Below are positions 1 through 64,000 of a stretch of 64,000 nucleotides of DNA, piece after piece (position 1 is the stretch's first letter; each line of letters starts with the position of its first letter). The position numbers and the translations under genes are program-made. The notes under the pieces are model-generated. The model ran no database searches. It had not been told where the DNA came from and saw only the letters and a list, made by a program, of their open reading frames with translations. The stretch lies in contig CAXXKA010000008.1 of the NCBI GenBank assembly GCA_963668625.2, positions 1,184,001 to 1,248,000 on the forward strand, written 5' to 3'. The stretch comes from an uncultured candidate division Zixibacteria bacterium. Its GTDB lineage: Bacteria; Zixibacteria; MSB-5A5; UBA10806; 4484-95.

Positions 1-1047
1 ATATGCCAGAGTTGACAGCACTTTTCCGCGAAACGCACCCGGTGAGGCCAAATCAACAGCCTGGCGGGTGTAAGTCTCGGCCTCCTCCAGATTGATCCTG
101 TGCTCGAGACACCATTTGGCATAGGAATAAAACTCGCCGGGATTGCTTTCCCATCCCTGCGGCAGGGTTGATTGTTTTAGCTCGGTAGCTTTCGCAGTGT
201 CGTTTTCCACCGCCAGGGCATACTCTGATTTCAATAGCGTATTATCTTTTTGATAATGCACACCCCGTCTCTCGGTGGCGTTTATAGCGGCAGTGATATA
301 TGGCTCGATCAGAGCTCCCTTTTCAAGCTTCCGCCCCAGGCGGGCCATTATCTGGGCTACTTGTAATAGTCGTTGAGGATTGCCGGCAAAATGTTTTACC
401 GCAGTATCGGCATAGGGAAGAGCCTCCTCGAACGTGATCGTATCCTGCCAGGCGGCATTGGCTGCGTTTTTGAAAATCTCGAATACGAATGCACTTTCAC
501 CTTGATTACCGAGTTGCCTCGCTTTCCGATAATACTCGTTTGCTCCGAGATAGTCCCAAACCTCGGTATAGTATTCGGCAAGGTTAACGGCATCATCATA
601 TGTCGGATCGGATTCGAACCGTCTAACCCGTTGTTCCAGCGTGATCTTTTCGGTAAGGCTTTCGTTTAAATTCCTGATAAAAGGTTCGGGAGTAGTGTAG
701 CCCGTCCAGCGTTTCATGATCTCGCCCTCGGTATTTAACACGTAAAATACGGGATAATATATCCCCGTAAAATAATAGTTTGAAAGTTCCTGGCCATAAT
801 CGCCTTTTTCCAGAACCGTCAGGTGAATGACATTATCCAGCGCCTGTTTAACTGCCGGCACGTTTATGGCATCCTGGGCGGCCTTAGAGCAATATTCGCA
901 GTCATCCTGGTAAAACTCGAGCAGAATCGGTTTGCCTGTTTGCGAGGATAACTTCTTAGCTTCCTCCAGAGTAGTGACATCCCCTGCGAAACAAAGGGTG
1001 AACGTATTTATCAAAACCAAGGTGACAATCATTAACCTGTTCAACAT
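1..1047 (-). CDS. Secreted thioredoxin-fold (CxxC) protein with TPR-like C-terminal region; runs off the left edge
   Basis: Absent from the ORF track because there is no stop in the window. Manual translation from ATG 1047 (GGAG RBS): signal-like MLNRLMIVTLVLINTFTLCFAG, then LEEAKKLSSQTGKPILLEFYQDDCEYC (thioredoxin-like, CEYC) and helical repeats ending NLEEAETYTRQAVDLA. Confidence 0.8.
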   Translation of the reverse strand, partial: MLNRLMIVTLVLINTFTLCFAGDVTTLEEAKKLSSQTGKPILLEFYQDDCEYCSKAAQDAINVPAVKQALDNVIHLTVLEKGDYGQELSNYYFTGIYYPVFYVLNTEGEIMKRWTGYTTPEPFIRNLNESLTEKITLEQRVRRFESDPTYDDAVNLAEYYTEVWDYLGANEYYRKARQLGNQGESAFVFEIFKNAANAAWQDTITFEEALPYADTAVKHFAGNPQRLLQVAQIMARLGRKLEKGALIEPYITAAINATERRGVHYQKDNTLLKSEYALAVENDTAKATELKQSTLPQGWESNPGEFYSYAKWCLEHRINLEEAETYTRQAVDLASPGAFRGKVLSTLAY

Positions 1048-1154
1048 TTTAAAACTCCAGCGATTTTAAATTACTCACTCACGAATATCCCGACTAAAAT
1101 AATCATATATGTTTCAATTGTAAAGGTATCGTAAAAGTTTCAGGCCGGAATAAA

Positions 1155-2156
1155 TTATTTAACCGAATTTTTCTCGTCCGTATCATCCACAGAAAGAGTC
1201 GCTCCATCACAATAACCGGCAACCGGCGCGGGGCCTATTGCCCGGAAAAAATTAACCAGGTAAGTGATATCCTGCCCGGTCACATTGCAATCACCGTTGC
1301 AGTCCCCGGATAAATATACCACTGGTGGCAATCCCCAGCCCCTGAAAAATTGTACGAGAAAAAGGACATCGGAAATTACTACCTGGCCATCACCGTTGGC
1401 ATCCCCGGGTAAATAATCGGTACTGGATATGAAATTCGCAGTTATCGAATAATTGCCATTCATATAAATCATGATAGGATTTTGTGAACTGTTAATACTG
1501 CCGGTCCAGCGCGAAAATAAGCAGTCGGGATCGGGCTGGGCGAAAAGAAAGACTACCTCGTCCGAGTTATAATATTCTTTTTCAGGGTGAATATCCACAC
1601 TGCCGGGACCATTTATTTGCACATTCAAAGTAAAACCGCTGGTGGGTAATGTTTTAAGCGGCGAGTTGGAAAGCCCCGAATAGTTACCGGCATCATCATA
1701 AGCTTTTATACAGAAATAGTAGCTTTCGCCGGGAGTCAGGCCTGTCACCAGCATGGAATCTCTCTGGCCGCTTATAGAAGGAGTCGGTTCGCCGTTTACC
1801 TGCACCGAGTTTCGCCATCTCGACTCGCTGTTAATCTGGCCATAGTTCGCCCGACGGTATCTGATATCGTAACCAGTGGCTCGCCCGTCTAAACCATCAT
1901 CACCGGTAGCTGTCCAGTGAAGCCATACCCGATCGGGTTCATCTGTTATCAAGCCGTTGGGTACCGCCTCCACCAGCGTGGCATTCAGGGCCAGATAGTA
2001 AGTGATATCGCCGTCGTTATCGCATCTCAAAAACTCTTCACGGCTGTACCTGCCGTTATCATCGCCGTAAGAATAACCAATGTACATTGAACAAATTGCT
2101 ATAACTAAAACGTATTTTTTAATCGAACGCAAAATTAAACTTTTCAGCATAACCAC
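1155..2156 (-). CDS. Secreted protein: FN3-like domain, Ig-like bacterial repeat and C-terminal dockerin-type domain
   Basis: WTATGDDG...YDIRY...GLTPGESYYFCIKAYDDAGNYSGLSN (FN3); F..WTG...NP..I.M.....ITANF repeat; duplicated GDANGDG..../GDCNGDC.... dockerin motifs. Start may be ATG 2150. Confidence 0.75.
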   Translation of the reverse strand: MVMLKSLILRSIKKYVLVIAICSMYIGYSYGDDNGRYSREEFLRCDNDGDITYYLALNATLVEAVPNGLITDEPDRVWLHWTATGDDGLDGRATGYDIRYRRANYGQINSESRWRNSVQVNGEPTPSISGQRDSMLVTGLTPGESYYFCIKAYDDAGNYSGLSNSPLKTLPTSGFTLNVQINGPGSVDIHPEKEYYNSDEVVFLFAQPDPDCLFSRWTGSINSSQNPIMIYMNGNYSITANFISSTDYLPGDANGDGQVVISDVLFLVQFFRGWGLPPVVYLSGDCNGDCNVTGQDITYLVNFFRAIGPAPVAGYCDGATLSVDDTDEKNSVK

Positions 2157-2515
2157 AAAAATCTTTAGGTATTTAAGAAAGTTACAACAGGGAAGTCTAA
2201 GGTATTTATATCATCCCCACAGCCTGTTTCCCGTGAGTCAGCCAGAGATGAAAAACATTTCCCTCTCCCTTACTCAGCTATAGTTAACATCTGAGCTCGA
2301 TAATGTCAAGCAAGAGTTTCAACGAAAAGTAAATTTTCATAGCTTTTAAACGCCATCCTAACTAATCTTCGCTATTATTATGTGTAATATAATCATTGTT
2401 GTGTCAATTGGTATTTTTCGATTGCATTTATAGATATGGTAATATACATTTGATCTAGTTAAACAGTTGGAACAACCTGAATCAACATTGGGATTATTAA
2501 ACCGAAAAAGCTATT

Positions 2516-2974
2516 ATGATAGAGAAAACTAAAATACCGGAATCATTTTTAGTCGACCATACGACGATGGTCGCGCCAAACATACGTAAAACCGGCGTGC
2601 AGTCCGGCCCAAATGGCGATATGATCAGCAAATTCGATATGCGATTCGTCAAACCCAACACCGATAGTATCCCCACGGCCGCTATTCATACATTGGAACA
2701 TCTGCTGGCGACATATATGAAAAACACGCTGGCTGATGTTATCGATATCTCACCCATGGGTTGCCGTACAGGATTTTATCTGACAATCTGGGGTGATATC
2801 GAACCTCAAGTTATCAGGGGTTCGCTGATCGATGCGTTGAAAAAAATAGTAACAACCAAATTCGAGGATATCCCCGGCATATCGGCAAAGGAATGTGGAA
2901 ACTACCGCGACCATTCATTGTTCGGCGCCCGGGAATACGCCGATTCAGTATTGAAAGGATTCGAATCACAATGA
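2516..2974 (+). CDS. luxS: S-ribosylhomocysteine lyase
   Basis: ESF.VDHT, HTLEH metal motif, SPMGCRTGFY, CGNY..HSL. Confidence 0.97.
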   Translation: MIEKTKIPESFLVDHTTMVAPNIRKTGVQSGPNGDMISKFDMRFVKPNTDSIPTAAIHTLEHLLATYMKNTLADVIDISPMGCRTGFYLTIWGDIEPQVIRGSLIDALKKIVTTKFEDIPGISAKECGNYRDHSLFGAREYADSVLKGFESQ

Positions 2975-3699
2975 TAGGATTAATCGGCGCAATGGCCGAG
3001 GAGATATCCCTGCTCAAGGAAAACATGGATATTTTCGAGGCAACCGAGTATGCCGGGATGAAATATTTTGCCGGCGAGCTTGAGGGGCAGAAATTCGTTT
3101 TGCTTCAATCCGGTATCGGCAAAGTTAACGCCACTATCGGTACCCAGATAATGATTGACCGTTTCGAGATAGAGAGCATTCTGTTTACCGGATTGGCCGG
3201 CGCCATGGTGCCGAACCTCTCACCCGGCGATATCGTGGTATCAAATTATGTGGTTCAGTACGATTTCGATCTCACGCCTTTCGGTAGACGGCATGGCGAA
3301 CTACCTAATGTTGGCAGGATGATCGAGGCGGATCCCCGTCTGTTAAAACTGGCATGCTATGGTTTCGATGATGTTTTCAAGCAGGTCAGCAACGCCCCAC
3401 GGTTGATGGTAGGCACTATCGTCTCGGGAGATCGCTTCGTTTCCGATGAGAGCCAGATCGAATGGCTGCAGCGCGAATTCGGAGCGGTGGCAATCGAGAT
3501 GGAGGGGGCGGCTGTCGGCTACACCTGCCATGTCAACAAGGTGCCTTTCGTAATAATGCGCACGATATCCGATTCGGCCAGCTCCGATGCTAAAAACGAA
3601 TTCGAAAAGTATCTGGGAGAGGCTTCCAAACACTCATTCCAGATTATCAGCAGTATTTTCAAGACTCTCGGCCATGTTGTCGAGGCCGACTCTATTTAA
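2971..3699 (+). CDS. mtnN: 5'-methylthioadenosine/S-adenosylhomocysteine nucleosidase
   Basis: MIGLIGAMAEE, SGIGKVNA, TGLAG, SGDRF, EMEGAAV, RTISD. True start is ATG 2971, overlapping the luxS stop (ATGA). Confidence 0.95.
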   Translation: MIGLIGAMAEEISLLKENMDIFEATEYAGMKYFAGELEGQKFVLLQSGIGKVNATIGTQIMIDRFEIESILFTGLAGAMVPNLSPGDIVVSNYVVQYDFDLTPFGRRHGELPNVGRMIEADPRLLKLACYGFDDVFKQVSNAPRLMVGTIVSGDRFVSDESQIEWLQREFGAVAIEMEGAAVGYTCHVNKVPFVIMRTISDSASSDAKNEFEKYLGEASKHSFQIISSIFKTLGHVVEADSI

Positions 3700-4028
3700 A
3701 ATACCCGGTTGCCTGAGGGTAAATCACTATCGGGCGTTAAGATTATCACCTCGTTATTTTCATCGAGAGCGCCTAATACCAGTACCTCCGATTTGAATCC
3801 TGCTATCCTTTTCGGGGCAAAATTAGTAACAGCTACTATTTGCCGGTTCAGTAATTCAGCTTTCGTGTAATTTTTTGTTATCTGAGCGCTGGAGTTTTTG
3901 CGACCGTACTCACCGAAATCGATTAATAGTCTATACGCCGGTTTACGAGCTTCGGCCAGATCATCTATTTCAACGATGCGCCCGATTCTCATCTCCACCT
4001 TCTCGAAATCATCGAATGCAATAGTCAT
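3696..4028 (-). CDS. csaA: tRNA-binding / export-related chaperone (OB fold, Trbp111/CsaA)
   Basis: F.KVEMRIGRI, RKPAY.L.IDFG, SSAQIT, NFAPKRIAGFKSEVLVLG. Confidence 0.9.
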   Translation of the reverse strand: MTIAFDDFEKVEMRIGRIVEIDDLAEARKPAYRLLIDFGEYGRKNSSAQITKNYTKAELLNRQIVAVTNFAPKRIAGFKSEVLVLGALDENNEVIILTPDSDLPSGNRVF

Positions 4029-4246
4029 GAATCAATCCTCCGATTTAATACTTATGGTATTCCAACAAAGACCATCCGGGTCTTCGACAATACTTTCGAC
4101 ATTAAAAAAACGTAACCTTATAGGAAAATAATTCGTAAATCTAGCAAGGCAACAAATAATCATGTATTGACATGAATACATTTTTGGCACACTATTGATG
4201 ATATTAACATGGTCTTATCCGAGTTTGCGGATGAACGGAGGGTTTC

Positions 4247-5842
4247 ATGATTCCATATTACTCAAAATTCAAATTTATAATTATTTTAACCGCTTTATTT
4301 ACACTTTTCGCGCTATCAACTTTGACATCTGCCTCCTGGCATGGCCTTACACCTGGCAAGTACGAGGTGGGGTTCAAGACAATCGAGAAATACGATCAGG
4401 GAAGAACGTATCTGTCCAAGTATGATTATTTCGGAAACCTGATCGAGAGAGAGCGAGCCAGGCCCATACAAATTTGCTTATGGTATCCCGCGGAAGCCGA
4501 TCCTGAGGAGCAGCGCATGGTATACGGCGAATATAATTTCCCTTACCCGGAAGATGACCGGTTTTTCAATATCGTCGGCCGGTACCAGGGGCAGGATAAC
4601 GGCTACCTGTTTTATTCGTTCCAGAACGATTACGGCATAGTGCTCGATTTTTTGAGTGTTGAAATGAACGCGGTCAAAGACGCCGCTCCGGCCGACGGCA
4701 AATTTCCATTGCTGATTTATTTCACCAACTTCAACAGCGGCATCGGCGATAATGTATTGCTATGTGAATACCTGGCCTCGAAAGGTTATGTGGTCGCTAC
4801 CTCTCATAGTTTCGGAACTCATGAGCTCACGGCACGAAATACGCAGGGGGATCTCGAAACGATAATCAGCGATAAGGAATTCATTTTCGAAAACATAGCC
4901 GATTTTCCCTTTGTGGATATGAATAAAATCGGATCGTTCGGAGCAGGCTATGGCGGGTTGGCCGCTATGCTTTACCCGATGAGATGCGGTGACATCGATG
5001 CCGTAATGAGTTTGAACGGTCCTTTCAACGTTAAAGAGAATATCGAGTTTACCTCGAACTGTCCGTATTTCGCCAACATCAATCTGACCATCCCTTTTAT
5101 GAATATTTACGGTAGCGACATCGGTGAGATTGATTTGAGCCTGCAAGACAGTCTTCGCTATTCGGAGAGGATTTCGATAAACCTCCGGCAAACTCCTCGA
5201 AACGCTTTCAATAGCTATCTTCTGCTATCCAGCTCTATGCCCGGCCGGGAAACCGTTGCTGACGATATAACCCGCACGAGCTATAAAACTATTTGCGACT
5301 ACTCTTTAAATTTCTTCGATGCTTATCTGAAAAATTCCGACTCCGCTAACAAAAAAATCTATGGTATCCCGGATAAAAACAAAATCGCTCCCGAGTTAAT
5401 TGCAATCAGTTTCCTGCCCGCCCGGGATGTTCCGCCGACGCCGGCCGAGTTCGTACAAATCATTCGAGGTGACGGCGGCGTGCCTAAAGCGGTCGAGTTG
5501 TACGAGAAATTCAAAATCGAGGATCCCGGCCATGCGCTTTTCGAAGAGGCGACTTTCAACCAGATCGGTTATAATCTTCTGACAATGGGAGATATCGATA
5601 ACGCCCTGGAGATATTCAGGATGAATTCGGAAGTATATCCAAACTCGTGTAATGTTTGGGATAGCTATGCCGATGGCATGACCGCCGCCGGTGATACGGC
5701 CGGGGTAGTCGAATGCATGCGCAAAGCTATGGAGGTAATGCCTAATGATAGCGCTGTCAACGAGGTATTTAAAAATACTATCAGGGAGCACGCTCGACGG
5801 GTATTGGGAGATGAGGAATACGAAAAATATCAACATCAATAG
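4247..5842 (+). CDS. Secreted alpha/beta-hydrolase-fold protein with C-terminal TPR; nucleophile motif degenerate
   Basis: Signal peptide; PGKYEVG, RPIQICLWYPA, GKFPLLIY, EYLASKGYVV, KIGSFGAGYGG; TPR motif NQIGYNLL...N.E.YPNS.NVWDSYAD. Confidence 0.75.
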   Translation: MIPYYSKFKFIIILTALFTLFALSTLTSASWHGLTPGKYEVGFKTIEKYDQGRTYLSKYDYFGNLIERERARPIQICLWYPAEADPEEQRMVYGEYNFPYPEDDRFFNIVGRYQGQDNGYLFYSFQNDYGIVLDFLSVEMNAVKDAAPADGKFPLLIYFTNFNSGIGDNVLLCEYLASKGYVVATSHSFGTHELTARNTQGDLETIISDKEFIFENIADFPFVDMNKIGSFGAGYGGLAAMLYPMRCGDIDAVMSLNGPFNVKENIEFTSNCPYFANINLTIPFMNIYGSDIGEIDLSLQDSLRYSERISINLRQTPRNAFNSYLLLSSSMPGRETVADDITRTSYKTICDYSLNFFDAYLKNSDSANKKIYGIPDKNKIAPELIAISFLPARDVPPTPAEFVQIIRGDGGVPKAVELYEKFKIEDPGHALFEEATFNQIGYNLLTMGDIDNALEIFRMNSEVYPNSCNVWDSYADGMTAAGDTAGVVECMRKAMEVMPNDSAVNEVFKNTIREHARRVLGDEEYEKYQHQ

Positions 5843-5854
5843 AGGGAGTTTAAG

Positions 5855-7078
5855 ATGAGTACGAATCAATCGGATATATCCAGGCGAGGTTTTCTTACGG
5901 CCTCACTTACGGGATTGGTTTCCGCCGGTATGGTCAGCCTTTCACCACAGGTACTTCTGGCACAGGATGATGCCGGAGATGAAGCCTCGGGAGAAATAAT
6001 CTATCGTACGCTTGGTAAAACCGGCATGAAAGTACCGATTGTAAGTTTAGGTGTCGGTGCGGTTGGTAGTCCTGCTATAGTCCAATCGGCATACGAACTG
6101 GGTATCCGTCTCTTTGATACCGCCGCCAATTACCAGAACGGCCGCAATGAGCAAATGCTGGGTAACGTGCTGGCTAAATTGAAAGCCAGAGAGAATTCGA
6201 TTATCAGCACAAAGATATTCGTAAGACCTCAGAGGGAGGGGGCTGAACCTGCAGTGCTGAAAAAGAAAGCTATATCGCTGGTGGATGGCAGCCTCAGGCG
6301 TTTGAAAACCGATTATATAGATATACTCTCGGTACATGATGTATCCTCGGTTGAGGATGTACAGCAGCCCGGAATGTTAGAGGCAATGATGAGCTTGAAA
6401 GAAAGCGGCAAGGTCAGGGCCATCGGCCTTACGACTCACTCCAACATGGCCGTCGTCCTAAACGAGGCAATAGCCAACGGTAACTGGGATGCTGTTGTGA
6501 CCTCGTTTAATTTCACGATGACCGAGGATGAGGAAATGATGACCGCGATTAAAAAAGCCTCCGCCAGCGGAATCGGTATCATTGCCATGAAAACTCAGGC
6601 GGGAGGCGCTAACTGGCCCAACCCGGAATCGAGACGAAATTACTCCAGTTCGACTATCAATAAGGCGGTTTTACGCTGGGTAATGAATAATGAATTCGTA
6701 CATACATGTATACCCGGTATGGGCAATTTCGATCACCTCAATGAGGATTGGGAGATAGCCGGTAACTTAAAATACACCGATGAGGAGAAAAAGCTATTAG
6801 GCGATAACTCGATCAAGCTGAGTTTGGGATTCTGCCGTCAGTGCAATCAATGCCTGGCCTCATGTCCTTACGATACCGATATACCGGGTTTGATGAGAAC
6901 CCACATGTACGCCAGCCAGTATAGCGACTTTTACAAAGCCAGAGCAACTTACGATGAAATCCCGAAACAGAGCAGTTTAGCGGCTTGCTCCGATTGCACT
7001 AGCTGCGTAGCACAATGTGCTCATAAATCGGTTGATATCGCCTCGAATATCGAAAATTTGAAGTTGCTGTACGCTTAG
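5855..7078 (+). CDS. Tat-signal aldo/keto reductase with C-terminal 4Fe-4S dicluster-like domain
   Basis: SRRGFL twin-arginine motif; YRTLGKTG, FDTAANY, SLRRLKTDYID, GIGIIAMK; CRQCNQCLASCP and CSDCTSCVAQC. Confidence 0.88.
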   Translation: MSTNQSDISRRGFLTASLTGLVSAGMVSLSPQVLLAQDDAGDEASGEIIYRTLGKTGMKVPIVSLGVGAVGSPAIVQSAYELGIRLFDTAANYQNGRNEQMLGNVLAKLKARENSIISTKIFVRPQREGAEPAVLKKKAISLVDGSLRRLKTDYIDILSVHDVSSVEDVQQPGMLEAMMSLKESGKVRAIGLTTHSNMAVVLNEAIANGNWDAVVTSFNFTMTEDEEMMTAIKKASASGIGIIAMKTQAGGANWPNPESRRNYSSSTINKAVLRWVMNNEFVHTCIPGMGNFDHLNEDWEIAGNLKYTDEEKKLLGDNSIKLSLGFCRQCNQCLASCPYDTDIPGLMRTHMYASQYSDFYKARATYDEIPKQSSLAACSDCTSCVAQCAHKSVDIASNIENLKLLYA

Positions 7079-7101
7079 AGCTAATGCCCAACTATAGGTA
7101 T

Positions 7102-7136
7102 AAAAAAGGCCGGTTAACAAACCGGCCTTCAGTTTT
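7102..7136. terminator. Bidirectional intrinsic terminator between convergent genes
   Basis: Stem AAGGCCGGTT-AACA-AACCGGCCTT with an A-run on the left and a T-run on the right. Confidence 0.8.
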
Positions 7137-7152
7137 TCTATTCCTATTTACA

Positions 7153-8052
7153 CTACTGAATCAACCAATCATAAATTAAGGGTTTGACCTGTTCGGAATA
7201 ATTCACCACTCCCGCGATTTTGCCGTTTTTAATTCCGGCCAGCACCTGACCGTAATACGAATCCCTGGTGATCATTACTTTGCCGTTTGCATACGGCAGG
7301 TCTTTCACCTCTTTCATCCCGTTAGCATCGATTTCCGCTGAAGACATCCAGCTATCGAATGCCCGGCCGGCTTTGTCATCAGCTAAAAATAACTGCACGT
7401 TCTCGTTATCGAAATCGTAATCAACAGTGAAAACATCGTTCAAGCCGGCCTGGCCGAGGTACGATTCGGCTGATATTTTTTCCGAGTTAGGCTTTCTTTT
7501 CTCGATGGGAAACTTCGTGAACAATACCGGCAATGAGGTAGTACCCGTTATGACAGATTCGAATCCACCGGCCAATTCGGCCATGGCCTCGGTTGCCTCT
7601 GGAGTATTATCGTAGTTCAGTATTCGCACTATATACTTGCCCTTAACGAAATCGAAATTTGATTCCGAGGAATACCCCTGAACTCCTATATCTATCACCT
7701 CGATATTATCCGGCCTGAGCATGGAATACATTCCATATGCTCCCGTTGAATTATCGAACTCGTAGATATCCGCAACCATCTCGATATCACCGGCTTTAAA
7801 ATCCGCGGTCGATACTCGTGTAAAATCGTAAGTGTGCCAAACCTCCGCCCCGCCATTGATATACTCGTATAACGATTCGCCCTCGTAAGTACTCACCTCC
7901 GAGGCTATGCCGATATCGGCAAGCTTAATCGTTTTCAGTATCGTCTCCGGAGAATCAGCGGGTTTGGCGGCTTTTTCGGTACCACCTCCGCAGGAGGCGA
8001 TCAGTATCACTAACAAGCCCATTATAGCTATCGGTTTTATATATGAACTCAT
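7153..8052 (-). CDS. Lipoprotein of unknown function (DUF6599-like)
   Basis: Lipobox LIASC; YEGESLYEYINGGAE, ADIYEF...GAYGMYS motifs. Start set at ATG 8052 (track: 8070). Confidence 0.65.
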   Translation of the reverse strand: MSSYIKPIAIMGLLVILIASCGGGTEKAAKPADSPETILKTIKLADIGIASEVSTYEGESLYEYINGGAEVWHTYDFTRVSTADFKAGDIEMVADIYEFDNSTGAYGMYSMLRPDNIEVIDIGVQGYSSESNFDFVKGKYIVRILNYDNTPEATEAMAELAGGFESVITGTTSLPVLFTKFPIEKRKPNSEKISAESYLGQAGLNDVFTVDYDFDNENVQLFLADDKAGRAFDSWMSSAEIDANGMKEVKDLPYANGKVMITRDSYYGQVLAGIKNGKIAGVVNYSEQVKPLIYDWLIQ

Positions 8053-8073
8053 TTTACACCTCGTGCTCACTTC

Positions 8074-9000
8074 TTACTTTGCCTCTTTCAGGTATTTGAA
8101 ATAATCGGAGTCGGTGGTGAGGATAAGCCAGGTATCCTCATCTATTGTCTCCGGGTAGCTTTCCAGCGCTTTCAAGAACGAGTAAAACTGCGGATCCTTG
8201 TTGTAAGCGGTGGCATAAATTTTAGTAGCCTCGCCATCCGCCTTACCTTTCACTTCCTCGGCTGTCTTATAAGCCTCGGAGGTAATTTTGCTCAGGTCTT
8301 TTTCCATATCACCGAGGATTCGCGAACGTCCGCCCTGTCCCTCGGAACGATATTCCTCGGCAATACGTTGGCGTTCGGCAATCATTCTCGAAAACACTTT
8401 TTCACGTACGCTTTCGACATAGTTGATATGCTTGATCTCGATATCGACCAATTCGATGCCATATTGAGGCGTCATCTCCGAGGCTTTACCGAGCATCAGT
8501 TTGACCAGGTCTTCTCGACCCATATCGATTTTCATGTCGATACGTTCGATCTCTTCGCCTTCCGATTGTACCAGCTCACGATTGGAGCTTCTGACAACCT
8601 CGAGCAACAATTGATCGGTTATATAGTCTCGCACAGCAGCATCGATAACGTTATCGAGCCTGGTTTGAGCACCGAGCTCATCACCGACGGATTGATAGAA
8701 TGTCAGCGGGTTGATAATCCGCCATCTGGCATAAGTATCTACCAGTATGAATTTTTTATCTTTCGTAGGAATCTGGGTTGCCCGGCCATCCCACTCCAGC
8801 ACTCGTTTTTCGAATGATGTTGCCTGCTGGGTTAGCGGTACTTTAAAATGCAAGCCCGGTTCGGTTACGACCGCCCTGGGCTCACCGAACTGGGTGATAA
8901 CCACCTGTTCACGTTGATCGACCACATAGGCTGACATCGAAAAAACGATAACAGCCAGAAGAATTACGATACCGGTAGCGATTAATTTAACATTATTCAT
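8074..9000 (-). CDS. hflC: FtsH protease modulator HflC
   Basis: N-terminal TM, VITQFGEP, PGLHFKVP, TKDKKFILVD, RMIAERQRIA..YRSEG, DPQFYSF..ALESY. Confidence 0.93.
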   Translation of the reverse strand: MNNVKLIATGIVILLAVIVFSMSAYVVDQREQVVITQFGEPRAVVTEPGLHFKVPLTQQATSFEKRVLEWDGRATQIPTKDKKFILVDTYARWRIINPLTFYQSVGDELGAQTRLDNVIDAAVRDYITDQLLLEVVRSSNRELVQSEGEEIERIDMKIDMGREDLVKLMLGKASEMTPQYGIELVDIEIKHINYVESVREKVFSRMIAERQRIAEEYRSEGQGGRSRILGDMEKDLSKITSEAYKTAEEVKGKADGEATKIYATAYNKDPQFYSFLKALESYPETIDEDTWLILTTDSDYFKYLKEAK

Positions 9001-10001
9001 CACTTACCTCCCTTCCCGGTAAGGCCTTCACCGGATAAAGGCAGTAGTCGCAATACCCCGTTTTCATCCTCATCTATAATGTATTTATTTTTAACTTTAG
9101 GCAATACCTTGCTCATCGTTTCCAGGTAGATACGCCTGCGCGTAACATCCTTGGCGTTGACATACTGCTTCCATAAATCGATAAACCTGGAAGCATCTCC
9201 CTGGGCTCGATTGATCCTGTTAATGGCATATCCTTCAGCTTCCTTAATAACTTTCTCGGCATCGCCTCTGGCCTTGGGGATGATCGTGTTATATTCAGTC
9301 ATGGCCTCGTTGATCAACTGCTCTTTTTCCTGCTTGGCTTCGTTAACCGCGTTAAACGCAGGCTTGACCGGATCGGGCGGGGTGACATCCTGAAGCTTAA
9401 CCGTCACCACCTTGATACCGGATTCGTAACGATCAAGAAGTTCCTGCATCTTTAGCGTAGCCACATCGCCGACCTCCATACGCTCGATAGTTAACACGCC
9501 GTCAACGCTCCTATCGCCGATAATCATTCGCATGGCCGCCTCGGAGACATCACGAATTGTCTCCTCGACATTACGAACATTGAACAGATAATTACGCGGA
9601 TCACTGATCTTGTACTGGACGATCCAGTCAACATCGACCACGTTCAAATCACCGGTCAGCATCAATGACTCATCCTGGTAGCTGCCTTTCGAACGTTGGG
9701 TGCGTATGCCTGGTTTCGAGGTGCGGAATCCGAACTCCTGGGTCAGGATTCTCCTGGCCGCCACTTTCGTCACTTTCTCTATACCGATCGGTAGTTTCAT
9801 GTGAAGACCCGGTTCCGTTGTTTTCACGTACTTACCGAATCTCTGAACGACGCCGACCGATTCGGTGCCAACCGAGTAAAACATCGATGACAATCCAATA
9901 AGCGCAACAATTGCTATTATGATGTACACTCCCGGTTTGGTGTAGTTGCGCCGTGGGATACGTCTAAGGTAATCCTCGATATTTTCCTTTTCAAAATCCA
10001 T
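9000..10001 (-). CDS. hflK: FtsH protease modulator HflK
   Basis: VVQRFGKY, PGLHMKLP, MLTGDLNVVDV, PPDPVKPAF, IP.ARG.A...EAEGY, VTRRRIYLETM. Start ATG 10001 has a GGAGG RBS (track: 10022). Confidence 0.93.
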   Translation of the reverse strand: MDFEKENIEDYLRRIPRRNYTKPGVYIIIAIVALIGLSSMFYSVGTESVGVVQRFGKYVKTTEPGLHMKLPIGIEKVTKVAARRILTQEFGFRTSKPGIRTQRSKGSYQDESLMLTGDLNVVDVDWIVQYKISDPRNYLFNVRNVEETIRDVSEAAMRMIIGDRSVDGVLTIERMEVGDVATLKMQELLDRYESGIKVVTVKLQDVTPPDPVKPAFNAVNEAKQEKEQLINEAMTEYNTIIPKARGDAEKVIKEAEGYAINRINRAQGDASRFIDLWKQYVNAKDVTRRRIYLETMSKVLPKVKNKYIIDEDENGVLRLLPLSGEGLTGKGGK

Positions 10002-10475
10002 TAAACCTCCGTTATTTTTCAATTCATATATAGTAACTTAAAACAACAGCCAATTGTTTACAAGTTATATCTACCATTATTACACGTTGGGGGAGATAGT
10101 ATTCAAAGCGATTTCCTCACTCAAGAAATGAGTAGCGCAATGATGTACACTGTGCTGCGATAGGGCTGGATTACTGCAAAATCTACACTCCGAGTCTCTG
10201 GGTGTCTTTTCCCGGCGACATTCTGCATGAATTCCGTTGGCAGGAAAGGATGAATCATGGACTTCGTTGCTTGGCGCCTCAGCCAGGCTATTTGACAATC
10301 CCGGTGTTTCGCAACGAGATGGTAAAAACCTGGCACTAATGAGCTGAATTGGTAATTTTGAACGTCAAATATTAAATTGTAATATGAACAGGATTAGAAA
10401 ATAAATTTATGTAAGATATAAACAGGAGCGATCAATAAAACACTACTGCTCGGGGCAATCAAGTGCTCAGTAACG

Positions 10476-12131
10476 TTATTTAGCTATGCGTTCGGTAGCC
10501 TCATCCATAGTTTTTGACATACTGCCGTATTTCGAGGAATCGGCCGGAGACCATTCGCCTATATGTTCTGAGAATGTCTTGCAGATACCTTTCGATTTAT
10601 ATTTCTCGTACGAGTTATACTGCCAGCCCATGTAATCCGAACCTCCGCCGCCGACAGTCGTTACCAGGAAACGATTGCCGACATGACCGATATATCGCGC
10701 CTGACCTGCAGGCCAGTCCTGATCGCCGCCTGAGGGATCGACGGGCAGCCAGCCGATTTTCGGTAAATACACCTGGCACCAGCGATGGAAAACATCATCC
10801 GCCGAGGCCAGGTCACCTCGCTGGACGATCGAACCCTCGTAGCGGGCCGGAAGTCCGGCCGCTCTGCACATGGCGATAAATACGAACGAGTATTCCGAGC
10901 ATGAGCCGTTGCCGCGTTCTAACACTGTCGGCGCGATATTCCAGCCGCCGGCAAGCTCGTAATACATATTATCGATTATATAGCGGTATATTTTCCTCAT
11001 CATCCAGTAAGGATTAGTCTCATCCCCGATTGCGGCGGTAACCGCTTTTTTGATAGTCTCGGAATCTATAGCGAACTTGCTATCATTTATCAGGTACTGT
11101 TTTTTGATATCTTTTGGGATGTCCTTAAGCTTGCCGACATTCTCGGGCGTCACCATCATCCAGTGATCGTAAATTTTAGCGGTGGTTTTATATGCCGCCT
11201 GTACCATCTCGCCGGGACCTACCTCATCGAAATGAAAGCTAGCGACTTTCAACCCCCACTTATCCTCTATTATTTCATGCTTGGCCGAACTCATGTACAC
11301 CGGAGCGTCCAGTAGCTCCTGATGCGGCGAGTTCTGGGGGACGGCCAGGTAAATATCCAAATCGATAATCGTGCCCGGGCCGTAATTTCTGAATTGATGA
11401 GTGTATTCGCAATACTCGTATACCGGATCGGTCGTGTAGTTTATCTCATCATCTTTCGTGATAATCGTGTATATCGAATCGGATTGATAATCGGCGCAGT
11501 ACAGCTTGCCATCACGATATGCCAGCCCCCAGGCGTAGGCATCAGGCGAATCGAACATCAGTATAACCTCACCCGTTTCCGGCCATACCATGTAGATGCG
11601 GTCGGCGCTTCTATCGCTTACCCAGAGGTAAACACCATCATAGGCCAACCCGGTCGGGTTGCTCGATGGCGATTTCAGTTCCTTGATAGTAGTTCCGTCC
11701 TCGGTGGATATTTGCAGTAGTTGATCCGCTTTCGAATCGGCCAGCCATAAATATTGACCATCCCAGGCTAAACCTCTGGGGCTTTGCGCCGGGCACCAGA
11801 TCGTTTTTCGGGCGACCTGTGTCTCGTAGTCGAGCTGAATTATTTCCTCATCCTCCGAATCGATGACCCATAGATATTTACCATCATAGGTAAGACCCTC
11901 CGGCCTGTAACCCGGCGCGGTTATTTCAGAGATAATTTCTCCCGTACCTGGTTTCAACTTGTAGATCATATCAGTTTTGCTGTCGACTACATACAGGTAT
12001 TCGCCATCGGTGGCCATTCCTGCCGGGCAGCTTTTCGGCGTCGGATAGCTATTTACTATATCACCGGTGACAGCGTTAACGGTAGTTGATAATAAAATCA
12101 AAATTGCGGCAATTAAGAGATTTCTCATCAT
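10476..12131 (-). CDS. Secreted beta-propeller (P.GLA.DG..LWV.D repeats) fused to a transglutaminase-like domain
   Basis: Five propeller blades; catalytic triad motifs GNGSCSEYS (Cys), FHRWCQVY (His), WLPVDP (Asp). Confidence 0.85.
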   Translation of the reverse strand: MMRNLLIAAILILLSTTVNAVTGDIVNSYPTPKSCPAGMATDGEYLYVVDSKTDMIYKLKPGTGEIISEITAPGYRPEGLTYDGKYLWVIDSEDEEIIQLDYETQVARKTIWCPAQSPRGLAWDGQYLWLADSKADQLLQISTEDGTTIKELKSPSSNPTGLAYDGVYLWVSDRSADRIYMVWPETGEVILMFDSPDAYAWGLAYRDGKLYCADYQSDSIYTIITKDDEINYTTDPVYEYCEYTHQFRNYGPGTIIDLDIYLAVPQNSPHQELLDAPVYMSSAKHEIIEDKWGLKVASFHFDEVGPGEMVQAAYKTTAKIYDHWMMVTPENVGKLKDIPKDIKKQYLINDSKFAIDSETIKKAVTAAIGDETNPYWMMRKIYRYIIDNMYYELAGGWNIAPTVLERGNGSCSEYSFVFIAMCRAAGLPARYEGSIVQRGDLASADDVFHRWCQVYLPKIGWLPVDPSGGDQDWPAGQARYIGHVGNRFLVTTVGGGGSDYMGWQYNSYEKYKSKGICKTFSEHIGEWSPADSSKYGSMSKTMDEATERIAK

Positions 12132-12433
12132 ATCCTCCTGATTTTACGTGATATATATGATAATTTCGATGATTACGACAAGTGGAATTCAAACGGTTAA
12201 AATTCTTTAAGGGATGATTTGCATTAAGGGGGATATCGGGTTACCTGAGAATGATCAGTAACGATTAAGCTGTCTTGACCTATCTCCGGTTCCTTTCGAT
12301 GACTTTTTCGACAATCACCTTCAAAAAAATATATAATATGTTGGAATATTTTTACATTTTAGAGAGTATAACAGTTAAAGATCGGGAAATTCGGATTATC
12401 ATAATTATATGATGAGTATTGAGGAGGATGACA

Positions 12434-14647
12434 ATGAAACGAATTATTAACGCGTTTTTTATCATGCTGTTATTGGGAGGCGCGTGCCTGGCTGACGGTG
12501 TATTGATACCCCGACCCATCCGGCCTATGCCGCGCGATTTTCCACATAATCCACTGCTTAACGTGAAATATCATCACGTTTTAGTTGAAATCGACGACCC
12601 GGTGGCGGTCACCAAAATCGATCAGGTGTTTGCCAACCCCTATAATCGTGAATTGGAAGCCGACTATATGTTCCCCATTCCCGAAGGGGCGGTCATCAAT
12701 GGTTTCACCGCTTATTTGAACGGTACCGAGATGAATGCCGAGCTTCTTGATGCCGATGACGCCCGGCGTATATACGAGGATATAGTTCGTAAACGCAAAG
12801 ACCCGGCCTTGCTGGAATATGCAGACAGAGGCATGTACCGTTTACGAGTCTATCCCATACCGGCCAGAGGCGAGGTCAGGATCAAGATAGAGTACAAGCA
12901 AACCTTGACCGCCGACTACGGCAATGTCGAATATATCTATCCGCTCAATACCGAAAAATACTCCGGCGCGAATCTCGATGATTGCCGGGTGGAGATCAAG
13001 CTGAAGTCGTTCGAGAATATCGGTTCGGTATATTGCCCCAGCCACGATATCAGCTCCGATAGAATAAACGAGAAGGAATTCAAAATCGTTTATCATGATG
13101 AGAACGTCAGGCCGGATAAAGACCTGGCACTATATTTCACTCGTCAGCAAAAAGATTTCGGTTTTCATATGCTCAGTTTCAGGGAGAAGCGAAATGATAA
13201 AGGTTATTTCATAGGTATACTCTCGCCGCCACTGGATTCGAACCTGCCTCATATTCCGAAGAACCTGCTGTTCGTTTTGGATAGCTCCGGCAGTATGAAA
13301 GGCGAGAAATTCGAGCAGGCTATGTCGGCGATGGAGTTCGTGCTGCGAGATCTTAAGGCAGAGGATAAATTCAATATCATAGACTATGACGATGAGATCA
13401 GGCCGTATAAAGATGGACTGGTCGAGGCCGACAAAGCCAATATCAACGAGGCAATCGAGTTCGCCAAAGATAGTTTTGAGGCCAACGGCGGAACTAATAT
13501 TTACGAGGCGCTGGAAATAGCCTGCGGAATGATTCCCCGAGGAGATACGCCTACGTATATATTGTTTTTAACCGATGGTTTGCCTACAGTAGGGCAACGC
13601 GATATCGATAAGATAGTGAAAAATACCAGCAAGTTAAATGAGGCGCGTGCCCGGTTATTTGCTTTCGGTGTCGGCTATGATGTCAACACGGTGTTGCTTG
13701 ACCGTCTGGCCGAGGAGAACCATGGTCTGCCCGAGTATGTTTCTCCCGATGAGGATATCGAGGTAAAAGTATCTCATCTGGCAACCAGGATTAGCCGCCC
13801 GGCATTAACCGATATCAAGCTTGCATTCGCTAATGCCGGCAGCGAGATGCTTTACCCCAATCCGTTACCGGATTTATTTTATGGTTCGGAGATGATTATT
13901 TCAGGTCGATATACCGGAGATGGTGACGATCAGGCGATCATTACCGGCAAGATTGCGGGCAAGGAGAAAATATACGAGTTCCCGGTTAAATTCCGAAGAG
14001 GTTCGGCAAAAGATGAATTCATTGCTCTCCTGTGGGCGAACAGGCGAATAGGATATCTGACCCAGCAGATAAGACTTCACGGAGAGGATGATGAGCTTAT
14101 CGATGAGATAGTCGTGCTTTCCAAGAGATACGGTATTATAACCGACTACACCTCGTTCCTCGTTACCGGGGATGATGTTCATGCCGCCGAGGATTTATAT
14201 TTCCGTGGCAGTAGAGCGGCTGCGCAAGAATCATTCAAGAGTAATCTTAAAAGTAACTACTACATGGAATCGGGGCATACCGCGTTTAATCAGTCATCCA
14301 ACAACAGCAAGATGCAGCAAAGCGGTCAGGTGAATAAATCATACGCTATCGATTTGGATGAATCACGCGTTCAGAGCCAGTACTCGCAAGTAGGAGCGCA
14401 GAATTTCGTCAACTTGAGCGGCAACTGGATACAGGCCGATTTACCCGAGGATAAATACGATATCGAAATAAAGAATTTCTCCACCGCTTATTTTAAAGTT
14501 CTCGAACAGGATCCCTCATTGGGAAGATACCTCGGGTTAGGTGATAATGTCAGGGTACAGATTGGAACGCAGGTAGTTCAGTTCTCCGATGACGGGCAGG
14601 AGACGATTACCGAAAGTGAATTGAAGCTTCTATTCCCGGGTATTTGA
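12434..14647 (+). CDS. Secreted VIT (inter-alpha-trypsin inhibitor-like) and vWA domain protein
   Basis: Signal peptide; VIT motifs (Q.F.NP, Y.FP.P..A, A..IYE.IV...KDPALLE); MIDAS DSSGSM, GGTNI, FLTDG, FGVGYDVN. Start ATG 12434 follows GAGGAGG. Confidence 0.9.
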   Translation: MKRIINAFFIMLLLGGACLADGVLIPRPIRPMPRDFPHNPLLNVKYHHVLVEIDDPVAVTKIDQVFANPYNRELEADYMFPIPEGAVINGFTAYLNGTEMNAELLDADDARRIYEDIVRKRKDPALLEYADRGMYRLRVYPIPARGEVRIKIEYKQTLTADYGNVEYIYPLNTEKYSGANLDDCRVEIKLKSFENIGSVYCPSHDISSDRINEKEFKIVYHDENVRPDKDLALYFTRQQKDFGFHMLSFREKRNDKGYFIGILSPPLDSNLPHIPKNLLFVLDSSGSMKGEKFEQAMSAMEFVLRDLKAEDKFNIIDYDDEIRPYKDGLVEADKANINEAIEFAKDSFEANGGTNIYEALEIACGMIPRGDTPTYILFLTDGLPTVGQRDIDKIVKNTSKLNEARARLFAFGVGYDVNTVLLDRLAEENHGLPEYVSPDEDIEVKVSHLATRISRPALTDIKLAFANAGSEMLYPNPLPDLFYGSEMIISGRYTGDGDDQAIITGKIAGKEKIYEFPVKFRRGSAKDEFIALLWANRRIGYLTQQIRLHGEDDELIDEIVVLSKRYGIITDYTSFLVTGDDVHAAEDLYFRGSRAAAQESFKSNLKSNYYMESGHTAFNQSSNNSKMQQSGQVNKSYAIDLDESRVQSQYSQVGAQNFVNLSGNWIQADLPEDKYDIEIKNFSTAYFKVLEQDPSLGRYLGLGDNVRVQIGTQVVQFSDDGQETITESELKLLFPGI

Positions 14648-14659
14648 AATATATGATCC

Positions 14660-14690
14660 GGCAGGTCGTGGAATTTGCGACCTGCCTTTA
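14660..14690 (+). terminator. Intrinsic terminator after the VIT-vWA gene
   Basis: GGCAGGTCGT...GCGACCTGCC followed by TTT. Confidence 0.7.
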
Positions 14691-15061
14691 ATACTGATTT
14701 TCGTTAAATATTGGTTCCAATATTCTGTTTTGAGTTACTGACATTTTTACTGCAATTGGAGAGTATTCATTTCGTAAACAACTATTCCGATTGACATAAT
14801 CTGATTATTACTTAAATTTAACAATGAATGTTAATGACGTTATTCCCTTGAAGGATGTATGGAAAAAACTGATGACGTTATTAATCATAGTTTTACCGGC
14901 AGTGTCGCTAAATACTGATAGCGGCAGATTCGAGCAAAGCGAAGATGGTTGGCAGACTTTTAATATGGGTGGTATCCCGCAAAGTAGTTTATTTCTACCA
15001 CCTGCTGGCCGATAACATTACTGAAACCCGTAAAATGCCGATGATGAAATAAATCGTATTC

Positions 15062-15715
15062 ATGAAAAACAAAGCTGCAATATTTTTAAACGGCGCGTAT
15101 CCGCCGGATCATAGCTACTTCTACATCCATGAGTACAAGCGCGCCGGGGACGACAGCGTAATTATAGTTGCCGACGGTGGACTTCAGTTTTTTATCAATC
15201 ATGAGATCGCGCCCGACTTGATAATCGGTGATTGGGATTCGGCCGATATCGAGACTGTAAAATCTTATCCCAAAGCGGTTACAATAAGCGTACCCTCCGA
15301 GGGAAAAGACTACACCGATACCGAACTGGCGCTAAACTGGTGCCTGGAGAATGGCGTGAAAGATATCACGCTTTACGGCGGAGTGGATAACTCATTCGAG
15401 ACCGATCAAATGCTCGGTAATGTGTTTTTAATGTTTACCTACAAAGACAGATTCAATTCTATCAAGATGCGCGATTATTGCCAGGAGATAGTTCCCCTAA
15501 TTGATGAATGTTATACCGGGAACGGGACTGAGGATGATATGCTTTCGGTTGTTCCCGTTTCGGAACATATAGTGCTTTCAGGGGATGGTTTGAAATACGA
15601 TCCCAGCGGCAAGACTTACGCGTTAGGGCAGACTACCTCGCTGAGGAATCAATTAGCTGATGCTGTTTTTCATATCGAATTGAAAGGCAAAGGTATACTG
15701 ATACATCATTTCTAA
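15062..15715 (+). CDS. thiN: Thiamine pyrophosphokinase
   Basis: IVADGG, PDLIIGDWDS, KDYTDTELAL, GLKY, LRN. Confidence 0.9.
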   Translation: MKNKAAIFLNGAYPPDHSYFYIHEYKRAGDDSVIIVADGGLQFFINHEIAPDLIIGDWDSADIETVKSYPKAVTISVPSEGKDYTDTELALNWCLENGVKDITLYGGVDNSFETDQMLGNVFLMFTYKDRFNSIKMRDYCQEIVPLIDECYTGNGTEDDMLSVVPVSEHIVLSGDGLKYDPSGKTYALGQTTSLRNQLADAVFHIELKGKGILIHHF

Positions 15716-18700
15716 GCAACCGGCAGTTTATCTCCGGAAGATTCAGACTGCAAAACCTCGCGAATCGCTTTGCCTAGAACTTGCATGGTATATGGCTTTT
15801 TCACGAATTTACCAACGCCCAGTTGTTCGGCTTTTATCACTCGTTCGGTTTCTGAAAAACCACTGGCGATAACCGCTTTTTGACTCGGATTGAGCTTTAT
15901 AAGTTCAATATACGTATCCAGCCCGTCAAAACCGTCCACCATTATCATATCCAGTACTACCAGGTCGTATCTTTTGAGTTTGGCTTTCATGACAGCCTCC
16001 TGGCCGCTGGAGGCTGTTTCAATCGAATATCCTAGCCCTGATAACATGGCTGAGGCCAAATCCCGTTGCTCTTCGAGATCATCTACGATAAGGATAGTCT
16101 CGTTCCCCCTGATATCGATGACCGAAGGAGTTTTGCGGATGTCATCGCTTTTAGAGCTTACGGGAAGGTATATATAAAACGTGCTGCCTTTGTTAGTCTC
16201 GCTTTGAATATCCACGTAACCGTTATGGTCTTTAATAACGCCGTAAACTATAGCCAATCCCAAACCGCTGCCGCTTCGCCCTAATTTCTTCTTGGTATAA
16301 AACGGTTCGAAAAGGTGGATTAAATCTTTTTCCTCTATACCCAACCCGGTGTCGGTTACCGATAGTACGATATATTCTCCGGCATCGATATTATCGAAAC
16401 CGCTATGCAATTCGTTTAAATATCGCGACCTGGTTTTAATAGTCAAACTGCCGCCGTCCGGCATGGCCTCGATCGCGTTAATAATCAAATTCATGACTAC
16501 TTTAGAGAGATGGGGGGAAGAACCATTGAATTTTATCATGTTCCGCTCAAGATCGAGATTCAGGTTTATTTCAGGATAATGAGAAATCAGGTCATCGTAA
16601 TCCGGAGAACCGAGATACTCCTCGATAATTTTATTCAGGTCTAAAGGCGACATCTCGTAACGGCCTCGGCGCGCCATCGTTAGAAGATCTTGAACCACGC
16701 CGGCAGCACGCTGAGCGGAATTCTCGATTTTTGAAATATGCTTCAAAATAGGGTGATCGGGTTCGAGGTTCATTCTTATGATATCCGGGTAAGCGACGAG
16801 CGGACCGAGAATATTATTCAAATCATGAGCGACTCCACCGGCAAGAATCCCTAATGATTCCATGCGCTGGGCACGGGTCAGTTTATCGCGAAGGTCACGT
16901 TTCTCTCTTTCTGATATTTTTTGCTCGGTGATATCGCTTAAAATACCCACCGCGCCCTTAACGACGCCGCTGCTCTCATCTATGAGCGGTGTTGCCGAGA
17001 TATGTATCTCGCGTATCTGGCCGTCTTTGCGTTTCATTCTTATATCGTATTTGCTATGCTCTTTCCTGATACGTTTCTGTGTACCGAGAGTGATCCTGCC
17101 AAAATCCTCCTCGATGATGAATTTGCTCAGATTCTGACCTATCATATCCGCGATCTCATACCCCAGCATAGCTCCGAGAGAGGAGTTAACGAATAAAAGT
17201 GTCTCCTCCAAATCGGCGATCATTACGCCGTCTTGCATGGACTCCAGAAACGATCTGTAGCTACGCTCCGATTGCCTGAGCAGCTTTTGCGCGCGATGGC
17301 CCTTGGTGATATCCCTGAAACTCCAGACACGACCGCTTACCAATTCGTTTTCTTTCAACGGGCAGCTGTACAACTCGCAAACACGCCCATCCGAAAGCTC
17401 GACTGTATCATAATCGACATCAGCCAAATTTTGCAATTCGCGTACTTTAGCTCTTAATTTATCGGAATTTCGCACCCGGCCGAGTACGTGGTCTATCATC
17501 CAGTTGTAATCCATCGACTTGCGCAGTTCTTCCGGGACATTCCAAAGATCCAGGAATCTCTGGTTGGTGTAAATTATTTTTTGATTTTTAGAAATGACAA
17601 AAATCCCATCCGCGGTTGACTCTATAGTCGAGGTGAGTAAACCCTTTGCGTCAGCAAGGGTTTTCTCCGCGATTTTGCGTTCGATAGCCGTAGCAATGTA
17701 CCCCGATACGTGAGTCAGGACCTCCAGGTCGCTTCGAGAGTAAGTATCCGGATTGTCATGATTATGCACGGCGGCGACACCGATAACTCCCGAGGGTGTA
17801 TTCAGAGGGACTCCCAACCAGATAGCCGAGCGCTTCCCAACTATTTCGATCTCACCCGAATCGTATAGCTTATCGAACGAAATCTTATCCGCCCATAATG
17901 GCTTACCGGTTCGTCTTACATAATCGGTAAGGCTTTTACTCAGTTGTTGAGGAGTAAAACTCTGCTCCTTGTATTTATTGATATCATAGGGAAAAGAATA
18001 TGTTTTGTTCTCCGAATCATACAGGGCGATGTAGAAATTGGTAGTATCCATCAACATGCCTAAAGCGTGATGAATTATCCTGAGCAACTCATCCAAATTC
18101 ATGGTCTTGTTAGCGGCATCGGATATCTCGAACAATACGGTCTGGATAAGTTCCATTCGTTTTTGAGCCGTAATATCGAATTTCATCTCATAGCGAACCC
18201 AACGGTTATCTGTCCACTGAATGGCTTTCGATATGCATTTGAACCATCTCTCTGTGATATTGTTGAAAACCTCCTTCGTGACCGATCTGCCATCAGGCTT
18301 CTCGAATAACTCGGAGTTATTGCAGGTCGAGCAAGGAGATTCGTATCCGCCAATATGATGGTAGCAGGGGGTATCTCCGGGATCACCCCAGAGTTTCTTG
18401 AATGCCTCATTGACATAGAGTATTTTATAATTGGATGGATCAGTGACACAAATAGGCTCGTTGATACCATCGAAAATAGTGACGAATTTGAGTCGTTCTT
18501 TTTCCAGAGCCCTCTCCGTATTCTCTCGTATTAGTACTTCTTTTTGAAGTTGATTGATCGTAATTCCTAGCCTGTTCCTGCCCAGATTGAGAGCTTTGGA
18601 GTGATGCGCGGAGAAGTAGGCCACAAGGTTAAAACAGAACAGGGTACCCAACGCCAATGCCATTCTGTACATTGGCTCTATCTCGATATCTATACTACCG

Positions 18701-19149
18701 AACCGAGGTTCGAGTCCGGCTAATCCCATAACCGCTAATGCGGCATAAGCGATAAACGCAATATTAGCGATTATGAAAGTATTGCGAACCGAGAGGATAA
18801 ACGAGCTGTAAATAATCACGAGCGGGTAGAAAATTAATCCGAAAAATAAATTTATACTGCCGATATAATACAAGCTCCAGGTTATCGCAAGTATATCAAT
18901 TATCTGTCCTGTCAATAGAACGGCATTAAGGTTTTTAAATCTGTTATTTGGCCAGGCAAATGGTCTGTTAAATATGATCAAAAAAAGCGGAGCCATGACC
19001 AGTTTATAAAACGGGAAATCAATCCAACCTGAATAGTAAATTATACCAAAAGTTATGATTGCCAGCGCGCTGGCAACAAAACGAGCTTTATATATCCACC
19101 GTAATTCACTATCCAGCAAAAGAATTCTCCCTGCCACAGATAAAATCAT
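15712..19149 (-). CDS. Membrane-bound hybrid sensor histidine kinase (TM-PAS-GAF-PAS-PAS-HisKA-HATPase-REC)
   Basis: Hydrophobic N-terminus; LAGGVAHDLNN (H-box), NLIINAIEAM, DTGLG, FEPFYT, GSGLGL; receiver ILIVDD...LDMIM...KP. Confidence 0.95.
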   Translation of the reverse strand: MILSVAGRILLLDSELRWIYKARFVASALAIITFGIIYYSGWIDFPFYKLVMAPLFLIIFNRPFAWPNNRFKNLNAVLLTGQIIDILAITWSLYYIGSINLFFGLIFYPLVIIYSSFILSVRNTFIIANIAFIAYAALAVMGLAGLEPRFGSIDIEIEPMYRMALALGTLFCFNLVAYFSAHHSKALNLGRNRLGITINQLQKEVLIRENTERALEKERLKFVTIFDGINEPICVTDPSNYKILYVNEAFKKLWGDPGDTPCYHHIGGYESPCSTCNNSELFEKPDGRSVTKEVFNNITERWFKCISKAIQWTDNRWVRYEMKFDITAQKRMELIQTVLFEISDAANKTMNLDELLRIIHHALGMLMDTTNFYIALYDSENKTYSFPYDINKYKEQSFTPQQLSKSLTDYVRRTGKPLWADKISFDKLYDSGEIEIVGKRSAIWLGVPLNTPSGVIGVAAVHNHDNPDTYSRSDLEVLTHVSGYIATAIERKIAEKTLADAKGLLTSTIESTADGIFVISKNQKIIYTNQRFLDLWNVPEELRKSMDYNWMIDHVLGRVRNSDKLRAKVRELQNLADVDYDTVELSDGRVCELYSCPLKENELVSGRVWSFRDITKGHRAQKLLRQSERSYRSFLESMQDGVMIADLEETLLFVNSSLGAMLGYEIADMIGQNLSKFIIEEDFGRITLGTQKRIRKEHSKYDIRMKRKDGQIREIHISATPLIDESSGVVKGAVGILSDITEQKISEREKRDLRDKLTRAQRMESLGILAGGVAHDLNNILGPLVAYPDIIRMNLEPDHPILKHISKIENSAQRAAGVVQDLLTMARRGRYEMSPLDLNKIIEEYLGSPDYDDLISHYPEINLNLDLERNMIKFNGSSPHLSKVVMNLIINAIEAMPDGGSLTIKTRSRYLNELHSGFDNIDAGEYIVLSVTDTGLGIEEKDLIHLFEPFYTKKKLGRSGSGLGLAIVYGVIKDHNGYVDIQSETNKGSTFYIYLPVSSKSDDIRKTPSVIDIRGNETILIVDDLEEQRDLASAMLSGLGYSIETASSGQEAVMKAKLKRYDLVVLDMIMVDGFDGLDTYIELIKLNPSQKAVIASGFSETERVIKAEQLGVGKFVKKPYTMQVLGKAIREVLQSESSGDKLPVA

Positions 19150-19393
19150 TTTTTATCAATATCGGTATAATATCATGGATATTCATGGTTCGGGGGCATA
19201 TTCATGTAGTTGTTATCTCATTCTGTTAATATATAAGTAAATCAATATTCTTTCGGATCGTCTACAAAATAGCTATAGCAGGTATATAGGTATCATGGAA
19301 ACAATAAAACATCTGCAATATAGACCGGATACAATTGATTACGTTTTAGTATGGATTGTAAATTAGCCGGTTTTGGCGGATCTCTCCGGATTA

Positions 19394-20779
19394 TTACCGG
19401 TTATCATTTTTAAATACTTTATCAATGAGGAATATAGCAAGTGATACGATCAGGCCGGGATATATCGGATCGAGGCCGAGGAAATAGTCGATTTCCCAGA
19501 ATGTGTTGGGTATAATCCAGGCCAGGGCTGCAAAAGGTGAAATTATCATGGATAAAACGGCTGCCTTACCACTCATGTGATACCTGCTGGAGAAAGATGT
19601 CCCCAGTGGTATCAGCAATGCCGAGGTTCCCAGCGTACCGAATATATACCAGATATCGATAACCGATCTGAAATACAGGGCGATTATCACTGCCAGTGCA
19701 CCCGATACGATCAAACCGATTCGGCTGTAAAAAGTTATATCACCGCCCCTTAATCGCCAGATAATATCTTTTCCCAGAGTTGCGCCGGCAACGAAAGTAT
19801 ATGAATCGACAGTCGACATTACGGTGGCGAATAAGCTAAGCAGAAATATAGCTTGGAATGCTCTGGGCAGAACCACTACCGCCAGCGTCGGGTATGCCGC
19901 CAGGGGATCGGCCAGCTCGGGAAGTATAGCACGGGCGTATAGGCCGGTTGAGGTGGTCAGAAAATCGAACACGGCCCAGAAAGCAATGGCGATAAATATG
20001 CCGTTGCGAGCGGTACTTTCGGTTTTAGCCGCGAAACATCTCTGGTAAAACGATGGCTCGATCAGGGTTGCCAGGGCGATGAAATACCACACGAAAATGT
20101 AAGAGGCAGGATTCTCTCCCCGCCAGGTGAAATGCGTGGCGGGTATTTTGTCGGCCAGGAAAGACAGGCCCCCGTAATTGGTATACAGGGTAATCACGAT
20201 AACCGCAAATCCGGCGAACATCAGGATGAACTGCGCCTTATCGGTTAGAACATCCCCGCGCAGACCGCCGGAGAAAATATAAATGATAGAGAAAATGGTT
20301 CCGCCTATAACGCCGTAGACAAGCGGTATACCGAAAGCGGTATCGGCCAGCACGCCTATTTGAAGAACATAAGCGGCGGGTACGGTGGTTATGAATACGA
20401 AAGCCGCGCCGATCATCGAGGCGGCGCGGCCATAGGTTTTGTCCAATTGGTCGGGAATCGTGTGAATCATACTGCGGCGAGCTCTTTTGGCTAACAGGAC
20501 GGCGAACAAGAACGCGGCCAGATAGTAAGGCAATCCGAACACCAACCAGTTCGATAGCCCGAATTTGTACGAGTACTCACCGACACCGAGAATGCCGCCG
20601 TACCAGGTGGATACCATGCTGGCAACGAACGCCGGCAGCGATAACCGCCTGCCCATAACCAGGTATTCATCGGCATCGACTTTGCCTCGGCGGAAATAAC
20701 GCAAACCTGCCAGCAGCAAAAATGCCAGGTAAACAGCCACCAGGATAGCGCTTTCTATGCCGTACAAGCCGCCACTCAA
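19394..20779 (-). CDS. Sodium:solute symporter, probably for thiamine or a precursor
   Basis: YLVMGRRL, STWYGGILG, GGLRG..TD..QF, P.FYQRCFAA, VMSTVDS; directly downstream of the TPP-regulated TonB receptor. Confidence 0.85.
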   Translation of the reverse strand: MSGGLYGIESAILVAVYLAFLLLAGLRYFRRGKVDADEYLVMGRRLSLPAFVASMVSTWYGGILGVGEYSYKFGLSNWLVFGLPYYLAAFLFAVLLAKRARRSMIHTIPDQLDKTYGRAASMIGAAFVFITTVPAAYVLQIGVLADTAFGIPLVYGVIGGTIFSIIYIFSGGLRGDVLTDKAQFILMFAGFAVIVITLYTNYGGLSFLADKIPATHFTWRGENPASYIFVWYFIALATLIEPSFYQRCFAAKTESTARNGIFIAIAFWAVFDFLTTSTGLYARAILPELADPLAAYPTLAVVVLPRAFQAIFLLSLFATVMSTVDSYTFVAGATLGKDIIWRLRGGDITFYSRIGLIVSGALAVIIALYFRSVIDIWYIFGTLGTSALLIPLGTSFSSRYHMSGKAAVLSMIISPFAALAWIIPNTFWEIDYFLGLDPIYPGLIVSLAIFLIDKVFKNDNR

Positions 20780-20780
20780 A

Positions 20781-23309
20781 TTAAAACTCGGTTGCTAGCG
20801 ATACGAACATGTTTCGCTCTGCGCCAACCATGAATCTGGGTTGATTATCATTCCAGTCTACGTACCCCGACTGCTCATATTCGGTATCGAGCAGGTTGTT
20901 TATTCTAAGTGTTACGATAAGCGAGTTGAATCCCACGAACCTGCCGAAATCGTAAGACAGGTCGGCATCGAGGATATGAAATGAATCAAGCTCGTTTTCC
21001 TCTGCGTTATCCAAAAACTGCTTACCTACAAACCGTCCGCCGATACCGGCTGCTAGCTTATCGAAATGGTAGCTTGCTCTGTAATTCGCCATCATCTCAG
21101 GGAATCCGCCGATTCTGTAGCCCGATAGATCGACAGGGACATATCCGGTGTCTGTCCAGACATATTCGGTATAATTGACGAAATGATCATCGTTGATACT
21201 GACATTACCACCAATACTAACCTTTTCTAATATGTTAGATTGCAATGTCAATTCAATTCCCTGGTGAACGGTTTTATCTGCATTACCGGCTATTGCCAGG
21301 TTCATGTCATCTATGGTACCGCCGTATGGTACGATCTCATCCTTAATGGGCATATAATACAAATTCAAGTCGCCCCGCAAACGGAAATTATTAAATGAGT
21401 GTTTGAAATCGGCGCCAAACTCCAGATCAGTGAGTTTTTCAGGTACGAGCACATCACCGGTGTATTCGTATTCGCTGCCGTTTTGACTGAAATTTACCGG
21501 ACGATAAACCGGGTTAGACCAGAAATCCTGCGGATCGTAGATATATTGAAACGCAGGCTGTCTCTGGGCCATGGAGGCGTTGAAAAAGACGTGTACATTA
21601 TCGTTGAATTTATAAATCGCTCCGGCACGCGGTGAGAAGAAATCATACTTTTTATCGAAAGTAACGTTATAGCGTTTATCGCTCTCGAGCTTGTAGTTGT
21701 GACTCTGATACTGGATATTGGCCATGATCGTTAGGTTGTCAAGAATCCGATACGATTCGGCCGAGTATATAGTGAACGTGTTGCTTTTAGCCATGTAGTC
21801 GTGTATGTGATGGTTGGGCTCGTAACCGTTGGGATAAACATCCGCCCAGATAACCTCCGACCAGTGATGACCGCCGTGTATTCTCATCTCGCCGCCGATT
21901 GTCAGCTTGCCTTTGTCGTGCTCGATAATCATCCGGGGGATCCAGCCCCAGTCATGTTCTTTCACCCACGGCTTACGTACTAAATCCACCGATGTTTGCG
22001 AAAGCGCGTAATAACCGTTGCTGTCGGCTACGGGATTACCTGCCGAATCGAGACTGGCATAGAATTCGACGGGAAAGGTCGAATCCGAGTAGGTGTACAT
22101 GTTCCAGGTATCGAAATCGTAAAACGCGCCCAGATCATACTCGGCCAAATCCTCATCCTCTCGGAACTGGTTGTAATAACCCTCACCGTGGAAATAATAC
22201 AACGTGTTCGATATTGTCATATTATCATTTAACTGCCAGTCGTGGAAGAACTCGTAATGCGGTTGATTGAAATTATCGATCTCATCCTCATACTCGAGCT
22301 CGTTGTATTTCCTGTTCGTTGAAAGCTGATCTTGAGCTATGCCTTTATATGCCAGGTGAAGTTTCTCCGGGCCGCCATAGGTGTTGAATTTCCAGGTCAT
22401 GTTCTTATCGTAGCGGGCTATACCGAAGAAATACGAATACGTATCGAGCCATGAATTATCGCGATAGCCATCTGATTTGATTTTGGAGAACCGGCCGTAA
22501 AAAACGTACGAGTCTTTAATCAGCCCGGAGTTACCCGAGATCGATAACTTGCTGGTGTTATAGCTCCCGTAACCCGTTTCGACTTTCAATGCCGGCATCG
22601 CCGAGAAATCGTTGGTGATCAGGTTAACGGTTCCACCCAGCGCCGATTGCCCATATAATGAGGTGCCAACACCGCGCTGTATTTGAATATCCTGAACGTT
22701 GTTGGCAAAATCAGGCAAGTCAACCCAGTAGACCTCATGCGATTCCGCGCCGTTTAACGGTATGCCGTTTACCATCACCGAAACCCTGTTCTGATTGAAT
22801 CCGCGAAGTTTGAGATACGAATAGCCCAATCCGTTACCGGCATCGGAATAGGCGAAAATATTGGTGGCCGAACTTAACAGCATCGGCGTATCCTGCGCCC
22901 AGTAGTCGCGTTCTATCTGCTCGCGGCTGATATTGGTAAAGGCCGCCGGGGTTTCGCCTTTTTCGGCGCGAGTGGCAGTCACGATAACATCCTGACCCTG
23001 CAGCAGTACCGGGTTCAACCGTATCTGATGAATACCTTTGCTCAAGGCAGGCAGGGTTTCTTTGCTAACCGCATAGCTTAGATGAGTTATCACGATCTCT
23101 ACAGCTTTGTCCGGTATATCTGCCAGACGGAATATACCATCCAAATCAGATACCGCTGAGTTATCCTCGCCAATCAGTTTAACCAGCGCCCCCGGAACAG
23201 GTTGTCCCGATTCGCTATCGATTATCAGGCCTCTTAAATCAGCAGCCGTAATACTGCTTGAAAACGATAAAACAGCACATACAAAAAGTGAGAGTTTAAT
23301 GAAACGCAT
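20781..23309 (-). CDS. TonB-dependent outer membrane receptor, probably for thiamine
   Basis: Signal peptide, N-terminal carboxypeptidase-regulatory-like domain, VIVTATRA, plug (SDAGNGLGYSY..LRGF, QRGVGTS), C-terminal Phe. Start ATG 23309 after AAGGAG; TPP riboswitch upstream. Confidence 0.9.
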   Translation of the reverse strand: MRFIKLSLFVCAVLSFSSSITAADLRGLIIDSESGQPVPGALVKLIGEDNSAVSDLDGIFRLADIPDKAVEIVITHLSYAVSKETLPALSKGIHQIRLNPVLLQGQDVIVTATRAEKGETPAAFTNISREQIERDYWAQDTPMLLSSATNIFAYSDAGNGLGYSYLKLRGFNQNRVSVMVNGIPLNGAESHEVYWVDLPDFANNVQDIQIQRGVGTSLYGQSALGGTVNLITNDFSAMPALKVETGYGSYNTSKLSISGNSGLIKDSYVFYGRFSKIKSDGYRDNSWLDTYSYFFGIARYDKNMTWKFNTYGGPEKLHLAYKGIAQDQLSTNRKYNELEYEDEIDNFNQPHYEFFHDWQLNDNMTISNTLYYFHGEGYYNQFREDEDLAEYDLGAFYDFDTWNMYTYSDSTFPVEFYASLDSAGNPVADSNGYYALSQTSVDLVRKPWVKEHDWGWIPRMIIEHDKGKLTIGGEMRIHGGHHWSEVIWADVYPNGYEPNHHIHDYMAKSNTFTIYSAESYRILDNLTIMANIQYQSHNYKLESDKRYNVTFDKKYDFFSPRAGAIYKFNDNVHVFFNASMAQRQPAFQYIYDPQDFWSNPVYRPVNFSQNGSEYEYTGDVLVPEKLTDLEFGADFKHSFNNFRLRGDLNLYYMPIKDEIVPYGGTIDDMNLAIAGNADKTVHQGIELTLQSNILEKVSIGGNVSINDDHFVNYTEYVWTDTGYVPVDLSGYRIGGFPEMMANYRASYHFDKLAAGIGGRFVGKQFLDNAEENELDSFHILDADLSYDFGRFVGFNSLIVTLRINNLLDTEYEQSGYVDWNDNQPRFMVGAERNMFVSLATEF

Positions 23310-23342
23310 TGAATAGCTCCTTTCTTGGAGCCGGCGGGGAAA

Positions 23343-23371
23343 CAAAAAAAATACCTCCAACGGGGTGGAGG
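23343..23371 (-). terminator. Riboswitch expression-platform terminator
   Basis: Minus strand CCTCCA-CCCCGT-TGGAGG followed by TATTTTTTTT, between the aptamer and the RBS. Confidence 0.85.
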
Positions 23372-23377
23372 CTAAGA

Positions 23378-23458
23378 TACGTTCCCTACGCTGGCATTAC
23401 CCAGATCAGGTACAAGGGTATCATCTCAGGTCGTCACCATGACGGCCACCCCTACTGA
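23378..23458 (-). ncRNA. TPP (THI-box) riboswitch
   Basis: Minus strand reads AGGGGTG...CTGAGATGATACCCTTGTACCTGATCTGGGTAATGCCAGCGTAGGGAA, the conserved THI-box core. Confidence 0.96.
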
Positions 23459-24101
23459 CATTATTTACTTAACCCGAACATAATAATGTGTTGGATGGTT
23501 TCGAGCAAGTTAATTTTGTTTAGAAAAAATAATTTCTTAAATGGATGTTTTACTGTACTTAATAGACTCTTAATAATATGCTTACTCATTCAGAATTTCA
23601 CGATATACGCATCGAGCTGTACGTAGAATTAGGTATACTTAAGTCGTATTGCCAAAAAAATAAATCGCTTTTATGTTATTATCGCATTTGGCCACATTGA
23701 TATCTGATAGAATTCTTGAAAAGCGGGGGAATAATTTAGGCGAGAAGTTCATTGGTCATGAGCTTGTTGGAAAAGCTAATGCTAAGGAGTGTGTCAATAT
23801 AATGAAAACAATCTGACATTAATAATATGCCGTGATTGTTTTTTATTAAAACCTTTATTAAAGAGACCTTTTTAGTTTTAGTCAACAAGCTAGATGAACG
23901 AAGCTTCGCCTGTACTTCATGAGGAAGTATGAGGGGAGGGAGCTTAGAACCCCATCGACCATCCTATTTTATAGCTCCTCTTTAGGTGCTCATATAACTC
24001 ATGATGTTTGCAGGCCACTTGAAGGAGGTGGTATAGAACAAACAATATTTCCATTGATGCAAACAGGATGTTATTTTTAACATGATGTAAAAGGAGGAAT
24101 A

Positions 24102-27100
24102 ATGATGCGTAGATACGCAACTTTAACCGCTATAGTTGTTATCTGTGCTGTAACATTAGGTTTTGCCGCTCCGAACTGGGTCTCGATTAACGGCCCGATT
24201 CATCAACCTGAAGTAACCGTTCTCAAAGCAACTGAGTCGGAGACAATTTTGGAATGCAATATCGCTGGTTTTTACAGTGATGATGTTTTTGCTAACGGGG
24301 AGACATTCCAGGATTTGAGTTTTCCGGGTTATTACACAACTCTCGAAATAGGTAAACCTCAATTACCGGTTATCACTGAGATTGTAGCCATTCCCGCCGG
24401 CGCGAAAGTTCGTGTCGATGTCGAAGTATTCGACTCGAAAGTGATTAGTGGCTATAATGTCATGCCTTACCAGACTCCTGTTCTGGAAAATCAGGTGTCT
24501 GCAACTTTCGATAAAGACGCGAAAGCATATCTTCTGGATGATTTATACCCCGCGAAAATCGCTGAGGTAAACGGCCAGGGTGATTGGCGTTCGCTGAAAG
24601 TAGCTACCCTGAAAGTATATCCGGTGCAGTATAACGCAGTTAAAGATGAACTGGTCATACATTCCAATATCAAGGTTACACTTACTTATTCGGGCAGCAC
24701 CGACGGTTATAATACCGGCCGGTCAATTCCGGAATCGTATGATCGGATTTTCAGCAATACGGTGATAAACTATGACCGGCTAAACCTGCCGGTCAGGCAG
24801 TTCGGTTCCGTGCGCACCGAGGCCTACGATCTGCTGATTATTGCCGCCGATGCTTACGTGGCTGGACTAGGCAGTTTCGTGACCTACAAGGAGGCTGCCG
24901 GTTATTCGACTACGCTGGTTCCCGTTTCGACTGTCGGTTATACCGTAACCGATATTAAAAACTATATACAGGATGAATACGACAACAACGATATCTCGTA
25001 TGTCCTGCTTGTCGGTAATGAAAATGATATCCCCGGTTATACCGGATATAGCTCATTCAGCGATTATTACTACACGCTGCTTGATGGCGGCGATGATTTC
25101 GCGGATATCGGTATCGGCAGGTTCTGTATTCACAATTCCACCGAGTTGGGTTGGATGCTCGAAAAGAGCGTTGCCTATGAAAGCGATCCCCCGACCGGTG
25201 ATTGGCTGGATAACGCCTTGCTGGTGGCCAACGCCCAAAACGCGCCGTATAAATATCAGCAGTGCAAGGAGCGAATCCGTACTGCCGAGGAGACGCCGTC
25301 GGGAACTTACAGTGTGCTCTATCCCGAGTTCACGACCGCCTATGGCGCCGATTCGGCTTACGGCGGCGATAACGCCACTAACGCTGATGTGATTGAATAT
25401 ATCAATGAAGGCATGAGAGTGGTTAACTATCGCGGCCATGGCAGTTATACCGCCTGGTCGAGCTGGAATTATCTGGGCCAGAGTTTCGGCCCGAGCCAGA
25501 TTGACTCGCTCGATAACGGCGCGATGACTCCAATCTTGTTCAGTATAGCCTGCTACAACAACAATATCCAATACGGATCATACTGCCTGGGTGAGTATTT
25601 CACCTTGACCGAGGATGCCGCAGTGGCCGTTTTGAGCGCCAGCAGGCCGTCCTATACCGTTGCCAACCATACCTACGACAAGAAATTGTTCTCGGCTATT
25701 TTCGATGAGGGTATCAACGCAACGAGTGACGCCTCGAATGCCGCGGCGGCCTTGATTATTACCCAGCACGGGAGTATCGGGCTGGCTAATGCTCGTATGT
25801 ATATCTGGCTGGGCGATCCTACGCTACAGGTTATATATGAGGAGCCGGAGCCGGTAGTTCGTCACGTACCAGCCCAATACGGCACGATACAGGCTGCTAT
25901 AAATGCCTGTAACGATCTGGATACGGTAATGGTCGCTTCCGGTACGTACAATGAGGCTATCGATTTCCTCGGCAAAAATATAGTTGTCACCAGCTCTGGC
26001 GGCGCGGATGTTACGACGATTCATGGCGTATACCGCAGTCGTCCGGTGGTATACTTCCAATCAGGTGAACCTAAAGGCGCCGAGCTTTCCGGATTTACCA
26101 TCACATTCGGTCAGAAATCCGGAATTTACATTTATCGCTCATCACCGACTGTTAAAGACTGTATCATTACAGGAAACTACAGTCAAGATTCGAGATCCGG
26201 CGGCGGTATCAGCCTGATCGGCACGGTCGGCGCGGTAATTCGTGATAATATTATCTTGGAGAACCACGCTTACGAGTACGGCGCCGGTATGTATCTGGAA
26301 CGTTGTAACAGCGATACTATCGCTTATAACGTCATTTACAAAAACTGGGGCAATACCGAGGTAAGATGTATTGCCAGTAATTCACTGTTCCATAACAACA
26401 TCATTATCGCTACGGAGGCATTGAATCATTGTATTACCTCTCAGGAGCACGGTGATATCGTGCTCAAGAGTAATATCTTGATGAAAGGCAGTAGATGCGC
26501 CGTGTATGCTTTTGATGGTGGTACGGCTGCTATCTACTACAACTGCTTCTACTCTAACCGGGAAAACTGGTGCGGTGATATTATTGTTGGACATGGTAAT
26601 TTCGATCGTAATCCTCTCTTGACCAAGGATTGGAGAACTCCTCCCGAATCACCGTGTCTCGATGCCGGTTGGCCGGGTTTGATGGAGCCCAGAAGGTACT
26701 GGCCCGATCCCGACGGCACCCGCAACGATATAGGCGTATTCCCGGTATATCAGGTGGATGTTAGTAACGGACCGGTTTATTACAGTATTCAGAGGGCCGT
26801 TAACGCTGTCGAGGATGGTGATTTCGTACTTGTTCATCCCGGCGCGTATCATCCCGTTAACTTCATAGGTAAACGGATAGTGGTAACCTCCTCAGAGGGC
26901 CCCGAGAGAACCTCGATAGTTGGCGCAATGGCGGAGGCACCGTGTGTCTACATGCAATCAGGTGAGCCCAAAGGCGCTGAGCTTTCAGGTTTCACGGTTC
27001 GGGGAGGCGGTCGAGGAGCAATTTATTGCTATCGCTCGTCCCCCACTATTCTCGATAACATTATAAAGGAAAACACCAGTAGTGAGCTTTATAGAGGCGC

Positions 27101-27950
27101 CGGCGTTAATCTAATCCACACCTCTGCGGCCGTGGTGAAAGGCAACACTTTCACTCACAATGTTCACGAAGGATATGGCGCCGATATCGTAGCACAGTAT
27201 GCCAGAAACGACACTATCTGCTATAACCTGTTCGAGAGTTCTTACGGTAGAGGTACTATCTATATCGAAAACAGTGAGATGGCTCTCTACAACAATACTC
27301 TGGATGGTATACAGACCGATGGACATGGAATCTGCGCTATGGTCAGGGGCTATCTGGATTGTCGCAACAATATCATTGTTAATTTCCCGACATATGGTTT
27401 CTATGCGGGAGGTGATGCCCGGATTACCGCCGACTACAATGATGTTTACAGGTACGGTTTAAGACCCTATGCCGGTAATGTCGATTGGGGTCGTAACAAT
27501 ATAGAGGCCGATCCGATATTCGTAGACTACTACAGGCTCGATCTCAGATCCCCCTGTGTTGACAGAGGTGATCCTGATCCGTTCTTCAACGATCCGGATA
27601 ATACCCGCAACGATATGGGCTGGAAAGCTCTTAGTATGTTGCTGGCCAGAGGCTCTGTCGAGATAGATGAGAATCCGGCAATACCTTCCGATTTCGCTCT
27701 CAAGCAGAACTACCCTAATCCGTTCAACGCCACGGCTATCATCGAATATGCATTGCCCGAGGCATCCCAGGTAACCGTTAAAGTATACGATATTCTGGGA
27801 CGCATGGTAACAACGCTCGTCGATGGTTACGAACCCGCCGGTTACTATCAGGTGAAATGGAATGCCGAGGGAGTACCCTCAGGTACATATTTCTACCGGA
27901 TACAGGCGCAGGATTTCTCCGATTCCAAAAAGATGTTACTCCTTAAGTAA
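24102..27950 (+). CDS. Gingipain-like C25 cysteine peptidase with propeptide, two beta-helix modules and a C-terminal sorting domain
   Basis: Propeptide (GKPQLP, YPVQYN), YVLLVG, SDYYY, IGRF, catalytic NYRGHG and SIAC, LGDP; two parallel beta-helix modules; QNYPNPFNA...KKMLLLK. Confidence 0.9.
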   Translation: MMRRYATLTAIVVICAVTLGFAAPNWVSINGPIHQPEVTVLKATESETILECNIAGFYSDDVFANGETFQDLSFPGYYTTLEIGKPQLPVITEIVAIPAGAKVRVDVEVFDSKVISGYNVMPYQTPVLENQVSATFDKDAKAYLLDDLYPAKIAEVNGQGDWRSLKVATLKVYPVQYNAVKDELVIHSNIKVTLTYSGSTDGYNTGRSIPESYDRIFSNTVINYDRLNLPVRQFGSVRTEAYDLLIIAADAYVAGLGSFVTYKEAAGYSTTLVPVSTVGYTVTDIKNYIQDEYDNNDISYVLLVGNENDIPGYTGYSSFSDYYYTLLDGGDDFADIGIGRFCIHNSTELGWMLEKSVAYESDPPTGDWLDNALLVANAQNAPYKYQQCKERIRTAEETPSGTYSVLYPEFTTAYGADSAYGGDNATNADVIEYINEGMRVVNYRGHGSYTAWSSWNYLGQSFGPSQIDSLDNGAMTPILFSIACYNNNIQYGSYCLGEYFTLTEDAAVAVLSASRPSYTVANHTYDKKLFSAIFDEGINATSDASNAAAALIITQHGSIGLANARMYIWLGDPTLQVIYEEPEPVVRHVPAQYGTIQAAINACNDLDTVMVASGTYNEAIDFLGKNIVVTSSGGADVTTIHGVYRSRPVVYFQSGEPKGAELSGFTITFGQKSGIYIYRSSPTVKDCIITGNYSQDSRSGGGISLIGTVGAVIRDNIILENHAYEYGAGMYLERCNSDTIAYNVIYKNWGNTEVRCIASNSLFHNNIIIATEALNHCITSQEHGDIVLKSNILMKGSRCAVYAFDGGTAAIYYNCFYSNRENWCGDIIVGHGNFDRNPLLTKDWRTPPESPCLDAGWPGLMEPRRYWPDPDGTRNDIGVFPVYQVDVSNGPVYYSIQRAVNAVEDGDFVLVHPGAYHPVNFIGKRIVVTSSEGPERTSIVGAMAEAPCVYMQSGEPKGAELSGFTVRGGGRGAIYCYRSSPTILDNIIKENTSSELYRGAGVNLIHTSAAVVKGNTFTHNVHEGYGADIVAQYARNDTICYNLFESSYGRGTIYIENSEMALYNNTLDGIQTDGHGICAMVRGYLDCRNNIIVNFPTYGFYAGGDARITADYNDVYRYGLRPYAGNVDWGRNNIEADPIFVDYYRLDLRSPCVDRGDPDPFFNDPDNTRNDMGWKALSMLLARGSVEIDENPAIPSDFALKQNYPNPFNATAIIEYALPEASQVTVKVYDILGRMVTTLVDGYEPAGYYQVKWNAEGVPSGTYFYRIQAQDFSDSKKMLLLK

Positions 27951-27965
27951 CACACGATAACGATT

Positions 27966-27996
27966 ATCCGGTAAGCCGTATTGCGGCTTACCGGAT
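27966..27996 (+). terminator. Strong hairpin (terminator or processing site) after the C25 peptidase gene
   Basis: ATCCGGTAAGCCG-TATTG-CGGCTTACCGGAT; weak T-tail. Confidence 0.6.
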
Positions 27997-28091
27997 TCTC
28001 AGCATGGTAGTAGCATACTATCAGGGCATATTTTTCGGAAAAGAAAACGAAAGACTTTAAAAATTGTACTTTAATGAAAGTTGGAGGACTT

Positions 28092-30311
28092 ATGAATAGG
28101 ATAGCAACAATCTTAATTTTAGGATTCATGCTGATAGCATCAACAGCAATGGCTGCAACGATGGTCGTCCCTGATAGCTATGGAACGATTCAAGCGGGCA
28201 TCAATGCTTGTTCCTCGGGTGATACCGTTTTGGTAAATCCCGGCACCTATACCGAAAACCTGTATTACGGTAGCACGGATGTTGTTGTGATAAGTGCTAA
28301 AGGAGCTGACAGCACAACGATTAGCGCCGCTAACAGCAACTACGCTACAGTCAGAATGATCAATGCCACTGGCTCTTTGGTAGAGCTTAATGGATTTACG
28401 GTTACCGGAAGTAATTATGGTGGTATTTACTGTGTTGGCGTTACTGCTATTATCAAAAACAATATCGTTGAAGATAACAGCAGTAGCTATCAGTATAACA
28501 GTGGTGGAATTGATCTTAACCAAACTTATGGGTCAATTATTTCGGGTAATATCATTCGCGAAAACACTGCTCAAACATACGGTTCAGCCATAAACATGAC
28601 TACCTGTAATTATGATACAATTCGCTATAACCTGATCTACGATAATTACGGGAATGACGAAATCTATTGTCGAGGAACTATCGCAGCTATATATAATAAC
28701 ACCATTGATGTTGATAGTACATCCCGACATGGTATTTCAAATACAATCTTTGGCACTATCAATTGCCGGAATAATATTGTCGTGAACGCACCTGACCCAT
28801 ATTACGGTATTTATGGCGGTAACGGTGGTTCGGCAATAGTGGCATATAACCAACTGGATTGTGATAATATGTATGGTGGTGATAGTGTTATCGTTCAAGC
28901 CGGCAATTCCGATTACTCGGCCGGATTCCTGGGAGGAGTTGGCTATGAGGAGGATTATTACGATCTCAGTCCATTCTCCAGCTGTGTAGATACCGGTGAC
29001 CCCGATACTTTCTTCAATGATTTCGACGGCAGCAGGAACGATAGAGGCTGGCGGCCGTGGAATTATAATTTGCCTGTCTTGTTCGTACCCACTCAATATG
29101 CTACCATTCAGGATGCTATAGATGCAGCCGAGGATGAGGAAACAATTGTCGTATTCCCCGGAACATATACCGAAAACATCGATTTCCTCGGTAAAGAGAT
29201 CATCGTATGCAGCGACTCGGGCGCCGATGTCACCACGATCCAAGCATCAACTACTACTCAACCGGTCGTGCGGATAGATTCCAACGAGCCTAAAGGAACC
29301 GAGCTAAATGGTTTTACTATTACCGGCAGCAATTATGGCGGTATTTACTGCTATGGCTCCTCAGCTAGAATCGTTAATAACATTATTGAGGATAACTACA
29401 GCAGTTCGACTAACAATGGTGGCGGTATTGATTTAAATTACACCTCCAGCACATTCATCTCCGGTAATGTTTTCCGTTATGATAGCGCTTATACCTATGG
29501 TTCAGCGATTCATGCGGAATACGCCGAAAATGACACTATCTGCTATAATCTTATTTATAATTGCTGGGGTTACAATGAGATACGCTGTCTGAGATCCAAA
29601 ATTGCGATCTACAACAATACTATTGATGTTGATGGTTCAAGGTTTGGCGGAATATCCAATCAGCTTTCCGATACCATTGACTGCCGGAATAATATCATCG
29701 TTGGGGTGCCTGATGTTTTCGCGGGTGTTTACGCTGTTGGGATTTACGCTGCTAATGGGGGTTATGCAAGAGTGGCCTATAATTGTATATATGATGCTCC
29801 TAATGGAGAAACAGGCGGCGCCGGGATTATCACCGAAACCGGTAATATCACCGGTAATCCGCTATTCTGGGGTATGCCCGCCGATGATCCCGACTACTAC
29901 GATATCCGGCCGTTCTCGCCATGCGTGGATGCCGGTGATACCAACTCGTTCTTCAATGACTCGGATGATTCCAGAAACGATATGGGTTGGAAACCATATT
30001 ACCTGGCTGCGAAAATCGGCCTGCCTCAAACCGACACCCCGATTCCGGAATCTTTCTCCTTACTCAGGAACTATCCTAATCCATTTAACGCCACTACTAC
30101 GATCGAATACAATATCCCCGAGGCCTCAAACGTGGTTTTAGATGTTTACGATATTCTCGGCAGGCATGTCACGCGACTGGTGGACTCTTACCAGAATGCA
30201 GGCCCTCATACCGTAGTTTGGAATGCCGGCAGTGTTACCTCCGGTACATATTTCTACAGAGTGCAGGCGGAGAATTTCGATCAATCAGAGAAGATGTTAC
30301 TGCTCAAATAA
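28092..30311 (+). CDS. Secreted tandem right-handed beta-helix (pectin-lyase-fold) protein with C-terminal sorting domain
   Basis: Signal peptide; two modules VP..Y.TIQ.AI...GTYTEN...GFT.TG...SPCVD.GD...D.SRND.G; NYPNPFNA...KMLLLK. Start ATG 28092 after GGAGGA. Confidence 0.85.
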   Translation: MNRIATILILGFMLIASTAMAATMVVPDSYGTIQAGINACSSGDTVLVNPGTYTENLYYGSTDVVVISAKGADSTTISAANSNYATVRMINATGSLVELNGFTVTGSNYGGIYCVGVTAIIKNNIVEDNSSSYQYNSGGIDLNQTYGSIISGNIIRENTAQTYGSAINMTTCNYDTIRYNLIYDNYGNDEIYCRGTIAAIYNNTIDVDSTSRHGISNTIFGTINCRNNIVVNAPDPYYGIYGGNGGSAIVAYNQLDCDNMYGGDSVIVQAGNSDYSAGFLGGVGYEEDYYDLSPFSSCVDTGDPDTFFNDFDGSRNDRGWRPWNYNLPVLFVPTQYATIQDAIDAAEDEETIVVFPGTYTENIDFLGKEIIVCSDSGADVTTIQASTTTQPVVRIDSNEPKGTELNGFTITGSNYGGIYCYGSSARIVNNIIEDNYSSSTNNGGGIDLNYTSSTFISGNVFRYDSAYTYGSAIHAEYAENDTICYNLIYNCWGYNEIRCLRSKIAIYNNTIDVDGSRFGGISNQLSDTIDCRNNIIVGVPDVFAGVYAVGIYAANGGYARVAYNCIYDAPNGETGGAGIITETGNITGNPLFWGMPADDPDYYDIRPFSPCVDAGDTNSFFNDSDDSRNDMGWKPYYLAAKIGLPQTDTPIPESFSLLRNYPNPFNATTTIEYNIPEASNVVLDVYDILGRHVTRLVDSYQNAGPHTVVWNAGSVTSGTYFYRVQAENFDQSEKMLLLK

Positions 30312-30344
30312 TCAACTACTACCGAACAGACTGATTCTGTTGTC

Positions 30345-30372
30345 AAAGCGGGCCCGAATGGGCTCGCTTTTA
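30345..30372. terminator. Bidirectional terminator
   Basis: AAAGCGGGCCC-GAAT-GGGCTCGCTTTT between convergent genes. Confidence 0.75.
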
Positions 30373-30657
30373 TTATTTAAGCATCAAATCCACAACAGTC
30401 GCGCCCCAGTTTCCGCCACTGCCTTCCTCGTGACGATAGGAGACTACGGCGGGGTGCTTGTCCAGAATACTATGGACAATTCGCCTCAAGGTACCGGTGC
30501 CTTTGCCATGAATAATCCTAATTCTGAAAAGCCCGTGTTCCAGGCAAGCCTCTATATAGTCAGGCACCAGGCTTTTTATTTCTCCGGGATGGAACGTGTG
30601 TAAATCGAGAGTGCCGTTTATCGGGTAGTCAACAGGGTTGTTGTCATCGCTATGCAT
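30373..30657 (-). CDS. Stand-alone Smr (MutS2 C-terminal) domain protein
   Basis: PI.GTLDLHTF, RIIHGKGTGTLR, GNWGATVV. Confidence 0.92.
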   Translation of the reverse strand: MHSDDNNPVDYPINGTLDLHTFHPGEIKSLVPDYIEACLEHGLFRIRIIHGKGTGTLRRIVHSILDKHPAVVSYRHEEGSGGNWGATVVDLMLK

Positions 30658-30693
30658 GGTACGATATTAAGTTATTAGTATGATTTACGCAAT

Positions 30694-30723
30694 AAAATTA
30701 ACCCCCATCATTCGACGGGGGTT
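30694..30723 (-). terminator. Terminator of the small-protein gene
   Basis: Hairpin AACCCCC...GGGGGTT; on the minus strand it is followed by AATTTT. Confidence 0.6.
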
Positions 30724-30757
30724 GAGTTGGGACTGCGGGAATTACTTAAGAGAAATT

Positions 30758-30919
30758 TTATTTATTTTCGGGATTATCTTTGTTGTCAAACGGATTGTCT
30801 TTCCAGGGATCGTACTTAGTCGGATCATCCTCACCGCTTAATGACCACGACTCGTTCATTGCTTGCTCTTCGGCTTTTCTATTCTTCTCTATCAAATAAT
30901 CAATAAACCTGTTTTTCAT
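30758..30919 (-). CDS. Small hypothetical protein (53 aa), below the ORF-track cutoff
   Basis: AGGAGAGG RBS, ATG 30919, MKNRFIDYLIEKNRKAEEQAMNESWSLSGEDDPTKYDPWKDNPFDNKDNPENK*, followed by a terminator. Confidence 0.6.
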   Translation of the reverse strand: MKNRFIDYLIEKNRKAEEQAMNESWSLSGEDDPTKYDPWKDNPFDNKDNPENK

Positions 30920-30969
30920 TTACCTCTCCTTTTTTACTATACTACTATTCAAAAATGAGACCAATACTG

Positions 30970-31225
30970 TTATAAACATGAAAAAAATAGGTTAATAACT
31001 TAAAAGACAACAACTTGGTTGAAACAATTGTGGAATAGCTGTATTTTATCCACAGTGTCAAAATCGGCGGAGTATAACTTTTGCGACACATATTTGTTAA
31101 TATCATGAATAGTATTGCACTATATTCCATCGCCATAGAGCCAAATTGTTAAGTAATTATTACATTTAAGTATTTATTTAAAAATCGACCTTATTGATGA
31201 TTTATAGATTTATAGATTTATTTTT
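30970..31225. promoter_or_regulatory. DnaA-box cluster with AT-rich repeats (candidate oriC or DnaA-binding locus)
   Basis: Perfect TTATCCACA at 31046-31054; inverted 1-mismatch box TGTGGAATA at 31029-31037; TTATAAACA at 30970-30978; GATTTATA tandem near 31199-31220. Confidence 0.4.
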
Positions 31226-31571
31226 ACGGAAAATTGAATTTTACTTGCTATTTGATCAAGATATTAATAGAATTTTACAATTATATGGCCTGTCTCATGA
31301 TGTTGGATGCATGAGCAGGGGGAATGTCGGAAGAGAGCATTGTAAGAAAGTTGACCTTTATACCGAACAATTTCTAATAGTTTTAAGTATTATATTAGCT
31401 GGAGATTAAATCGGGAAACGAAGGATAAATATATTAGTTCATTTAAGGGAAAGAAAGGAGGTCTGAATAGATAGTTGGCTATTGAACTGGCAAATTATAA
31501 CATTCATATCCGGTAAGCCAATATAAGTTGTATTTTTACTTTTTTGAGAAATTATTAAGGAGATGTCGTTG

Positions 31572-32165
31572 ATGAGTGAATTCGTTTATAGAAACGGTAA
31601 TAATCGCAATAAAAATGAACGAGTGATGATTTTTATAGATGGCAACAATCTTTATCACAGTTTGAAGCATGTGATAGGACGTACCAATCTTGAGTTTGAA
31701 AAGTTTTCATCAAGGTTATCCGGCGATAGACATCTTATTAGGACCTACTACTATAACGCGCCGCTTAATAGAGAAGATGATGATGAAAAGCATCGCCAGC
31801 AACAGTCGTTTTTCGATTCGTTGGATTCGGTGCCGTATCTGACTAAACGGTTTGGCCGTCTGGAAAAACGCGTAGTTCGTCATACTATGCCGGATGGCAC
31901 GTTCGTATCCACCCCGACTTATGTCGAGAAAGGTGTCGATACGCATATCGTTATAGATATGTTGACATTCGCGTTTAAAGATACCTATGACACCGCCATT
32001 ATCGTTTCCGGTGATGAGGATTTCGTTACTGCCGTGGAACGGGTGAAAGAGTTAGGCAAACATGTCGAGGTAGCCAACCTCGGCGGATCATACCTTCTGC
32101 GTCAAGCCGCCGATAAGTATATCTTAATTGACGGCGATTTTTTGGAGGGAATACAACAGGTTTAA
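31572..32165 (+). CDS. NYN domain (LabA/DUF88, PIN-like) protein
   Basis: IFIDGNNLY, YYY, EKGVD, SGDEDF, GKHVEV, L...AD. Start ATG 31572 fits the AAGGAG spacing (track: 31563). Confidence 0.9.
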   Translation: MSEFVYRNGNNRNKNERVMIFIDGNNLYHSLKHVIGRTNLEFEKFSSRLSGDRHLIRTYYYNAPLNREDDDEKHRQQQSFFDSLDSVPYLTKRFGRLEKRVVRHTMPDGTFVSTPTYVEKGVDTHIVIDMLTFAFKDTYDTAIIVSGDEDFVTAVERVKELGKHVEVANLGGSYLLRQAADKYILIDGDFLEGIQQV

Positions 32166-32191
32166 AGGTATTGGTTTTGAGAAACTTTTTC

Positions 32192-32226
32192 GGGCCTGCT
32201 GATAATGCTAATCAGTGGGCTTTTTC
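32192..32226 (+). terminator. Intrinsic terminator after the NYN gene
   Basis: GGGCCTGCTGAT...ATCAGTGGGCT followed by a T-run. Confidence 0.6.
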
Positions 32227-32397
32227 TTTGAATAAAGCCGGCGAACTTTGCTAACTGTGTTAACCTTGTAATAGTATTCCAAATAATAAAACAGCAATCG
32301 CAAAGGTTGCATACCAGTAACTTATTTTTAGATTGACAATAGCCCTATTACTGATATTTTTCAAGCGATCTAAAGACTGTATTTCAGGAGACTGAGG

Positions 32398-33045
32398 ATG
32401 AAATACTTGATATTGTTGATAGTCTCGATAATGATGCTGGTTTGCACTAGTCAATCGTACGCCGGGGGCACCCAACATTGGAACGATACTATAATCCGGG
32501 CGGGAATCAATCCTCGCTGGGAGGCCGAGATTTATGAACGCTCCCGTTGGAGAAATATCGCTTTCGATGAGACATTTCAGAATTGCCTGCAACTGGGGGC
32601 CAGATATAAATTCAGCGCTAAATTCAACTTATTAGCGGGTTATCGATACGATATCCAGGATCGGGGAGGTTATTACGAGTTCGAGAATCGTTTTTTGCTG
32701 AATTTCAGTTACTCGTTGCCCCTGTTATATAATATCATGCCGAAATTATCCCAGAGAACGGAGTTACGATATTTTACACGCGCCTCGGAGGATCATATCA
32801 GGCTGAGGGGCAAGCTGGAGTTGAGCCGGAAACTAGCCGTGCTCGGTCACAAGATCATGCCATACTTAGCTTATGAGATATTCTGGGATGATGATGCCAG
32901 AGAGCTAAATCGCCAGAGGCTTTACGCCGGGATTACCGGTCCCATATGCGACAAGTTCTCGATCCGTATAACCTGGATTAGGCAATTTGACAAGGACAGG
33001 GATAATCTCGATATACTTAACAGCGGGCTGAATATGTATTTCTAA
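32398..33045 (+). CDS. Outer-membrane beta-barrel protein (DUF2490-like)
   Basis: Signal peptide, ENR, R.ELR, R.R.K, PY..YEIF, R.Y.G, C-terminal aromatic (MYF). Confidence 0.7.
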   Translation: MKYLILLIVSIMMLVCTSQSYAGGTQHWNDTIIRAGINPRWEAEIYERSRWRNIAFDETFQNCLQLGARYKFSAKFNLLAGYRYDIQDRGGYYEFENRFLLNFSYSLPLLYNIMPKLSQRTELRYFTRASEDHIRLRGKLELSRKLAVLGHKIMPYLAYEIFWDDDARELNRQRLYAGITGPICDKFSIRITWIRQFDKDRDNLDILNSGLNMYF

Positions 33046-33128
33046 TCCATGACACGAGGGTTCGATTTTCAGGCTGTTAAAGACGATTATTTTTGTCGAA
33101 TTATCTCTGATTTTTACTGTACTAACAC

Positions 33129-33157
33129 TTGACACGCCTGAGCAAGTAACCTATATT
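33129..33157 (+). promoter_or_regulatory. Sigma70-type promoter of the ferredoxin gene
   Basis: TTGACA-17 bp-TATATT. Confidence 0.6.
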
Positions 33158-33235
33158 CGCCACCAATGAGGATGTTATTTATACCTGCTTACGAGGCAGG
33201 TATAAGACTTATAGGTCAACTTAGGAGGAATGAAA

Positions 33236-33424
33236 ATGAAGGTTGAAATCGATCTCGATCTTTGCAGTGGCGATGGCATCTGTGCCGATCTTTGCCCGGA
33301 AGTTTTCGAAATGGACGGCGACAAAGCCAAGGTTATCGTAGCTGAGGTTCCCGAGGATGCCGAAGAGGCTTGCCGCGACGCCGCTGATAGCTGTCCCGAG
33401 GGTTGCATCAACATTATCGAATAA
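33236..33424 (+). CDS. Monocluster ferredoxin (Cys-x-x-Asp-x-x-Cys ... Cys-Pro)
   Basis: MKVEIDLDLCSGDGICADLCPEVFEM...AADSCPEGCI; AGGAGG RBS favours ATG 33236. Confidence 0.92.
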   Translation: MKVEIDLDLCSGDGICADLCPEVFEMDGDKAKVIVAEVPEDAEEACRDAADSCPEGCINIIE

Positions 33425-33450
33425 CCCTTCCGTAGTTGTAATAAGAATTC

Positions 33451-33482
33451 AAGCCGAGGTTAGCCGCTTCGGCTTTTTTTTT
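33451..33482 (+). terminator. Intrinsic terminator after ferredoxin
   Basis: AAGCCGAGG-TTAGCCG-CTTCGGCTT followed by a long T-run. Confidence 0.85.
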
Positions 33483-33515
33483 ACTCTTTTAAAAATAGCT
33501 GTCATTTCCACGAAA

Positions 33516-33640
33516 GAGCTTGTTGAAAAAGTTCTTATCGGGTAGTTGCTGTTTCAAGAATCATTTCCCGGCGATATACCGTATGAATACATCAGGAAGG
33601 AAAAGATTCCCTCCTGCTCCGTGAGTTTTTCAACAATCCC
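33516..33640. mobile_element. 125-bp MITE-like element with 15-bp TIRs and GAAA target duplication
   Basis: Left GAGCTTGTTGAAAAA, right TTTTTCAACAATCCC (13/15 inverted match); GAAA directly on both sides (33512-33515 and 33641-33644). Confidence 0.7.
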
Positions 33641-33789
33641 GAAAACGGGAATTCCATTATAACACCGCCGAGGCCAATCAACGAGATCCCCATTTTCGTG
33701 GGGATGATAAAACTTGCCGGCATAAGCCACTTACACCCGACTCATCAATTACTCCTATAAATCTATTGATCGTTAACCATATTTTATCA

Positions 33790-34040
33790 CTAGTGTCCGG
33801 TCTTTTCATCTCGTTGCGAAGCGCTGCTTCGCAACGTGGCTTGTTTGCCGGCAGAATGTGCATTCTACATGATTCAAGAAGGTTTCCAAGCAGCGCTTGG
33901 AAACCAGAAAACCAAGCCCAACATCGGCAGGATATGTCAGGATGAATGATACGCTGAATAAAATAATTATATCGGAAAATATTTTTCATTAACAATTCCA
34001 AGGAGAAATTTAAAATTTAACGAAAAACACCGGACACTAG
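33790..34040. mobile_element. MITE-like element bounded by CTAG-TGTCCGGT ... ACCGGACA-CTAG, containing a palindrome pair
   Basis: Perfect 17-bp inverted repeat TATCACTAGTGTCCGGT (33785-33801) / ACCGGACACTAGTGATA (34029-34045); internal hairpins at 33812-33836 and 33881-33905. Confidence 0.65.
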
Positions 34041-34104
34041 TGATATTTTATATATGATTTTGTTTCAAGACCAATACACGAGCCATTTTGACCGGAGGTA
34101 GATA

Positions 34105-35526
34105 ATGACTACACCATCAACGTTAACCATATCATTTATTGTCTATACGGTAGGAATAGTATTAGTTGGGCTATACACGGCTAAATATGCCTCGCGATCG
34201 ACCTCGGATTACCTTCTGGCCGGGAAAGGACTGGGCGCCTGGGTAACAGCTCTCTCGGCCTCGGCCTCCTCCGAATCCGGTTGGGTTACCCTGGGATTAG
34301 TCGGCACGGCATTCAACGAGGGCCTGGCGGCAATCTGGGTTGCCCCGGGATGCCTTCTGGGATATGTGTTTAACTGGTGGTTCATGGCCGGGCCGATACA
34401 GAAATACGCAGCCGATAAGGAAATTTACACCGTACCCGATATGATGGCCTCGCTATTTAAGGAGAAAGCTCTGGCTATTAGATGGATATCGGTGATTGTC
34501 ATATTCTTTATGATGACTGCTTATGTGGCCGCCCAGTTTAACGCCGCCGGCAAGGCGTTCGAGGCGGTTTTCCATATTAAATACGAGCTGGGCGTATTAA
34601 TCGGTGTACTAATCGTTGTTATATACACTGTCTCCGGCGGATTCCGGGCAGTTGCCTGGACTGATTTCGTGCAGGGTTTGCTGATGTGGCTGGCGCTGGT
34701 AATTCTGCCGTTACTGGTTATCTCGCACGCCGGGGGATTCTCGGAGATGTTTACCAAACTCGAGGCAATCGATTCGGGGCTGGTGAATATCACCAGCAAG
34801 AAAGTCGGTTTCGCGGCACTGGGGCTGATAATCGGCTGGCTGGGGATCGGCTTAGGCTATCCCGGTCAACCGCATGTGCTATTAAGATTCATGGCAACCC
34901 GCGATATGAAAGCTATCAAGCGAGGCCGGATTATTGCGATGGGCTGGGGGATATTCGTATTCACCGGAGCCGTATTTTTAGGACTGGCGACCCGGGTGGT
35001 TTTCGGCACGTTAGCTGATGCCGAGCAGGCGCTGCCTATAATCGCGATTCAGCTTTTACCGGGCGTTATTGCCGGTTTGATGCTGGCGGCCGTGTTAGCG
35101 GCGATATGCTCCACCGCCGACAGCCAGCTTCTGGTGGCATCATCCTCGGTCTCTCATGATTTGTACGCCCGTCTGACCGGCCAGGATCTCGACAGCAAGC
35201 ATGTTATTAATGTCGATAGAATCGCCGTTGCTGTTTTAGGCTTGTTGGCGATGGTGCTGGCATTAACCGCCAACAGGATGATTTTCTCGTTCGTGCTTTA
35301 TGCCTGGGCCGGGCTTGGGGCGGCATTCGCGCCACCTCTGATACTGGGGCTGTTGTGGAGGAAAGCAACCGGCTCGGGAGCAATTGCCGGTATGATAGTC
35401 GGTTTCGTGACAGTAGTGGTCTGGAAGAACATACCGGCGCTTTCAGGGGCGCTTTATGAACTGGTGCCGGCGTTTATATTATCGATGCTGGCAGTGTGGA
35501 TTGTGAGTTTGTTTACGAGGAAGTAA
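34105..35526 (+). CDS. putP: Sodium/proline symporter-like SSS transporter
   Basis: DYLLAGKGLGAWVTALSASASSESGW, GGFRAVAWTD, GLGYPGQPHVLLRFMA, STADSQLL, AWAGLGAAF. Confidence 0.85.
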   Translation: MTTPSTLTISFIVYTVGIVLVGLYTAKYASRSTSDYLLAGKGLGAWVTALSASASSESGWVTLGLVGTAFNEGLAAIWVAPGCLLGYVFNWWFMAGPIQKYAADKEIYTVPDMMASLFKEKALAIRWISVIVIFFMMTAYVAAQFNAAGKAFEAVFHIKYELGVLIGVLIVVIYTVSGGFRAVAWTDFVQGLLMWLALVILPLLVISHAGGFSEMFTKLEAIDSGLVNITSKKVGFAALGLIIGWLGIGLGYPGQPHVLLRFMATRDMKAIKRGRIIAMGWGIFVFTGAVFLGLATRVVFGTLADAEQALPIIAIQLLPGVIAGLMLAAVLAAICSTADSQLLVASSSVSHDLYARLTGQDLDSKHVINVDRIAVAVLGLLAMVLALTANRMIFSFVLYAWAGLGAAFAPPLILGLLWRKATGSGAIAGMIVGFVTVVVWKNIPALSGALYELVPAFILSMLAVWIVSLFTRK

Positions 35527-35662
35527 ATAAACAATATTTTCCTTAATCAATTCTAATTATAAGCTAACTTTCCTTTTAATACTGTGTGTTATATTTACCA
35601 TATTGTTAATTAATGAGCTATTACATAGGATTTTATATTAATTTTTTTTATGTGGAGGTGCT

Positions 35663-37470
35663 ATGCCTGGATTAAGTATTTATTATACGAAAAACTCAAG
35701 AGATAATGAGCAACTCAAAAGAATCGATTCTGCTAACACATTAATGAGGATAAGGGATGATTATACTACTAAACGAATTATAATTAATCATACTATCACG
35801 GTAGATTTTACAGCATATCCCCAATATCCACGTTCAGTCATAGATAGTAGTGAATATTTAATTTTAATCGAAGGATGTATTTATAATAAACAAGTAAATA
35901 TAACCGAATATGAATTAACAGAAATTGCCTCGAAATTCTTTACTCAGGATAGTAATCTTGCTGAGAAAAAAATCACTGATTGGGTTTTGAACACGCATGG
36001 AGATTTTCTAATCCTATTGCTCGAAAAGCAAACCGGTGATTTTGTTTTATTCAATGATTGTCTGGGACATCTGCCGTTGTTTTATTTCCAATCAGACGAA
36101 TACCTTTTGATCTCCAGAGAACCAAAATTTATAATAAGCGCATTGAACCACAAACAATCGGATACTATGGGGATAGCAGAGTATCTTCTGTTCACATATA
36201 ATTTAAAGCACAGGTCGACCATAAAAGGAATTCACAGGCTTCAACCGGTGAGTATGATAGCTTATAAAGATAACTCGCCTGCTTTAAAGACGTTGTATGA
36301 ATGGGAATTCGGTAAGTCGCAGGATGATTCGATTAAAGTAAGCGAGTATGGTAAGGAGTTTGCCGGGTTGTTCCAGGAGTCAATTCGAAATTGCTCATCG
36401 GCTTTAAGCGATCATTACCCGATAGTGGCATTGAGCGGCGGACTGGATTCTCGTGCTATTTATTTCGGATTGAGCAATTCGGGTGTAAAGTTTTCATCCT
36501 ACACCTCTTCGAATAGCGCTAAGAGTAATCAACCGGATATTGATGTGGCTCATCAAATAGCTGATAAAGTGCCTGCAGATTGGCGACTGTATGAGTTTGG
36601 CTCTATCACTCTCGATGACTATAAGGAAGTGGCTTATAACCAGGAGATCGGAAGTTCTATAATAATGGCTTTAGCATGTGAGGGCTACAGACTGCTTAAC
36701 AATGATTTCGGACATCAGATAAGCTTTTATACCGGTGATGGCGGGAACCAGATACTCCACCCGATAACCACTGACAGAAAATTTGCTAATCTGGATGAAT
36801 TAACGGAATACATGATTAACACCAGTCGAGTCTTTGCTGTTGAGGATATATGTGATTTAACTGGTATTAAAAAGGATGATATATATCAGAATGTTTTCGA
36901 TGTTTTCGATTCGTATCCCGAAACCGATCTGAAATGGAAATATGCCCATTTTAGGACATTTGGTCGAGCATTCAGATTCGTTATGGAGGGGGAGGACAGG
37001 AGTCGGTTTCATTACTGTGTTGGTAGCTCCATTGTGGAACCAATCACTTTTAAAAGTTTCGATGAGTATCCCTGAATCTTATAAACAAAGCCTGATTTTA
37101 TACCGTGAATTCTTCCGCCACCTGGATAAAAGGACACTTGATTTTAAGTATGCTAACACAGGGTACAAACTCGATTCTCCTCTTTCTTTTCTATATGGCA
37201 AGTTGAAATCACTCGCAAAATCTCAACAATGGCTATTTCATTTCGCTAAAAGAGTCATGTTGCGTAATAATTTTGCTCCATTCAACGATCCTGTTTTGTG
37301 ATGGATATATGGATAATGTTATAACCTCCTCTAATACTCTGGGAGATCATATTAATTTGAACTGCCTTGAGCGACTTACAAGCCAGAAATTAAACCGGAT
37401 TCAGTATTACCTGATATATTCTATTATTTTACGTTATTCACTCGTAGAGAATGATTTTACATTCGTATGA
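35663..37470 (+). pseudogene. Asparagine synthetase-like (AsnB/ATP-pyrophosphatase) gene split by two +1 frameshifts (pseudogene or sequencing error)
   Basis: ND.LG.LPLFY, SRE.K, LSGGLDSR, TGDGG. Three overlapping ORFs (35663-37075, 36942-37301, 37273-37470) join if one base is removed near 37018 and one in the T4 run at 37294-37297, giving about 601 aa. Confidence 0.7.
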
Positions 37471-37647
37471 TCTGTATGCTTTTTATAAAAGCTGATGCGC
37501 ATCACTGCTTACTGACAAACCGCCACATGCCGCAAGAGCGTGCGCATCAACCTTAAATCTATTTGGAATTAGTTCGTGATATGATACAATCGAGGTAGGG
37601 AATTATTCCCGGGAAATCTGATATCAAATTGTAATTAGGATTTATAC

Positions 37648-38544
37648 TTACCCCAGCTTGGCCCGCTTGGCCAGGTAGCCAAACAGCGCCTTATCGAAAG
37701 GCACGCTGGTGTCCAGTAGATGGTAGTCTATCAGCGAATCGCGGCAGGCGCGGGAGAAATACTCGATATACTCGTTTAGCCGCTCCTTATATTCTCGCCT
37801 GATCTGATGCGGATTAGTTAAAAGCATCTCGCCGGTTTCCATATCTTTGAATCGCGCCTCGGCTTTATAGTTGAAATTGCGCTCGAACGGATCGAGAATC
37901 TGGAATACTATCACCTCATGCTTTTTGTGACGGAAATGCTTGAGGCCCATCAGCATCTTCTCGGGGTCATCGAATAAATCGGAGATTACGACTATCAAGC
38001 CACGGCGCTTTATCCTGTCGGCCAATTCATGAAACGAGTTGGCGGCATCGGTGCGCTGCGAGGGCTGTATCTCGTGCAGTTCTTTCAAGATATGATTGAT
38101 ATGCGAACGCGTCCCCCTGGGCGGAATATACGACCGGATTTTCTCATCATAGACAAGCAAACCGGGGCTATCCTGTTGGCGAAGCATCATGTAAGACAGC
38201 GCCGCCGCCAGATACGAGCCGTATTCCAGTTTGGAGATACCGTCGGACTTGTAACCCATCGAGGCCGAGGAATCCAGAAGTATATAGCCGCGAAGGTTAG
38301 TCTCCTCCTCGAATTGCTTGATATAGTAGCGATCGGATTTGCCATACACTTTCCAGTCAACGTGACGGATATCATCCCCGGGCATATACTGGCGATGTTC
38401 GGCGAACTCGACCGAGAAACCGTGATATGGGCTTTTATGCAGCCCGACTATGAATCCCTCGACGACTAACCGGGCTTTAAGCTCCATACCGGCCAGTTTA
38501 CTGACTGTCTCGGGATCGAGATATTTTTTGTAATCATCAGCCAT
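37648..38544 (-). CDS. DUF58 protein (MoxR/vWA-associated)
   Basis: GLHKSPYHGFSVEFAEHRQYMPGDDIRHVDWK, KQFEEETN, DSSASM, ISDL. Start ATG 38544 (track: 38628). Confidence 0.92.
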   Translation of the reverse strand: MADDYKKYLDPETVSKLAGMELKARLVVEGFIVGLHKSPYHGFSVEFAEHRQYMPGDDIRHVDWKVYGKSDRYYIKQFEEETNLRGYILLDSSASMGYKSDGISKLEYGSYLAAALSYMMLRQQDSPGLLVYDEKIRSYIPPRGTRSHINHILKELHEIQPSQRTDAANSFHELADRIKRRGLIVVISDLFDDPEKMLMGLKHFRHKKHEVIVFQILDPFERNFNYKAEARFKDMETGEMLLTNPHQIRREYKERLNEYIEYFSRACRDSLIDYHLLDTSVPFDKALFGYLAKRAKLG

Positions 38545-38643
38545 ATTGATATTATACACAATAAGGTCGCGAAAGGTTAGAGGAAATTGAATTTTATCAG
38601 ATATCTGGCGGATTTTACATAAAATCATTAGTACAGGGATATT

Positions 38644-38734
38644 GTGATTGGGGTACGTCCTCGCCTGCCCTGGCGGTGCCTCAACTGGTTTGCCCGCTAA
38701 CGAAAGCCGGCGGACGAGGACATCCGCCAGCCAC
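38644..38734. repeat. Inverted pair of REP-like palindromes (REPIN-like)
   Basis: GTGATTGGGGTACGTCCTCGCCTGCC and the reverse complement of GGCGGACGAGGACATCCGCCAGCCAC are clearly homologous; the right copy forms its own hairpin. Confidence 0.55.
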
Positions 38735-38931
38735 AGAGTTTAGCTTGAAATTGACGTTTATATACCGAATGGTCATGTGTAATCTTAAGTGTATTAATTA
38801 ATTGGAACCTGTTAATTGCTATGCTTGTATAAATAGGGGAGAGGTGCGTCCGTAGTTTTCGGCGTTTTAGCCCCTTGACTAAATCGAGAATGTGGTTAAA
38901 TTATAATAGATAATTCAACGAAGGAGTTGTA

Positions 38932-41386
38932 ATGATACGCTCTTATATTATTCTATCAGTATTGCTGATAATTACCGCAGCGCCTCTTCTTGCAGCGGAT
39001 AGTTATATTATCGTGGTTGATGGTATTAACGGCTCCAACCAGAATCGGTTGGAGGGTTATCCTAACCGGGCTTATACTAAGATGTCAGACAGGGTGTATC
39101 TTTATGGCTACGATGATGATTTGCAATGGCTTGATAAGCGTTCCGTTAAATATCGGGCGACTCCGATAACCGGTGAACCCTCCTCTCTTTACCTTTGTTA
39201 TGGTACGTTAGAAAGCGATATTACCGGCTCTATTTTCGATATCGGCCGTGATTATATTTTATCGGATAGACCGGTGGCGGATCATTTCTGCAGAAAAATC
39301 AAAACCGATAGGTTGCCTTTTTCCGAATCCTCGGCAAATTTGATCACCGACACGTACGATTATCATCCAACCGTAGCCGCTCTTATCGATGGTGTCGAAG
39401 AGGATTCGTTAATGGATTTTCTGTCGCGTCTTTCGGGCGAGTTGCCTATCGAGATCGACGGCCAAACCGACACCATTCACACTCGTTACTCCGGTACCGA
39501 GGATAACGAAATGGCAGCCAGATATATCCGGCAGACTCTCGAAAGCTATGGTTATGATGTCGAATATCATGGTTTTTACAGCGGTGAACTTCGTAAGATA
39601 AGCGCTTATGATGAAAACCAGGTCTGGATTGTTGAGAACTCCGGCAAGGCTTATCGTACGGTAGATGGTGAAAACTGGCATCTCATGGATATCGGCTTCG
39701 AAACGGATTGGTGGGGCGTGGAAAATAGCGGCCCTGATTCCGTATGGATATCCGGTATGTTCGGTAATCTGTATTTTTCGGATGATGGCGGCGATAGCTG
39801 GGAGGCGCAATCGAGCGGCACGAGTAACTATCTTTTCGGAATACAGTTCGTTGACGCGCAAGAGGGCTGGGTAGCCGGTGATTACGGATTGATTCTTCAT
39901 ACCACAAATGGCGGGCAGAATTGGACGGTGCAGAACACGCCTACCAGTGACCGCCTATATGATGTTTTCTTCCTCGATTCCGAATGCGGCTGGGCGGTCG
40001 GTAGACAGGGCACCATCGTTCACACCACCAATGGCGGCCAGACCTGGACCAGCCAGAATATCTCATCCTCACAAAGACTGTACGGCATTTGTTTCACCGA
40101 TAGTCAGCATGGCTGGGTAACCGGTTGGGGTGGATTAGTTAAATACACCACAAACGGCGGCTCGAGCTGGCAGGATGTCGACCTGGGGGATTATTCGGAG
40201 AAATATGCGGTGCAGTTTACCAATACCAATCATGGTTGTATTGCCGGTTGGGATGGCAAAATATATGTCACATTCGATGCCGGCACAACCTGGGAGACGG
40301 CCACGACCAATACGACTGACAATCTTTATGCCTTAGAATTTTGCAGCGATACTCGGGGATACGCCGCCGGGGATGACGCCTTGCTATACACTCATGACGG
40401 CGGGCTTAACTGGTACGAAATAAGCAGCGGCATGGAGGATGCCTGGCGTAACGTTATTGGCACCAAACTCGGTACTACACTGTTCGAGGAGCAAGTTATA
40501 ATTTGCGGTCATTTCGATAATATATCCCAAACTCCGGAGATTAGAGCGACCGGCGCCGACGATAACGGTTCGGGCACGATGGCGGTACTGGAGGCGGCCC
40601 GGCTATACGCCAATACTAATTTCGAGCGCACGATTAAATTTTGCTTATGGACAGGCGAGGAGCAAGGACTGACCGGCTCGGCGGCATATGCAGCCGATGC
40701 TTACCGCAATGGCGATATCATAATGGGAGTGTATAATTACGATATGATCGCTTATGATGGTAATGCCGATTATATAGGTGAACTTCACTGCGGAACAATG
40801 AGCACCTCGCATGCGATAGGAGACCTGTTGGTTGATGTGATAGATGATTACAGTATCTTGCTCAACCCGGAATATATCACGATCGGCTCTACCAACCGGT
40901 CCGATCACGCCTCGTTCTGGGATTATAATTACGGCGCGATACTGGGTATCGAGGATTTCGGGTGATGATTTCAATCCGTTTTATCATACTACCGAGGACA
41001 ATATGGAGCATATCGTTGCCGACTATTTCACGCAGTATGTTAAAGCCGCAGTTGGAGCGGCGGCCACGCTGGCCATGCCGGATACGATTAATTCGGATAT
41101 TAATGATGCCAATGCATTGCCCGATAATTACCTGGTATCATCGAATTACCCCAACCCATTTAATGCTAATACGGTAATTAATTTTAATCTTCCTTCAAAA
41201 TCCTCAACGCGCGTAAGTGTTTATGATGTGCTAGGTCGTGAGGTCGAGGTGTTGTTAGAGGATAATCTCAACGCCGGGAAACATAAGGTGCGCTGGCAGG
41301 CCGATGATTATTCCAGCGGTATTTATTTCTACAGGATAAAGACCGATTACGATCTATTAACCAAGCGGATGATATTGTTGAAGTAG
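38932..41386 (+). CDS. Secreted M28 metallopeptidase with an inserted YCF48/BNR beta-propeller and C-terminal sorting domain; +1 frameshift near 40960
   Basis: TRYS, TTNGG.W repeats, NVIG, CGHFD, GADDNGSG, GEEQGL.GS, DMI, SDHASFW. The second frame continues DDFNPFYHT...NYPNPFNA...RMILLK. Removing one G from GGG at 40960-40962 restores about 817 aa. Confidence 0.8.
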
Positions 41387-41515
41387 AACAATCTCTACGA
41401 TTCTCACATAGCGCATAACTTTCCGGTTCCAAAACGCTGCATCGTAATGAGGGCAGGTAATAAGTTGCTGGTCGCAGGGGCGTATCGAATATGCCTTTTC
41501 CTGCTTAAGGAATTA

Positions 41516-42427
41516 TCAGCCCGGCTTTTTCACCCGAAGCTTAAGCCCCATGTTCTCGAATAATGCCGTACACAACGCTTTTGCCCAGTAATCGTTGGTG
41601 ACATTGATGACGCCGAATATGATACCATCGGAATAACTCACCAGTATCTTGCCGTTGTCATCAGTGATAGCATACACCGACTTCTCGCCGACTCCCGCCA
41701 TGTGAGTCATAATTCGTCCCTGTTTTTGCAGCACTTTCACGAAAGTATCGTATTCGATATTCGTACGGTTCCTGGCGTAGAACAATCGGGTGGTTTTATC
41801 ATACCTGATATAGTCGGCCGACCAACATGATTCGGGTACGGCATAAGAGTCGAAACCTTTCGGCCAGAATTTGAAACTATGTCCGGCCAGTCGTTTGTCG
41901 GGGAACACATCGAACTGGGTCGGCATCATCTCCGACCCCGGTAACAACCGATCCAGCGATTTCGCCAGCGAGGTAAGGCTTTGCAGTTCGGGCAGGTCAT
42001 CTCCGAAAGTATTGATGGTCATGAAATAGCGGTCCTTGAAATAATAAATGTAACCCTCTCCCAAAAGAGATTGCGTGCCAACGCTGATGTAATTATCATC
42101 CGGCATCCTCTTGCGGGCATATATGCCGAATGCCCCCAGCATATCGGAGAACTCGTATATGTCAACCGAATATGTCATGTTGTTTTTTTTATACTCCACG
42201 CCGGCCGCCTGGGTGATATCGTATGCCAGGTACAGTTCCGCGTTGCCGGCGAATTTTTCGGCAAGTTGTTCCCTGGAGAAAACCCTGATATCCGAGGTTC
42301 GGGTAAAATCGGGGAGTTTGGTGGATAGAACGGTGTTAAAATCGATGGCCGGCAATGATTGATTCTCGTATGAGCAGCCGGCAATCATCAGCGCAAATAT
42401 CATTAAATAACATAGTTTCCTGATCAT
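41516..42427 (-). CDS. Lipoprotein of unknown function (DUF6599-like, divergent paralog of 7153-8052)
   Basis: Lipobox IAGC; F....L.....GNAELY..Y, VDIYEF....GAFGIY. Confidence 0.6.
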   Translation of the reverse strand: MIRKLCYLMIFALMIAGCSYENQSLPAIDFNTVLSTKLPDFTRTSDIRVFSREQLAEKFAGNAELYLAYDITQAAGVEYKKNNMTYSVDIYEFSDMLGAFGIYARKRMPDDNYISVGTQSLLGEGYIYYFKDRYFMTINTFGDDLPELQSLTSLAKSLDRLLPGSEMMPTQFDVFPDKRLAGHSFKFWPKGFDSYAVPESCWSADYIRYDKTTRLFYARNRTNIEYDTFVKVLQKQGRIMTHMAGVGEKSVYAITDDNGKILVSYSDGIIFGVINVTNDYWAKALCTALFENMGLKLRVKKPG

Positions 42428-44058
42428 TCCGATTTAACCTTTTTCGGGCGATGCATTATCATCTCATTGGCCGGGTTTCTACTTTCGCCTACTGATGATA
42501 CCCGTATCCCTTTCTTACCCTCGATGGGACAGGCGTATTCGCATGCTCCACATCCTATACATTGATTCGGATCGACCTGTGGACGTTTTAGCGTGATAGT
42601 TTTGCCCGCAGGTGTTACTATCGTATCCTCGCGCAGCCTGATAGCTTTTTGGGAGGTGGGACACCATTCCTCGCAAACCAGGCATTCGGTATCGAACGCC
42701 CAGGGGAGACATCTATTTCTATCTACGAATGCCGTACCGATACTGATTTGCCTTTCGCCGTTTTCACCGTGACGTTTCTCTCTTGTCAGCGCCTCGATAG
42801 CGCCGGTGGGGCAGGCCTGACCGCAAAGTACGCAATTATACTCGCAATAACCGATAACCGGAATCAGGTAGGGCGTGAATATTCCCTCCCAGCCGGCCTC
42901 TAAAAGCGTGGGATGGATGGCGTTTGTCGGACAGATTTTCATGCACTGGCCGCAACGGATACATCTGGATAAAAACTCCTCCTCGGCAATAGTGCCGGGG
43001 GGACGAATCAGTTTGGGCTGTGTTTTAAAGCTATCGGTTCCAGAGCGTAATGCAGGCGCCGCCAGAAGCCCGGTCGCACCGGCTAACAATACCTTGCGTC
43101 GGGTTAGCTGCGGTTTGGGTTTATATTTCTTGCTTTGCTCGAAAAAACCAAACGAGAGCGCGTCATGAGGGCAATCCGCCAGGCAGTTAAGGCAGAGATG
43201 ACATTCCGTACGATGGTGCGGCAGGTCTTGATGAGGGTTATCGCCTCCCTGGCATTTCAACAGGCACTTGTTGCAGCCATCACATTTTGACTCATCCTTT
43301 TTCAAGCCGAAAATCGCAAAACTCGACAGTAGTCCCAGACAGGCCCCGAGCGGACAGATTGCCCGACACCAGAAACGGGTATAAATTCTGTTAGCTACTA
43401 TTATTATCAGAAAAATTAAAGCCAGCCAGAATATGCCATGAAAATGTGGTTGCTTATCGGGTAAGAATAATATGCTAAGGCCGCGATGAAGCCCCTCCCC
43501 GAGCCAGGTGAAAACCACGATATCTCCCGACCATAACCAGGTTATGAAGGTTTTTAAAAGCCAGGTAAGCGATGGCAATACCACCATCGAGAGAGAACGC
43601 CCCAGCAGCGAAATCGGATCGAACACCCCGGTTTGAAGGCTTCCCCAGACAGCCATGCCGGCGAATATCAAAAGTAAATAGTATTTCAGGCTCTGGTATG
43701 GTTTGTAGATATTGGATTGCATCAGCCTTTTAGCGCGATGCTCCCGCCTTTCCGATTTAAACGATGAAAAGAAGTGATTCATCGTGCCCAGCGGGCAAAT
43801 CCAGCCGCAGAAATATCGCCCGAATATTATCGTAGTTATCAAAATGATGAATCCCAGCGCAAGCGTACCGTAAATTATCCCGGCAGTTACCGAGGTACCT
43901 ATCAGGTTAAGGGGGTTGATATCGAAAAAGAATTTCAGCCATGAGGGCACCGATTCTTTATCGGGATTATAATTGTATTGTGTGGCGAATACGAAATACA
44001 TGAAAAGGACGAAAAAAAGTGTTTGCGAGATGATTCTGGCTATTCTGTATTTTTTCAA
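42424..44058 (-). CDS. Membrane polyferredoxin (NapH/MauN-like TM domain fused to NapG/MauM-like domain)
   Basis: GRYFCGWICPLG, RFWCRAICPLG, multiple CxxCxxCxxxC(P) motifs, TRRKVL, IRPPG; TTG start after GGAG. Confidence 0.88.
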   Translation of the reverse strand: MKKYRIARIISQTLFFVLFMYFVFATQYNYNPDKESVPSWLKFFFDINPLNLIGTSVTAGIIYGTLALGFIILITTIIFGRYFCGWICPLGTMNHFFSSFKSERREHRAKRLMQSNIYKPYQSLKYYLLLIFAGMAVWGSLQTGVFDPISLLGRSLSMVVLPSLTWLLKTFITWLWSGDIVVFTWLGEGLHRGLSILFLPDKQPHFHGIFWLALIFLIIIVANRIYTRFWCRAICPLGACLGLLSSFAIFGLKKDESKCDGCNKCLLKCQGGDNPHQDLPHHRTECHLCLNCLADCPHDALSFGFFEQSKKYKPKPQLTRRKVLLAGATGLLAAPALRSGTDSFKTQPKLIRPPGTIAEEEFLSRCIRCGQCMKICPTNAIHPTLLEAGWEGIFTPYLIPVIGYCEYNCVLCGQACPTGAIEALTREKRHGENGERQISIGTAFVDRNRCLPWAFDTECLVCEEWCPTSQKAIRLREDTIVTPAGKTITLKRPQVDPNQCIGCGACEYACPIEGKKGIRVSSVGESRNPANEMIMHRPKKVKSE

Positions 44059-44075
44059 GACTCCATATCCCTTTA

Positions 44076-45035
44076 TCAGATTTCGATTTCAGCTATTTTA
44101 TCGGGGGTGGGTTTGGCGTTGCCCAGTCCCATCTCCTGGCCAAGAGCGATATATCCGAAATCGCTCGGTTGTTTGCTCAAAAAGCGGGTTGCATAAGCGT
44201 CGGCAGCCACCTGGTCGGTGGATGCGATGATGGTGTTATGCGTTATGACATCATCTATACGCCCGCCGGTTGGGCCGTTGCGTTGAAGCACGCGGGTAGC
44301 ATCCTCAATCGTAAGAGTAGCCGGGAACAGCCGGGTAAGCTCTGCCAGGTTCATATCTATCCCCTGGTGAAGGCGGTTACGCGGTCCGGTCAGCGCTCCG
44401 AACCAGTTTTTCATCGCGCCTGTCATCCCGGAAAGCCCGTGATGTTTTACCACCGGCACGTTGAACAGCTTATCGCATTCGAGTATCGGTTTTAGTACCT
44501 GCCATTTTCCCAGGCTCTCCAGTCCGAAATCTACCTCGGTGAAATCGTTATCACCAGCGATTATGACCTCGGCGCCGCTTTGCTCGGCGGCCTCTTTGAT
44601 TCCCGAACGATTATACGTTCGCCGGGCGCTGTTACAGGTAACATCGATGACAACCACACGACCCGCGCCGGCTTTGAGGCACAACTCCACCAGCTCACTG
44701 ACAACATCGGGGTGAGTGTTGGCGCCTAACTCGGGTGTTCTATCCCAACCGATATTGGGCTTTATACATACATAATCGCCTTTGGACACGAAAGCACCGA
44801 TACCGCCAAGCGCCATGATTGCGGCGGTGGTGATTGCGCGCCAGTCTTTACCTTTGGCCGCAACTAATAGTGGATGAGAGGGATCGATATCTACAGAGTA
44901 ATTTTTAGGTGAATAGATTTTAGATATGATGTCATCCTCGTCTCGGCGGTTACCGAGTAACCATACTCCACCACCGATGACGGCTGTTGCCGCCGCCGCT
45001 TTGGCCGATTGCACGATAAATTCACGTCTTTTCAT
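44076..45035 (-). CDS. Tat-signal DUF362 (Fe-S associated) protein
   Basis: MKRREFI; LGGI..FV..GD.V.IKPNIGWDR, ANTHP, NVPVVKHH, MKN..G, D.VA.DAY. Start ATG 45035. Confidence 0.88.
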   Translation of the reverse strand: MKRREFIVQSAKAAAATAVIGGGVWLLGNRRDEDDIISKIYSPKNYSVDIDPSHPLLVAAKGKDWRAITTAAIMALGGIGAFVSKGDYVCIKPNIGWDRTPELGANTHPDVVSELVELCLKAGAGRVVVIDVTCNSARRTYNRSGIKEAAEQSGAEVIIAGDNDFTEVDFGLESLGKWQVLKPILECDKLFNVPVVKHHGLSGMTGAMKNWFGALTGPRNRLHQGIDMNLAELTRLFPATLTIEDATRVLQRNGPTGGRIDDVITHNTIIASTDQVAADAYATRFLSKQPSDFGYIALGQEMGLGNAKPTPDKIAEIEI

Positions 45036-45231
45036 GATGCTCCCAGGCAAGGTTTAGGCGAAAATTTACGGATTTCAAACTGTTTCAAATATGATTATAG
45101 CTTTATTACATCATTGTCAATAATAAAGTTATACGATTATATACGGTTTATCCTACAATTTTATGCGAAATACTTAGTACCTAACCAAATATTAATATCC
45201 CCCTCCAACTCCCGATAGATAATAGAAAGTC

Positions 45232-45260
45232 TTGACATACATAGCGTCAATTCTTATTTT
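45232..45260 (+). promoter_or_regulatory. Sigma70-type promoter of valS
   Basis: TTGACA-17 bp-TATTTT. Confidence 0.5.
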
Positions 45261-45286
45261 TGCGGTCTGATTGAAAGGACATAGTT

Positions 45287-47959
45287 ATGGTCGATATTCC
45301 AAAAGCGTACGATCCGAAGACAGTTGAGGACAGAGTCTACCAGAAATGGCTGGACGCCGGTATTTTCCACGGTGATGTCAATGCCGACAAGAAGTCCTAT
45401 TCAATAGTTATACCGCCGCCGAATGTCACGGATGTTCTGCATATCGGGCATGCCCTGAATAACACTCTTCAGGATATTCTTATCCGCTGGAAGAGGATGC
45501 ACGGGCAGGAGGCCGAATGGCTGCCGGGTGTGGATCATGCCGGTATTGCCACCCAGGTCGTGGTGGAAAAAGCATTAGCCCGCGAGGGACGGTCTCGTCA
45601 CGATATAGGCCGCGAGAAATTCGTTCAGAAAGTATGGAAATGGAAAGAGGATAAATTCGAGCGGATCATTAACCAGTTGAAAAAGATCGGCTGTAGTTGC
45701 GATTGGGATCGAACACGATTCACCATGGATGAGGGCTTATGCAAAGCCGTTATCGAGGTGTTCGTTCAATTGTACGAGAAAGGTCTGATCTATCGCGGCG
45801 AGCGAATCGTGAACTGGTGCCCCGATTGCCTGACCACGCTTTCGGATGATGAAGTCGAGCATGAGGAAATCGATTCTCATCTCTGGTACATTAAGTATAA
45901 GATAAAAGGCTCCGATGAGTTTTTGACCGTGGCCACTACCCGTCCCGAAACCATGCTGGGCGATACGGCCGTGGCGGTTAATCCCGGGGATGAGCGATTC
46001 AAAGACTACATAGGTAAAGCGGCTATCCTGCCGATCATGGATCGCGAGCTGCCGATCGTTGGTGATGAGTATGTCGATATCGAGTTCGGTACCGGCTGTG
46101 TTAAGATCACTCCGGCGCATGATCCCAACGATTTCGATATCGGAATCCGTCACAGCCTGGAGCGTATCAATATCATGAACCAGAATGGTACGTTAAACGA
46201 TAACGCCGGAAAGTATGCAGGTATGGATCGTTACGAAGCGCGCCGTATACTGGTCGAGGAGCTTAAAGAAAAAGGTTATCTCGAGAAGATCGAGGATTAC
46301 AACCTCACCTCGGGTACTTGCTATAGATGTCATACGGTTGTCGAACCGCTCATATCCAAGCAGTGGTTTGTCAAGATGCGCCCCCTGGCCGAGCCGGCGA
46401 TCGCCGCGGTTAAGGAGGGGCGGGTCAAGTTCCATCCCGAGCACTGGGTAAAGACATACCTTCACTGGATGGAGAATGTTCGCGACTGGTGTATCTCCCG
46501 TCAATTGTGGTGGGGGCATCGCATTCCCGTTTACTACTGTGATGATTGCGATGAGGTGATGGTCGCTCGCAGCAAACCCGAAACCTGTGCCCGCTGCGGC
46601 AGCAAGAATATTACGCAGGATAACGATGTGTTAGATACCTGGTTCTCCTCGTGGCTATGGCCATTCTCGACTTTCGGTTGGCCTGATAAAACCCCCGAAC
46701 TGGAGAAATTCTTCCCGACAAGAGCCCTGACAACCGCCTCGGAAATTATCTATCTTTGGGTTGCCAGAATGATTATGGCCTCGCTGGAGTTCATGGGCAC
46801 CGAGCCTTTCGCCGATGTTTACATTCATGGCACGGTCAGGGATGGTGATGGTATCAAGATGTCCAAATCGCTGGGTAACGGTATCGACCCGCTATTGATC
46901 GTTAAAGATTACGGCGCTGATGCTCTTCGTGCCTCGATTATTTTAGCTACGCCCGAGGGGCAGGACCCGCATATATCCGAAAAGACATTCGAGCATGGCC
47001 GTAATTTCGCCAATAAAATTTGGAGCGCCTCGAGATTCGTGCGTATGAACCTGGGCGAGACCAGGCTAACCAAAGATATAGATTTCACCGATGAGAACCT
47101 GGAGATGCCGGATAAGTGGATATTATCCCGTCTGGCAAAATCTATAGGGCTTGTCAATAATTACCTTTCCAGTTTCAAATTCTCCACGGCCGCCAAAGCC
47201 GCTTACGATTTCGCCTGGAACGATTTCTGCAGTAACTACCTGGAAATGATCAAACCTCGCTTGAAACCCGAGAAGAACGGTGATAAGGCCGCTGAAGTCT
47301 CCGCCCGCGCGGCGCGACTGGTAGCCGGTTACGTGCTCACTCGTATTCTCAAGCTGCTGCATCCGTTTATGCCGTTTGTCACCGAGGAGATATGGGGATT
47401 GGTGCTGGAGGATGAGGATAACTCGATGCTGGCCTCGGAGAACTGGCCCGAGCCGAGATTGAAATATATCGATGAGGAACTCGAGGGTTCGATGCAGAAA
47501 GTTATCGAGTTGGCCGAGAAGGTTCGTATCGCCTGTGGTGAACTGGCCGTTCCGCCCGCCAAGAAACCGAAAGTACTGGTCAAATGCGAAAACGATGAAC
47601 TGGTGAAGATTTTCGAAAATCACTCACCGGAGATTCGTAACCTGGCCCGTTCGGGAGAGGTGGAGGTTGGCCGCGATATCACCAAGCCGCCGTTATCGGC
47701 CTCGGCCGTAGTGCCCGGCGCGGAGATTTACATTCCGCTAGAGGGACTTATCGATATCGAGCAGGAGAAAACCAGGCTCGAAAAACAGCTCGAGGAGAAA
47801 ACCGGCTATCGGATCAAACTGGTGAAAAAACTGTCCAACGAGGATTTCGTCAAGCGCGCTCCGGCCGAGGTGGTCGAGTCAGAAAAAGCCAAGCTGATAA
47901 AAACCGAGGAATTGATAGAAAAGTTAAATAAAAACCTTGAATCTCTTTCCGGTTGGTAA
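45287..47959 (+). CDS. valS: Valine--tRNA ligase
   Basis: PPPNVT..LHIGHA, DHAGIATQ, ATTRPETMLGDTAVAV, DWCISRQLWWGHRIP, KMSKSLGN, C-terminal coiled coil. Confidence 0.98.
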   Translation: MVDIPKAYDPKTVEDRVYQKWLDAGIFHGDVNADKKSYSIVIPPPNVTDVLHIGHALNNTLQDILIRWKRMHGQEAEWLPGVDHAGIATQVVVEKALAREGRSRHDIGREKFVQKVWKWKEDKFERIINQLKKIGCSCDWDRTRFTMDEGLCKAVIEVFVQLYEKGLIYRGERIVNWCPDCLTTLSDDEVEHEEIDSHLWYIKYKIKGSDEFLTVATTRPETMLGDTAVAVNPGDERFKDYIGKAAILPIMDRELPIVGDEYVDIEFGTGCVKITPAHDPNDFDIGIRHSLERINIMNQNGTLNDNAGKYAGMDRYEARRILVEELKEKGYLEKIEDYNLTSGTCYRCHTVVEPLISKQWFVKMRPLAEPAIAAVKEGRVKFHPEHWVKTYLHWMENVRDWCISRQLWWGHRIPVYYCDDCDEVMVARSKPETCARCGSKNITQDNDVLDTWFSSWLWPFSTFGWPDKTPELEKFFPTRALTTASEIIYLWVARMIMASLEFMGTEPFADVYIHGTVRDGDGIKMSKSLGNGIDPLLIVKDYGADALRASIILATPEGQDPHISEKTFEHGRNFANKIWSASRFVRMNLGETRLTKDIDFTDENLEMPDKWILSRLAKSIGLVNNYLSSFKFSTAAKAAYDFAWNDFCSNYLEMIKPRLKPEKNGDKAAEVSARAARLVAGYVLTRILKLLHPFMPFVTEEIWGLVLEDEDNSMLASENWPEPRLKYIDEELEGSMQKVIELAEKVRIACGELAVPPAKKPKVLVKCENDELVKIFENHSPEIRNLARSGEVEVGRDITKPPLSASAVVPGAEIYIPLEGLIDIEQEKTRLEKQLEEKTGYRIKLVKKLSNEDFVKRAPAEVVESEKAKLIKTEELIEKLNKNLESLSGW

Positions 47960-48118
47960 TATATTTACGCCCGCGTTTATTAAACTTGACGTATTCCTGA
48001 TCCGGGCGGGCACAATATAAATTGCTCACAATAGTAACTCGCCGAGAAACGAACTTCACGAGATTTCATCGAGCGGTTTTCGTGGGCACACGATTTTGAA
48101 TAAATACTGCGTTTAGTG

Positions 48119-48146
48119 AGGCGGTTTGATCAAGCCGCCTTTTTTA
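48119..48146 (+). terminator. Intrinsic terminator downstream of valS
   Basis: AGGCGGTTTG-AT-CAAGCCGCCT followed by TTTTT. Confidence 0.85.
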
Positions 48147-48208
48147 TTTGTACTTGCGGAGTGATATGGCGTTTATTATTTTGTGAGCTATAAGCTAAGG
48201 GGTTAGTT

Positions 48209-50962
48209 ATGGAAAAACTTTCAGCATCACAGTTTGCTCGAAAATTAAAAGATCTTATATGTAATGATACTGATAGGAAAATGGTTTTCTTTCTAGGTTC
48301 AGGCTGCTCAGTAAGTTCAGGTATCGGGGATGCCGCTACGCTTGTGAAAAGGTGGCTGCCTCGTTATAAAAAGATAATAACAGGTGATGAAAAGAATTAC
48401 ATTGAATGGGCAAAAGAAAAGTTTCCGGGATTTAATGGAGAAAATTTATCATTCATCTATAAAGACGTAATGGAAAAACTGTTTCATAGTTTAGAGGAAA
48501 GACAAGCAGAAACAGAGGACATCTGTCGAAATAAAGCTCCGGGATTTGGATACGCGGTTTTAGCGCAATTACTTTCTCACAGTAAGTATGGAAAGCATTG
48601 CAATATTATATTAACAACTAATTTTGATGATATAATGGCTGACGCTCTATATTTATTTACGAATGATAAGCCTTTGGTGATCGTTCATGAGTCTTTGATT
48701 AGCTATGTTAAAATTAATTACACCAGACCTTTAATTGTTAAACTTCATGGAGATGCTAGGATTTATCCAAAACATACAGAGGGTGAAACAACAGACTTTG
48801 AAAAAAATGTAAAAGAAAGTGTTAAAAAATTGCTGGTAGAATCAGGCCTTATTTTTATTGGATATGGAGGCAATGACTCAAGCGTATATAATATAATCAA
48901 TAGTTTGCCGCCCGGTGCGCCGCCAACCGGAATTTACTGGGTTGGGAACTCAATCCCAGACACTGACTTAGGTCGAGAGTTAGTGAAAAGGAATGTCGTG
49001 CATGTTGATCATTTTGATTTTGATGAGTTAATGCTATTTATTAAAAACGAATTTGAGTTAGAAAAGCCAAATAAAAAACGTATTGAGAATATTTTTGATA
49101 ACTATAATGAGAAATTTAAAAATTTAAACAAAAAAATATTTAGTAGACCGGAAACTCCTGAAAATGATGAGCTTGAGAAAGCTGCAGATAAAGCTGCCAA
49201 AGAATTTAAAGACTGGTATTCTGTATTGCTTGAAGCTTCTAAATTTGAGAAATCAGAACCGGATAAGGCTGATAATATCTTCAAAAATGGATTCAAAAAG
49301 TTTCCAGGAAGTGTAGAATTGAATGGAGCTTATGCTATATTTTTAAAGGATATTCGCAAAGACTATGATCGGGCGGAAGAGTATTATAAGAAGGCTTTAG
49401 AGCTTGATCCTGACAATGCCATTGTTCTAGTAAATTATGCTAATTTTTTTCAGAATATTCGCAAAGCCTATGACCGGGCGGAAGACTATTATAAGAAGGC
49501 TTTAGAGCTTGCTCCTGATAGTGCCAATGTTCTAGGAAATTATGCTTTATTTTTACATACTATTCGTAAAGCCTATGACCGGGCGGAAGACTATTATAAG
49601 AAGGCTTTAGAGCTTGATCCTGATAATACCATTGTTCTAGTAAATTATGCTATATTTTTAAAGGATATTCGCAAAGACTATGACCGGGCGGAAGACTATT
49701 ATAAGAAGGCTATAGAGCTTGCTCCTGATAATGCCAGTGTTCTAGGAAATTATGGTAATTTTTTACAGACTATTCGCAAAGACTATGACCGGACGGAAGA
49801 CTATTATAAGAAGGCTTTGGAGCTTGATTCAGATAATGCCAGTATTCTTGGCAATTATGCATTATTCTTACATGAAATTCGTGGAGACTTTAACCGGGCG
49901 GAAGACTATTATAAGAAGGCTTTGGAGCTTGATTCAGATAATGCCAGTATTCTTGGCAATTATGCATTATTCTTACATGAAATTCGTGGAGACTTTAACC
50001 TAGCAGAAGAGTATTATAGGAAATCTATAGAGCTTGCTCCTGATAATGCCATTGTTCTAGGAAATTATGCTATATTTTTAAAGGATATTCGCAAAGGCTT
50101 TGAGCAGGCGGAAGACTATTATATGAAGGCTTTGGAGCTTGCTCCTGATAATGCCAGTGTTCTAGGAAATTATGCTAATTTTTTACAGACTATTCGCAAA
50201 GCCTATGACCGGGCGGAAGACTATTATAAGAAGGCTTTAGAGCTTGCTCCTGATAATGCCAATGTTCTAGGAAATTATGCTAGCTTTTTAGATGATATTC
50301 GTAAAGACTATGACCGGGCGGAAGACTATTATAAGAAGGCTTTGGAGCTTGCTCCTGATAATGACAATGTTCTAGTAAATTATGCTATCTTTTTAGATGA
50401 TATTCGTAAAGACTACGACCGGGCGGAAGACTATTATAAGAAGGCTTTGGAGCTTGATCCTAATAATGCCAGTGTTCTAGGAAATTATGCTATATTTTTA
50501 AAGGATATTCGCAAAGCCTATGACCGGGCGGAAGACTATTATAAGAAGACTATAGAGCTTGATCCTGATAATGCCAATAATCTAGGCAACTATGCAGGCT
50601 TTTTACTAGCTCAAGGGAGGCGTGATGAGGGCAAGGAGTATCTTTTTAGAGCGATGAATGACGCTGCAATCCGAGATTTAATCTTAGAATGCAAATTCTA
50701 TTATTATGTGCATATTGATTTTGGCAGTGAGCAGAATATCTATTTAAAAGAAATTAAGAAGTTAATATTAGATAATATTAGATCGCCTAACTTCAACCTT
50801 ACCGATAATGTCAACCGCGCTATTAAGGATGGCCACCCGGAGCCGGAGTTCTTGAAACTGCTGGCTAAGGTTATAGCTGATGAAGTGGATGCTAAAGAGT
50901 TGGATAAATTCGAGGTTTGGCGTAATACCACTATTGATGGTGAAGATGAATCTAAGCAGTAA
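48209..50962 (+). CDS. SIR2-like (defence-type NADase) domain fused to 12 near-identical TPR/HAT-like repeats
   Basis: [45 protein letters not shown]; visibly AT-richer than valS. Confidence 0.88.
49331..50590 (+). repeat. Twelve tandem 105-bp coding repeats (35 aa each)
   Basis: Unit TATGCT...GACCGGGCGGAAGACTATTATAAGAAGGCTTTAGAGCTTG.TCCTGATAATGCC...CTAGGAAAT recurs with exact 105-bp period; the 13th, divergent unit begins at 50591. Confidence 0.97.
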
Positions 50963-50979
50963 TTATTTATAGATCAACT

Positions 50980-51582
50980 ATGCAAACCCTCTCCCAAATC
51001 ACCGAACCCGAGGTTATCCTCGAGTTCCTCAATGCCGAGATCGGCTCGCCCAGGTGGGCCTCAGAGCTTGAACAGCTATTGCAGCAGGAGGGATATGATA
51101 AGTCGCTGATATCAAGGGGCGATACCTCGGACGATACAGAGAATGCTGTTCGCAAGGAGATACTATATCAGTTCCGTGACTGCGAGGATAAACGTCATTT
51201 CCATGGATTGCCGGAGGATATCGTCTGGCATACCACATTGCTATCCGGGGAGGATATTGCCAAGCTTCGATATATGAACTATCCGTTCTGGGTGAATCTA
51301 TCAGGCTGGTCTCGACTCGCTATTGAGGGTGCCGGTAATCTCGAGCGCGCGGGTGTCCGCTCCGATTTAGTTAATCATATTAAACAGACCGCAAAACTTA
51401 TCATCGAGCGGGAAACTCTTCCGAGAATAATACTGCTGGCTAAAAGCATAAAGGACGATCCGGTGATATTAGAGGGGCATATACGAGCTACCGCGTATTG
51501 CTTGAATATCGAGAAGATGTCTGGAAGTATCGAGGCGATTGTCGGCTACTCGAAAAATATCGAAAGCTGGAAATGGTATTGA
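50980..51582 (+). CDS. Hypothetical protein with a possible ParB/sulfiredoxin-like motif
   Basis: 17 bp after the SIR2-TPR stop; P.IIL......VILEGHIRATAY resembles the ParB/Srx (I/L)(D/E)GHxR motif. Confidence 0.6.
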   Translation: MQTLSQITEPEVILEFLNAEIGSPRWASELEQLLQQEGYDKSLISRGDTSDDTENAVRKEILYQFRDCEDKRHFHGLPEDIVWHTTLLSGEDIAKLRYMNYPFWVNLSGWSRLAIEGAGNLERAGVRSDLVNHIKQTAKLIIERETLPRIILLAKSIKDDPVILEGHIRATAYCLNIEKMSGSIEAIVGYSKNIESWKWY

Positions 51583-51621
51583 TAAGCATTTGCTTACACT
51601 GACTGACTACTGATAATTGAC

Positions 51622-51656
51622 GGATTGCTTCGTCCGCTTCGCTACCTCGCAACAAC
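51622..51656. repeat. Degenerate GATTGCTTCGTC...CCTCGCAA palindromic repeat (related copy at 52217-52248)
   Basis: GGATTGCTTCGTCCGCTTCGCTACCTCGCAAC and AGATTGCCGTGTCGCCTTCGGCTTCTCGCAAG share ends and spacing; they resemble a widespread intergenic palindrome family. Confidence 0.5.
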
Positions 51657-51677
51657 AGGTTTATCAAACGGCAAGAG

Positions 51678-52073
51678 TTACTGGCTGATACGTGATTTTA
51701 TCCAATCCTCACCCAGCATGGTCTCCGCCTCGCCCTCGGCATCCTCGACATACTCCAGTGGCACGAGTATCAGGTATCCACCGCCAATCGGCCGGAACGA
51801 GCCGAATCCCAACTGGCCGGTGACCCCGAAATGACCGGTCTCGGATATCATCATGGCGGGGATATCCTTAGCTTTGAGCCCCTCTATCACCATCTCGGCG
51901 TACTGGTTGGAGGTAAGCCGGGCCAGCGGCTGCCAGTTCTCGTAGCCGGCGCTGATATCGTCGTCATCGACTTTGATCTCCACCGGCAGTTGATCGACCA
52001 GTTGCTCATCGCAGTCGGGGCATTTGTATATGCCCTGCTTATATTCGTATCTGCATTTCGGACAGAACGGCAT
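51678..52073 (-). CDS. Zinc-ribbon plus DUF2007-like (putative signal-transducing) protein
   Basis: MPFCPKC.YEY..G...CPDC...LV; AEMV...L....IP; ILVP.E..E.A. Confidence 0.75.
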   Translation of the reverse strand: MPFCPKCRYEYKQGIYKCPDCDEQLVDQLPVEIKVDDDDISAGYENWQPLARLTSNQYAEMVIEGLKAKDIPAMMISETGHFGVTGQLGFGSFRPIGGGYLILVPLEYVEDAEGEAETMLGEDWIKSRISQ

Positions 52074-52526
52074 GAGGTCTCCTTTTAATATACTATACGG
52101 GAAAATCGGTTAAATATTCAAATATAAATTATCGTGGTCAGAGTATATCCGCTTGCTGTAACTGGTTTACTGTAGCCTGTACCGGCGGATGAGGAGGGGA
52201 TATCTAATTAGCAGGCAGATTGCCGTGTCGCCTTCGGCTTCTCGCAAGCTGCCCCATCTCAGGCTATCATCGTGAGGTGGGGCAGCCCTGGATTATTAAA
52301 TTGTAGTGCTTATAAGATTGCTTTTCCCAGGCTGTAAGCTTTGATTGACAGATACTCCTATTGGAAAGCGAGCAGGAGAGCCAACCACGAATATCGACAA
52401 CTAAATTGACAGTTCGATACAGATTATTGACTATATCACTTGCAAGCAGGCCCGGTTTGTTCTTATAATCTATCAAAATGAGAATAATTAACCGGTATTA
52501 CCGGAGTTTCTAATTAGGAGGATAAT

Positions 52527-53507
52527 ATGCCGCTTCTACTTAACCGTGATGATGTTATAAAAGTACTGGATATGCGCGATTGTATGGATGTCGTCGAAAA
52601 AGCATTTGCTGAACTGGCTAACGGTACCGCCGTATTGCCTCTTCGTATTAATATAACACCCCCTGACGGCTTGGCCTTGTATATGCCGGCTTATTTGAAA
52701 GAGTTAGGCGCGCTGGCCTGTAAAGTCGTTACCGTATATAAGAATAACCCGAAAGCCCACGATATGCCAACCACTATCGGCAAGGTGCTATTGCAAGATC
52801 CGGCTACCGGCGATGTTATCTGTATCATGGATGGCGGCTATCTGACTGCTGTCAGGACAGGTGCGGTCTCCGGTGTGGCTACCAAGTATCTGTCTCGTGA
52901 ATCCAAAGGTCAGGTTGCCGGGATATTCGGCGCCGGGGTACAGGCCAAGATGCAACTCTGGGCTGTAGCCGTGGCTCGCGATTTGAAAAAAGCTTATGTT
53001 TATGATGTTTCCCCTGAGGCGGCCGGTAGTTTCAAAACCGATATGAGCAATAAGCTTAACCTCGATATCGAGATAGCCGGTTCGGCCGGCGATATTATCA
53101 ATAATTGCGACATTATTTGCACCGCTACCTCCGCGCCGGAGCCTATTTTCGATGGCAACACGGTGAAAGACGGCGCGCATATCAATGGAATCGGCAGCCA
53201 TACGCCAAACGCTCGCGAGCTGGATACGGCAATAATCAAGCGCTCGAAATTCATTGCCGACTCGTATGAGGCCTGCCTGAAAGAGGCCGGCGATATCATG
53301 ATCCCGATACAGGAAGGCGCGATCGATAAAAATCACATGTTTGCCGAGTTGGGCGAGGTAATTACCGGCAAGAAACCGGCGCGCGAAAACGATTCGGAGA
53401 TCACCCTGTTTAAATCAAACGGTCTGGCTATTCAGGATGTCGCCACGGCTAAGCTGATATACGATAAAGCGGTAGCCGCCGGTATCGGGCAGGATGTCAA
53501 TATCTAA
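52527..53507 (+). CDS. Ornithine cyclodeaminase/mu-crystallin family protein (possibly archaeal-type alanine dehydrogenase)
   Basis: LYMPAY, KVVTVY..N, LTAVRTGA, GAGVQA, HINGIGS..P..RELD, FKSNGLAIQD. Confidence 0.88.
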   Translation: MPLLLNRDDVIKVLDMRDCMDVVEKAFAELANGTAVLPLRINITPPDGLALYMPAYLKELGALACKVVTVYKNNPKAHDMPTTIGKVLLQDPATGDVICIMDGGYLTAVRTGAVSGVATKYLSRESKGQVAGIFGAGVQAKMQLWAVAVARDLKKAYVYDVSPEAAGSFKTDMSNKLNLDIEIAGSAGDIINNCDIICTATSAPEPIFDGNTVKDGAHINGIGSHTPNARELDTAIIKRSKFIADSYEACLKEAGDIMIPIQEGAIDKNHMFAELGEVITGKKPARENDSEITLFKSNGLAIQDVATAKLIYDKAVAAGIGQDVNI

Positions 53508-53675
53508 CGGCGGAAATATTCGGCTGTTTTAAAATCTATATTTGTTGCCGGCTATGGGCCTTAAGTGAACTATTTCACTTGCATTTAAGTATCTATTTGC
53601 ATAATATTCGTCGTTGGAATATTATTGCGTCTCCAGGCGTAATATGGTATAAACGATAAACCCTGGAGGTAAATT

Positions 53676-55052
53676 ATGTTGAGAAATTTAACCGCGATTT
53701 TAGTATTAGGTCTGGCTGTCATAGCTTTTGCCGGGGATGATCCCGGAGTGTCTATCACTATTTATAACAATAACCTCGGGCTGGTTAAGGATGTCCGCGG
53801 GTTGGATATTCAAAAGGGTGCCGGTATCCTCGATTTCGATGATGTCGCCTCGCAAATCGATCCCACCAGTGTTAATTTCCGCTGCCTCGATGACGACAAC
53901 GTAGCGGTGCTGGAACAGAACTACCTCTACGATTTAGTATCGACCGAGGCGTTGTTGAAACGCTATCTCGGCAAGCAGATAGAGATAATCGGTGAGGATG
54001 ATACCCGGTTCAAAGGCGAGCTGTTATCGTTCGATAATCGAGCTGCCATTATTAAAGAAGATGGCGGTCAAATCGTGATGATCTCCATGGATAAGCTGAT
54101 AAATGGTCGTTTCCCGTCACTGCCCGAGGGTTTGATAATAAAGCCGACTCTTCGCTGGGAACTGGAATCGAACTCCTCCGGCAATAAAAACTGCGAGGTC
54201 AGCTACCTGACAAGTGGTATTCAGTGGAATGCCGATTACGTGGCGGTGGTAAACGATAAAGACACGAAGCTTGATCTATCCGGCTGGGTGACTATCAACA
54301 ACAGTAGTGGCGCCTCGTACGAAAACGCTAAGCTGAAACTGGTAGCAGGTGATATTCATCAGGTAACCACGCCGCAATTTGATAGGATGGAGATGTCTTT
54401 AAACAGGTCTGGCGCTAAAGCCGCACCACAGTTCGAGGAGGAATCGTTTTTCGAATATCATCTCTACACGCTCAACCGTCCCGCTACGGTAAACGATAAA
54501 GAGATCAAGCAGCTTACGCTGTTCCCCACGGCACAAGCCAAAGTTAAGAAAGTATATATATTCAATTCCCGACCTTCATATTATAGCCGGGGTAGCGATA
54601 AATCCAAAGTCAGAGCTAATCTTGAATTCGATAATACTAAATCAGCCGGCCTGGGGATGCCACTGCCGAAAGGTAAACTTCGCGTTTACAAAGAGGACTC
54701 GCAAGGTGCTCTGCAATTTGTCGGTGAGGACCAGATCGATCACACACCCAAGGGTGAGAAGGTGCGTGTGTATCTCGGGGATGCTTTCGATATTACCGGC
54801 GAGCGTAAACTAATTAATGTTGAAGACCTGGGCGGAGACCGTCGCCGTGAGACTGTCGAGGTTACTCTAAAAAATCATAAAGATGAGGATGTAGTAGTCA
54901 CGGTGGTGGAACGTGCCAGTGGTTGGCGTGAATGGAAGATAGAAAACTCCAGCCATGAATATCGCAAGGTCGATAATTCTCAAATAGAATTCGATTTAAA
55001 TGTTAAAAGTAACGATGAAGAAACTTTAAATTATACAATACAATACTTCTAG
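53676..55052 (+). CDS. Secreted DUF4139-domain protein
   Basis: SITIYNNNLGLVKD, EQNY.YDL, YLT.G..W.ADY, N.SG..Y.NA.LKLVAG, FFEYHLY, LGMPLPKG..RVY, GED.IDHTP. Confidence 0.85.
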   Translation: MLRNLTAILVLGLAVIAFAGDDPGVSITIYNNNLGLVKDVRGLDIQKGAGILDFDDVASQIDPTSVNFRCLDDDNVAVLEQNYLYDLVSTEALLKRYLGKQIEIIGEDDTRFKGELLSFDNRAAIIKEDGGQIVMISMDKLINGRFPSLPEGLIIKPTLRWELESNSSGNKNCEVSYLTSGIQWNADYVAVVNDKDTKLDLSGWVTINNSSGASYENAKLKLVAGDIHQVTTPQFDRMEMSLNRSGAKAAPQFEEESFFEYHLYTLNRPATVNDKEIKQLTLFPTAQAKVKKVYIFNSRPSYYSRGSDKSKVRANLEFDNTKSAGLGMPLPKGKLRVYKEDSQGALQFVGEDQIDHTPKGEKVRVYLGDAFDITGERKLINVEDLGGDRRRETVEVTLKNHKDEDVVVTVVERASGWREWKIENSSHEYRKVDNSQIEFDLNVKSNDEETLNYTIQYF

Positions 55053-55061
55053 AACGGAGGG

Positions 55062-56105
55062 ATGATGAGTAAAAAATTAATTTTAGGGTTGGCTCTGGTT
55101 TTAGCGGCGATATTTATTTTTGGCTGTCAGCCCAAGGAATTAAGAACTGTTAAGATCGAGCTGGGTACCTGGAAGAAACCGAAATCCAATCCGAGTATCG
55201 AAAGGGTAAAAGAAAATCTCGCTAAAGCGGAGAATACGACGCCTAATAATCCCGAGGTATATTTCCTGTGGGGACGAGTCTATGCCATGGAAAATAATTA
55301 CGAGGAAATGGATAAGTCCTGGGATAAATGTGATGAGCTTTCTGATGCTTTCGATGCCAGCATGGATACATTGCGGATGATGGAATGGGATACGCTTTTC
55401 ATCCAGAGCGCGGTTAAATCTTATCAGAACGGTGATTACGAAGCGGCCCTGGATAAATCGCAAAAAGCGATTATTTGTTGGGAGCATAACTATCAACCAT
55501 TCCTTTACGGCGCGGATGCCGCTTATCGCCTGGGAAACAATGAGCTTGCTTATGATTTGTCCAAAGCAGGTTACGAGGTTTCCCCCGACACGATTACGAT
55601 GGCAAGGTTGTATGCCGAGATGTGTTTCGTGAGTGATAAGCTCGATGAGGCAAAAGGTGTATTCGAGAAACTGATTGTCAATGACGCCACGAACGCCGAC
55701 TACTATTTCAATCTTGGAGAGATTGACCTGGCTCTGGGCGATACCACGAGAGCTCTCGAGTATTATGTACAGGGTTTGGATAAAGATAAGGATAATCCGG
55801 ATGGTTGGCTCAATATCGCAAAGCTGTATTTCCTGCTCAAGAAGTATCCGGAGGCGGTTGATGCATTCGAACATTTCAAATCACTGGCTGAGACTGTCGG
55901 CAAGGATGATATGTTCTTATACCTGCTTGCGGTATATCAGGTAAAGGACTACGAAAAAGCAAGAGCCGAATTGGAAGTTTTCACTATGGAAAATCCGGAC
56001 TATTGCGAGGCCTGGCAGCTACTCGGTAACTGCTACGTTCACTTGCAAAAGAATAAGGAAGCCAGAGCGGCTAACGATAAATACGACGAGTGTGTCGGCC
56101 AATAG
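55062..56105 (+). CDS. TPR-repeat lipoprotein
   Basis: Lipobox IFGC; several divergent TPRs (YYFNLGEI, GWLNIAKLY, AWQLLGNCY). Confidence 0.8.
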   Translation: MMSKKLILGLALVLAAIFIFGCQPKELRTVKIELGTWKKPKSNPSIERVKENLAKAENTTPNNPEVYFLWGRVYAMENNYEEMDKSWDKCDELSDAFDASMDTLRMMEWDTLFIQSAVKSYQNGDYEAALDKSQKAIICWEHNYQPFLYGADAAYRLGNNELAYDLSKAGYEVSPDTITMARLYAEMCFVSDKLDEAKGVFEKLIVNDATNADYYFNLGEIDLALGDTTRALEYYVQGLDKDKDNPDGWLNIAKLYFLLKKYPEAVDAFEHFKSLAETVGKDDMFLYLLAVYQVKDYEKARAELEVFTMENPDYCEAWQLLGNCYVHLQKNKEARAANDKYDECVGQ

Positions 56106-56129
56106 CTATTTCTAGATAGCTAAAATCAT

Positions 56130-56162
56130 CAGGCAGTCCGTTACGCGGGCTGCCTTGTTTTG
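56130..56162 (+). terminator. Hairpin/terminator between the TPR gene and priA
   Basis: AGGCAGTCCG-TTACG-CGGGCTGCCT followed by TGTTTTG. Confidence 0.55.
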
Positions 56163-56173
56163 TCTTAATACTT

Positions 56174-58579
56174 ATGTTTGCTGAAATAGTAATACCTAAA
56201 ACCGGATTTAGATCGTTCACCTATACTATACCCGAACAGATCGAAAGCTCGATCAGGCCGGGCATGCCCGTTCTGGTGTCGATTCAACGTAACTATGCCG
56301 TGGGTGTGGTTATAAAATTATCCGAATCGAGTGGTGTCGAAAGCTCGCGCCTAAAAGAGATTATTGGCTTGATCGACCCGGTATTTTGCCTTTCGGATAA
56401 ACAGCTCGAGCTGATGAGATGGATATCGGATTACTATATCAGTCCGCCCGGGGATGTTTTAAAAGCGGCTTTCCCGCCGGGATTTTTAGGTAGAACAAGA
56501 ACGAGAGTTTTAGCTGGAAAGGAAGCGCCCGATAATGCCAGGGATAAATTCGTCTACGAGAAAATTAGTTCGCGGCCGGAGGGGTATCCCTATAATCTCA
56601 AAAAGCAGATTTTACCCGGTGTCTCCAATACGATAATCAAAGAACTGATCGCTCGCGCGGTACTATTCCTAGCTCCAGACTATAAAATTCAGCAGCCCAA
56701 ACGGATTTTCTACGCTTATCTTCATGATGATATAGATCCTGTCGTGGTGATTAAAGACCTGACTCCTAAAAGACGTCAGTTGTTGGAATATCTTATCAGT
56801 CACCCGGAAGGCATCTCCTTAGTGAAACTGGTCGAGGAAGGTTTTTCTCGAGATACGATAAAGAAAATGGCCGAAGCTGAGATTATCGAGCTCGAACAGC
56901 GAAGCGATGATGTGATAATCCAGCCTCGTCCCGATGGCGAGTTTAACACATACGAGCTTACCGGCTATCAACAGGAGGCGTATCGGGCAATCGAGGAGTC
57001 GCTCGAAAAAAGCGCCGGCAAAGCATTCCTGATTTACGGCGTTACCGGTTCGGGTAAGACCTTAGTCTATATCGAAGCCGCCAGAAAAGCCCTGTCTATG
57101 GGTAAATCGGTGTTGATCCTATTGCCGGAGATATCGTTAACCCCTCAAGCGATAGAGAGATTCGCTTCATCGCTAAAGCAGCCTATCGCTATCTGGCATT
57201 CGCGCATCACTATCGGCCAACGTCACGAGATTTACCGCAAGGCCAAAACCGGGGAGATTCGGGTGGTGTTGGGGGTACGTTCGGCCGTGTTCAGTCCGCT
57301 TCAGAACCCGGGCTTGATCATCATAGATGAGGAGCAGGATGACTCGTACAAGCAGTCGGAACCGCAGCCGTATTACAACGCCCGGGATGTTGCCTTAATG
57401 AGGGCGAAGATCGAAAACGTGACTACGGTGCTTGGATCGGCTACACCATCACTTGAAAGCTTTTATAATGGCGAAAACGGTAAGTATGAACTTCTGAGAT
57501 TACCTGAGAGATACGGCGGGGTAAAGCTACCCAAAGCCATTGCTATCGACTTGAAAGAAGTTGATATAGATCAGGAAATCTGGCCGCTTTCCGAACCTTT
57601 TATAGATAGGGTTTGCACGCATATAGCTGATGGCAGGCAGGTAATAATTCTTCTTAACCGTCGTGGCTACTCGGGGCTTCTGATGTGCCAGACATGTGGT
57701 TATATCTCGCTCTGCCCCGAATGCCGGGTGGCTTTAACTTATCACAAAACGGATAAGAAACTTCACTGCCATTTCTGTGATTTCATACAGGATGCCCCGG
57801 AAAAGTGCCCCGAATGTAAGGGGAAGGATTTCGATTACCGGGGGATAGGTACGCAGAAACTGGAGGAGATGCTGATTGAGATTCTCGGTGAGAAAGGTAT
57901 AATCCGCATGGACTCGGATTCCACCTCTCGCAAAGGCGCGTTGGAGAAAATAATCTCCACGTTCGAGATAGGCGAGAGGCCGGTATTGCTGGGCACCAGG
58001 ATGGTAGCTAAAGGGCATCATTTCCCGAAGGTAGGTATGGTTGGAGTGGTTTTAGCCGATGCCGGCTTACATTTGCCCGATTTTCGCGCGGCGGAAAAAG
58101 TGTTCCAGCTTCTGGTGCAGGCGGCGGGACGAGCCGGGCGTACCGGCAACAGCGATGATCAGGGCGAGTTCGTGGTGCAATCGTACGATCCCTCCTCCGG
58201 CATCCTGGATTATGCAACCAGCCAGAACTACGAGGTGTTTTACAGGCGGGAATCGGCTTTTCGGCAGGAACTTGGTTACCCGCCCTATGGTAAAATCATA
58301 AGGCTGATATTTTCTCACGAGGATCACTCACTGGCAAAATGGGCGGCTCGCCAGGCGGCATCTACGTTGCGCAAAGAGTTAACCTCGGGAAAAGTTCTGG
58401 GACCTGCTATGACCGGTGTGTTTCGGCTCAGGAATAAATATCATTTTCAGGTGATGTTGAAAGGGCGCTTTTCTGCCGACTTTAAAAATAGGCTCAGGAG
58501 CCATCTGAGTGAGGGGCACTTCGGTGGCAAAAAAGGAGTCGCGGTCAAGATCGATGTCGATCCGCGAGATATGGTATAA
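56174..58579 (+). CDS. priA: Primosomal protein N' (replication restart helicase)
   Basis: GVTGSGKT, PEISLTPQ, IIDEEQD, GSATPSLES, LNRRGY, CxxC zinc motifs, KGHHFP, Q.AGRAGR, DVDP. Confidence 0.97.
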   Translation: MFAEIVIPKTGFRSFTYTIPEQIESSIRPGMPVLVSIQRNYAVGVVIKLSESSGVESSRLKEIIGLIDPVFCLSDKQLELMRWISDYYISPPGDVLKAAFPPGFLGRTRTRVLAGKEAPDNARDKFVYEKISSRPEGYPYNLKKQILPGVSNTIIKELIARAVLFLAPDYKIQQPKRIFYAYLHDDIDPVVVIKDLTPKRRQLLEYLISHPEGISLVKLVEEGFSRDTIKKMAEAEIIELEQRSDDVIIQPRPDGEFNTYELTGYQQEAYRAIEESLEKSAGKAFLIYGVTGSGKTLVYIEAARKALSMGKSVLILLPEISLTPQAIERFASSLKQPIAIWHSRITIGQRHEIYRKAKTGEIRVVLGVRSAVFSPLQNPGLIIIDEEQDDSYKQSEPQPYYNARDVALMRAKIENVTTVLGSATPSLESFYNGENGKYELLRLPERYGGVKLPKAIAIDLKEVDIDQEIWPLSEPFIDRVCTHIADGRQVIILLNRRGYSGLLMCQTCGYISLCPECRVALTYHKTDKKLHCHFCDFIQDAPEKCPECKGKDFDYRGIGTQKLEEMLIEILGEKGIIRMDSDSTSRKGALEKIISTFEIGERPVLLGTRMVAKGHHFPKVGMVGVVLADAGLHLPDFRAAEKVFQLLVQAAGRAGRTGNSDDQGEFVVQSYDPSSGILDYATSQNYEVFYRRESAFRQELGYPPYGKIIRLIFSHEDHSLAKWAARQAASTLRKELTSGKVLGPAMTGVFRLRNKYHFQVMLKGRFSADFKNRLRSHLSEGHFGGKKGVAVKIDVDPRDMV

Positions 58580-58633
58580 ATCTTGACCATCACTAATTAA
58601 TTTTGTAATTTCTGAATTCTTTATGGAGGCAAA

Positions 58634-59293
58634 TTGATTACACTCGATGACATAAAACAAAACCCAAAAATATCGGAATTAATCAGCAAGGCCGATGAAT
58701 TTTTAGGTGTTATAGGATACACCGAACATGGCGACCGTCACTGCTCTTTAGCGGCTAATATTGCCTACAATATCATGATTCGTCTCGGCAAAGGCGAACG
58801 CCGCGCCCAACTGGCAGCTATTGCCGGCTATACGCACGATATCGGAAATGTCATTAACCGTGACTATCACGCTCAAACAGCGGCGGTTATGGCTATGCAA
58901 ATCCTGGATGAGATGGGCATGGAATCGAAAGATATCATCGAGATTATTGCCGCAATCGGTAATCACGATGAGAAAGACGGCAGCCCGGTATCGGATATCT
59001 GCGCCGCGGTAATTCTGGCAGATAAATCCGATGTGCATCAGTCGCGTGTAAGGACTACCGAGTTTATCAAAAAAGATATTCACGACAGAGTAAATTACGC
59101 CGCAAAGTCATCCTTTTTAAGGGTTGACGATGTTAAGAAAAAGGTAGTATTAGAGATAAAAATCGATACTACGGTATCCTCGGTAATGGAGTATTTCGAA
59201 ATATTCCTTTCGCGAATGACAGTGTGCAGGCGCGCCGCCGAGTTTTTGGGTTTGAAATTTGAATTGGAGATAAACGGTCAAAAACTAACATGA
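58634..59293 (+). CDS. HD-domain phosphohydrolase
   Basis: GYTEHG.RH, THDIGN..NR..H, IGNHDE, LADKSDVH, DIHDRVNYA. Confidence 0.88.
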   Translation: MITLDDIKQNPKISELISKADEFLGVIGYTEHGDRHCSLAANIAYNIMIRLGKGERRAQLAAIAGYTHDIGNVINRDYHAQTAAVMAMQILDEMGMESKDIIEIIAAIGNHDEKDGSPVSDICAAVILADKSDVHQSRVRTTEFIKKDIHDRVNYAAKSSFLRVDDVKKKVVLEIKIDTTVSSVMEYFEIFLSRMTVCRRAAEFLGLKFELEINGQKLT

Positions 59294-60330
59294 GCGAAAA
59301 AAAATCTCAGTACGCCCTGGCCGGTGTCGATATCGACGCCGCCGACAAAGCTAAATCCCTCATGAAAAAGATGGTCGAATCGACCTACAACGGTTCGGTG
59401 GTGGGTGGTCATGGCGCGTTTGGGGGAATGTATTCGTTAAAACAGATCACCGGCACCGACCAGGTGATTATAGGTTCTGCCGATGGCGTCGGCACCAAGC
59501 TGAAGCTGGCGATCATGACAGGCGTTCATAATACGGTGGGCCAGGATCTGGTAAACCATTGTGTTGATGATATCCTGTGTTGTGGCGCTAAACCGCTTTT
59601 TTTCTTTGACTATATGGGGCTAGGCAGCATGAAAGGCGATATCGTAACCTCGATAGTCGAGGGATTGGCGATTGCCTGCAAACAAAACGATATGGTACTG
59701 CTGGGCGGAGAAACCGCCGAGATGCCCGGTTTTTACGGTGATGATGAATACGACCTGGCGGGTTTCATAGTCGGCTGGGTTAACAAAGATAAAATCGTTG
59801 ACGGCTCGACTATCAAGGCCGGCGATAAGTTAGTCGGGATGGCCTCGAACGGCCTTCACACCAACGGTTACTCCCTGGCCCGCAGGGCATTTTTCGATAT
59901 AGCTAAATCATCCCCCAGGGATATTATAGAGGAAACCGGAACCACGATCGGAAGCGAATTGTTGAGTATCCATAAATCGTATCTCAAAGCAGTTATGCCA
60001 CTTATTGATGAGGGTATGATCAAAGGTATCGCCCATATCACCGGTGGCGGTTTTGAGGGTAATATCAACAGGATTATGCCGGATGGATTGACCGCGATTG
60101 TGGATACGAAAGCATGGCAGGTTCCCGGAGTTTTCGAAGCGATAGCACGGATTGCCGAGGTTTCACCTCAGGAGATGTATCGGGTGTTTAATATGGGAGT
60201 TGGGATGGTTTTAGTGTGTGATTCGTCCGATTGCGAGAATATACGCGAAAGTATCGAAGCTGCCGATGTTAGAACTTACGAGATAGGCGAAGTGAAATCC
60301 GGCGCAAACAAAGTGGAGCTTATATTTTGA
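59290..60330 (+). CDS. purM: Phosphoribosylformylglycinamidine cyclo-ligase (AIR synthase)
   Basis: Y..AGVDI, DGVGTKL, GA.PLFF.DY, GGETAEMPG, SNGLHTNGYSL, HITGGG, FNMGVG. Confidence 0.97.
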   Translation: MSEKKSQYALAGVDIDAADKAKSLMKKMVESTYNGSVVGGHGAFGGMYSLKQITGTDQVIIGSADGVGTKLKLAIMTGVHNTVGQDLVNHCVDDILCCGAKPLFFFDYMGLGSMKGDIVTSIVEGLAIACKQNDMVLLGGETAEMPGFYGDDEYDLAGFIVGWVNKDKIVDGSTIKAGDKLVGMASNGLHTNGYSLARRAFFDIAKSSPRDIIEETGTTIGSELLSIHKSYLKAVMPLIDEGMIKGIAHITGGGFEGNINRIMPDGLTAIVDTKAWQVPGVFEAIARIAEVSPQEMYRVFNMGVGMVLVCDSSDCENIRESIEAADVRTYEIGEVKSGANKVELIF

Positions 60331-61874
60331 CAGATACTAAACGACCGGTAATGCTTCTTATTATGGATGGCTTCGGGTTAAATCCCGGTGATGAGTCCAA
60401 CGCTATTGAGGCGGCCAATACGCCCAATTTCGATAAATACTGGAGTGAATATCCCCATACTCAAATAGGCGCCTCAGGCTTATCTGTGGGATTACCCGAG
60501 GGACAGATGGGTAACTCCGAGGTGGGGCATCTCAATTTTGGCGCAGGCAGAGTGGTTTATCAAGAGGTCACCCGCATCGATAAGTCCATCTCGGATGGTG
60601 ATTTTTTCGAGAATGAGGTTTTAAATAAGGCTATAGACCGCGCCGCTAAAATCGGTCACTCGGTTCACCTGATGGGGCTGTTATCCGATGGCAAAGTGCA
60701 CTCCTCGATGGATCATCTTTATGGCCTTTTAGAGCTATGCAAACGCAAGAATTTCGATAAGGTATACATTCACGCTTACCTCGATGGCCGCGATACCTCG
60801 CCGACCTCCGGCGCCGGATTCATTCGGCAAATCCTGGATAAAATCGAGGAGATAGGTGTCGGCAAGCTGGTTTCGGTTATCGGCCGTTATTATGCTATGG
60901 ACCGCGATAAAAGATGGCCGCGTAATAAAATAGCCTACGATTTGCTAACCAGGGGAGAGGGCGAAAGCACGGATGATTTTATCGAGACAGTAAAAGAGCA
61001 CTACGATAAAGACAACACCGATGAGTTCATGGAGGCCATAACTATCTCCGATGCCTCGGAAGGCGATGGATATATAGGGGATGATGACAGCGTGATATTT
61101 TTCAATTTCCGAGCCGATAGGGCTCGGCAGTTGAGCCATGCCCTGACCGATGAGGATTTCGACGGGTTCGAGAAGACGCCTAATGTGCTGGTTCATCTCG
61201 TCTCCCTTACTCAATATGAACTAGACCTTAAAGCCGAGGTAGCTTACCCGCAGGTGAAACTCGATCGGATTTTTGGCGAGGTGGTTGCCGAAAACAACCT
61301 GAAACAGCTCCGAATCGCCGAGACCGAGAAATATCCTCATGTTACGTTTTTCTTCAACGGCGGCGTTGAGAAAGAGTTTAATGGCGAGGATCGTAAACTA
61401 ATTGCCTCCCCCAGGGTGGCGACTTATGATTTACAGCCGGAGATGTCGGCCTTCGAGGTCGCAGATGAGGTTCTTGCGGCGATAGAGTCGGAAAAGTATG
61501 ATGTCATTATCCTGAATTTCGCCAACTGTGATATGGTCGGACACACCGGAGTTTTTAAGGCCGCGGTGAAAGCGGTCGAGACTGTCGATACCTGCATGGG
61601 CAAAGTTGTCGAGGCAGTCAAGGCCAAAGGCGGTGTAGCGATGGTTACGGCCGATCACGGTAATGCCGACAAAATGAGGGAGACCGACGGTAAGCCGTTT
61701 ACCGCGCACACGACCAACCCGGTGCCGTTTATTCTCATCGGAGATGACAACAAAGATATCGAGTTGCGCGAAGGCGGTATTTTAGCTGATGTTGCACCGA
61801 CTATGCTTTACTACCTGGGTATCAATAAACCATCAAGGATGACCGGTAAATCTCTCCTGGTCGATCACGAATAG
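60327..61874 (+). CDS. gpmI: 2,3-bisphosphoglycerate-independent phosphoglycerate mutase
   Basis: LLIMDGFG, GQMGNSEVGH, DGRDT, GRYYAMDRD, NFRADR, AETEKYPHVTFF, DMVGHTG, ADHGNAD. Confidence 0.97.
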   Translation: MTDTKRPVMLLIMDGFGLNPGDESNAIEAANTPNFDKYWSEYPHTQIGASGLSVGLPEGQMGNSEVGHLNFGAGRVVYQEVTRIDKSISDGDFFENEVLNKAIDRAAKIGHSVHLMGLLSDGKVHSSMDHLYGLLELCKRKNFDKVYIHAYLDGRDTSPTSGAGFIRQILDKIEEIGVGKLVSVIGRYYAMDRDKRWPRNKIAYDLLTRGEGESTDDFIETVKEHYDKDNTDEFMEAITISDASEGDGYIGDDDSVIFFNFRADRARQLSHALTDEDFDGFEKTPNVLVHLVSLTQYELDLKAEVAYPQVKLDRIFGEVVAENNLKQLRIAETEKYPHVTFFFNGGVEKEFNGEDRKLIASPRVATYDLQPEMSAFEVADEVLAAIESEKYDVIILNFANCDMVGHTGVFKAAVKAVETVDTCMGKVVEAVKAKGGVAMVTADHGNADKMRETDGKPFTAHTTNPVPFILIGDDNKDIELREGGILADVAPTMLYYLGINKPSRMTGKSLLVDHE

Positions 61875-61884
61875 AATGTAACAA

Positions 61885-63390
61885 TTGCGCAATTCTACTA
61901 AAATATGGCTTTTGACTCTTTCAGCGTTGCTCGCCGCAATTGCATTTCCGCCATATAAGTTCGGTTTTCTGGCTTATTTTTCTTTAATATTATTTCTTGT
62001 AGTATTAGATAATTCGCCCACCAGGATATCGGTCGCATATGGTTTTATCTGGGGATTGGTATTTAACCTTGGCACTTTGTACGGTGTGTTCTGGGCTACG
62101 ATCGGCGGCTCGTTCGGGATGCTCGCGGCTGTCTCGTTGATATTCGCGACAATTGCCTTAGCTTATAAATTCGTATCCAATAAATCGAAAATTCTTGGTT
62201 ATATTATCTGGCCGATGCTCTGGGTTGGCTGGGATTACCTTCGCACATTAACCGAATTGAATTTCCCCTGGACCGATTTCGGTTATACTCAGGCATATTA
62301 TTTACCCTTAATTCAGGTTGCCGATATATTCGGTGTTTTCGGAATTTCAATGATGATTTATACGGTCAACGTGCTTTTGTATATTACTATTAAATCAGAA
62401 TTCAGGAATAAAACCAGATTAGCATCGCTGGTAATCGCAATGCTTCTTCCCGTTATATTTACAATTTATGGCTTAATCCGTCTGCCGGAGCAAAGCCCGG
62501 AGGGGTCGCTTGATATAGCTCTCGTACAGGGCAATATCGATCGTGAAACAAAATGGAAAAGCGGTGGTCGGGCGATCAGTTTCGCCACATATTTGAACAT
62601 GACACGCGAGGCCATCGAGCATGATGTCGACCTGGTAATATGGCCTGAAACAGCCATGCCTTACTATCTTTTACACAAACAAAGACATCTGAAAAGAGTA
62701 AAAGATATTGTGGACAGTTCGAATGTGAGTATACTGACAGGCATCCCTCATTACGTTTCGTTGAATCGTGGTGAGTATATCTACTTTAATGCCGCCGCGC
62801 TCGTCTCTCCCGGTGTGGATACGATTCCGCATTACGAGAAAGTCAAGCTGGTGCCGGGAAGTGAGCGTATACCGTTTTCCGGGCGATTCAAAGTGCTAAA
62901 AGAGATCAGGCTCGGCAATGCCGATTTCTCCTCCGGCAGATACCGGACGATTTTCGAGTTGAACGATATCAAGTTCGCAGTGGCAATTTGCTTCGAGTCA
63001 GCATTCCCCGATTACTGCGCCGAGTTTTGCCGTGAAGGCGCGGAATTTCTGGTGGTGATTACCAATGATATGTGGTTCGGGCCATCGGGGATGCCGTACT
63101 CTCATGCTATGATGTCGGCTTTTCGGGCTATAGAAAACCGCGTGCCGATTGCCAGATGCGCCAATACCGGTGTTTCTATGTTTTTCGATAAATATGGTCG
63201 GGTTTCGGGTGAAACTTCTACTCATGAGCGTTTGAACAGTTATGGCTCGATAGCGCCCGAAAAATCCAAAAGCCTGTACAATCGTTGGGGGGATTTCGTA
63301 CCCCGCGGATGTGTGTTTGGTTCGTTGATGATGATAATTGTAGTTGCGTTTTTAAAACGAGGAAAATATAATGAAGAACATGAAAGCTAA
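61885..63390 (+). CDS. lnt: Apolipoprotein N-acyltransferase
   Basis: TM N-terminus, FPW..GYTQ, VQGNI, WPETA, K.KLVP..E, ICFES, TND.WFG, RAIENR, ANTGVS. Confidence 0.95.
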   Translation: MRNSTKIWLLTLSALLAAIAFPPYKFGFLAYFSLILFLVVLDNSPTRISVAYGFIWGLVFNLGTLYGVFWATIGGSFGMLAAVSLIFATIALAYKFVSNKSKILGYIIWPMLWVGWDYLRTLTELNFPWTDFGYTQAYYLPLIQVADIFGVFGISMMIYTVNVLLYITIKSEFRNKTRLASLVIAMLLPVIFTIYGLIRLPEQSPEGSLDIALVQGNIDRETKWKSGGRAISFATYLNMTREAIEHDVDLVIWPETAMPYYLLHKQRHLKRVKDIVDSSNVSILTGIPHYVSLNRGEYIYFNAAALVSPGVDTIPHYEKVKLVPGSERIPFSGRFKVLKEIRLGNADFSSGRYRTIFELNDIKFAVAICFESAFPDYCAEFCREGAEFLVVITNDMWFGPSGMPYSHAMMSAFRAIENRVPIARCANTGVSMFFDKYGRVSGETSTHERLNSYGSIAPEKSKSLYNRWGDFVPRGCVFGSLMMIIVVAFLKRGKYNEEHES

Positions 63391-64000
63391 GTTTATAATT
63401 ATTTACGTTTCATTAGTTGCTTTCTCCTCAGTCTCTATGGGGGCTATCGGACAATGGCAGAACTATACTAACATGAATAACGCTCAGGGTATCATCGCGG
63501 ATAGCTCGGAAATTTGGTGCATAACGACCGGTGGACTCCTGAAATACGATACCGAAACCGAAGAGGCGACTAAATATCTTAATTCCGATGGCCTCGGCGA
63601 TATAAATCTGGTTTCGATTGAGATAGATAGCGCCGGAACGGTGTTTATCGGCGGCACCAATAATACGCTTACCCGAATTTCGAGTGACGGTCAGATAAGC
63701 GTCGATGAGTATGAATTCAGTAATGAAATTCTATATGCGCTGAATGATTTATATGCTGATGGTGATATACTCTGGGTGGCTACCGGAGTAGGTGTTGCTA
63801 AATATCTGATTTATAATAACGACGGCGAATTCCAGGAAACCTATTCGAATCTGGGAGATCTTCCCCGAGAGGAATCCGTGCAAGCTATTATAAGTATAGC
63901 TGACCATATCTGGGCCGGCACGGGTAGCGGGCTTGCCTACGCCGACAAAAATAATCAATTACTTCAAAACCCCGATAACTGGAGTACGATCACTGCCGGT
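63371..64000 (+). CDS. Secreted beta-propeller protein, PorZ-like N-terminus; runs off the right edge
   Basis: Absent from the ORF track. Signal peptide, GQWQNYTN, IWCITTGGL, NSDGL, LWVATGVG, FQETY.NLG, LQNPDNW. Confidence 0.7.
   Translation, partial: MKNMKAKFIIIYVSLVAFSSVSMGAIGQWQNYTNMNNAQGIIADSSEIWCITTGGLLKYDTETEEATKYLNSDGLGDINLVSIEIDSAGTVFIGGTNNTLTRISSDGQISVDEYEFSNEILYALNDLYADGDILWVATGVGVAKYLIYNNDGEFQETYSNLGDLPREESVQAIISIADHIWAGTGSGLAYADKNNQLLQNPDNWSTITAG

Follow-up and report, generated by a model that had tools for sequence, protein, structure and literature searches.

Downstream of valS, the window (the whole 64,000-nt stretch of DNA that was analysed) carries a gene whose product joins a SIR2_2 domain, through a helical linker, to an array of TPR units and a C-terminal tail (Table 1). 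This layout had been proposed in a preliminary description made from the letters alone, and its elements were all recovered: the linker, the 12 near-identical 35-residue repeats and the cap, which corresponds to a conserved 124-residue tail. The location given there, right after the valS terminator, is also correct, with the gene beginning 67 nt past the stem of a terminator-like hairpin; this hairpin is at the same time the left edge of the inserted segment considered below. As had been claimed, the gene is AT-richer than its neighbours, with a GC content of 0.362 vs. 0.462 for the remainder of the window. Taken per 500 nt, GC lies at 0.32-0.39 from 48000 to 50999 and at 0.50-0.52 in valS. 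Since low GC runs through the family (in 38 of 45 loci the gene is poorer in GC than its flanks, median -0.073), the AT-richness may be a matter of composition, and low GC, taken alone, is no proof of recent transfer.

Table 1. Positions of the SIR2-TPR gene, its parts and its immediate surroundings in the window.
Feature	Position	Strand	Detail or basis
valS	45287..47959		
Terminator-like hairpin of valS and T run	48118..48141	+	10-bp stem, 5 GC pairs, tail TTTTATTTGT
Shine-Dalgarno-like AAGGGG	48197..48202	+	6 nt upstream of ATG 48209, read from sequence
SIR2-TPR gene	48209..50962	+	ORF, start ATG, 917 aa
SIR2_2 domain, residues 1-285	48209..49063	+	Pfam, PADLOC, PDB match, alignment, AF2, Foldseek
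Conserved helical linker, residues 286-373	49064..49327	+	Family comparison; helix 289-311 in model
Twelve near-identical 35-aa TPR units, residues 374-793	49328..50587	+	TRF, protein-level units
Degenerate 13th unit and all-alpha C-terminal module, residues 794-917, and stop	50588..50962	+	Family alignment, AF2
200-aa ORF, co-inserted	50980..51582	+	ORF call

Pfam places SIR2_2 (PF13289) on residues 133-235 (E 1.1e-10, 42.2 bits vs. a cut-off of 24.5), and a search of the whole genome, where this is the single SIR2_2 gene, scores it at 45.5 bits. The four motifs that had been described as intact were all found, at residues 30, 136 (TTNFD), 178 (KLHG) and 216 (FIGY), and give the NAD-site pattern G30xG32CSxxSG38, T136-T137-N138-F139-D140-D141, K178-L-H180-G-D182 and G218-Y219. 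An alignment of 15 family members has T137, N138, F139, D140, D141, K178, H180 and D182 unchanged in all 15, and N138, D140 and H180 line up with TTNFD and HGD in the Sir2 chain of SPARSA; the equivalent residues of DSR2, N133, D135 and H171, are needed for NAD+ depletion, according to the available part of the DSR2 study (PMC11850899). Anti-phage NADases, and SPARSA above all, are nearest to the SIR2 domain in sequence and in predicted fold. Of the PADLOC models, those of pAgo-associated SIR2 score best (E 1.6e-27), the sole matches in a PDB sequence search are the SPARSA Sir2 chains 8jkz/8in8 (E 1.4e-10), and the AF2 model of the domain (pLDDT 85) has SPARSA 8y80_E as its best Foldseek match (E 2.8e-13, TMq 0.68). 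The Foldseek matches listed are all anti-phage SIR2 domains (SPARSA, then KomBC, SIR2-HerA, ThsA, Avs5 and DSR2), and no classical deacetylase/sirtuin is among them. The domain identities and the conservation of the catalytic residues are established here.

Tandem Repeats Finder reports one array, 49330..50595, with a period of 105 nt, 12.1 copies, 86% matches and no indels; at the protein level this resolves into 12 units of exactly 35 residues each, and a degenerate 13th opens the tail. Because no contig spans the array among those assembled from 3 runs of one study, where both flanks match with 0 differences and the breaks fall at 49359 and 50519, the copy number of 12 depends on the window's own assembly. 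Many TPR families of Pfam match the protein, down to E 1e-64. The units of the window protein are more alike in DNA (85% identity) than in amino acids (73%). Between units, pN/pS is 2.42 at positions 4, 7, 8, 12 and 32 vs. 0.50 at the other 30, a contrast that draws on 5 codons only and on positions picked after the variation was seen; the value of 0.50 outside the variable positions points to purifying selection on the units. An entropy-based check of 50 homologues with at least 6 units, which are phylogenetically non-independent, likewise gives 8, 32, 7 and 4 as the four most variable positions. Judged from sequence, within-array variation is concentrated on the same four helix-A positions (4, 7, 8 and 32) in the window protein and in the 50 homologues. 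Moreover, in 52 of 106 proteins the units resemble each other more than they resemble the units of any other protein.

The tail carries the conserved motifs ECxFYxYAH, GxRSPGWD, NVxRAxxDGHP and LAxVIxDE in a 35-sequence alignment, and its AF2 model is all-alpha, with a pLDDT of 93.8. Foldseek gave no match for it at E<=0.001, VIA-align found at best a TPR-like match with Z 7.3, over residues 1-65 only and below the level trusted for helical repeats, and phmmer against the PDB produced nothing credible (at best a designed repeat protein, with E 0.00099 across 44 residues). A shallow single-sequence search with the tail returned 9 matches, all with SIR2. With a profile, 26 matches were obtained, among them 18 with SIR2_2, 3 with a ParA/MinD-type P-loop domain and 5 consisting of TPRs plus tail only, although 4 of these 5 are on contigs under 8 kb and may be fragments. 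The TPR-plus-tail module is portable, occurring behind the ParA/MinD-type P-loop domain and by itself.

At E<=1e-30 the SIR2-TPR family comprises 383 representative clusters, bacterial and archaeal, with a patchy distribution. Uncultured anaerobes and archaea account for most of it, with Heimdall- and Odinarchaeota among the record titles; relatives also occur on 5 plasmids. Among 256 collected proteins, the linker is present in 182, the tail stands at the C-terminus in 166 and both ends are found in 162; the window protein has all four parts (SIR2, linker, units and tail). Across the family the number of units runs from 0 to 13 on a constant frame of ~494 residues; one shorter homologue, at locus L037, comes from a cultured host, Azospirillum canadense DS2. 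This frame, with its variable unit number and position-specific variation, is established here.

Synteny with relatives reveals the SIR2-TPR gene, together with an unrelated 200-aa ORF, to be an insertion of ~3.5 kb between valS and a zinc-ribbon gene. The gene was found in neither of the 2 genomes from the same genus, and strong matches are limited to 3 of 40 relatives; it is accessory and inserted. In the relative G006, valS is followed by a zinc-ribbon homologue, DUF4139 and TPR347. Among relatives, what lies between valS and DUF4139 varies and holds defence cargo, namely PD-Lambda-5 A (E 4.4e-135) and B (E 1.2e-120) in G006 and, in G001, an nSTAND5-TPR gene. Kinship of the present sensor with the gene that follows valS in G001 was considered and rejected, with no unit or tail match. 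At the insertion itself, the only terminal repeats are chance-level short ones (e.g., 30 nt at 70% identity), no integrase or transposase was found, and no tRNA gene lies in 40000-60000. Enrichment of the homologues in defence islands, which had been suggested as a check, was not borne out: within a distance of 4 kb, 17 well-flanked loci (counted without L067, L072 and L073) contribute 128 neighbours, which give no defence-island signal at the family level; no Pfam family is found more than twice among them and the majority are metabolic. Neighbour matches to PADLOC at E<=1e-10 are sporadic, with mad2 in 3 members and the DpdF, PsyrT, GajB-like and PycC models in 1 each.

The preliminary description put forward the design as new. 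What stands is the single chain with an intact SIR2 domain fused to repeats and no NTPase; the principle, by contrast, was already in place in DSR2. The available part of PMC11850899 describes that protein, from structures and from work in cells, as SIR2 joined to a solenoid sensor with no NTPase, whose repeats bind phage tail tube protein, after which NAD+ is depleted. The likeness to DSR2 is one of architecture only, namely a single polypeptide with an N-terminal SIR2 NADase followed by alpha-solenoid repeats, with neither NTPase nor partner gene. The catalytic Asn, Asp and His are conserved in the SIR2-TPR protein, and the SIR2 domain of DSR2 is among the Foldseek matches (8wyb_A, E 5.8e-07, TMq 0.43). 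However, no DSR1 or DSR2 model is among the 7 PADLOC families that match at E<=0.01, DSR2 has a MID and a HEAT-like CTD where this protein has a regular 35-aa TPR array and a distinct tail, and for the SIR2 domain Foldseek ranks SPARSA above DSR2. DSR1/2 had been named by the earlier reader solely as users of the SIR2 effector.

None of those 7 PADLOC families extends past the SIR2 domain, and the database comparison that had been suggested as a test of novelty matched no system beyond it. SPARSA supplies the nearest SIR2 domain, but APAZ is absent here, the matches ending at about residue 270-315; the PADLOC pAgo-SIR2 alignments span model positions 17-275 of 1010 only, and the C-terminal part of the present protein is TPR. 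No PF02171 (Piwi) match was found in the 95.9%-complete genome, while control genomes gave matches, and the neighbouring genes carry other annotations. In SPARSA, moreover, a guide nucleic acid does the sensing, whereas here the TPRs would do so. Avs/STAND proteins share the combination of a SIR2 effector with a TPR-type sensor, and the Avs5 filament chain 9nc9_R is among the Foldseek matches. Their NTPase module is what differs. As the preliminary description had stated, there is no Walker A motif, a pattern search of the protein being negative for Walker A, deviant Walker A and GK[ST]; no NTPase family is among the best 25 of 27 Pfam matches, and the stretch from residue 285 to the repeats leaves no space for one, so that an NTPase cannot drive activation. 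Thoeris ThsA differs in its SLOG or Macro domain, neither of which is among the Pfam matches listed for this protein, and the two TIR_2 genes of the genome, one on contig C1 and one about 181 kb off on C8, do not neighbour the gene as a ThsB would. SIR2-HerA has its helicase gene alongside, whereas a scan of 8 flanking genes here showed nothing HerA-like. The PADLOC candidate PDC-S65 is matched (E 2.7e-13) by residues 28-234 against model positions 36-244 of 592, which is not full-length.

Similar layouts have been noted in the literature. The Effector-TPR-GreA/B-C-PIN proteins of Kaur et al. 2021, in the available part of that paper (PMC8195603), have an N-terminal effector, for which SIR2 is one option, then TPRs and last a constant C-terminal region, the same order as here; the present tail, however, is a 124-aa all-alpha module, and neither GreA/B nor PIN is among the Pfam matches listed. 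No characterised SIR2-TPR protein without an NTPase was found in the literature, the supplementary tables, which may list family members, lying outside the search. The sole mention found is a figure legend in PMC12700824, which has TPR as one of the domains joined to SIR2_2 proteins. Neither 'SIR2' nor 'TPR-S' occurs in Kaur et al. 2020 (eLife 52696), and no relevant paper was found on the origin of the Pfam TPR_TmcB model.

The SIR2-TPR protein is probably a ligand-gated NADase that serves in defence as a one-protein sensor-effector of the DSR type, a reading to which we give a probability of roughly 55%; NADase activity, the nature of the ligand, the route of activation and protection from phage are the parts of it that we infer. 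The TPR superhelix would be the receptor, with a groove lined by helix-A positions 32, 4, 7 and 8, which differ between units. Binding of a protein or peptide derived from the invader would shift the conformation or the oligomeric state of the N-terminal SIR2 domains. These are predicted to pair, through an interface of residues 107-116, 141-160 and linker helix 286-310 that takes in the first linker helix (289-311). The predicted homodimer scores 0.66 vs. 0.00 for the best control, a mark attained by 20 of the 30 solved pairs and by 1 of the 23 single chains, with contact agreement of at least 82% and partner pLDDT of at least 81; the model may have passed by remembering SIR2 oligomers of known structure. 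The shift would open the NAD+ site (N138, D140 and H180), NAD+ would be hydrolysed and the infected cell would arrest or die. Because the units are near-identical at the DNA level, unequal recombination between them is possible, and it could add, remove and shuffle units for a quick turnover of specificity. If active, the protein would be a compact, single-gene, NTPase-free sensor-NADase with a regular and probably re-programmable TPR array as its recognition surface, and the DSR principle would then reach a large family, mostly of uncultured anaerobes and archaea, that current defence catalogues detect through its SIR2 domain only. How SIR2 is gated by a solenoid sensor, and which phage or other molecule is read, are questions for which the family would be a tractable system.

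Through the behaviour of its repeats, the family would link immunity in prokaryotes with the fungal NLRs, whose repeats evolve in concert. In the available parts of the sources, these have TPR, ANK or WD repeats with high internal conservation, copy-number variation and few hypervariable positions (PMC4986451), and some of them control allorecognition (PMC4986451, PMC13449251). As far as those sources go, near-identical repeats that vary in number, evolve in concert and diversify at a few binding-surface positions are shared with the SIR2-TPR family; the family differs in being prokaryotic, in having no NOD domain and in the direct fusion of its effector. By this analogy, the likeness is one of mode of sensor evolution, not of ancestry. 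A tentative extension of the DSR-type reading, less probable than that reading itself, is that the family represents a prokaryotic, NTPase-free, variable-repeat immune receptor, the counterpart of the fungal repeats of high internal conservation, in which units recombine, four groove positions diversify, the specificity of the attached NADase is rewritten and the tail couples ligand binding to activation.

The same likeness could be turned to a different end, with an NADase that answers to plasmids, other mobile elements or non-self cells, as in the fungal allorecognition receptors. This is unlikely, though several results are in line with it: the repeats behave as do the TPR, ANK and WD repeats of fungal NLRs in what is available of PMC4986451 and PMC13449251, none of 47 pattern matches on IMG/VR viral contigs was confirmed as a close family member, and a phage-defence neighbourhood is lacking around homologues. 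Against it, every match listed in the structural comparison of the SIR2 domain is anti-phage, temperate viruses carry distant relatives (29-32% identity) beside an integrase, that of a Haloferax provirus and that of a Vibrio tectivirus-like element, and the data examined contain no pointer to a cell-contact or plasmid-sensing route. We are equally doubtful of a host regulatory enzyme, in which SIR2 would deacylate or ADP-ribosylate a cellular protein brought in by the TPRs, with no immune role. The mainly metabolic neighbours of homologues and the housekeeping genes that flank the SIR2-TPR gene in the window would suit such an enzyme, but the gene is patchy and sits in an insertion, the structural matches listed include no classical sirtuin, and a fixed host target would not predict position-specific diversification of the repeats.

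Readings in which the gene does not act alone, or does not act at all, are very improbable. The 200-aa ORF might be a partner (antitoxin, regulator or co-sensor): it starts 18 nt downstream on the same strand, and both genes are missing at the syntenic site of relatives. However, its GC is 0.486 vs. 0.362 for the SIR2-TPR gene, and no homologue of it lies beside SIR2-TPR homologues at any of 65 loci. Nor is there a conserved partner gene of another kind, since an all-against-all comparison of 532 neighbours within 6 kb at these loci gave a largest cluster found in only 6 of them. The ORF has no Pfam, PADLOC or NCBIfam match and was not found in 5 relatives, and its Atlas look-alikes are hypothetical-protein clusters at 0.97. 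Decay does occur within the SIR2-TPR family, since one relative (L038) is a truncated SIR2 joined to a UbiD fragment, but a recently acquired passenger, unexpressed or non-functional in its host, is hard to reconcile with an intact frame of 917 codons that retains all its catalytic and frame motifs, its own ribosome-binding site and units under purifying selection.

The reading frame of the SIR2-TPR gene is intact, and the four SIR2 motifs reported in the preliminary description are in place, namely, ten residues at position 30, TTNFD at 136, KLHG at 178, and FIGY at 216. Pfam assigns SIR2_2 (PF13289) to residues 133-235 of the 917-aa protein (E 1.1e-10) as well as many TPR families, and the 25 listed of its 27 matches include no NTPase family; the lack of a Walker A motif, also claimed earlier, was borne out by a search of the whole protein for any form of the pattern. 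The enzyme head reads, in sequence and model, as an intact defence-type SIR2, because PADLOC, PDB, and fold matches, invariant alignment columns, and residue equivalence with DSR2 all point that way. In PADLOC, residues 21-270 are best matched by models of pAgo-associated SIR2 domains (E 1.6e-27), candidate PDC-S65 being a weaker, partial match; seven PADLOC families matched, the DSR model was absent from them, and no model covered anything outside the SIR2 domain. Among solved structures, sequence comparison retrieves none but the Sir2 chains of 8jkz, 8jl0, and 8in8 (E 1.4e-10), with which the GxGxS loop and the TTNFD, HGD, and GY motifs align in register. For residues 1-320 modelled with AlphaFold2 (pLDDT 85, pTM 0.81), the top Foldseek match is SPARSA 8y80_E (E 2.8e-13, TMq 0.68), followed by KomBC, SIR2-HerA, ThsA, Avs5, and DSR2, and the structural matches listed are anti-phage SIR2 proteins only. 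T137, N138, F139, D140, D141, K178, H180, D182, G218, and Y219 are invariant in a 15-sequence family alignment. The DSR2 study (PMC11850899) places the catalytic pocket at N133, D135, and H171, equivalents of conserved SIR2-TPR residues, and reports that NAD+ depletion is lost in H171A or N133A-H171A. By analogy, the SIR2-TPR protein would also be an NADase.

Positions of the SIR2-TPR gene, its neighbours, and the compared loci of related genomes
Feature	Sequence	Positions	Strand	Remarks
valS	window	45287..47959		upstream of SIR2-TPR gene
Terminator-like hairpin	window	48118..48141		closes valS
AAGGGG, ribosome-binding-site-like	window	6 nt ahead of ATG 48209		SIR2-TPR gene's own
SIR2-TPR gene	window	48209..50962	+	ATG start, 917 aa
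Repeat array	window	49330..50595		105 nt x 12.1 copies, 86% matches, zero indels
200-aa ORF	window	50980..51582	+	18 nt past SIR2-TPR stop
Zinc-ribbon gene	window	51678..52073	-	131 aa; two N-terminal CxxC pairs
nSTAND_NTPase5-TPR gene	L080 (G001:C27)	1-1980	-	at least 660 aa
PD-Lambda-5 pair	L082 (G006:C21)	5204-7533		between zinc-ribbon homologue and DUF4139
162-aa gene	L083 (G003:C66)	524-1012	-	downstream of valS in another relative
UbiD-SIR2-TPR fusion	L038 (G022:C6)	4080-6962		960-aa ORF

Judged from sequence, this head belongs to a family in which a fixed SIR2-linker-tail frame encloses a variable number of unusual 35-aa TPR units. With residues 1-330 as the query, 662 of 4649 candidate protein clusters matched at E<=1e-3. 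PF13289 is present in all of the best 120 of these clusters (43-59% identity, the window's own protein excluded; 511-871 aa), and TPR families accompany it in nearly all, the exceptions being P0099, P0101, P0104, and P0106. Source names among the best 120 include Chloroflexi, Syntrophobacterales, Desulfobacteria, Zixibacteria, and Nitrospirae as well as Methanothrix, Methanosarcina, Heimdallarchaeota, and Odinarchaeota. An exhaustive search of 1.84 billion representatives returned 2328 matches at E<=1e-3, of which 383 reach E<=1e-30; the matches listed carry the SIR2 domain at their N-terminus. Among the 256 family proteins collected from both searches, SIR2 is N-terminal in 247, the linker (residues 286-373 in the window protein) occurs in 182, at least one 35-aa unit in 219, and the tail at the very C-terminus in 166. 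The fixed frame and variable unit number follow from these counts, from the 162 of 256 proteins with both ends, whose units run from 0 to 13 and whose median length minus 35 residues per unit is 494 aa, and from the unit-to-unit spacing, which is 35 residues 602 times, the runner-up being 34 (11 times). The longest members (1087-1195 aa) hold SIR2_2 and extra TPRs only.

The window copy stands close to the upper limit of the family, with 12 units of exactly 35 aa each at residues 374-793, as originally described, followed by a degenerate 13th that begins the 124-aa tail. Tandem Repeats Finder detects this one array only. Public contigs from three runs, all of one study, agree with both flanks without a mismatch but end at 49359 and 50519; the unit number therefore rests on the window's own assembly. 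The array interior is likewise the contig end in many homologue metagenome contigs (e.g., L002, L003, L017, L019, and L028), and since so many contigs stop there, short-read assemblies probably truncate family members and yield too low a count of them.

The 12 window units are 85% identical in DNA and 73% in protein, and their differences concentrate at unit positions 7, 4, 8, and 32, with 12 next. Nei-Gojobori pN/pS is 2.42 at these five positions versus 0.50 at the remaining 30, a descriptive contrast since the positions were picked after the variation was seen. As an independent check, within-protein entropy in 50 homologues that have six or more units, the window protein left out, ranks 8, 32, 7, and 4 highest; per-position variation in the window and in these phylogenetically non-independent homologues correlates at Spearman 0.51 (p 0.0018). 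In the tail model, unit positions 2-8 form helix A, 12-25 helix B, and 29 onwards the next helix A; given these limits, positions 32, 1, 4, and 7/8 are predicted to form an i, i+4, i+3, i+3/4 stripe along one helix-A face, which, as is usual for TPRs, would be the concave ligand-binding groove of the superhelix. Two units from one protein are more similar (median 0.56) than two from different proteins (0.40), and in 52 of the 106 proteins with at least 4 units a protein's own units are more alike than they are to those of any other; the window protein, at 0.73, ranks 19th of the 106. The same combination of high internal conservation, number variation, and few diversifying sites is described for the TPR, ANK, and WD repeats of fungal NLRs (PMC4986451).

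The tail (residues 794-917) is conserved family-wide, with ECxFYxYAH, GxRSPGWD, NVxRAxxDGHP, and LAxVIxDE in a 35-sequence alignment, and is predicted to be all-alpha (pLDDT 93.8). Foldseek returned no known structure at E<=0.001, and a Foldseek-independent aligner gave a best Z of 7.3, below its trusted helical-repeat level, in alignments to TPR proteins confined to residues 1-65. We take the model to show one or two degenerate TPR hairpins with a family-specific subdomain after them. A tail profile search found 26 proteins, 18 with SIR2_2. In P0274, P0275, and P0277, a ParA/MinD-type P-loop domain (KGGVGRT-type motif) precedes SIR2-family 35-aa units and the tail, a second architecture built on the same sensor module, and P0264 (422 aa, on a 2.4-Mb contig) consists of units and tail alone. 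Four more tail matches without SIR2, possibly fragments, lie on contigs 1.9-7.6 kb long. Since units and tail also occur behind a P-loop domain or alone, the sensor module is portable, though mostly joined to SIR2.

Partners on which other SIR2 systems depend were not found: the 95.9%-complete genome has no Piwi gene, no HerA lies among the 8 flanking genes scanned, and no TIR gene adjoins the SIR2-TPR gene, one of the two TIR_2 genes being on another contig and the other ~181 kb away. With partners and an NTPase missing, the protein would have to sense and act alone, like DSR2. Ligand would bind the TPR groove, the signal would pass through the linker to a SIR2 pair or higher assembly, and the NAD+ site would open. 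A two-copy SIR2 prediction passed its controls (0.66 versus a best control of 0.00, a mark attained by 20 of the 30 solved pairs and by one of the 23 single chains), with at least 82% contact agreement, partner pLDDT of at least 81, and a predicted symmetric interface of residues 107-116, 141-160, and linker helix 286-310. As SIR2 oligomers are already solved, this pass may reflect the model's memory of them.

By analogy of working principle, the closest known system is DSR2, which joins SIR2 to a solenoid sensor without an NTPase, as here, and binds phage protein directly (PMC11850899); by descent, it is the SPARSA SIR2 domain. The SIR2-TPR protein belongs to neither, since it lacks DSR model matches and MID/HEAT architecture on the one hand and the APAZ domain and pAgo partner of SPARSA on the other. 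Nor is it the effector-TPR-GreA/B-C-PIN system that Kaur et al. described in 2021 (PMC8195603). The FAM118 paper, in a figure legend, lists TPR among domains accompanying SIR2_2 proteins (PMC12700824), and eukaryotic SIR2-NACHT-TPR proteins are mentioned in a preprint. A literature search, supplementary tables aside, found no characterised SIR2-TPR protein without an NTPase. The earlier proposal of a new design thus survives in part: its principle is known from DSR2, but the family, the 35-aa unit with conserved hypervariable positions, the tail module, and the module's portability are not described in the searched literature.

The source genome (4.3 Mb, 10 contigs) holds one copy of the gene and, at 95.9% completeness, no further SIR2_2 gene. 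The domain was not found in either of the two same-genus genomes; among 40 relatives, strong matches (E<=1e-85) occur only in G009, G018, and G022 and weak ones in three others. In the G022 fusion, residues 1-258 are a UbiD fragment, and a SIR2-TPR protein continues the frame without its first ~102 residues, GxGxS loop included; this is probably a decayed or chimeric copy. The gene does follow the valS terminator, as had been noted, and valS itself is 75-81% identical in five relatives; the DUF362 gene upstream is syntenic in both same-genus genomes. In G006, the counterpart of the zinc-ribbon gene comes straight after valS, and two inserted genes separate it from DUF4139 and, next, TPR347. 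The SIR2-TPR gene and the 200-aa ORF of the window therefore form a ~3.5-kb insertion, bounded by the valS terminator and the zinc-ribbon gene, and it is marked by neither terminal repeats nor a tRNA gene, an integrase, or a transposase. The 131-aa zinc-ribbon protein, of which G006 has a partial homologue at the syntenic place, matches the NCBIfam zinc-ribbon (seleno)protein DG model weakly (E 2e-4, far below cut-off).

Relatives differ in what the valS-DUF4139 interval holds. The inserted pair in G006, a same-family relative, is a complete PD-Lambda-5 (A, E 4.4e-135; B, E 1.2e-120); the corresponding place in the window is taken by an ornithine cyclodeaminase gene. In the same-genus G001, valS is directly followed by an Avs-like gene, cut by the contig end, with an uncharacterised N-terminal domain, nSTAND_NTPase5, and ordinary 34-aa TPRs; its kinship with the SIR2-TPR sensor was rejected. 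G009 has a 539-aa gene of no known function after valS, and the 162-aa gene of G003 may encode a REP-associated or IS200-type tyrosine transposase. On this comparison the interval is variable, which, with PD-Lambda-5 and the nSTAND_NTPase5-TPR gene in it, argues for a conflict role, although the window flanks are otherwise housekeeping genes. The 200-aa ORF appears to be a separate passenger: it has no Pfam, PADLOC, or NCBIfam match, a host-like GC of 0.486, and no homologue in 5 relatives or beside any SIR2-TPR homologue (65 loci); in the Atlas it resembles clusters of ~200-aa hypothetical proteins (0.97) and DUF6309 (0.93).

Also against such a role, the suggested enrichment of homologues in defence islands was not seen. 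The commonest neighbour cluster occurs in at most 6 of 65 homologue loci, and among 128 neighbours at 17 well-flanked loci (L067, L072, and L073 omitted) PADLOC matches at E<=1e-10 are sporadic and each Pfam family, mostly metabolic, occurs at most twice. The AT-richness of the gene is real, with GC of 0.32-0.39 along it versus 0.50-0.52 in valS, and 0.362 overall versus 0.462 in the remainder of the window. At 38 of 45 loci the GC of the family gene is below that of its flanks (median -0.073), and since AT-richness travels with the gene, low GC is a weak sign of recent transfer in the window. At L035, labelled a Klebsiella pneumoniae MAG, flank GC is 0.666, above the usual range of Klebsiella, and this casts doubt on the bin label. 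No close relatives were confirmed in IMG/VR. More distant SIR2-domain relatives (25-36% identity) are found on 5 plasmids and in 4 phage records; lacking the tail and clear 35-aa units (a Photobacterium plasmid protein has weak TPR-like matches only), they belong to a wider clade outside the SIR2-TPR family. In Haloferax virus Halfgib1 and a Vibrio tectivirus-like element, such a relative adjoins the integrase, a typical cargo position.
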